A DNA stretch of 63,885 bases, filler included, from Schmidtea nova (Eukaryota): the NCBI GenBank assembly GCA_044892505.1. It is 4 parts of 2 records of this genome, joined end to end, with 100 filler letters (N's around TTAATTAATTAA, not from the genome) between each part and the next. Parts side by side here need not be neighbours in the genome. Positions count along the whole stretch, not along the records: positions 29,798 to 59,552 come from CM097882.1; 3 more parts are not named here. One strand, given 5' to 3'. The translations under genes were made by a program, and so were the position numbers. The number at the start of each line of letters is the position of its first letter. The stretch's first letter is position 1. Under the pieces are notes generated by a model. It searched no databases. It was not told where the DNA came from and saw nothing but the letters and a program-made list of their open reading frames with translations. This document shows, piece by piece, positions 1-63,885 of the stretch.

Positions 1-98
1 GCTTTCGGAGTTGTGATTTTAACGGTGCTGAGGTTATGAACGTTGGACGGATGTGGATAGGCAAATCTGTTTGATTAAAAATGTTGGTGATTTTGTTG
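1..98 (-). mobile_element. Inverted fragment of the adjacent Penelope-like element
   Basis: Bases 1-98 are the reverse complement of 1431-1528 (about one mismatch) and run off the window edge. Confidence 0.9.
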
Positions 99-124
99 AT
101 TTGGTGATTTTTGTGATTTTGGTG

Positions 125-1880
125 ATTCTTTCACTTCAAACATAAAGAAAATTAAGAATTCCAAAGACTTCACAATTCTTCCATCAGATAAAACAAATCG
201 ACTAATTGCTCTTGACACAGAACAATACAATACTCTATTTGAAGAACATCTCTCGAACTATGAACCGATAAACAAAATAATCTTATCTGCATTACTTAGA
301 TTTTATACAAAAAGAAACTGTCAACACTTGCAAATAAACAAATTAACCTTCAAATCAAAGATTTACTTTTAAAATGCAACTGCAGTGAGCCTTTACCTAG
401 TAATATGACTATGTTACCTAAAGACCACAAAAGTCCTTTAAAAGGTAGACCTCTTGTATCTGCAGTTGACACTCCTTCCACAACACTTTCTAAAGTTCTT
501 TCAGAAATCCTCAAAACACTTTTGCCTTTGGTTCCTTCTCATCTTAAAAACACAACTGAATTCGTCTCCGAAATTACAAATACGTCTCTTCCGTTAAACG
601 CAGGACAACAGTACTTCTGGGGATCTCTTGATGTTTCCAATCTTTACTGATATATTCCTCTTCAAGGAGAGAATAATATTTTCGACATCGCAGCTTCTTT
701 CTTTGAAACTCATAAAACCAATACTGACCTCGCAGACTTAACTAAACAGGACTTTATTGAACTTCTAAAATTAGCAATAAATTCAGATACTGTCATAATT
801 AAAGAAAAACCATTCAAACAAATTCATGGATTAGCCATAGGTAATAACCTTTCTCCCATCTTAGCCATCTTCTACATGAACTTTATAGATCATATCTTTT
901 TTTGGAGACAAAATACTTTTCTGGAAACGATACATCGACGACATCTTCATAGTCTCCACAATCCCTCTCAATCAAATCTTATCACAAGAAAATTCTACTA
1001 ACACCAACATACAATTCACTTTTGAAACGCCGAACACAGAAGGTAAAATACCGTTTTTAGATACCATGGTAAGTTTCACAAAAGGCCAAGATACACTAAA
1101 TGCAAACACCGAGCTATATTCTAAAAGTTTACATAGTGGTCATATCCTCCCATGGAAAAGCCACGTTCCACTTCAACGCAAAATCGCATTACTAATAGGA
1201 GAAAGAAAAAGAGCCATAAGAAACTGTTCAGACTCAAACAAAATACAAGAAACATTAGAAAACTTCAAAATACGATTCCTCCAAAATAAATACCCTGAAG
1301 AATTTGTAAAGAAACACTTCCTTAACGAACCATACCACAATAAACGCAACAATAGGAAACGCCAGAAACACAATAACAATAACAAACACACAACATATCT
1401 AAGATTACCTTTCCTAAATGACACTACATCCAACAAAATCACCAACATTTTTAATCAAACAGATTTGCCTATCCACATCCGTCCAACGTTCATAACCTCC
1501 GCACCGTTAAAATCACAACTCCGAAAGCCACCAATTTCCAACATCTCCAAACATAAATGTCTTTGCCGTTCCACAATCCGATGCTTTTGCTTTTCCAAAA
1601 ATATAGTATATAAACTTTCTTGTCAAAAATGTGACGCTACTTAAATAGGAGAAACACATAGAACTTTTCGCACCCGACTTAATGAACACACTAAAATCAA
1701 AACCAGTAATTATTACGAACACTGGGAGAAAGTACATAAAACAACTCCATCTATAGAAGAAACAAAATGCCAGATTCTACAAGAGGGATTCAAAAATTCA
1801 TTACAAAGATTAGCTTCCGAGACTTTTCATAAAAAAATACAAACCGTCCATCAACATTCAATTCGCACAAAAAAATTAAA
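125..1880 (+). mobile_element. Penelope-like element (RT + GIY-YIG endonuclease), 5'-truncated and degraded
   Basis: ILPSDKTNRLIALD, LDVSNLY, GLA(I)GNNLSPILA, RYIDDIF RT motifs; C-terminal CQKCDAT*IGETHRTFRTRLNEH GIY-YIG-type motif. Several stops and frameshifts. Highly similar to 28655-29697. Confidence 0.9.
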
Positions 1881-3957
1881 ATAAATTTTTTCATCCAATA
1901 AAATCATTATAAAATATTAAAAAAAATAATTAAGGCTACTATTTAGGATTAAGTATATATAACGATAGAAATACACACTTGATAAAGGCTGTGCCGAAAT
2001 ATTGTGTTATTGTTTATAAAAAAAAATTTTGATCTATAGTNNNNNNNNNNNNNNNNNNNNNNNNNNNNNNNNNNNNNNNNNNNNNNNNNNNNNNNNNNNN
2101 NNNNNNNNNNNNNNNNNNNNNNNNNNNNNNNNNNNNNNNNNNNNNNNNNNNNNNNNNNNNNNNNNNNNNNNNNNNNNNNNNNNNNNNNNNNNNNNNNNNN
2201 NNNNNNNNNNNNNNNNNNNNNNNNNNNNNNNNNNNNNNNNNNNNNNNNNNNNNNNNNNNNNNNNNNNNNNNNNNNNNNNNNNNNNNNNNNNNNNNNNNNN
2301 NNNNNNNNNNNNNNNNNNNNNNNNNNNNNNCTGAACAAACTTTGGCTATTTATTTGCTGCATGTTTATTTTTATATTTAATTCCTTATCAGCGTCTGTGT
2401 GCGCTGCTAGCAATTTGTCAGCGTCTGTGTGCGCATTAGTCTTAGTTGTTAAAATAATTGATTGGAATTTATGTTTAATTGGACTAATTGGTAGATTATT
2501 ATTGTTGTTTAAATAATCCAATTAGTAAAGGGATTATTTTGGATGCCTTTGAATTAATTTATGTTAATTTGATAGTTCAAATGTTTGAATAGAGTTCTTC
2601 AATTATTTGATAAAAATGGATATCATTATGGTTAATGGATTCTTTTGAAGTGTTTTTTGCTGAATTATATATCACAAATATCGATTTGATGGATATGAAT
2701 TGTCGCAATTGTGCCGATATGGATGGCTGTACTACAACCAGGCTTGTGGAATCTTCTTATAAACTTTATTTCAAGCCTTAAACTTATTATCTCGTGGAAA
2801 CCATTGATTATCGATTTCAAAGGGTTGGCCAAAGTCTCACAGAAGATATCTCATCATCATTAGCTCATCTATACTCTCAATTAACGAAAACGGTTCTATA
2901 TCGCTGCTTAATGTCATTTTCATTGTATGAACTTGCTCGAAATCGTGGAACTAGTAAGAGAATTCTGTGTATTATTGCTGCTGGAGTTGTTATCTCCACT
3001 GGAGAATTACTGCGAATTGACGGATGTCTCGGAATCCTCTCGAAGGTCCATTTTAATGTTGTTTATATTGTTACGGAAATGAATAAATATTATNNNNNNN
3101 NNNNNNNNNNNNNNNNNNNNNNNNNNNNNNNNNNNNNNNNNNNNNNNNNNNNNNNNNNNNNNNNNNNNNNNNNNNNNNNNNNNNNNNNNNNNNNNNNNNN
3201 NNNNNNNNNNNNNNNNNNNNNNNNNNNNNNNNNNNNNNNNNNNNNNNNNNNNNNNNNNNNNNNNNNNNNNNNNNNNNNNNNNNNNNNNNNNNNNNNNNNN
3301 NNNNNNNNNNNNNNNNNNNNNNNNNNNNNNNNNNNNNNNNNNNNNNNNNNNNNNNNNNNNNNNNNNNNNNNNNNNNNNNNNNNNNNNNNNNNNNNNNNNN
3401 NNNNNNNNNNNNNNNNNNNNNNNNNNNNNNNNNNNNNNNNNNNNNNNNNNNNNNNNNNNNNNNNNNNNNNNNNNNNNNNNNNNNNNNNNNNNNNNNNNNN
3501 NNNNNNNNNNNNNNNNNNNNNNNNNNNNNNNNNNNNNNNNNNNNNNNNNNNNNNNNNNNNNNNNNNNNNNNNNNNNNNNCTGATTTTAAATGTTATATTA
3601 AGCATGTTATGCATAAAGAACTCGAGAAATAATTAATTTTTGAAGATGGTAATAAAATTTACATGTCGAAAAACACTTATGTTTGCAAAATAAATATTTC
3701 GATGTTTAATAAAAATATCAATGTGTGAATATTCTAAATAAACAGTTTCATTGTTTTTTATCAGTCTATTTTTAAAATAAGTTACTTATTTAATACTTAT
3801 TTATTATTAATTGTTAATGTATGAAATTTTCCATAACTCGATTTTGTTAGTTTTTTTAATTTATTGTTGTAAACTAAAAATCTTTTTTAAATATTTTTAA
3901 ATTTCGATTTTATTTATTAAAAACATTTATTAATTTAATTGATTGTTTTAACCGTTT

Positions 3958-4058
3958 CATACCGTGATGTGAGCCAAAGTTAGAATTGAGTTTGAAACGA
4001 TTTTTTTAATAAAGTAACTAATAAAAGATTACGTGACCCAGAGTCACATCACGGTATG
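3958..4058. repeat. Small MITE-like inverted repeat
   Basis: 15-bp perfect inverted repeat CATACCGTGATGTGA (3958-3972) / TCACATCACGGTATG (4044-4058); the TA|CCGTG start resembles Tc1/mariner ends. Confidence 0.5.
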
Positions 4059-4353
4059 ATTTGTTATAATATTTTGTGATATGATCAGGATTAACGCGTT
4101 GACCGTCGTATGAATCCAATACAATTCACACTACACTTGGGAAAATAATATTTGTGAATAATATTTTTACACACATTTTTAAGACCCCAAAGCCCATCGT
4201 GATCTATGTGTTATTTTGAGTTATTGCGAAAGACGGCTCGTGGAAAATATTCTTTTTAATATTACGGAACCAATATTTTAAAGCTATTATTATTTTCATT
4301 CTTATTAATTTATTTATATAAAAGTCTTTTTAATATTTAAATGATTTTTACTG

Positions 4354-4991
4354 TTTCTAAAGTCCGTGAGACATCTTTCATCATTCCAAGCGTTATTGCA
4401 ATCAGACCAAGGTAATTTGGAAGTAAATGATGCAAATAAATAGTAAAGTGACCAGGCTATAATCACATTGTAATAGACTGAAACAATAGTGGCAACAACT
4501 AGCATTGAATATCCAATTCCTGAATTCAGAAAAATTATCTTTAATAAATTAAACTTTTAGTTTTTGAAGTCGAACCCTTAAACATTGGTTGAACTTTCCA
4601 CACTGAAATTGGTCCTGAACTTGAAAATTGGCCGAGTGCCAATTCGAAATAGAATAATGGTATGCCAGCAATTAGAAGCATTATGAAATATGGAACAAGA
4701 AATGCACCTAAAAAAGAACATATTTGAATACAATTCCTAAAATGTAAATAACTCACCTCCGCCATGTTGATAACATAAATGAGGAAATCTCCACAAATTT
4801 CCCAATCCAACAGCATATCCAACACAAGAAAGAAAAAAGTCGAATCTTCCCGACCAGTTTCCGCGAGCTTTTGTTTTTTGAGTCTGAGAATCTATGCCAC
4901 TGATCTTGAAGAAATAACATTACAAAATTTCCAAAAAAAATATATTATTCACTTGTTCATTTGTTTTAAATGAATCTTCAATTGATGTCAT
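4354..4991 (-). CDS. SLC6 (sodium:neurotransmitter symporter) family transporter, 5' exons only (TM1-TM3 and start of EL2)
   Basis: Exons 4991-4953, 4904-4757, 4707-4576 and 4519-~4354 joined by GT-AG introns of 48, 49 and 56 nt give MTSIEDSF...[64 protein letters not shown]...[46 protein letters not shown], the classic SLC6 signature. Confidence 0.93.
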
Positions 4992-6400
4992 TGCAAAATT
5001 TGAATTAATAATTATCAAATAATTGCACAGCCATAAATAGTGCAACTCGATTAAAAATAGAATTTTTTTTAAAATTATTAACATAAAGTTATTAACATAA
5101 TAACAAGCACAAAATCATGAGTTATCAAATGTTATGAAAAATAATTGGCAAACATTGATGCATTATTAATTTTTCAAAAGTGTTCATTTTTATCAAAAAT
5201 TAGTTAAGACAATTTATTTAAAATATTTTTAGAATTTATTCTACTGATAATTTAAAAAAATCAATATCTTCATTTCTTTTCAGACCACAAATCAATCTTT
5301 TGTTGTATATCCTCAGTATTACCGAGGAAAAATAAATATAGATGAAATTGTAAATGGAGTTAGATCAAAGTTTTAAATAAAATATGCTGTAATATTTTAA
5401 TTGATTATGGTTTAATATTATGAAGTAAAATAATTTTATTGTTATTAAGTCAGCAAAACGAGTCCTGTTGGTTCACTGTCTACTGATTTGAAATATTTTG
5501 TTATAGTTACGAATTATCAGAGATATGCCGTTTTGAAATTGAATATGCTATAAACAGGCAATTTGGACGTTTCAATCAAAAGAACAAATAAAAATTTCTT
5601 TATAACGTTCGTCATAACATGAAAAATTACAATCTTCACAAGTTTGTTCAAAATACCGAGTGAAACCAATAAAGAATTCAACCAAAAACCATCGAATCCC
5701 AAACACAATATGTGTAATGTGCAAACAATGCTGAATCCCAGCACAATCAATTAAAATCAACGGGTTAAGCTGTCAATGTCGAATATATGTTATTTTTATC
5801 CGGCCTTTATTAAATAATTTGTTTTTCTACAATTGGTGTCCGAAGTGACAAACGTAAGTTTCATACCTTACTCATGTAAATGTTTAACTTTGTCAGTAGG
5901 TAGACGTGTCCTGTCTGGATTCGTATGAGTTATCGCACGTTTTTTGGCGCCATTTTTAAAGTGTGTTTTGTTTAAATGTTTAGAATTTATTTTTATTTTT
6001 ATTTTATTATTAAATTAATTTGTTTTATTATTATTTTTTTTTATTTAAACTATGTTTTTTTTATTAATTAGTTTTTCTTTTTTAATTAGTTATTTTATTT
6101 TTAATATTATTAATTTATTTTTTTAGTATAATTTATTATTGTTATTATAATTTTTGAAACACTTCAATGATAAACGTTAAATGAAAGCACTACTCAAAAT
6201 ATAATAAGAATATATCACATGGTGAAATACAATAAATATTAAACTAATTATTTATTATTTCTTTATTAATATTACTATTATTTCTATGACATAACCATAG
6301 TTTCTAAAAATTATTACCCAAATTATAAAAACAGACTGAAACTAATCTATACAATATATAACTAAATAATTAAAAAACAAAGTTTTTCAACAAAATTTAT

Positions 6401-9400
6401 TTAAATAAAACTTTTATCTTGGATATCTCCGGGTGGATCTTGGAATTGCTGATCTGGATTGATTCTTGGATCTATATGTTGAAATATAAGCAAGTCACCT
6501 TCCATATAATGGCCATATGCCAAGCTTTTATTTTTCGCCACCCATTTCCTTTTATCATCTGCATTTGTCAGTGCAGTCTTTTCATTTTTAATAGTAAAAA
6601 GTTGATGATTTTTACTTGTGATTCTGGTTTGGGGAACAGAAAATATTTGGTTATTATTAAAACAGTCTAAGTACGACTGATGTTTTATGTCAGTACCCGC
6701 CAATGTTGCCCCCTTAGCTTTATTAGTTTCCTCGTCACCTAAAAGACTATAACATTTAGGTCTAAGAAACACCCACTCCTCGTACTTAAGCTTATTATTC
6801 TCGTCTTTGAACTTGCCTATGACAGAATCAAGGTTCCTACTGTATAGTGGGTGATTCGGATCGTAATTAGAAGTGTCAAGTAAGTTATCTCTTATCATGG
6901 CCGGTAAAAGAATATCAAGCTTACAATTTCTAATCTCAAGAAAAAACGAATCGGTATCACCAGCAACGATGTTAATTTCGCAGTTGAATTCGTTACGATA
7001 TTTTTGTAACTCTTCATACTGCAGCTGGTACATTCTAAGTTTAGATAGATCCAATACAGTTTGACCAATGTAACTGGGTCTATCCAAACACACCGATTCG
7101 TGATTCAGCAAGACGGCAACCAAATCATCGTCAATTTCGAAGGTCCTTTTAAAAGTTGGCTTAGAAGTATATGTAATCAGCCTAGAAGCCGAATTACATA
7201 ATCTTAAATTTATGCACTTTTTAAGATTCTCTACGGTTTTACCGTAGAGACTATTATTTAATAATTTATAATAATTTTTACCGAGAGCATTACTTGATTC
7301 TGCTCTAAGTCTGGTATTGGTATCGATGTAATCCTTAAAAATACATGCTTGTTTAAATTTAATTGCCCTATGGACATGAGTTATTTTTACTCCAAGAGAA
7401 AGAAAAGGTTTGAGAAGTCTCCAATGAAGAACATAGTTCTTCTTGGGATAATGCGTAAGCATCAACTTCTCAACCTTTGAGCCAGGTGGACACATCTTTT
7501 CAGCGGCAACTGGCAAATCATCCAACTTGTCGTGAATCGAATCAGGAATTTCTAAATCGACTTCTAATGTAAATTCAAATGTTAATACTTCTAAATCAGC
7601 AGATTCACAGTAATAAATTATTTTATTTAATTTTCCCTATCAGTTACCCATTTAAATTCTTTATAAGGTAGTTTTTGGCTTAAGGCCCACCCATATAAAT
7701 TATTTATATCTATATAAAGAAGCTCAGTATCGTCGGAGGATACTACATGGGGTTTGTTAACAAATGTTAACCCACCACGGATCCCCCCTTCGAAAAAATT
7801 ATACATCTCCATATCTTGAAGCAATTTGATAGGAGATTTCAAAGTCATCAAAGCTGAATTCCATGACATGCCTGGAATTCCCAAGGAATTAAGAGGCTCA
7901 AGTCGGTTATGTGCAATGGATTTTGCCCTAAATTGCTGAAAAAAGTCGGCAAGTAAGAAAACATCCAATTTCAGGTATAACATCATATAATCAAACAATG
8001 TTTCACAATTAAATTCATCCCATATATGTTGAGCTTTTTCATACTCGTCGATTTTAACTCCTTCCCAAATCGGTGGCAACTCGTATGTATTTTGTAAAAC
8101 CTCTAAAGAAGTTGCAAAACTATATGGGAATATGCCTTTGGAAGTAATAATAGTCCCTATAAATTCGGATGAAGTAAGAGGAGAATCTGTTAATGTCTTT
8201 ACAGCATCGTTTAAGCTGGAGCTTACAAATTGGCAAGAATCGATAAATTTAATAGTTAAACTATCGACTCTTGCATATAAAGTCAAAAACTTTTCACTTG
8301 TAGTAGGAATACAACTTATATTCCATTTATCGAATTTATTTAAACCATACTTGAGGATATGATGCAAATCATATCCGCGTAAATTATGAAATATTACTGG
8401 CATGATGAATCTTATTTGCCGAGAAAAATTACATTTAGCGCAAGCCGCACCCAAGTATTTACCTGTATAATGGTCATGATCTTTAACCGGATTTTTCAAA
8501 GGTTTATTACACAAATAACAAATAATAGAACTACGAAATGATCTTATTTGTGCAGGAGAAAGATATTCCATTTTCTTTTTGGAATTATTTATAAAGTAAG
8601 GTAAAACTACTTTTTCTCCTATATCATTGATTTCAGTCAAAAACTCTTCTACACAGTTAAGACCATAAAAGCTTTTATACGATTTTTCACCAGTAAAGTT
8701 ATTAATAAGCAACAAGCCAGCAGAAATAGGCAAGTGGCGTTGTAAATACTTATCGTCCTTGGGTAAAACAGCCTCAAAATCGGCATATACAACGAAAGGA
8801 GGGGTAACAATTTTTGACCAATCTTTAAATTCCAAGTTCTTATCTGAAGGCAAAGTGTACAAAGTTGTACCTAACTGATTTTTTGTGCATAAAGCCTGAT
8901 GTTTCTCAAAAGCTTCAGTCAATCTAAAACCATTCAAGCAACGCTCACACCAAATGCATCTTATCCTAACATCCGTAACAGAAAGAGTTTCATAGTTCAA
9001 AAGTCTATTAAGATTAGTAACTCTTATATAGTGAAAAGAGTCACTTTCATCTAACAAAATCAAATTAATTGGAGTTCCACCTACAACCTTTGACCTATGA
9101 ATAATATCTACAAATGGATGTTTCATGACTTCCTCCTCCTCATTAATATTATTTAGATCATACTTGTCATATAAAAGGATATTTATAGCCAGTCCAGGGT
9201 TTTCCGCTTCAAATTTGGGGATATTACATAATTTCATTGGAAAATCAGAAGGATCAAACACAAGGTCTGAGGGATTATAATTATAAGACTTACCTCTATT
9301 AGATTTCACATCCTTGTATTTTAAAATTGCCAAAATACTATATATAAAACACAATTTATCTGTATTCTTTACATTGACAGTGCAATGTTTTGCATTTAAT

Positions 9401-9818
9401 GATGGAGGGGTTGAACAATAACCTTTACCTCTCAATCTACTTATTTGGGAATATTTTGTAAGTTTAAAGCTTATTTCTTTAATTTTATTTATTGACCAAT
9501 AGCTGCCATTTTCACAGACTTTAGTCATTTTTTCACTTAATAGAGCAATACCTTCATCTAAAAAGGTATCACTCGTTGGCTTTGCGGAATTTGATATTAT
9601 AAATGATTGAAATTGCTTATTCTTTTCAAATTCTACATCAATGCAAAATTTTACTTTGACATATCCCATTTTGGAAATAACTGAATTAAATTTATTTAAT
9701 AAAAGCGAAGGAATAATTAATTTATTTAAATTTAAAGAATCCACATCCATTTTAACAATGGCATGCGATTTTTTCAAATTATATTTAACCAAAGGTTCAA
9801 CAGAACCGCCATATTGGA
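6401..9818 (-). pseudogene. polB: Protein-primed family-B DNA polymerase (Maverick/Polinton/adintovirus type), split by one frameshift
   Basis: Exo I YADFE, EndoVII-like CYLC..DHDHYTGKYLGAACAKCN, Exo II IFHNLRGYD, Exo III YLKLDV, Pol A YIDINNLYG, Pol B KLLNNSLYGK, Pol C GDTDS, LRPKCY. ORFs 7627-9792 and 6401-7525 join by a 1-nt frameshift at ~7630; the frame is open into the gap at 9819. Confidence 0.92.
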
Positions 9819-9918
9819 NNNNNNNNNNNNNNNNNNNNNNNNNNNNNNNNNNNNNNNNNNNNTTAATTAATTAANNNNNNNNNNNNNNNNNNNNNNNNNN
9901 NNNNNNNNNNNNNNNNNN

Positions 9919-10414
9919 AGCAGCACAAATGTGCATTTACCAGCGTACAAGTAGAAGCCTAGTGTCATGTTTTCGAAAAAAAATTTAGTATGCAAGGTAT
10001 AAAAAGATATTGTATAAAAAGATAATCTTTCATCTACTGGATGTAGCAGTGTGGAATTCTTACTACATCTTTAAAGAAAAGACAGGTTCTCAAATGAAGT
10101 TTATAGAATTCAGGGAAGCAATTTTACGATCTCTAACTGGCATAGATTATAAACAGGATGGAAGGTCTTTGGTTCAATTTAAACGTGCACGAATCCAAAC
10201 CAATGAAATCAACAACAATGGAACACAGCATTTTCCTGAGAAAATTTCTCCTCCTGAAAATTATCAGCGAAAAACATATTTTCAGCGTTGTAAACAATGT
10301 TATAAACAGGGAGTAAGGAAGGAAACATCATATTGCTGCAAGAATTGCATATCAAAACCTGCACTGTGTCCTGCACCATGCTTTGAAACATGGCATACCG
10401 AAAATAATGTATAA
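9919..10414 (+). mobile_element. piggyBac transposase C-terminal fragment
   Basis: YKKIIFHLLDVAVWNSYYIF (PGBD W/YKK.FFHL.D..NSY motif) and Cys-rich tail RCKQC...CCKNC..PALCPAPCFETWH. Confidence 0.88.
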
Positions 10415-11715
10415 TAATTATAAAATTATAATAAATTTATTTGTCATTTATTTATTTTTGTTTGATCATGAACTAACATTTCGTGTAAAACTCCCAAAAA
10501 TACTTTGTTGCTCACAAAAAATTGCTTATTTCAGTCATTAAACCTGTCATTTACGTTTTTAAATTTTTGCTGTTATAGCCGCCATCGTCCCATTACATAG
10601 TGTCTAGAGTCCGCTGGCGCCATGACGGTTGTAGCCGCAACCTAATTAAAGGTGCTGAATTAATCAAAATTAAGTGTATTTAAGCAGAAAGAGTAAAACT
10701 ATACTTCTAATATTCTAAAAATTACAAAAACATATAGTGTCAATTTTCGAATTTCACTTGTTTCTACTGTCCGTCAACGTGTTAAATAATAAATTATTTT
10801 TTATAAAAGGATAATTTTTTTTAATATATATTAAAGCCAACATGGCACTAAAATAATTTTTAAAAAATGCCAAGCCAAATAATATTCCAAAAAATATATT
10901 TCGAGAACTTCATTTTCGTCTTCAGGGGCTTTTCAGTTCAATATTCCAATATTAATGAAATAAATTAATTAATTATAACTTTTAAATTTCACAAAATATA
11001 GTGTGACATTTTAAAATAATAATCCTTCGGTTGTTCCGGTATTCTTTGAGTGTGTGTATGGAAATGTATCCATTGAAAAGATTTATTTAGGAATTTGGAA
11101 TATATTTTAGAGTTGAAGATTGAAAGGCGTAATAACTTTGTCAATGTATGGCCTTTGATTGGATTGTTTATTTTGAGAGTGATAAATAATTTGTATAATC
11201 ATGGAGGCATTAAGTTTAATACTATCAAATCAATGTTTCGATTGAAGGCTGAGGTTAACAATTTTGCTGGTTGTTTTTCTTATTCTATTGTTTGTGAATT
11301 AATTGATGTCGTTATTGACAATTCTCAGATTTCTATATTGTTCTTTGAGCGGTTTGCTTTTAATCTTTCAAACGTTAAGGGTGAAATGCTGCAAAATTTT
11401 GAAAAGATTGCACGTCTTCTCTGTATTTGAGTTTTAGAGCATTGCCAATTAATAGGAACGAGTATTGTTTCAATCATATTGAAGTTTATCATATTAGATA
11501 ATGATGATTTTGAGTTCGTGGGTTTGCTTCAAATAATGCAAATTAATTAAATTAACCTATCATGTTGTTGTCTACAGATATTTAAATATTTGTAAATTAG
11601 TTTTCAAAATATTTTTAAAAATGATGTTTTTAAGAAAAATTTATTTAAATTTATTTATTATATCGTTATAAATTGCTTAGTAATTTAAAAAAATATATTA
11701 GTCGTGAATTGGGTA

Positions 11716-11835
11716 ATATCTAGCGCCATACTCCCACACCAACCTCTCCTAGAAGTTACGGTCGAATGATTATGATGCGTGTAAACTATATTTTGAGAGA
11801 ATGTAGTGTGTGCAAACATACTTTCACGGGAATTT
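11716..11835. repeat. Left copy of a diverged ~120-bp inverted repeat
   Basis: ATATCTAG...GAAGTTACGGTCGA.TGATTATG..GTGTAAACTA...GAGAGAAT.TAGTGTGTG.AAAC matches the reverse complement of 13814-13928. Confidence 0.8.
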
Positions 11836-12100
11836 AGTGTGTGTAAACGAACATTAACATGATTTTTAAGTGTGTAAACTAACTTTAGATGTAATTTATC
11901 GTGTTTTATTTTGTTCAAAGAAGTTTGGTAGGGTTTTTAAAATAAATTATGTGAAGCGTTTTTGTAATTTGTATTAAATTATAATGGTATGATGCTGTGC
12001 ATGTTTGATTGTATGTTGAAATCCTTACTTATACATTAATTATTATTTTTAGAAACTCCTCAAACAAATTAACATTATAATTTGTTTTAATAATATTGGA

Positions 12101-13750
12101 TTGTTAATTAATAAACGTGTTATTATAATTTGTCTTATGGATTCAATTAATACCCGTAGTGTTGTGGCTAATATTGTGACCACGATTGCAAATTTTATCA
12201 AACCACCAGAAACATATGACATAGATTCAGACGTGGAAGATTTCATCTTAGAAACGAAACGATTCTTCGAGATGACAAATATTGTCGATGAGTACAGAAG
12301 CAAATTCGTCAAAGCTTTTCTATCAATCAATGCAACGAAGAAATATGAGTTGACAAATGAAACTCTGCATTATACAGAAAGATTAAGGAACGCTTTTGAT
12401 AAGAACAAAAGTCTTATCGATGATCTCAACGAAGCGCTAAATTATCGTCAAGGAAATGATGCAGCCGAAGAATTCTGCTCAAAAATTGAGAAACTTGCAA
12501 AAAATATTTTGAAGCATAAACTTGATGAAGAAGAACTAAAGACATTTTTGCTATTCAATTCGCTTGAAGATAAAGAAGTTAAAAAGGATCTCAAAATGCA
12601 AGATTTAAAATCATTTGATGAAATGAAAGAAAGATTAAAGAAACACGATCAAGTTTCAAAAGAAATTAATGTATTTCATGCTGGTGTAGCTTCAATGAAT
12701 AAAACCCAACGATATGCTGAGGCTGTTAAGAAGAGTTTACCAAGATATGGTTATGAAAACAGATCAATTAGAGAACGAGAAGCTAATCCCAGTTTCAAAA
12801 ATGAATATTCAAGAGAACCTCAACCTAATCCAAGATATAAAGGTGAATTTACAAGAGAACATCGATATAATATTTCAAATGGATGGAAACCTGTGAATGG
12901 AAGTAAGCCTTATAATACCAGGGAATTTCATTCACGAGATCATCCCCGAACAAATCAAATTTTACGATGTTGGGCGTGCCACGAATAAGGCCATAGAAGA
13001 TCTGAATGCCCAAATATTCAATGTGCCCATTGTAAAAGATCAGGACATTTCAAACATCAGTGCCATGAGTTATTTCCAGACAGACGACGAAAATTCCATA
13101 AATCAGTGGCTGCATTCGGTGACAAGGATCTAGAGGCTGATTTTGAGTACCCAAACGGGAATGCTCCACCACACGAGGAGGTGATCGGAGCAATAAATTA
13201 AAGGTAATTAATGATGTGAGTAAGGATTGTATGACTTTGAATGATTGTGATAGTTTGAATGATAACTGCTGTGATTGTGTTTTTGATTATAGAAATTACA
13301 CTAATATATACATTGATAAATTTTGTATGGATGAACTTTTTAAAGACCCACCTCTAACTTCTAATGAAATAAATGTTTTTAATCGTGATAAACGGAATGA
13401 TATAATAGTATACGATAAAATGCAAGGAGGCCCAGTGTTACCGTGATGATTAATTATGTAAAATTAGTATGTCTATTAGATACTGGAGCTAAAATAAGTG
13501 TGATTGACTATAATATTTTTAAAAAACTTGGAAACTTGAGGATGACTACAAGTAATTTAAAATTAAGATGTGCGAATGATAGCCCGATTGAATTTGCGGT
13601 AAAACTTTATTAAATGTAAAAGTTGATAAAATGTCTGAAATTAAATAAGTAGGATTCGTTGTAGCCAAAGATATAAACCCAAAGTTAATAGGAGGTATAT
13701 ATTTTCTCGAAAGATTTGGAATGCAATTACAAATTAAAAAATGTGAAGAC
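12101..13750 (+). mobile_element. gag: Degraded Ty3/Gypsy gag-protease relic
   Basis: Gag-like ORF 12101-12988 continues past a stop into two CCHC knuckles (CWACHE*GHRRSEC, CAHCKRSGHFKHQC); retropepsin motif CLLDTGAKISVID at ~13470-13510. Confidence 0.85.
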
Positions 13751-13813
13751 AAGTAAAAATACAATTTATTTTGAAAACCCCACCAAGCTTATTTAAACAA
13801 AATAAAATACAAT

Positions 13814-38900: not shown

Positions 38901-41900
38901 TCGGGCCTCTCTATTGTAATTCGTATGGTTGGTGTTGTTTGCTTATCTATTGCCTGGGGTTTTTTGTTTTCTGTTCCCTGTGTCTCTGTTCTTCCACATT
39001 TTCCGACGATGTAATCTCCTTTGTGTGACTGTTGTACTGTCATGGTTACTTTAGGTGTTTGGTAGTTTGCGCATGCGATTGTGTTGTGTGATCTTGGATA
39101 CTTTTGTTTTCTAACGGTGCATATTCTGTACCAGGTGTCTAGATCTAAGTCATCGATCTCTATGATCTCTTGCTCGTATTCTGAGATTCTGCAATCCATC
39201 GGACTATTTTGTTCCGTGATTTTGTCCTTTTTTGACCAACATACTCGTTCGATTCCTTTTGCGTTTTTTATTTGTATTATTGCCCTTTCTTCACATGTCA
39301 TTCCTTGACTTGGGTTAATTAACGTTAAAAGCACTGTTAATAATAGTAATTCTGGTCTGAAGAATGGTTTTATGGTTGATTTATAACCTGTTCTTTGGGT
39401 GTCATTTTTATCTTCTTGGTCGTTTTTTCTTTGTTCTGCCTCTTCATTTCTTGGTCTTTCGTCTTCATTCTTCTTTTCTTCCTTGTCTCGTTTCTTGTCT
39501 TCTCCTTCATTGTCTTTTTTATCGGGTGGTTCGTGATCGTTCGAATTTTCTGAGTTGTTATCGTCGTCACTGTCTGCATTGTCATCTCCCCCTGGCCCGT
39601 CGAAAATGTCGTCCTCGACATTGATTTCTTCTATCAATTTTGCATATGCTAATGTCGTTAGATTACTTGCCTCAAATTCTTGTGTTTCTACATGCTCCGG
39701 TATGACTTTGTTGGTGGATTTGTATTCCGAGATTTCCTTTTTGGCCTTGATCCAGTTGTTGATGTACGTCTTCATCAATTCTTTCCATTTTCCTGTGTAT
39801 TTTTCTTCTTTCGGGTTGTTGGTGATTCTCAGATCTTTTCTTTCCATAAATATCATCAATATCTCTGGCCATTTATACGTTATTAAGGCACTTCTTATGC
39901 ACCAGTTTTGGTTATGTTCTGTGAACTCATTAATCCTGAATGCTGGTTCGTTGGTATTCGGATTTATCCACGTAAGTATTGCTTCTGTTAGTTCAACATT
40001 ATGCATCATTGTTAGTACACTGGGTTTCTTGACCGTATCAGTTAGGTAATCTATTTCTTCCTGATTTGAGATTGTTTTAATGAAATTGACCATTTCCCAA
40101 TTATGTGTTAATAATGCTACATCCAAAATTGAATTATCTTTATCTGTCTTTCCTGTAAGTCCTGCACCTGCTTTGTATAGTTCTTCTAACACCTTTGTTT
40201 TCGTTTTGGCCCTTGCTGCAAATACCATGAGTGTATCTCCTTTCTCGTCTATCATATTCATGTTGCTTCCGCAATTTAGCATTACTCTTGCAATTTCTAT
40301 TACCTTCCTATCTTTACCGGTTCGTAAAGCTCTATGTATTGGCATTATTCCGTCCTTTGGTAGTAGGAATGCTACTGGCATCTCCTTTTTTATAGTCGTT
40401 ATATCGTTACCATTGTATGTTCCCTTTGCGTATGCGTGTACTTTTTCAACTAATGCACCAAGTATTTCTAGTGCATGTTTACAATTTTCGAATTCCGGCA
40501 ACAATTCTTTTGCTTTTTCTTGTATCGCATCTAGTCTAGCTTGGTATGGTGCTTCTGCTTTGAAGAGTGGTGTGAGTTTCTTGTTACTTTCTCTTTCTTT
40601 TTTCTCCAAAACCTGTTTACATTTCTCGGGGTGGTTTAAGATTTTTACTAATTCATCATACTCACTTACTATCGTCTGGTATTTCTCGTTAAAATTGTTT
40701 ATGTCTTTGTATGTTATTAGTTTATCAAGTGGTTTCGCACACCATTTCCCAATCTTGTTGAATAAGGCCTCCTTCTCTTTATCGAATTTGTGTTCTTCTT
40801 CATTCTTTGTGATGTTTATGTTTCCTCTGTCTAATAAGGCTAGTAATGTCTTTTGATCGCAAGTAAATTTCAAAAGGTATCTTAACAGCGCGTTTTGTCC
40901 TTCGCTGTACACTTCATTTATGTCTAAGACCCATGCATCATCTTCTGGTCGTTTCCATTTGATTAACTTACGGATCGTATTACATTTACCAATTTTTATT
41001 GCCTCTTTGATAATATCTCCTTTTATTAATTCGTCTATTTCCCACGTGGAGTTAGCTATTATGTATTTCAGCATTGGTTGGTGAGAACTCCATATTACGT
41101 GATTCAGCACTGTTTTGTCTTCTCTATCCCGTTCTGTCCAACTGAAATGAGCTTTTATCAACAAATCTACCATTTCTTTATCTGCTTGATGGATTGCTGC
41201 TGTCATTAATGGGGTTTCCTGTTCCCGATTCCCAACGTCCAAATGTTGGTTTGTTTCTTTGGCGATTTTTAAGAATTCCTTTGCTCTTTCTATGTTTCCA
41301 CACCTTATCGCCTGGTGTAAAGCTGGTTGTCCTTCTACATCTTTCAATAAGAGTATCTCAGGGATTCTCTCCAATAACTCAGAGATAATTGGTTTGGTTG
41401 GTAATCCTTGTGCGTAACCGCTAATTATATATCTAATGTCCCTTGATATGCCTGCTTCGTCTCTAACATGCCATCTTCCCATTATCTCTCTCGCCTTCAA
41501 TATGATTTCTTTATTTCTGATTTCCTTTTGCCTTATTTTCGCTTTGTCGTCTTCGCTTGTGTTTGCTCTGAGCATATTTATCCTGGCTGTTTGTGATCTG
41601 GTTATTATTCGATTTTCTGGTGTTGTAGTTATCGTTTTAGGCACTTTCTTACATCTGCAGGTGTTTACATATATGGGTCGTACTAACGGTCGATTTATTA
41701 GCTTAACTGTGACATTATTGTCTTTTTTGTATATAATCTCATAAGGTCCTCGTCCAGGTCTTTGAAGTTTCTTAACAGTTCCTGGTATTATTTGGGGAGT
41801 TTCTATTATCACCCAATCTCCGGGTTTTAGATCGTTTGCCTTAACATTTTTCTTCTGGTCGTGCAAGTCCTTATAACTTTCTTGATAAAATTTAATGTTG

Positions 41901-44900
41901 AGTTCTGCCGTCTTCCATATTTCCTGCATTCTTTCTTTGAATTTGGTTACGTAGTCGTCGTCTTCCATATATTGCGATAATGGTGGTTGATACTCCAAAT
42001 CTATGGGCATGTTGCATTCTCTTCCATACATAAGTTGAAACGGGCTTAGTTTTGTTGCGGCGTGTATCGACATTCGGTATGCCATTAAACATAATTTTAT
42101 GTACTCGTCCCAGTCAGTTTGGTGTCTGCCGACGTAATTTGATAACATTCTAATCAGTGTACCATTGAATCGTTCTGTTTGTCCATTCGTTTGCGGGTGG
42201 TACGGTGAAGTTCTCAATTTTGCTATTCTAAAATAGTTTGTCACCTCGTTCAATAACTCACTCATAAAGTTAGTTCCTTGGTCTGTGAGTATTTGTTTTG
42301 GAGTTCCGTATCTGCAACATATTTCTTCCACCAAAAGTTTTGCTACGGTTTTTGCTTTTTGGTCTTGCATGGCAAATGCTTCCGGGAATTTCGTCAGATA
42401 ATCCATTATCACCAATATATAGATATTTCCGTTAAGACTTTCTGGTAATGGTCCTATTACGTCCATTGCTATAGTTGTCATTGGCTCTGCTGGTATTGGC
42501 ATTGGTTGTAGCGGGTTTTTCCATTTCTTCCCACTATCCTTTCTGGTTGCGCAAGTTAGACAATTTTTAATCCATTCTTTAATATCTTCTTCCATTGTTC
42601 GCCAATAATATTTTTGTCTCATCCGATTAAATGTCTTTTTCTCGGACATATGACCTCCTAATTTCCGATCGTGGTATTGGATCATTATCTCTTTCCTTCT
42701 GTTTTCCGGTAAACACATCAATCTCTTTTCACCGTCTTGTATTAACAACCATCCTTTATTTATTATATATCGATGTTGATATTTTCCTATATGTTCCTTT
42801 AATTCCTTATTATCCTTGAATATATCCATATTTCGAGATGTTAGGAACTCTATGATCTGTCCCAATTCTTTGTCTTCCTGTTGATCTTTCTTTAACTCAC
42901 TAAAATCTAAATCTTCCGCTATTAACACACAAATTCGTTGTACATCCGGATCGGTTAATTCCGGGAATGTCAGTCTTGACATACAGTCTGCATTCGCATT
43001 TGCTCGTCCTGATTTAAATTTTATGTCTGGTGAGTACTCCTGTAACTGCATTGCCCATCGCATTAATCTACTGGATGTTTCCTTGTGCTGTCCTAACCAT
43101 ACAAGCGGTTGGTGATCTGTTATTATGCAGATGATGTGTCCCCATAATAAATATTTAAAGTGTTTAATTGCTAGTATAATTGCTAACGCTTCTCGCTCGG
43201 TTACTGAGTAATTTTTCTCATGCTTTTTGAATGTTCGGCTATAATATCCGATTACCCGTTCTTTTCCTTCGTCGTCGTATTGTCCTAATACTGCTCCTGC
43301 TGCATATCCGCTTGCATCTGTTGCAAGTAGGAATGGCTTCTTAAAGTCTGGGTGTACCAATATGGGTGCGGTTATCAGTTTATCTCTCAACGTTTCAAAG
43401 GATGTTTGTTGTTCATCTCCCCATATGAATGATACATCTTTCTTGACTAGTTCCTGTATAGGTTTTGCTATTCCGGCGTAATCTTTTATAAACTTTCTAT
43501 AGTATCCACATAGTCCGAGAAATTCTTGTATCTGGGTTATTGTTTTGGGTACTGGACATTCTTTTACCTTGTCGATATTTCTGGGATCCGGTTCTTTTCC
43601 CTTTGCTGACACTATATGTCCCAGAAATGTAACCTTTTCTTTTGCCCAATCACATTTGGATGGCTTGAGTTTTAACTTCCATTGTCTAAGTCTAACGAAT
43701 ACGTCTCGAATATCCTGTAGGTGTTGTTCGAATGTACTAGAGTAGATTAATAAATCGTCGATGTAGACCATGCACTGCTTTATTCCATGGGTGACGAAAT
43801 TCATGCATCTCTGAAATGATGCTGGTGCGTTCGTTAGTCCAAATGGCATCTTTCGAAATTGATATAGGTCTCTACCGATGGTAAAGGCAGTTTTCTCTTT
43901 ATCTTCTTCCTTCATTTTTATTTGCCAGTATCCGCTTTTCAGATCTAGTGATGTAAAATATGCTGCTCCCTGTAATGTTAATAGCATTTCGTTGATGTCC
44001 GGTAATGGGTAAGTGTCTCGTTTTGTTACCGTATTCAATCTTCGATAGTCGATGCAGAATCTCTGTGTTCCATCTTTCTTCTTTACCATTACCACTGGAA
44101 ATTGCCAGGGTGAACAACTCGGTTCGATCACTTCTGCATCCAACATTTTCTTCACTTCTGCTTCCGCTACTGCTTTCTGTGCTTCTGCTAGTTTGTACGG
44201 CCTTAATGCAATTGGTGTTTCGTCTGTTAATGGTATCGTATGTAACGTGACATCACATGTTCCTAGATCTAAATCGGATGCTGCAAATATATCCTTATAC
44301 TCCATCAGCAGTTTTTCTAACTGCTGCTTTTGGTCCTTATTTAATAATTCACTATCAATATTCCAGGTTGGTTTTTTATCTTTCTCTGCCCCTTCTATTG
44401 GTATTTCGATATCCATCATTGGGGTTAATTTTCCTAGTCTTTCGTTTTCGTAGATTATTTTATCCTCCTCGTCGAAATTTACTACGTTTATTGGGATTTC
44501 TCCATTATCGTTTATGTTGACTAATCCTCTTGCCATTGGCAACGCTTTTCTTTTCTCGAATCTTTTACTTGGTTCAAAAATCATATCCCCTTGGATTGTC
44601 GGATCTATTTTTACGTAACATATTTTTTCCTTTCTTGCCGGTATTATCATTTGCTTTGAACTCGTTACCTTGGCTTCTATTGCGCATATTTGTCCGGTGC
44701 GATCTTTTAATCTCATTGTTCCGAGGTCGATTACAATCTCTTTAAATAACGCTGGCATCAAATCTGTTCCGATAATGCAAGGTACGCTTAACGCTGGTAT
44801 GACTGCTACGTACGTATCGATTTCTGTGTTTAAGTGGCGTATTTTTACCCACCATCTTCCTGCTACTTCTACAATTTCTTAGCTACATGCAATTACATGG

Positions 44901-45154
44901 ACGTTTGTTCTTTCTATTTCCCGTCTTTGCTCTTGTGGTATCCATTTGATGTCGATGGCGGAAATGTTTGCTCCAGTGTCGATCATTGCTTCGATTTCCC
45001 TTCCGTTAATCTCTATTGTTGTGGTTAACACTGGACCTGTGTTTGATGACATTACGGCGATCGTATGTGCGTCTCCTTGTGGATCTACACTTCTACATCT
45101 TCTCATTTTATAATCTTCTGGTATCATGGGGTATACATTTGTCATTGGCATCAT
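35924..45154 (-). CDS. pol: Pol polyprotein PR-RT-RNaseH-IN extended by 2x ankyrin modules and 2x signal/FN3-like/TM modules; two in-frame stops (44879-81, 36800-02)
   Basis: IDTGA..CIIGTDL protease; RFCIDYRRLN, FRKMPFGLTNAPASFQ, YIDDLL RT; TDASG, EREALAI, TDHQPL, NANADCMSR RNase H; H..GGH..CLTC, AMDVIGP, TDQGTNF, YHPQTNGQTERFN, GPYEI integrase. ORFs 44879-45154, 36800-44761 and 35924-36799 share one frame. Confidence 0.95.
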
Positions 45155-48100
45155 CTACATCGTGGTCGTTCTTCCTCCTTGTAGTGGTTCTTGATACATT
45201 GTTGGTGGAGGTGCGTAACATTTCCACGCGTCGGCTGGATTCTTTTCGATGTATTGTGGTGCTTGGTTCTTATACACTTGTCCTCCCTTATAGTCGTCAT
45301 CGTCATCATCGTCGTCACTCGAATCATTTTGGGTTTTATATCCTTTCATCCTTTCCCATAAACCTTTTCTTTCTCTCTTGAGCTGTTGTCTTGCTTGTTC
45401 GTCATTCATTATCTTTTTAAATTTTCGTCCTACTTCTTCATCTGTTCCCTTCATTTTTGCGAGTATCTTCAACAATCTCTTTATTCGATGTATGTCCTTT
45501 GAGTGTCCGTGCAACACCATCGTTTTCGCAAGGAATGGTAAAAACCCTACTACCATTTTCCAATTCACTTTCTTTTCTCTCTTGTAGATATCGAAACACG
45601 CTAATATTTGCGTTATTATCACTCTGACGATTTGTATTATTAATATAACCCCCAGTATTCCCGCCATCATTTGTCCGAATATCAGGAATCTTCCCCACAT
45701 TGCTTTCATCATATTTTCTGTGGCTTTCTTGAAATGTGTTGGTGACAACAACAGTTCATAATTCGGTCCTTCTCGATAATTCGTTCCTCCCGTTATCGTT
45801 ACGATATTTGACAGTAATGCTTCTCTTCTCGCCGGGAATAATATATTCTGCCTTGCTGCTTCTAAATCCTTTGGACTATATATTCCGTTGTTTGAGACAT
45901 CTACGTCGCTGAATTGCCTATCTTTTGACAACTGCATTAGCTTGAATTCTCTTGGTGCTATCACTTCGGCTCTTCCTGGGAACATAACCCATTTACCATC
46001 TCGTTTCTGATAAAGCGGTCCGTACGCATTACTACAGTTGAATGGATTTGGTTCAAAGCCTGGTGGATTGATGATTCTCGTCACCAGTTGAACGTATCGT
46101 ACTTTTCCTTTGTAATCGATTTCTAACTCATTTGTACAGGTTCCAGGTTTCAACTGTGTTGTTGCTGCTAGCGACGCGTGTGTCTTTTCACAAATGTATA
46201 CATACATTGCTTCTCCAACCACTCTTCCGAAATGTCCTTCTCTCAGTGGTAATAATGGCATCGCGCTATCTGGATTCGTAATCGCTACGGCCAACTTTGT
46301 CTTTAATATTTCTCGATTCAGTATACAATCATTGTTTATCAGATCGTAGTACACTTTTTGTAATGAGGCTTGTCCTCTATGGAATAAGAAATCCATTTTA
46401 TTATTCACATACAAGTGTAGTTTGATATCCATTGTGTCAATTTTGGGTTTCGCATTCGGCACTTCTTGTTTTGACACATATATTCCTGGATAATTCGTTT
46501 CGTATACCGTTGTACTACACTTAAGGGTTGCTTTACCTTTTATGAATCTCATTCCCACATCCTGATTTGTGGTTATCAACACTGATGGTGTGGCTCTCAT
46601 CTCTATCCGTTTTTCTCTATGATCTGGTTTCAATTGTCTTTTATTCTCTAAAGCTTCCTTGAGATGCTTTGCTCTAGCTTTGTCGTCATCGTCTTCTTCC
46701 TGGAACGTTTTTCCTTGGATTTCGTCGAACTTTGCTCCTTGCAGCAGTTGTAATTGACATTCGTTCACCTTTGGTTTGTACACTAATGTTGACATTCCCG
46801 TTTGACACATGCTCCTGTCGATTTTACACATGGATAACGTTTTCATTTCTCCCGTTGTGGGTTCGAAGAATGCTTCGTAGCTTTTCAGTTCGACTATATA
46901 CGTATCCATCACCACTAAATTGGTTGCGAGTGCTCCGAATATCGGGTAGGTTTCTCCTTGACAATATACTTCTCCTCCCGTAATCCGTCCTGCTACATAG
47001 TATGTCTGTTGCAGCATCATTCCTGGCTTTCCTTTTATCTTGATTTTATCTCTTGTTGTTACTTCTCCATGTTTAAACAATGCTTCACAGTCTTCTCCTT
47101 GTAATATGATTGGTTCTCTTTCCGTTCCTGGCATGACAATTGCTGAATAATGTCCTCTCCCACAGTAGAATGCGAATCTCGTCTTCTGCACCTTACATTC
47201 ATTCACCATTGTCTTTATGAGTTCTGCTTCTTGATACACGTGGTACCATTGTTCCTTTTTAATCTCCTTTAACTCTACTGGAGTTGCATCTTTGCATTGC
47301 TCCGTACCTCTCAATGAATACTTTTCACCTAATGCCATCCGATCGCAATCAAATACTTCGAATGCTGTTGCGCCATCGGTACTAATCATCCATATCAACA
47401 TCATCATTATGATAGAACTCAGATTCATTGATGACTTGGCGTTTCCTGTTCCTGTTTGTTCTTTTTCTAGTTCTCCCAATATTTTTTCGAATTTCTTTTT
47501 CATATTCTTGGCTTGCGTTTTCTTCTGGTTAGTTTTTATAAATGTTTCCAATCCTCCTTTGTTAATGACGTAGGGTTCTATTTCTCTAGCTATAATCTTT
47601 GCGGTATTTTTTATATGTCTCTCTAATGCAGTGGGTTTTGGTCGGCCTCTACTCAGTGTCAACAGATTGTAGATAGTGTATGCAATGGCTATTACGTATT
47701 TGTTATCTGTTTCCGCTCCTTCTGTCAATTTCTTTATTAACGTAGTGGTTCCTTGCCAGTCTAAATGATTTGACTTCGTCTTTTCTTTTATGAATTCCGG
47801 TAAGATGGGTGCGATTGCGCTGTGTAGTGACTTCGCCTTTTCGCTTATTTCAGTTATACGCCAGTATATTCTTAATTCCGGATCAATTGTTGCTAATATT
47901 TCCATTATTGTTTTCGATATCCATTCCTCCCCTTGACATTTTGGTGTTGTCTCTTTTTCTTTTGTCTCCGCGATTTTATTTAATTTCCTTAGACACAATT
48001 CCCATTGATCTTGTCTCTTTTCATCCTTATTTCTGATGACTACATTCGCTGGATCTGTCTTGGGTCTACCTCGAGGTCGTCTATCCATTCCTGTACCTGT

Positions 48101-48505
48101 TTCCACAAACCTTGTTGCCTGTCCGGTTTCTTCCGTGACATCTCTGGGTTCGTTAGCTCTTTCTTCTAACCATCTTTCCATTTCCTGGGTTAATTGTACA
48201 TTTTCGACATTCGCTCCTCTTGGTTCGTCTTCCGTCAAATCGTTTACCTCTTCTATTATTATCTCTTCTTCGACTTCTGTTTCTCCGGTGTTGGTTACTT
48301 GTACTGTCGTAGGTAATTCTTGTATTCTCTTGAAAATGTTGTCGTCTTTTTCCTTTGTTAATTCGGTTAGCTCTTCTATCATGTCGTCGCTGTCTGTTAA
48401 TATTTCGTCCACGTCGTATGGTTGTGGTGGAGTCCTTTCTCTATTCCCTCTGGGTGTTGTCTCCGATCGTCTTGAACTTGTCCCTGGTATCAGTACTGAT
48501 TTCAT
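45155..48505 (-). CDS. env: Bcl-2-like domain + chuvirus-like (class III) envelope glycoprotein
   Basis: After an internal signal-like stretch (MNLSSIIMMMLIWMISTDGATA): FEVFDC..SL...C, ECKVQKTRFAFYCG, YVNNKMDFL, DCILNREIL, VGEAMYVYIC, CTNELEI, GIYSPKDL..ILFP and a C-terminal TM. This matches the Cys/motif pattern I recall for Chuviridae glycoproteins. N-terminal EIEPYVINKGGLETF resembles Bcl-xL BH2. Confidence 0.85.
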   Translation of the reverse strand: MKSVLIPGTSSRRSETTPRGNRERTPPQPYDVDEILTDSDDMIEELTELTKEKDDNIFKRIQELPTTVQVTNTGETEVEEEIIIEEVNDLTEDEPRGANVENVQLTQEMERWLEERANEPRDVTEETGQATRFVETGTGMDRRPRGRPKTDPANVVIRNKDEKRQDQWELCLRKLNKIAETKEKETTPKCQGEEWISKTIMEILATIDPELRIYWRITEISEKAKSLHSAIAPILPEFIKEKTKSNHLDWQGTTTLIKKLTEGAETDNKYVIAIAYTIYNLLTLSRGRPKPTALERHIKNTAKIIAREIEPYVINKGGLETFIKTNQKKTQAKNMKKKFEKILGELEKEQTGTGNAKSSMNLSSIIMMMLIWMISTDGATAFEVFDCDRMALGEKYSLRGTEQCKDATPVELKEIKKEQWYHVYQEAELIKTMVNECKVQKTRFAFYCGRGHYSAIVMPGTEREPIILQGEDCEALFKHGEVTTRDKIKIKGKPGMMLQQTYYVAGRITGGEVYCQGETYPIFGALATNLVVMDTYIVELKSYEAFFEPTTGEMKTLSMCKIDRSMCQTGMSTLVYKPKVNECQLQLLQGAKFDEIQGKTFQEEDDDDKARAKHLKEALENKRQLKPDHREKRIEMRATPSVLITTNQDVGMRFIKGKATLKCSTTVYETNYPGIYVSKQEVPNAKPKIDTMDIKLHLYVNNKMDFLFHRGQASLQKVYYDLINNDCILNREILKTKLAVAITNPDSAMPLLPLREGHFGRVVGEAMYVYICEKTHASLAATTQLKPGTCTNELEIDYKGKVRYVQLVTRIINPPGFEPNPFNCSNAYGPLYQKRDGKWVMFPGRAEVIAPREFKLMQLSKDRQFSDVDVSNNGIYSPKDLEAARQNILFPARREALLSNIVTITGGTNYREGPNYELLLSPTHFKKATENMMKAMWGRFLIFGQMMAGILGVILIIQIVRVIITQILACFDIYKREKKVNWKMVVGFLPFLAKTMVLHGHSKDIHRIKRLLKILAKMKGTDEEVGRKFKKIMNDEQARQQLKRERKGLWERMKGYKTQNDSSDDDDDDDDYKGGQVYKNQAPQYIEKNPADAWKCYAPPPTMYQEPLQGGRTTTM

Positions 48506-48536
48506 CGAGCTCGGCGTACTTATACTTCCGTGTGGT

Positions 48537-51500
48537 TTATGGTTTACGTTTCAATGGTTGACCCGCTATTGCTTCCATTGTCAAGGTATTCATGAGATCT
48601 AGTTGTGCTGGCGTTATTCCAATTTCCAAACTGTTATCTAATGATCGTCCTTGGTGTTGTAAATGGAATGGTGGTTCGTATCTCAATTTCTTTTTAATAT
48701 CTCGGATTTTTTCTGCTATTCCTACCCAAAATTCTTCCTTATCCTTGTTTGGATATATTATTCTTAAATGTACTTTTTGTGGAATTTCCTGCGAGAATTC
48801 TTGATTTCTCCATTTCCTAATTACGTGGTCTAGTTGTTCCGGACACCACTCGTTAACTCTTTTATATTCTGCGATTGCTTTTGCCACTTTACGCAAGCAT
48901 GTTATATCTTCTCCATTAACCACGAAAAAATCTGCGAGACCTTTTATTACTTTTCTCTTACCGTGCGCATTAGTTTTTAATATTTCGACAAATTCTTCCG
49001 TTTTTTGCTTTTCCTTTTCTAACCATATAGCCGCTGTTTCTGGTCCATCTAGGTCTATTGGCGTAGCTTTCCTTGTTACCATGCAAACCCTTCCCATTTC
49101 TGGTTCGCAGTCATCTTCCATTCCTTTTTCATATTCTTCTTCATATTCACCTTCTTTTGGTTCCCAACATTTTCCTTGCTCGTTCCATTGTTTTTCTACG
49201 GGTGTTCGTATTCGTCTGTTGAGATTGAGTTCTTCCAATACATTTTCCCACTCCGGCCAAATCCGCCAATTTCGATAGATGTCTACTATTTGTTGTAATT
49301 TGCGCACAACTTCTTTTTGTCGTTCCCGTTCTTTTTTCTCATCTTTAACAGTTTCCCTTGGTGTATCGTCCATTCTGATCACGTGGATTGTTTGGTAATT
49401 ATCCCATATGCCAATCTTATATAGTCGTCTCTCATCGTGATCCCACAATATATGTTCGTTATATTTCATGATTATATCGTCTTCCCATTCGTCTTCTAGT
49501 TCTCTTTGCACCAGTGTCTCGTTTATGACCTTTACTAATTCTCTTATGGTGCAATCTGCTACCACTTCAATTTCTTTGGTATCCTCATTAGGTAACTCTA
49601 TTGAAATTTTTAGATCCGCTATTTTCCCTTGTCTGAACATTGTTTTTCCCATTTTTGCGATTAATTTGTCGTGTGAGATCTGTGACCATCTCGTGTGACT
49701 TGTGTCACGTATGCACTCGATGCATCGTTTCAGCTTCTCGTATTCGCTTCTCATTAACTCTTTTCTATGTTTTTTGACTTGTGGTATGATTTGTTCTATC
49801 AGGGAATTTAGATTTTTTCGTAAGATTCGTCCTTTCTCGTATTCTAACCGTGGTTTTATTCTCCTTTCAAAGCACGTGTTTGCTTCATTTGCAACTTCTT
49901 GTAGGTTCTCTTCTTCCTTTTCATCGCATATTGATAACAGGGTTACTTCTCCTGGCCATATACCTGTTTCTACTAAGTGCGTTCTTTTCTTTACGAGTCT
50001 ATTCTGCGAATAGATGAATTTGTTTTTATATGAGCTCCCTAGCCTGTCCTCTACCCATCTGTAGATATCGTCTGTAAATGGAGTTTTGATCCAGATTCTT
50101 GGTGTAGATGTATTTATCATTATTGAGATGGTGTAATTGAGGAGTGGTTCCTCTATTAATTTCCCTACGTATCGATTTAACATATCTACTTCTCGGTCTT
50201 GTAACCATTCTTTGTAGTTCATTTGCAATAATGCTTTCATGAATTTCCTATATTGTTTCTTGTCCATGAATTCTTCGTTATATATTACTTCTAGCGAATT
50301 ATCTAGTAATTTCTGGATTTCATCTACTTTTATCTGAGTAGGTTCTGAGGTCTTTATTACTTTTATCTCTTTGTTTTCGTCTTCGGGTTCGTTTAATATG
50401 TCTCCTGCTAGGCTACTGATATCACTATCTTCTTCCTCATCGGAAAACTCTCTGGTGGTATTTCTTAACATATTAATGTGTGCTATTTGGTTCGTTTCCC
50501 CCTGTATATTCTCCGTTGGTTCTGGTTCGTTTTTGTCAATCTCTGGTGTTGGTTCACTCTTGTCCTCTATTACTTCGACTTTTCTCATTTTCTTCTCCAA
50601 CTGGTCTATCTCTTTCAGACGTCTTCTTATCATTTTTCCTTTAAATATTCGACTGATTCGGGTTTCGTGACGTATTCGTGCTGGAGTTTTCTCTGGTTCT
50701 ATTTCTTTGATAATCATCACGTTTCTTTTTGTTTCTACTACTCCCATGTTTTCCCATATATCCGTTAACTTCAACTTTACTTCTGGCGCACCTTCTATTT
50801 GTAAGAACGCTTCTCTGGGAAGTTTCGTTACTCCTGGAACCATCTGGTTTACTTTATTGAACAGTATTTCCACCTCTTCTTTTACGTTATATTGGAATCG
50901 GAACATATGGTTGTTGGGCATGATTACCATCATTCCTTTTTTCCAAATTTTCCTCCTCTCTTCCTGGTTTATCTCAGTTTCTACTTCCTTTTCTATTTCT
51001 TTTTCTGCTTCCTTATCGTCTTGTATTACTCCTTTTCGACTTCCATTGTCGGTTGGATTCGAATTTATTTCTAATGTGGTTTCTTTCTCTGTTTGCTTTG
51101 TTGCTCTCATCATGTTAATTCTTAGAGGTTGTCGCTCTCTTTCTTGCTGTTTTTGTTCATCTTCTCTTTGTATTCTTGCCCATTCCTGAGCGTGTCGTGC
51201 TTGACTTTCTCGATTCAACCGTTCGTTTTCACTTTCTATCTTTCTCATCATGCTAATTTGTTGTTGATTGGTTTGCGGATTTCCTCTCGTCGTGTTGTTT
51301 ATAAGTTCCGTCAACCTTTGGACTTCTTGCATCAAATGTATTTCTTTGGTGGTGGTTTTGTTCTGACTATTGTTATTATTGACTTGTTGGTTTCCATAAT
51401 CTTGTCGGTTTACGGTATTTGTTTGATTTCCGTAATTTTGTCGGTTTCCGTTGCTCTGCCAATTTCCTCGCTGGTTACTTTTTTGTCCGCAATTTCTTGA

Positions 51501-52910
51501 ATAGTGACCAGGTCGTCCGCAGTTAAAACAGGTTATCGTAGAACATCTACTCTCCGAGTGTCCTTTAACTCCACATTTTCCGCAATTCAAATTTTGATAA
51601 CATTCCTGCTGCCAATGTCCCAACTTTTCACATGTTTTACATTGTTTTGTTTGTCCTTGAGGGTTGTAATTGTTTTGGTTTCCAAAGTTCTGCACTTTAT
51701 TTCCTTCATTCCTTCTTTGAGGGGGTGGTCGGTTTAATTGTTGCGAATTTGGAATGTGATTGTTGAGATTTACTTCTGGTTCAGTTTGTTCTGTGTCCAT
51801 GGCTAAATAAATTCTGCCCTCACTTCCTATCATATGCAATTCGAATCTGTTAGGTGTTTCTAACGCTTGATCTATGGTTTTGCATCCTTGGCATCCAACT
51901 TGCGCTCTTATGTCAGGTCTTCTTAATCCTCCTATGAAGATGGCTGCCATTAGTTCCTCGTTTATTGGACTCCCATCCTTAAATACCGATTTTGCTAATT
52001 TTTTCAGTTCGCTCGCGTATACCGCGTTAGACTCATTCATCTTTTGTTTTCTCATCGAAAATTCTATGAATGCTTCGCTTAGCTCTTTATTTATTCCAAA
52101 TGTTTGTTGGAAAAAGTCCTTTATCGCTGGCCAGTTTGCAGGTGGATTGGTACCATTTTTCGCTTCCAAATATAGGTCCAATGCACTATCTTTCAAATAT
52201 AGCTGAATTCTGCTTACCGTTGTTTCGGCTTTCCATTTGCATACTTCCACGAATATGCCAAATTCCTTTAAAAAGGTTTCTAATTTACTTGCATCTCCGT
52301 TAAACGGTTCTCCTGAAAATTTATCCTTTATTTCTTCTCTTGGTTCACCCATTTCAATTCCGCTGTCTTGAGTTGTTTTACTTTCGTTTCCTCTTGTTTC
52401 TAGTTCGTTGTTATGTTCGTCTTCTGTTTCACTCGAGCTTGAATCGCTTTCTGTTTCTCTTACTACTTCGTTATCCGATATTATATTTTCGTTATCACTC
52501 TCGTTGGTTTCTACTTCTGGTTCTACCTCGTTTTCTACTTCTTCGATATTATCGTTGTTAGTTTCGCCGATTTCTCCTTCTTGTTCTATCTCGTGTTCTA
52601 TTTCTTCGATATTATCGTTGTTAGTTTCGTCGATTTCTATTTCACTTGTTTGGTTCTCCTTGGGTTCCGCTTGGTTTTCCTTATTACTTGAGCTGTTGCT
52701 TACTACCGACAATTTATCGTTTTCGATAATCGCTTTATCTCTTATTATCTTCCTTGCTTTACTCCCTTGTAGATTTTTGTTGTTATCTTTGCCGGCTTTC
52801 TTCTTTTTTGTTGGGTTTGTTGTAGTACTAGTTTTGTCTTTTTTGTTAATATCGCTGCCGACTTTCTTTTCTGTTGGCTTTATTACGACACTCTTTACTC
52901 CTGTTCTCAA
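48537..52910 (-). CDS. gag: Gag (capsid-like, three CCHC knuckles) with a ~900-aa C-terminal extension including two ubiquitin-like domains
   Basis: FNGDASKLETFLKEF..RKQKMNESNAVYASELKKL..FIGGLRRPDIR capsid pattern; CKTCEKLGHWQQEC, CGKCGVKGHSESRC, CFNCGRPGHYSRNC. The ORF start is a TTG; the first ATG is near 52352. Confidence 0.92.
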   Translation of the reverse strand: MRTGVKSVVIKPTEKKVGSDINKKDKTSTTTNPTKKKKAGKDNNKNLQGSKARKIIRDKAIIENDKLSVVSNSSSNKENQAEPKENQTSEIEIDETNNDNIEEIEHEIEQEGEIGETNNDNIEEVENEVEPEVETNESDNENIISDNEVVRETESDSSSSETEDEHNNELETRGNESKTTQDSGIEMGEPREEIKDKFSGEPFNGDASKLETFLKEFGIFVEVCKWKAETTVSRIQLYLKDSALDLYLEAKNGTNPPANWPAIKDFFQQTFGINKELSEAFIEFSMRKQKMNESNAVYASELKKLAKSVFKDGSPINEELMAAIFIGGLRRPDIRAQVGCQGCKTIDQALETPNRFELHMIGSEGRIYLAMDTEQTEPEVNLNNHIPNSQQLNRPPPQRRNEGNKVQNFGNQNNYNPQGQTKQCKTCEKLGHWQQECYQNLNCGKCGVKGHSESRCSTITCFNCGRPGHYSRNCGQKSNQRGNWQSNGNRQNYGNQTNTVNRQDYGNQQVNNNNSQNKTTTKEIHLMQEVQRLTELINNTTRGNPQTNQQQISMMRKIESENERLNRESQARHAQEWARIQREDEQKQQERERQPLRINMMRATKQTEKETTLEINSNPTDNGSRKGVIQDDKEAEKEIEKEVETEINQEERRKIWKKGMMVIMPNNHMFRFQYNVKEEVEILFNKVNQMVPGVTKLPREAFLQIEGAPEVKLKLTDIWENMGVVETKRNVMIIKEIEPEKTPARIRHETRISRIFKGKMIRRRLKEIDQLEKKMRKVEVIEDKSEPTPEIDKNEPEPTENIQGETNQIAHINMLRNTTREFSDEEEDSDISSLAGDILNEPEDENKEIKVIKTSEPTQIKVDEIQKLLDNSLEVIYNEEFMDKKQYRKFMKALLQMNYKEWLQDREVDMLNRYVGKLIEEPLLNYTISIMINTSTPRIWIKTPFTDDIYRWVEDRLGSSYKNKFIYSQNRLVKKRTHLVETGIWPGEVTLLSICDEKEEENLQEVANEANTCFERRIKPRLEYEKGRILRKNLNSLIEQIIPQVKKHRKELMRSEYEKLKRCIECIRDTSHTRWSQISHDKLIAKMGKTMFRQGKIADLKISIELPNEDTKEIEVVADCTIRELVKVINETLVQRELEDEWEDDIIMKYNEHILWDHDERRLYKIGIWDNYQTIHVIRMDDTPRETVKDEKKERERQKEVVRKLQQIVDIYRNWRIWPEWENVLEELNLNRRIRTPVEKQWNEQGKCWEPKEGEYEEEYEKGMEDDCEPEMGRVCMVTRKATPIDLDGPETAAIWLEKEKQKTEEFVEILKTNAHGKRKVIKGLADFFVVNGEDITCLRKVAKAIAEYKRVNEWCPEQLDHVIRKWRNQEFSQEIPQKVHLRIIYPNKDKEEFWVGIAEKIRDIKKKLRYEPPFHLQHQGRSLDNSLEIGITPAQLDLMNTLTMEAIAGQPLKRKP

Positions 52911-53520
52911 CGGGATTACTTTTGTATACTCAATTTTCCTGTCTTATCTCTTATCGTTTTCTGATTCTTCTTGTTTGATTGATTGATTTGATTGATTTGT
53001 ATATCTAAAATACAAAGGTCCTCAACGATACATTATTGTTGTCGTCGCGCTTTTATTCCATTTCTTTCGGGATTACTTATTACTGGGTTTTCATTATTTC
53101 CCCATTCCCAGATTCCCCTTTATTTTTAGTCTATTTAATTTATCTATAGACTGGTCACAATTATCTATTTATGTCGTAATAATTATCTATACTTTTATAA
53201 ATCAATTACTTTTCCCACAGTTTCCCAATTTATTGGTCGCTCGAGCGCTCTAATTCCTTGAGTCTTTCTGACTCGTTTATCATTATTTATCATCTCTATT
53301 CATTATTCCCTGCTAGCAATCGTTTTACTCATTCTGCCGGTTGCTCCGGTCAGCCCAAATTTTTTCTATTCTCCTTGCATGCTTTACTTAAGGTTGCATA
53401 ATCAGCTTTACTCGCATTTCTTAACTACTAGTGCGCACTATTCTAAATCTCGTCGACGATTACACTATGGGTCTATATTCCCTCTGTTACTAATTACCCG
53501 GATATCTCTATAATTCTCTA

Positions 53521-53776
53521 TGGCTCTTTTGGCCTCAATTTTAATATCTCACATGGCTCTATTGGCCTTAATTTAATATCTCAACTGGCTCTACTGGCCT
53601 CAATTTAATCTCTCATATGGCTCTATTGGCCTCAATTTAATCTCTCACATGGCTCTATTGGCCTTAATTTAATATCTCAATTGGCTCTATTGGCCTCAAT
53701 TTAATATCTCGATTGGCTCTATTGGCCTCAATTTAATATCTCAATTGGCTCTACTGGCCTCAATTTAATATCTCAA
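53521..53776. repeat. 32-bp tandem array (8 copies) in the element leader
   Basis: TGGCTCTA(T/C)TGGCCTCAATTTAATATCTCA.. units start at 53521, 53554, 53586, 53618, 53650, 53682, 53714 and 53746. Confidence 0.95.
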
Positions 53777-53816
53777 TAATGCCTAGCTAGGTCATTCAAT
53801 ATGGCTCATTGGCCAC

Positions 53817-53955
53817 AACCCTTTGTTTCAAGGGACAACCGCTAATAACCCTTTGTTTCAAGGGACAACTCTAATAACCCTTTGTTTCAAGGGACAACTC
53901 TCATAACCCTTTGTTTCAAGGGACAACTCTCATAACCCTTTGTTTCAAGGGACAA
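53817..53955. repeat. 29-bp tandem array (5 copies) with an internal hairpin
   Basis: AACCCTTTGTTTCAAGGGACAA at 53817, 53847, 53876, 53905 and 53934. Confidence 0.95.
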
Positions 53956-54427
53956 ACCTCGTATAACTTTACTTAACCGGTTAATCACAATTCCTAACTT
54001 CGCTAGCGACTTAAATTTCTCAGCTGAGTTATAACTACTTCTATGCGAGCTGATTATGCACCTTTTTATACCGTCATTCATTTTCTATTTTATCGTAACT
54101 ATTTTCTGATCAGTCTGCTTCAATATTTTATTAATTTTTCTATGCGCGCCTTACTCCATCAAGAGTTCCCTATCTCTCTCCCCAACCAAAATATACAAAA
54201 AGATCGCGTTGGTCTATTAATGCGGGATGTGGTGATCAGTCACATCACAAAAACTTTCCAACATTTGCGATGGGCCCCTTTCTATATGCTCTGAATGGGT
54301 TGATCAATCGGTGCCTCCCAGAGGATTCTTACCGGACTACTTTGTAGTAGCTCAAAAATTATTTAAATACAATGATTGTTCCCATGATTCACCATTCGAC
54401 ATTTTACTAATCAACTCTAAACATTTA

Positions 54428-54931
54428 TTACAAATAAACTATAATTTTTTCATTCACAGTAAAGTTGCACATCGGACACCGGTCACACTTGCTGGCACAG
54501 ATCTTACAAAAACGGAAATGTCCGCAAGGTAAAAACATAATTTGTATCTCGTTGTTTTCACATATATAGCACTGTCGGTATTTTTTCGCTGCTTCTACTC
54601 CTTGTATTCTCCATCGATTGTATGTTGGGGTTAATTGTTGTTCTATTTGTCTGCATCTAATGTTTAGTTCCGCAGTCTCTAGTCGTGCTCTGTACCATTT
54701 GTAGCGGGTTTTTATGTCGATTTTACTTGTTCCTTCTGTTATCTTTATTAATTCATCAGTTTCCTCGGTCTGTGTTGTGGGTTCTTGAAATTCAATTTCT
54801 CTAAATCGGTTTATTTTCTTGCCAATTGTTGCTAATGTTTCGCTTTCTGTGTTGAGAAATTCTTCGATTTCTTTCAGTTTTTCCTCCATTTGCTGAATAA
54901 ATAATCGTTTTAACTTTGTTGTTTTTATCAT
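54428..54931 (-). CDS. Coiled coil + C-terminal IAP-type RING finger protein (167 aa)
   Basis: CYICENNEIQIMFLPCGHFRFCKICASKCDRCPMCNFTVNEKIIVYL at the extreme C-terminus, the IAP/XIAP-type RING pattern; no BIR domain. Confidence 0.88.
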   Translation of the reverse strand: MIKTTKLKRLFIQQMEEKLKEIEEFLNTESETLATIGKKINRFREIEFQEPTTQTEETDELIKITEGTSKIDIKTRYKWYRARLETAELNIRCRQIEQQLTPTYNRWRIQGVEAAKKYRQCYICENNEIQIMFLPCGHFRFCKICASKCDRCPMCNFTVNEKIIVYL

Positions 54932-54935
54932 TTTT

Positions 54936-55021
54936 AAAGTAGTAATATGTCTCGTTTTGTGTCTTTTAATATTTATTTAAAGTAGTAATATGTTTCGTTT
55001 TGCATCTTTTAATATTTATTT
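54936..55021. repeat. 43-bp tandem duplication just upstream of the RING ORF
   Basis: AAAGTAGTAATATGT(C/T)TCGTTTTG..TCTTTTAATATTTATTT twice. Confidence 0.85.
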
Positions 55022-55237
55022 ACTCTCCCCGTGTTTCCGAAAATTGTCGTCCCGACAAATTATTTATGCATGCATTTGATTTTTATAACTTTACTTTTAT
55101 TTGCTGTTGTGTTTGTTGTTTATTTTTGTACATAATTTAGATTTAATTACAAATTTTCTGTTTTTATTAAATTTATTCACACGACACGAGCACTTTAAAC
55201 TTCTCTGCAAATTTTGCATTCACATTTTTCGAAGCTA

Positions 55238-55255
55238 ATCCCGGCTGAGCCGCCA
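55238..55255 (-). promoter_or_regulatory. Primer-binding site, tRNA-Pro-like
   Basis: TGGCGGCTCAGCCGGGAT lies 6 nt after the LTR 3' end and is complementary to a tRNA 3' end ..ATCCCGGCTGAGCCGCCA, which resembles eukaryotic tRNA-Pro (..ATCCCGGACGAGCCCCCA). Confidence 0.8.
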
Positions 55256-55261
55256 AATTTA

Positions 55262-58200
55262 TGCTGGGTTCATGGACGGTGTAGTAAACATTCAAATGAT
55301 TGCCAGGGATCTCCCATCCATGATCATGCATAAATAGTCGTAAGCTACACTCGAGCGCCCTTGATTATTTCCCTTGATAACCAAGTTGGTGTTGCGCAGG
55401 GTGGTTAAACAATGAGGGGCAGGTGAGCACTATTGCTAGGACTACTCCCCCTTTATGTTTACGGGTTCACGCGGCCGTAGAAGGACTTACGCAATTATTG
55501 TTCTATTGTGTGTGTGTGATGTTATGTATTTATCATAACAAAAAAAAAACAAGCAAGCAAAACGAAACTACGAATTTGATAATATTTAAATTCTTTATCG
55601 CTACTCCTTTCGTTGTGTGACGGGTAATTTAATTATATGAATTAGGTAATCGAAGGAAATACTTAGGAAATAACAACAACAACAAAAACGAACAAAGATT
55701 TAATTAACTCCAAAATCTGACATCATATTCTATCTGCTACAGAAATTCTTTGAAAATTCCTTCAGGAGGGAATATCTCTGATAACCACTCGGCTTCCGAC
55801 ATTTCTGCCATAGTGGTTACTTGTGCTTGCAGCTGCTGAGAGAACAGCTTTCTTTGGCGACGGCGCTTGGAACCGATTCGCTTTCGCTTGTTCGTTTTCC
55901 CGACGGGGTTTGGCGTAATGGCGGCTTTCACCCGGCTCTGCACTGTGGTTGCTTCGAGCCCATCGGTATCCGTACTGACCGAGCAGGCCACTTTCTGTTC
56001 TCCTACCCATTTCTGGTAGGTGATGGGTCGGATTTGTGCTTTCAATTCGGACTCGATAAATGAAGTCGTCACCGAATGGAGACATCGGCGCAACTCAATT
56101 TTTGTTGCTTCCCATTCGGTGCGATAATCGTCAGCTGTCTTTTGAGCCCTTTCCGTCCGACTCATCTGCTCCTTCATACGGGCTGGGGCGAACCAGCTGG
56201 TCCGTAAATACTGAATCTGAGCTTCTGCCTTGGCTCGTAATGCTTTTTCCTGATTTAGCTCTTTTTCTAAGGCTCGGCGGATCCTCCACGCCTTGTCCAA
56301 TTCTCGCTGTTGGCTAGTTTCCGTCATACTAAATAACAAACCCATTTTATGATGCAGCAATTATGTTACCAACGATTAATATTATCCGTCGAGTGTAAAA
56401 ATTATAGGATTAAATAAATAGAAATACATTTAACTAAGAACAAGCAAAACACAGATCAACACCATTTAATTTATAGAAACATTTAGTTCATAGTAATGTG
56501 AATAGAACTTTTAGTGGCAAACGCTTCGCTTGAGGCCGTGAACCGGGGTAATATGCAACCCGTGATTGACTGGATCTCGTCGGATGTGAGCCATCGAACA
56601 GTTTAGTTTGGGGCGTCCATGGTCCGCTTTCGGCAAGTGGTTCAGAATCAAACCGAATTGAAGCAGCATGTGGGGCGAGACGTATCCCCAGTGGATTACG
56701 GTCGTTGGGTTGCCTGCGATGTCCGTCAACACTATGATGAATCGAGCTGTCGTTTCGGGGTCTCTTTCGTCTGAATTTTTCCATCCGGGGCCTCCTCGAT
56801 ATATGATGGTATCTAATCCACCGGTTCAAATCGAAAATGGACATTTTTTCCCAGTTCCCGTCTCCACTTGTACATCAACGCATTTAGCGTTCTTAGAAGT
56901 TCCTGTGGAAGCGACTTCAATTTCTTCTGTTGCGTCCGGATTAGAGGATTTTCGTCCCGTGCCACACGACGTTGGGTTGTTAGAAATTCATCCAGTATCG
57001 TTGATTTCATCTGAGAAAATAATAATGCTAATAAAATTTACTGTGACGAATCCGCAAATTTTGGTGAGACCTGATGAAATGTGCTCCTCTCGTTGATCAA
57101 CAAAACAAAAAAAATATGAAAAGGAGGAATAAAAAAAATTTTCTAAGCTATTCAATTAACACCGTCGCTATATACAGCGATCGGGATACGTTTATTAAAA
57201 ATTTACATATTATCACCTGCGCTATTTACAGCGATCAGGTTACGGTTTTACTTATTCAATCAGTAGTGTCAATCTGATTATGTTGTTATTTATATCTTAA
57301 TTAAAACTATCGTTGAAATGTCGAAATCGTCTCGGTGTGTCCGGACATTATTTCGATCAGCTATGTGGATTCGAAAAATCGTGTGCATATGCTAAATCGA
57401 TTTAGTTGACATGATAATTGATACTGTAGTTTATTCTCCCCTGTCTGATCGAACGTTAATTAACTAATGTTAAACACTGTCTACTAATTTTACCCGTGTC
57501 CTTGTCCCTGTACAACTTTACCGTAAAGTTAAACCTCTGATAAAAATTAAATTAAATAAAAAATACCAATAGAAACTCTGCTCACCATCTTGTGGAACGG
57601 TGAAATCCCACATTTACGGCTTACTCCCTCGCAGCGTGAGCTACTGAGGAAGTATATTTATCATATCATAAACTAATAGCATAAGAAAATAGAGCAATTA
57701 ATAGTAATAAATTATATTAAATGAAATGAATGGGAATCATGTAAAACATATCATAAAATTAGTTCAAATACAATACAACAAAATTTACTATTTAAATCCA
57801 AGATGCAGCGTTTCCAAAATTTTACACAATATTTGTCGTATCAAAGTTGATGTAACTGACTGTTATAGATCAGTTCGGTAGCTAAGTTTTTAGGTGGTGT
57901 CTTTATGATTTTTGGATCGGTATTTATACTGATCCAGTTGGTCAGATTGACCAATCAGGATCAGGCCGTCCATCAAAGTAATTTTGTTATTTTATTTTAA
58001 TATAAACCATTTTAAATTTCCGGTTCAGATTTCTCGCTGGGTGGTCCCGATTTTTTCAAGTAATTAACCAATTAATTGTACTTTTATTTGATTTTATTTG
58101 TAATTTTCTTATTTCAGACCCCCATACTGCTCGTTCCCGTGTCAATTTGATTTTCTTCCTTTGCTGGAAATTTAGTAATTATTATTTATTATTTTATTTT

Positions 58201-58306
58201 GATTTTTAATTTAGGTTTTTTGAATGTTTTTGTGGTTATTATTTGTATTTATTGTTTAAATTAGTACAATATTTTTGTCTTTTTAGACCAATTGGTGGGC
58301 CCAACA
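55262..58306 (-). repeat. 5' LTR, 3,045 bp
   Basis: Starts TGTTGGG and ends CCCAGCA (6/7 terminal inverted repeat), followed directly by the PBS; repeated at 29798-31951. Confidence 0.92.
55737..56345 (-). CDS. LTR-encoded ORF-B (~202 aa): coiled coil, Arg-rich motif, acidic/aromatic C-terminus
   Basis: ATG at 56345 (MGLLFS..); KRKRIGSKRRRQRK; EMSEAEWLSEIFPPEGIFKEFL. The visible part of the 3' LTR copy (29798-29989) is identical. Confidence 0.7.
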   Translation of the reverse strand: MGLLFSMTETSQQRELDKAWRIRRALEKELNQEKALRAKAEAQIQYLRTSWFAPARMKEQMSRTERAQKTADDYRTEWEATKIELRRCLHSVTTSFIESELKAQIRPITYQKWVGEQKVACSVSTDTDGLEATTVQSRVKAAITPNPVGKTNKRKRIGSKRRRQRKLFSQQLQAQVTTMAEMSEAEWLSEIFPPEGIFKEFL

Positions 58307-59550
58307 GGAGAAATGAAACTTGCCAAAGAAATAAGATTTAAAAATAAAATAAATAATATAAACAGCACCCTAAACTGGATAAATGGTGACGAAAAAGGTG
58401 ATTCTAGTGGCCCTAAATGCATATTCAGTAAAACCCGAACATCAATAAAGAGACTAAGAGAAAAATTTGACATAATAATTAAAATTATCTATAGAGACAA
58501 TAATTACATGCTAGAATTAAAAAAAATGAACTTATATATTATATAAACTACCTTAATATTGACTCTACCTCTGAAATCTTACACAACCTTACAAGTGCCA
58601 TATATGCTTCAAACTGGTATAACATGACTTGTCAAGGACACATAGCCCATACAATTGGAGAAAATAAACACTCTGCTCATCTAATAAAACATACAGACCT
58701 GTCTGATCACCAATACTTCTTCCTAATCAAAGCCAGAAACAATAGCTTAAATTTAAAATACACACAACACAGAATCACAGAAAAACTTGATATTAACTGT
58801 AGACACTGTCACACACACTTTGAAACACAAATTCACATTTTTAATCACTGCCCACATACACAAAATGCTCGTAGGAACAAACACAACAACGTACTACTTG
58901 CAACTAAAGACTATCTAATATCTATCAATTATGAGGTAGACATAGAAACAGCACCACCAGGAGTAACCACCACACTAAAGCCTGACCTAATAATAAAATC
59001 TCCAAAAAATAAACTTATTCACATTGTTGACATCAAAGTACCCTATGATAACAAACATTTTTTTATAGAAACCAGACAACAAAACTTTGAGAAATACAGA
59101 AACTTAGCAAAAGAAACAGACACAATAAACAAATGTAAAACAACACTATCTGCTCTTGTTATAGGAACCCTTGGCTCATGGGATGATGACAACGATATCT
59201 ACCTTAGGAAAATAGGACTAAATGAAAATGAAATCAAAGCACTTGCCAAAATAACAATGAAAGTAGCAGTAACATCGAGCCATAGTATATATATGGACCA
59301 CATACTAAATAAACCTAATTAATAATAATTTTCTATAATCTACCCCCAAATCATAAATCAAAACTAATTAAAATAACTTATTAGGATGTATAATTATTCA
59401 ACACTATATTGCGAGATACCTACCAATACTTAAAATATACCTCTATCGGCATTATGGACACTGTTTACAATTATATTTTTTGCGATTACCTATATTACTA
59501 TTATTAGTACTATTATTGTTGTTATTATTAGTATTATTACTGTTATTGTT
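58307..59550 (+). mobile_element. 3' part of an RLE-type (R2/R4/NeSL-like) non-LTR retrotransposon
   Basis: CRHCHTHFETQIHIFNHC zinc knuckle, then KPDLII..IVDIKVPYD..NFEKY PD-(D/E)xK endonuclease; 3' UTR ends in TATTA-type repeats. Confidence 0.88.
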
Positions 59551-59652
59551 GTNNNNNNNNNNNNNNNNNNNNNNNNNNNNNNNNNNNNNNNNNNNNTTAA
59601 TTAATTAANNNNNNNNNNNNNNNNNNNNNNNNNNNNNNNNNNNNNNNNNNNN

Positions 59653-60181
59653 CATACGTCTAGGAATTATGGTTATCCTACGAAAGACACACCTGCATGT
59701 GCCATGGTTCCAGCGGACAGAGGAAGGAGTTTAAGTCTACTGGCGATAGCATCAAATGAGCAAATACTTCATTTTAAGATTTTAGAAGGGTCGTTTAATT
59801 CTGATTCATTTGCTGAGTTTTTACAAGAATGTTTAAATTTGAACATTTCTTTCTATGAACAAAACTGCTATAATGGACAATGTGAAGTTCCACAAATCAT
59901 GTCGAGTTGTGGTTTGCAATAGAAACAACTCAATTCAACATGATACTTTACCACCATACATCTCCCAATGGGATCCAATAGAGGAGTTATTTTCGGTTCT
60001 TAGAAATAAGTACCATGACATTCGACCGCCAGCTCAAAACAAAGAGGATGTTTTAGAATGTGTGGAACAAGTTATTGATATGATGAATCATGACCAAAAT
60101 ATGTCCTTTGGTAACTTTTTTCAAAACATGAAGAGATATTTAGGTCTTGCATTTAATGGAAATGACCTCCATGATATTTAA
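59653..60181 (+). mobile_element. Tc1/IS630-type DDE transposase remnant, frameshifted
   Basis: RGRSLSLLAI..GSFNSDSFAEFL, IMDNVKFHKS, LPPYISQWDPIEELFSVL (LPPYSP.LNPIE motif). Confidence 0.88.
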
Positions 60182-60249
60182 ATAAAATACATTTTCTAAT
60201 TTGATAATTTTCTAGAAAATTAATTTGTATGTAATTATTTAAGTTTGTT

Positions 60250-60480
60250 TACTTATAATTAATTTTTATTTTATTTATAATATTTTATATTTTATTTATA
60301 ATCTTTAATATTTTATTTATAATCTTTAATATTTTATTTATAATATTTAAAATTTAATTTATAATATTTAATATTATTTTTTATAATATTTAAAATTTTA
60401 TTTATAATATTTAAAATTTAATTTATAAAATTTAAAATTTAATTTATAATATTTAACATTTAATTAATAATATTTAATAT
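60250..60480. repeat. AT-rich degenerate minisatellite
   Basis: Repeated ATATTTTATTTATAAT(C/A)TTTA-like units. Confidence 0.7.
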
Positions 60481-61217
60481 ATTTTTCATAATACGTAATA
60501 AGTTATACAATAATTTAACTTATCATATTTATTTATAAATATTACTTATATATTTTACAAATATTTATTAATAAAAAGTGTAATTAAAAAACAAATTCCT
60601 GTACTTGGTAAAGAAAATAAAAATTTAATTGTTTTTTATAAAAAAATGAAAATTTCTGAAATAGAAAAGAAAGATCAAAGGTGAAATAATAGATGGTAAT
60701 GATATTATGTTTATAAATTATATTTGCATGATATTATTAGTAATATTTGACTGGTAATATCTCGGCAGTAAAACAAATTCCGCATTATTGAAATACCGCG
60801 AAAGTTCTCAAGTAGAACAAGATTGACAAAGATGTTCAAAGCTCATTTATTAGAAGGAATAAAATGCATAAGCCTTTCTGTATTCGGTCTATTTATAGCG
60901 GCCATTTGCGCATGCAATGCAATGCCCATGCAGATTGTGCCGGTCATTACCGGACCTCCGCAATAAGCTATAATCCTCATGTCGCCGTCACATTTTCTGC
61001 ATTGTGGTGGTTACTTGGTGCTTTTCCTTGTTGAACATTTTTTAATTTTAAATTATATATTGATTTACAATAAATAATTCGGATTGATTTAAATTTACAT
61101 TGCACCGTGCTGTGCCTACTACTAATGTGATTTCGCTTATCTTAGAAAGGCATCAAAATATTTTCAATTTAATACAAATTCTGGCAGTGACGTTTACGAG
61201 TATCATCGTGTTGAAAA

Positions 61218-61364
61218 CTAGTATAGGTGCCCGTCCTAGTATAGGTGCCCGTCCTAGTATAGGTGCCCGTCCTAGTATAGGTGCCCGTCCTAGTATAGGT
61301 GCCCGTCCTAGTATAGCTGCCCGTCCTAGTATAGGTGCCCGTCCTAGTATAGGTGCCCGTCCTA
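61218..61364. repeat. 18-bp tandem repeat x8
   Basis: CTAGTATAGGTGCCCGTC, with one variant copy. Confidence 0.95.
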
Positions 61365-62175
61365 AGGCCGTAGAATGATTCTGGCCCAGGAAAATAATAA
61401 AAATGACCTTCATCACCGATGCATTACTTGAAATATTTAATTTTTCCAAATATTTTGACGTTATGCTTTAATTTGTTTAATTAAATGATAAAATTTAAAT
61501 TAAATTAAAATTTGATTTGAAATCATATAATTTACAAAATTTAGTTGCGGTTGCCATGACAATTGGGCAACATTCAAATTCAAAAAATTAGATTTGTTTA
61601 AAAAAATGTTTCATAATTATCAGTAAATAATTTCTGCATCATTGGAACAAAAGTGCTATGTTGTCGATTAAAATTAAAGTTATTGTAAAATTTTAAATTT
61701 TCAATGTCATGGGGGTACCAGGGCACCGCATTTATAAAGCAAATTGATAAAATTTAATTTGTTTGATCTCCTTCTCTTACCTATTTCCTACATTTGCACG
61801 TTGTACGATCCGCCACAATGGTGAGTTAAGTACGTCAGTCCCACTCGGCTCTTTATTTGTTTTTGTTTTTCGTTTATATTACACGTGTATGTGTGTGTCA
61901 GTCGACGCCGAAGCAGAAGCAAAAGATTTTCGCCTAAAAATTATATTATATTCGACATTTTATTACCAATAACATAACCACCATAACGAGTAACATGTAC
62001 CTCCTTCACCAGGAGGCCTTATGATACCGTTTGAAATGAGCACTTTCGGGGCCTTGAAAATTAAAAGAATTTTCAGAAAATAACAGAATGAAATAATTTC
62101 AATGATTTTTCTACTTTTAATATTTGATCCTAAACACCGATAAAGAAAAATTTGTCAAATTTATCTTTGGTTGAT

Positions 62176-62789
62176 TCAAAAATTGAGAATTTTGCACAAA
62201 ACGGAGCATTTGGTAGTTATCCATCGGAGATTGCCGAATATCTCGCTTGACGGCATTTTCTCAATATTGGTTTTAGTGCCGCCGTTTTTTGTGCTGTACG
62301 TGCCAAATCTTATCTTATCCGGCACGTTGAAAGATTTTATCCCACATTTGTAGCTAATGTTAAAATTAAATTTTACTTCTGGATGATGATTTCTGAATTT
62401 CAGTTGAGTGCTGAACACCGAATGCGCCCTGTCCCAGAAATACGCCTCAATGCGCACGGAAAACGGAAATACTGAGACGAATTCTGGACTACTCTTTTCA
62501 TTATATGTTATGCTTTCAAAGGTGTAATGAAACCCATGCATTCCTGTCAAAACTTTCTCAATGGAATCATTAACAAGCTTTATCTTATTGTTAGTTTCTG
62601 TGTTTAGAACATGCAAGGTTTCATTTAATTTTATTGATAGTTTTTTCTGACCCTTCAGCATTTGCTCCTTCACCTGACCCAATACAGATCTGATCTCCTC
62701 TTGCAACTTGCCGTTCACCTCGACCGATTCCTCAATTGCAGAAATCCTTGAATTCAAACATTTCTCCCCGCAAATTCCCGTCGGATTCT
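62176..62789 (-). CDS. Terminal exon: coiled coil + beta-rich globular domain, unknown host protein
   Basis: Acceptor TTTCTATTAG at 62790; frame open to the stop at 62176; host-like coding composition. Confidence 0.65.
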
Positions 62790-63175
62790 CTAATAGAAAA
62801 ATGAATATTAAAACAAATCAAACGCATCATTCAATTGTGTGCAAATTATCATTGCTAAATCTCATCAGGGAAGGAGGACAAAAATAACAATGAAATATTG
62901 AAAGAAATGGGTGATATTTACAGCTAGCATTTGTCCCATATTGATATCACTAGACACCAATTCATCATTGACGGCCATTAGTGCCAATCATGCTGTCTAA
63001 TATTGTCCTAATATCACGTACAGAAACATATCGCTATATTTCTAATGGAAAAGTAAAGAAATTCATTCAAGCGTGAAACTACAAAAATCCATAGTTACCC
63101 ACATTAAATTATCCAATCAAAACCAAGAAATATAATCCAATCAAAACCAAAAATATTATCCAATCAAAAGCTTAC

Positions 63176-63862
63176 TAGCAATAGCAAATGAAATTGTTCT
63201 ATTCAGCATTTTCTTGGTATTCACCAGAATGCTTTTCATTGTGCATTTGAATGTCCATTTTGAACCGGCCGGGCTGTTGCTATGGATATGGATTTGGTGA
63301 CCTTCCCTGGTGATATTGTAGAACCGTTCCGCATTCGGGGGGCCTTCAATCAGTTGCCAATTTATTTCTGGATCTGGATATCCATCACTGGTGTAGCACT
63401 TTATGGTAGAGTTTGATGGGAATCTCTTGATGATGATTGGATGGATATATAATGCGGTCGGGTGATCTGGAATGGGGGAATGGATCAAATCCAATGAAAT
63501 TGGGATATTTATCAATGAATATGAAGGAAGTTTCATATAAAAAGATAATAAATAATATAAATAATATTTACTTGCAATTCTGAATGAGATCGTCTTATTC
63601 AGGATTTCACAAACATTTTCTATGCAACTTTGAATGACGCATTTGATCTTCCATTCAGATTTGGTCGGGCAATTTCCGTTCAGGTGAATTTGCGTTCCGT
63701 TGCGCACGATATTATAATATGTTGATGCGCTTTCTGGCCCCTCAACTATTTCCCATCGGGCTGCCGCAACCGGATATCCGTCAGAGGGGGCACAATCAAT
63801 TGTGGAATTCGGTTCCATTATCCCGTCTGGCATTGGCATGATACGGATTGATGTCGGGTGGC
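63176..63862 (-). CDS. Two tandem 291-nt phase-1 exons each encoding an Ig-like domain
   Basis: Exons 63862-63572 and 63466-63176 with AG/GT boundaries; repeats HPT..I.P....NSTI.C..SDGYP....W..VEGP......KW..KC (Ig C..W..C pattern). Confidence 0.82.
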
Positions 63863-63885
63863 CTGAACGGGAAATGATTATTTAC

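Follow-up and report, generated by a model that had tools for sequence, protein, structure and literature searches.

A predicted class III fusion glycoprotein between Gag and protease in a probable Burro-type Ty3/gypsy element of Schmidtea nova

The window, a stretch of 63,885 nucleotides from the Schmidtea nova assembly GCA_044892505.1 in which four parts of two records are joined by filler letters, contains a large retrotransposon that is read from the minus strand. Its long terminal repeats (LTRs) are recognizable as direct repeats at 29798-31951 and 56154-58306, which are 99.63% identical over 2154 nt, and both copies begin with TG on the minus strand. The 5' LTR (55262-58306 (-)) starts at 58306, and its inner end was placed from an 18-mer starting with TGG at 55238-55255 (-), which was read from the sequence and which we take, by convention, to be a primer binding site (PBS)-like site; the window contains no tRNA gene with which it could be compared. 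The 3' LTR (29798-31951 (-)) is cut by the gap at 29797. From the position of the PBS-like site (55255-55238), the LTR would be ~3 kb long, the internal region ~23 kb and the whole element near 29 kb; with the LTR end so placed, the internal region (55261-31952) would span ~23.3 kb, i.e. more than 20 kb. A target-site duplication is unreadable, as the 3' LTR ends in the gap and the flanks resemble different non-LTR elements, and no classical polypurine tract is evident ahead of the 3' LTR. The minus-strand order is a RING ORF, gag, a Bcl-2/env ORF, protease, reverse transcriptase (RT), RNase H, integrase, ankyrin repeats and 3' accessory ORFs. The LTRs, a CCHC-type Gag and the order protease-RT-RNase H-integrase identify a Ty3/gypsy LTR retrotransposon. 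Judged by LTR identity this copy is young, yet the predicted full polyprotein cannot be made from it, as the reading is broken by one frame change and two stops.

Several ORFs and repeats lie within or beside these boundaries. The ~3-kb LTR contains ORFs of 100-200 codons at 55737-56360 and 56488-56874 (-), the second of which recurs in the 3' LTR at 30132-30682; Pfam returned no match for the two LTR-internal ORFs scanned. An RT-coding element that appears Penelope-like by eye occurs twice in the window, at 27942-29697 (+) and 125-1157, with 96% identity. To the right of the 5' LTR, 58307-59400 (+) encodes a C-terminus resembling the restriction-like endonuclease of what we take, by eye and from its motifs, to be an R2/NeSL-type element.

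The first coding unit of the element is a 5' accessory ORF (54428-54976 (-)) with a C-terminal C3HC4 RING finger (PF13920, E 4.3e-11). The leader between this ORF and gag carries two tandem arrays, with units of 32 nt and 29 nt, at 53508-53986. The gag ORF (48537-52943 (-); PF00098, E 7.5e-7) encodes three CCHC knuckles at 51641-51530, upstream of env, followed by a long C-terminal extension, and it matches the N-termini of the related proteins P0004, P0009, P0017 and P0018 by BLAST. Its first ATG is at 52352 and is preceded by ~197 open codons (52352-52943 (-)) that are acidic and partly repeated, possibly reflecting a spliced or non-AUG gag start. Two candidate ubiquitin-like segments in the gag extension had no significant match in the PDB.

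Downstream of env, the N-terminal part of an aspartic protease with a DTG motif (44879-45154 (-); PF00077, E 5.2e-6) lies in the frame shared by env and pol, and 36800-44878 (-) encodes the C-terminal half of the protease, RT, RNase H, integrase and ankyrin repeats, and then repeated modules with hydrophobic segments (Pfam matches RVT_1, RT_RNaseH, Integrase_H2C2, rve and Ank_2). The modules past the ankyrins, at 36800-39400 and 35924-36799 (-), contain Cys and Trp residues and alternate with signal- or TM-like segments. They have no Pfam match, and their layout suggests further membrane proteins that would be cut from the same polyprotein. A complete TRAF-like protein (RING, zf-TRAF and MATH; MATH_2 E 5.8e-22, zf-TRAF E 7.4e-8) is encoded by a 3' accessory ORF at 33973-35352 (-), and two more 3' accessory ORFs at 32155-33886 (-), encoding a coiled coil and a small protein with hydrophobic segments, had no Pfam family above cut-off. 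A TAG lies 2-3 nt before the first ATG in all four 3' accessory ORFs checked (35798, 35349, 33856 and 32715 (-)); it is absent just before the ATG of the env, gag and RING ORFs (3/3), and the env ATG follows a purine-rich stretch that has no splice-acceptor-like TAG.

The env sequence lies within a stop-to-stop ORF of 1131 codons (48550-45155, minus strand) and is encoded at 47428-45584 (-) as a signal-like segment, an ectodomain of ~555 residues with 14 cysteines, and one transmembrane (TM) helix. The ectodomain (45695-47362 (-)) was assigned to the class III (gB/Monjiviricetes-type) fusion glycoproteins with PF24664, AlphaFold (AF2) and Foldseek; the helix (45584-45694 (-)) is the one place in the ORF where 19-residue hydropathy peaks at 1.6 or more; and a cytoplasmic tail or linker (45155-45583 (-)) ends at the in-frame stop 45155-45157. 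A sequence-only reading of the window had placed a chuvirus-like class III glycoprotein between gag and protease, citing its motif and cysteine pattern, and both its coordinates and its pre-pol position proved correct on the minus strand, with gag upstream and protease, RT, RNase H and integrase downstream. The class assignment is likewise borne out, as Pfam PF24664 (Monjiviricetes_fusion) matches with E 2.2e-69 and 234.5 bits against a cut-off of 27, and so is the cysteine pattern, with 13 of the 14 env cysteines conserved at 90% or above in a 121-sequence alignment.

The AF2 model of env, built from a 100-sequence alignment, has a mean pLDDT of 89.1 and contains a long helix at residues 337-384; a basic REKR motif near 46618 falls in a low-confidence loop. 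Its fold was assessed on this monomer model. A structural comparison with gB, which the sequence-only reading had proposed, gave a match: among the Foldseek matches listed from the PDB, herpesvirus gB appears throughout (best E 1.2e-13), and VIA-align superposes env on post-fusion gB with Z 11.0 and rmsd 8.0 over 418 aligned residues, ranking post-fusion gB forms above pre-fusion forms. The best match in the viral structure library BFVD is the G protein of Tacheng tick virus 4 (E 6.6e-38, TM 0.57, 21% identity). Profile and predicted fold thus both identify the putative env as a chuvirus-like class III fusogen.

In this copy a single frame holds env, protease and pol, interrupted by a stop at 45155-45157 and by another, within the protease domain, at 44879-44881; gag is read in a different frame, and the shift from the gag ORF to the Bcl-2/env ORF falls at 48537-48553 (-). 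The stretch is present in four sequencing runs from one organism and one study, and contigs of three of these were compared. The stop codon 45155-45157 is not shared by the contigs in any of the three runs (all listed depth differs), and contigs of related copies have loose ends at 48545, the frame-change site, in two of the three. Each of these three runs contains 2,688-4,818 matching contigs, and these numbers point to a multicopy family; the runs have only 43-46% of sampled words in common and may represent another strain or species, and contig depth in them cannot give copy number. Across the env ectodomain (45504-47173), contig depth sums to 2-3x that of the flanks in 3/3 runs, a kind of depth that cannot rank regions.

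A search of 1.84 billion representatives returned, as top matches to env, long proteins with 28-45% identity, followed mostly by stand-alone glycoproteins of ~650 aa with 20-29% identity. Thirty-two relatives, which are long proteins chosen among the matches and not a random sample, were scanned with Pfam, and 22 of these encode G and then protease in one ORF (one of them weakly, E 0.0018). Twelve of them continue to integrase by way of RT and RNase H, and in P0017 and P0282 one ORF spans gag to integrase. These relatives are known as proteins only, and a metagenome scan with env yielded no confirmed locus among 100 pattern matches. Because relatives carry a single ORF, the predicted in-frame layout is taken as the family state and the present copy as damaged. 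The sequence-only suggestion that env is possibly in frame therefore stands for the family, by the 22 of 32 relatives, while in the window copy the frame is interrupted by a frame change and two stops. In many relatives (P0003, P0004, P0005, P0152 and P0279-P0285) env and RT are separated by two or three aspartic-protease-like domains, and in several a further such domain follows integrase; P0152 shows 7 Pfam stretches and 4 DTG-type motifs, and the window element shows one protease domain. P0008 (HBK71150.1), an env-protease-RT-integrase polyprotein belonging to this family, is deposited as a protein of a Flavobacteriaceae metagenome-assembled genome (MAG); most likely its DNA is from an animal and was misbinned.

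Directly before the env signal lies a domain of 155 residues with a predicted Bcl-2 fold (47489-47953 (-); AF2 pLDDT 67.7). VIA-align matches it to Bfl-1 (6rjp) with Z 14.0 and rmsd 2.8 over 139 aligned residues, and rows 1-34 of the ranking are Bcl-2-family or poxviral Bcl-2-like chains, with unrelated rows after rank 36 scoring no more than 6.0. The Foldseek matches listed are all of the Bcl-2 family, with E values (4.6e-3 to 2.5e-2) below significance. Single-sequence searches of Pfam and the PDB missed the domain. A 6-sequence profile matched Bcl-xL at E about 1e-3, ranked behind two designed coiled coils; the five added rows of its alignment were chosen by eye for BH2-like similarity, and profile matches on those rows are therefore circular.

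The signal-peptide-like hydrophobic segment of env (47363-47428 (-)) starts with the ATG at 47428 and would be cleaved at its end. Scored as a 13-residue mean hydropathy of at least 1.6, a hydrophobic segment precedes the (F/Y)DC start of the ectodomain by no more than 40 residues in 22 of 22 proteins, versus 8 of 286 upstream control windows, and among the 21 proteins long enough to score, 20 have a TM peak of at least 1.6 past the ectodomain. In the window element and the five relatives having a Bcl-2 domain, that domain ends ~10-45 residues before the signal. Most relatives lack Bcl-2 yet keep the signal, and because of this lack Bcl-2 appears to be optional cargo.

The history of this glycoprotein was examined with trees that were midpoint-rooted for drawing only and in which viral sampling is thin. 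In a FastTree analysis of 121 glycoprotein domains (from 126, after near-duplicate cluster members were dropped), the window env falls in a group of 23 with support 0.988 that includes every row marked as a polyprotein. An IQ-TREE analysis of 41 hand-picked rows places 19 polyprotein-type envs on one side of a 100/99 branch, apart from the only two named chuvirus G proteins included, from insect-genome glycoprotein clusters and from P0057; three of the 19 (P0001, P0007 and P0011) have no in-frame protease and were counted among them for an N-terminal Bcl-2-like extension. The joining of P0039 with P0063 was flagged as a long-branch join. P0057 contains DUF5641 followed by G and is taken as BEL/Pao-type from its DUF5641 domain. 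In AU tests, trees uniting P0057 and the window env are rejected (p 1.7e-6), as are those uniting the window env with the two named chuvirus G proteins plus their two sisters (p 1.5e-5). A tree built from 40 RT-RNase H rows has a 99/99 branch that sets off the window RT, 11 env-bearing RTs and 6 of the 7 ungrouped rows; none of the 21 RTs lacking a visible G is on that side.

These trees fit one old env acquisition that was inherited with the RT and that was separate from the mosquito Pao event. The independent capture suggested by the sequence-only reading holds insofar as env stands apart from P0057, the one BEL/Pao-type G protein sampled, in both the AU test and the tree comparison that reading had called for, but the acquisition would be old and family-wide, not element-specific. 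That comparison also left env outside the two named chuvirus G proteins, and a chuvirus as direct donor is not sustained: with 21% identity and a separate 100/99 group, env is not nested in Chuviridae G. A Monjiviricetes/chuvirus-like glycoprotein pool may have supplied it, and calling the event a chuvirus capture says too much about the donor.

The layout itself is already published, and the element is a further member of a described Burro/gB-type errantivirus kind. As described in the accessible text of PMC6431247 (2019), which cites Jurka 2007 and Grohme 2018 on Burro/GYPSM1, planarian Burro/GYPSM1 elements exceed 30 kb and encode a Gag with CCHC knuckles, MATH/TRAF, BCL2 and ankyrins; their env lies between BCL2 and protease, matches fusion glycoproteins of arthropod and fish mononegaviruses, and is termed the first case of an in-frame env between gag and pol. 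By that description, the window element resembles them in its total of ~29 kb and internal region of ~23 kb, its three-knuckle Gag, the order BCL2-env-protease, its ankyrin repeats and MATH/TRAF cargo, and a mononegaviral-type env. It differs in its interrupted polyprotein, in a RING ORF 5' of gag and ~1,500 aa past integrase, and in having TRAF/MATH as a complete 3' accessory ORF, whereas in the two described planarian elements it lies inside ORF1 or upstream. BIR, SUMO/ubiquitin-like and dUTPase-like motifs had no Pfam match in the window element; the methods given in the accessible text of PMC6431247 include HHpred, which is more sensitive than the Pfam search run here.

The accessible text of PMC13524379 catalogues errantiviruses of Nematoda, Bryozoa and Platyhelminthes that carry an HSV/gB-type ENV in GAG-ENV-POL order, and its supplementary file 1 lists six Schmidtea mediterranea elements, with 1-215 copies, among 9 Platyhelminthes rows. 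The window element shares with these the gene order, a gB-like ectodomain between signal peptide and TM, and a multicopy state; Bcl-2, which the window element has, other cargo and polyprotein topology are not discussed in that text. The supposed novelty of a pre-pol env, implied by the sequence-only reading, is thus superseded by the in-frame BCL2-env-protease order of 2019 and by this catalogue. Anakin, a group of mosquito Pao elements with a chuvirus-derived glycoprotein (PMC7642597, accessible text), likewise combines a Monjiviricetes-type G with an LTR retrotransposon; it is BEL/Pao with G after pol, whereas the window RT matches and neighbors Ty3/gypsy-type RTs and env precedes protease. 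The Pao-type P0057 similarly has G after an integrase-associated domain, and its G belongs to a different clade from the window env. The G proteins of Chuviridae (Tacheng tick virus 4 and Wufeng shrew chuvirus 2) and herpesvirus gB share with env the cysteine scaffold, the class III fold and PF24664, at identities of ~21% (chuvirus G) and 10-13% (gB), but they are stand-alone viral genes with N-terminal signals and lie outside the clade of the window env.

The reading that we hold to be very probable is that this glycoprotein is the env of a giant Burro-type Ty3/gypsy element, that in intact relatives it would form the middle module of a Gag-Env-Pol polyprotein predicted to thread through the ER membrane and to be cleaved into a class III fusion protein, and that it goes back to a single old acquisition. 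Viral polyproteins with internal signals serve as the model for such a topology. By this analogy, Gag and Bcl-2 would be made in the cytosol, the internal signal would send the ectodomain co-translationally into the ER lumen, and signal peptidase would cut before the (F/Y)DC motif. The TM helix would then stop transfer, keeping tail, protease, RT and integrase cytosolic, and the protease would free Pol. Env trimers on budding particles could fuse these with neighboring cells. The ancestor of the lineage would have gained env once, long ago, from the Monjiviricetes/chuvirus-like pool, and its descendants would have inherited it with the RT.

Other explanations differ in either the origin or the expression of env. 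Recent capture of a chuvirus G gene by this Gypsy element alone would account for the chuvirus and chu-like G proteins at the top of the BFVD structural matches and for named chuvirus G among the sequence matches, but the nearest relatives are retroelement polyproteins (28-45% identity, against mostly 20-29% for full-length stand-alone G), the AU test opposes both a clade of env with chuvirus G (p 1.5e-5) and one with P0057 (p 1.7e-6), and the env-bearing RTs form one group, which together render such a capture highly improbable. Somewhat less remote, and still improbable, is expression of env as a separate cistron, either with its own start at the ATG 47428 or with a programmed frameshift combined with readthrough of the stop. 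The window copy does have a frame change before the Bcl-2/env ORF and a stop after it, the signal peptide starts with Met, and a 1:1:1 ratio of Gag, Env and Pol, as a single polyprotein would give, is unusual in retroelements. Against this, the post-env stop is absent from related contigs in all three runs and these diverge at the frame-change site in two of three, the second stop, inside the protease, shows that the window copy is decaying, relatives are single ORFs, and the env ATG is preceded by a purine-rich context with no acceptor.

A third explanation concerns use alone and is compatible with the preferred reading on origin: the fusogen fold may have been kept not for particle entry but for a role in the secretory pathway or on the cell surface, whether in receptor interference, in fusion of cells with one another or as cargo that the polyprotein tolerates. 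Host-modulating cargo is plentiful in the element (Bcl-2, TRAF, RING and ankyrin), and the accessible texts of PMC6431247 and PMC13524379 report no infectivity for Burro-type elements. Conservation of signal, cysteines and TM across deep relatives, and the continued coupling of env to Gag and Pol in one ORF, argue the other way, and we consider a purely non-entry use unlikely, if less so than the two preceding alternatives.

What the present analysis adds to the published layout is a class III model of high confidence, a match of the preceding domain to the Bcl-2 fold, and trees for the in-frame env lineage. In these trees the in-frame envs form a lineage of their own that travels with one RT group, and this makes a recent capture from a chuvirus less credible than an old acquisition distinct from that of the mosquito Pao elements. 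In cellular Bcl-2 proteins, the tail helix is a membrane anchor. Because Bcl-2 ends ~10-45 residues before the signal, we tentatively suggest, as an idea with clearly less than an even chance of being right, that one hydrophobic helix could act as the internal signal of Env and then, after signal peptidase cleavage, be left as the C-terminal membrane anchor of Bcl-2. Such a dual use of signal and anchor was not found in the accessible text of PMC6431247 or PMC13524379, and it offers a testable part of how the polyprotein would span the ER membrane. If the idea is true, one polyprotein would yield an apoptosis regulator anchored in the membrane, together with a fusogen and a Pol held on the Env tail, and this tethering of Pol may lead to its being co-packaged into enveloped particles able to pass from cell to cell.

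Follow-up and report, generated by a model that had tools for sequence, protein, structure and literature searches.

We find that a giant LTR retroelement in the 63,885-nucleotide stretch of Schmidtea nova DNA analyzed here (the window) encodes, ahead of its envelope (Env) signal sequence, a domain that, by sequence comparison through four relatives, is a divergent homologue of the Bcl-2 family. Large DNA viruses characteristically encode Bcl-2 mimics, and the preliminary description of this DNA knew of no confident example from LTR elements. That supposition does not hold. A pre-env Bcl-2-like domain in a Burro-type element is already in print: the pertinent section of the account by Arkhipova and Yushenova (2019; PMC6431247) places a BCL2-like motif directly before env in the planarian Burro elements, credits it to Grohme et al. 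(2018), and leaves its role in apoptosis to experiment. The literature searched, some of it available in part, held no structural or functional test of that motif. What we add is modest, namely profile and fold support for the domain, evidence of selection, a topology in which the signal peptide could act as an anchor, and a further Burro-type member with a different cargo layout.

The domain lies in a minus-strand open reading frame (ORF) of 1131 codons at 45155-48550, whose product from the first ATG (48505) is termed P0001. Both peptides that first drew attention to the region, one BH2-like and the other BH1/alpha5-like, are present in this ORF as claimed. The BH2-like peptide occupies P0001 residues 304-324 (47534-47596), a placement with which the profile alignment to Bcl-xL agrees, and the BH1/alpha5-like peptide occupies residues 267-281 (47663-47707), where profile and structure comparisons likewise put it. 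The domain had also been described as preceding the Env signal sequence, and this is the arrangement found, with a hydrophobic stretch at residues 360-381 followed by the fusion ectodomain; the stretch (47363-47428) falls just beyond the range of 47530-47960 originally given for the feature. Two AT-hook-like RGRPK motifs (48063-48074 and 47640-47651, minus strand) flank the domain or lie inside it. The features of the element are collected in Table 1.

Table 1. Features of the retroelement and of its Bcl-2-like domain, in positions of the window.
Feature	Position	Strand	Remarks
5' LTR	56154-58306	-	At least this length; TG start at 58306
Accessory ORF with C-terminal C3HC4 RING	54428-54931	-	zf-C3HC4_3, E 3.7e-11; upstream of gag
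Gag ORF	48537-52943	-	Zinc knuckle, long linker; ends at a frame change relative to the Bcl-2/env ORF
Bcl-2-like domain	47513-47935	-	P0001 residues ~191-331; seven predicted helices
BH1-equivalent, start of helix 5	47699-47710	-	TDNK versus NWGR of Bcl-xL
BH2-equivalent	47540-47575	-	GG pair invariant in 5/5 rows
Predicted internal Env signal peptide (candidate tail anchor)	47363-47428	-	Residues 360-381; before Pfam PF24664
Class III (gB/chuvirus-type) fusion glycoprotein ectodomain and transmembrane helix	45614-47362	-	Monjiviricetes_fusion, Pfam E 2.1e-69
Aspartyl protease, N-terminal part	44879-45154	-	In frame with env and pol; stop codon on each side
Pol	36800-44878	-	RT, RNase H, integrase, ankyrin repeats, then repeated hydrophobic/Cys-containing modules
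Accessory TRAF-like gene, full-length	33973-35349	-	RING, zf-TRAF, MATH; MATH_2 E 5.8e-22
3' LTR	29798-31951	-	Cut by gap; 99.6% identity to 5' LTR

Taken as a single sequence, the window's domain matches nothing in Pfam, the PDB or a word-indexed protein database. The ESM Atlas returned nothing for it or for the relative P0018, and none of 221 pattern matches for the domain in metagenome contigs was confirmed. A HMMER search with P0001 yielded 826 proteins at E ≤0.001, and 4 of 150 among the matches listed carry the domain. Three of these carriers (P0004, P0007 and P0018) were found by phmmer with E-values of 2e-5 to 7e-5 in a small set, and the fourth, P0013, was recognized by the position of the domain and a BH2-like motif. 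The window's domain and these four relatives, which are 15-23% identical to it, make up an alignment termed A1. Each of the four relatives in A1 matches the Pfam Bcl-2 family (PF00452; best E 2.3e-5), and the window's row is unmatched. The bit scores available for the relatives are below the curated cut-off (20.1 bits for P0007 versus 31.4).

A profile built from the four relatives without the window's row, albeit from rows previously aligned together with it, assigns the window's domain 40.0 bits (E 1.7e-10), compared with at most 12.6 bits for shuffled sequences and 6.3 bits for the reversed sequence (1000 shuffles were made, and 984 rows were scored, the real and reversed rows included). 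Among 578 six-frame segments of the window, the domain is the sole match to this profile at E <0.05, the next segment having an E-value of 0.09. Furthermore, when the A1 profile is compared with PDB sequences, Bcl-xL occupies the top 54 of the best 60 rows (best E 4.5e-4), in an alignment that spans BH1 to BH2.

The two motifs are preserved to different degrees. The BH2 pattern (aromatic-x4-GGW) is complete in all four relatives, and the window's copy has Leu319 in place of the Trp after the GG pair; at the Leu319 codon, family contigs have one of their nine non-synonymous differences from the window. Neither the Trp nor the Gly of BH1 is present in any of the five rows of A1, and each row keeps the basic residue (Lys or Arg). 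The domain has no canonical BH1 (NWGR), and this degeneracy lowers its standing as a canonical member and leaves the Bcl-2 fold standing.

A single-sequence model of the window's domain (pLDDT 51), whose structural matches are generic helical proteins and none of them Bcl-2, was set aside because its quality was too poor. The model based on A1 has seven helices and is itself of low confidence (pLDDT 58.6). In a Foldseek search of the PDB with this model, the Bcl-2 family accounts for 44 of 44 among the matches listed, with probabilities of 0.89-1.00, TM scores of 0.41-0.59 and E-values of 0.05-0.18. A VIA structural search of 48,161 chains places Bcl-2 folds in its first 24 rows, in keeping with the fold proposed in the preliminary description. 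The best row (rmsd 3.7, 136/145 residues aligned) has a Z of 9.2, below the Z of ~13 that VIA asks of helical bundles, and the first unrelated row has a Z of 5.9. Among BFVD models, F1L, E1B-19K, BALF1 and other viral Bcl-2s appear among unrelated rows, none at E <0.1. No single score is decisive; because the sequence profile and the two structure searches converge on one family, we predict a helical bundle around a central hydrophobic helix, that is, a Bcl-2 fold.

With the cellular and viral Bcl-2 proteins (Bcl-xL, Mcl-1, Bak, the nematode and schistosome BCL-2 proteins, canarypox CNP058 and KsBcl-2), the domain would share this bundle around hydrophobic helix 5, the BH2 motif and a hydrophobic segment C-terminal to the domain. 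It differs from them in its low identity (6-14% in the top 24 structural alignments), its degenerate BH1, its location within a retroelement polyprotein, and the predicted nature of its C-terminal segment, which is an Env signal peptide ~40 residues past BH2.

The host of the domain is a recently inserted giant Gypsy LTR retroelement of the Burro type. Its two LTR copies (56154-58306 and 29798-31951) share 99.6% identity across 2154 bases, with seven mismatches and one gap, and the 3' LTR is cut by a gap in the sequence, and thus the insertion is recent and the element is at least 28.5 kb in size; 24.2 kb separates the matched LTR parts. The element has a G+C content of 37%, compared with 29% and 32% in its flanks. 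A pattern scan for a primer-binding site, which would mark the inner end of the LTR, gave six weak candidates, none convincing. A zf-RVT fragment (58624-59322) adjoins the 5' LTR, and the leader before gag contains two tandem arrays (53508-53986) with units of 32 and 29 nt. As judged from a Pfam scan that took in 23 ORFs of the window, the order on the minus strand is gag, env, protease and pol, accompanied by TRAF, RING and ankyrin cargo.

The TRAF-like gene is intronless, lies downstream of pol, and encodes a coiled coil in addition to its RING, zinc fingers and MATH domain. The RING ORF, which we take to be IAP-like, has no BIR domain by Pfam, and BIR, ubiquitin-like and dUTPase-like motifs gave no Pfam match in the element's whole ORFs or in 13 sub-regions. 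Two segments of the Gag linker (49314-49643 and 50364-50846, minus strand) look ubiquitin-like by eye, as in Burro, without Pfam support. Repeated modules make up the end of Pol and the in-frame ORF after it (35924-39400, minus strand); they combine a hydrophobic segment, Cys-containing repeats and transmembrane helices, and match one another with E-values down to 8e-19. The Cys-containing repeats (~90-100 residues) are FN3-like by eye and have no Pfam match, and scans of the 13 sub-regions left the FN3-like parts unconfirmed by Pfam; this array is possibly a surface array of decoy receptors. Additional accessory ORFs on the minus strand (32155-33856, 35442-35798 and 55737-56360) comprise one for a 186-aa protein with a signal and a transmembrane segment, two with coiled coils, and one of 207 aa whose start is within the matched LTR part.

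Burro/GYPSM1 elements, described by Jurka (2007) and Grohme et al. (2018) according to the portion of PMC6431247 that treats them, exceed 30 kb (or have an internal region of up to 25 kb and a total of ~30 kb with LTRs), carry MATH/TRAF, BIR and ankyrin domains, and have env between BCL2 and protease. They have in common with the present element the giant size, env between gag and protease, the BCL2-like motif before env, ankyrin repeats, MATH/TRAF cargo and a mononegavirus-like fusion glycoprotein, all but the last of which are the features by which we assign the element to the Burro type. In contrast, the present element has a full-length TRAF gene of its own downstream of pol, whereas TRAF lies inside ORF1 in Burro1 and in an upstream ORF in a Dugesia tigrina element; BIR, which Burro has, finds no Pfam match here; and the membrane-protein modules at the end of Pol go unmentioned in the pertinent section of the Burro account (PMC6431247). 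According to the same section, the Ubl and dUTPase motifs of Burro rest on HHpred. BURRO1 transcripts rise upon PIWI knock-down (PMC8532177, as excerpted), and Burro is mentioned once in the available part of PMC11410931.

The gene order and Env type are also those of the flatworm GAG-ENV-POL errantiviruses with an HSV/gB-type Env, Smed_errantivirus_1-6 (Chary and Hayashi, 2026; PMC13524379, in the parts consulted). By eye, and as far as those parts extend, the present Env resembles these proteins, number 5 the most, and is identical to none of the six. The string 'Bcl' has no occurrence in the main text and seven supplements of PMC13524379.

In the window, stop codons separate Env, protease, Pol and the ORF after it, all of which are in one frame, and Gag is in another frame. 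From gag to integrase, this copy is broken at three places, by one frame change and two stops, whereas the excerpted account of Burro1 gives a single 4,873-aa ORF for the same part. To compare other copies, we used family contigs from four runs of one study, with 41-44% of the sampled words. Thousands of contigs align to the stretch, as expected of a multi-copy family. At each of the two in-frame stop codons, family contigs have a sequence other than the window's in all four runs, and at the gag/env junction 30-47% of the depth has a length difference from the window in three of the four. Among the related proteins, a single chain joins the Gag knuckle, Bcl-2-like domain and Env in P0018; the Gag knuckle, Env and protease in P0005 and P0019; and Env, protease and Pol in P0006, P0008, P0014 and P0019. 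Because the family contigs differ at these breaks and the relatives have single chains, the breaks look like damage to the window's copy, which may itself be non-functional. The domain is probably the middle of a Gag-Bcl-2-Env-Pol polyprotein, broken here, rather than the start of a separate env gene; the single frame across the gag/env junction may apply to only part of the family depth, in three of the four runs.

The amino-acid sequence of the domain is conserved among family copies and is under purifying selection. There are 54 variable sites in 47500-47960, and of the best-supported 40 of these, 28 are at third codon positions; 31 are synonymous, 9 are non-synonymous and none creates a stop codon. 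The resulting pN/pS for the domain region, from these 40 of 54 sites in one study, is ~0.08-0.12.

Across the relatives, the domain is dispensable, since 10 of the 14 examined with at least 140 residues before Env are without it (in four of these 10, the stretch before Env is just 141-230 residues long). In a tree of Env from 19 of 152 proteins, five carriers and five non-carriers fall into one supported 10-row clade (96/95). The carrier label requires four changes on this tree, and 159 of 500 shuffles are as low, so that carriers are no more clustered than by chance; the tree allows one gain and several losses of the domain, with clustering no better than that of the shuffles. A GRP[KR] motif before Env occurs in P0018 and in P0003, P0005 and P0006, which have no Bcl-2-like domain, a shared sequence feature hinting that the latter three lost the domain by deletion. 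Related polyproteins (P0003-P0006 and P0153, of 4844 aa) have tandem aspartyl-protease domains between Env and RT, with up to six such stretches in P0153. The retroelement Env-Pol polyprotein P0008 is annotated at NCBI as hypothetical and assigned to a metagenome bin of Flavobacteriaceae, and is probably a binning contaminant.

The hydrophobic segment that follows the domain could serve Env, the Bcl-2-like domain or both. Its hydropathy (2.52 for the best 11 residues and 1.47 for the best 19) indicates a short core for an anchor, and Ala residues are at positions -3 and -1. A similar short core with small -3/-1 residues is found in all seven relatives scored that lack the Bcl-2-like domain. 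By these sequence features the segment resembles signal peptides of the ordinary, cleavable kind. It may or may not persist as an anchor; the predicted topology is compatible with one. In all five carriers, BH2 is 46-76 residues from the ectodomain.

The likeliest role of the domain, and one that we judge somewhat better than an even bet, is that of a pro-survival sink or decoy for BH3 helices that would keep the host cell alive while the element replicates. We rank this role first on the strength of the closest structural matches and of the accompanying TRAF and RING genes. An intact family member would make one Gag-Bcl-2-Env-protease-Pol chain, in which residues 360-381 would thread Env into the ER and the Env transmembrane helix (45614-45670; residues 946-964) would bring the chain back to the cytosol, where protease and Pol would follow. 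Cleavage by signal peptidase might then take place after residue 381, and the element's own protease might release the Bcl-2-like domain from Gag. The domain would remain on the cytosolic face of the ER, held transiently or permanently by the signal peptide, where it could bind the BH3 helices of host Bak/Bax or of BH3-only proteins. A C-terminally anchored position on the cytosolic face is the topology of tail-anchored Bcl-2 proteins.

Poxvirus A46 and A52 have the Bcl-2 fold, gave up BH3 binding, and block signaling by binding adaptors. A comparable function for this domain, acting on innate-immune or NF-kB signaling through TRAF or TIR adaptors, is less likely. In its favor, the BH1 Trp and Gly are gone in every row of A1, the structural search includes A46 (Z 6.4) and A52 (Z 5.5) among its rows, and the same element carries a TRAF gene and ankyrin repeats. 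However, cellular and viral proteins that bind BH3 head the structural rows (Z 8.1-9.2), BH2 and the basic residue of BH1 are kept, and a canonical BH1 is dispensable in several viral Bcl-2s, which bind BH3 without it and whose complexes are among the VIA rows.

Somewhat less probable still is a role in the particle, wherein the domain would form the cytosolic portion of a leader peptide of Env, there to connect Env with Gag or to sense the membrane during budding, its apoptotic ancestry being incidental. The Env leader peptide of foamy viruses, which functions in particle assembly, is the model for such a role, and both the fixed position just before the Env signal in all five carriers and the protein-level conservation of the domain would fit it; yet five of the ten rows of the same Env clade are without the domain, such that assembly there needs none. 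Finally, coincidence, meaning a linker that happens to have amphipathic helices and a GG motif, is very improbable: the window's sequence alone and its single-sequence model are unmatched and pLDDT is low, but each of the four relatives matches Pfam Bcl-2, a single family emerges from the sequence profile and from both structure searches, synonymous changes are in excess, and the same annotation is in print (PMC6431247, in the section cited above).

If the pro-survival reading is extended to the whole group, Burro-type elements might be infectious retroviruses equipped with a kit for suppressing death and immunity, including a working viral Bcl-2 that is anchored by the Env signal peptide and that was captured once and lost repeatedly. 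We consider this larger picture possible and are inclined to doubt it. If true, each Env molecule threaded into the ER would leave one anti-apoptotic protein on the membrane. That a retroelement conserves a Bcl-2 domain beside TRAF, RING and ankyrin cargo suggests a limit, set by cell death, on the spread of retroelements in these animals.

Elsewhere in the window, Pfam recognizes a fragment of DNA polymerase B and an ORF resembling endonuclease VII at 6401-9792 (minus strand), which together are probably a Polinton-like remnant. A 1-kb duplicate with a fragment of a non-LTR-type RT is present at 125-1157 and 28657-29697, the two copies being 96% identical. An ORF at 63156-63839 (minus strand) matches the C2-set immunoglobulin domain and is perhaps a host exon.
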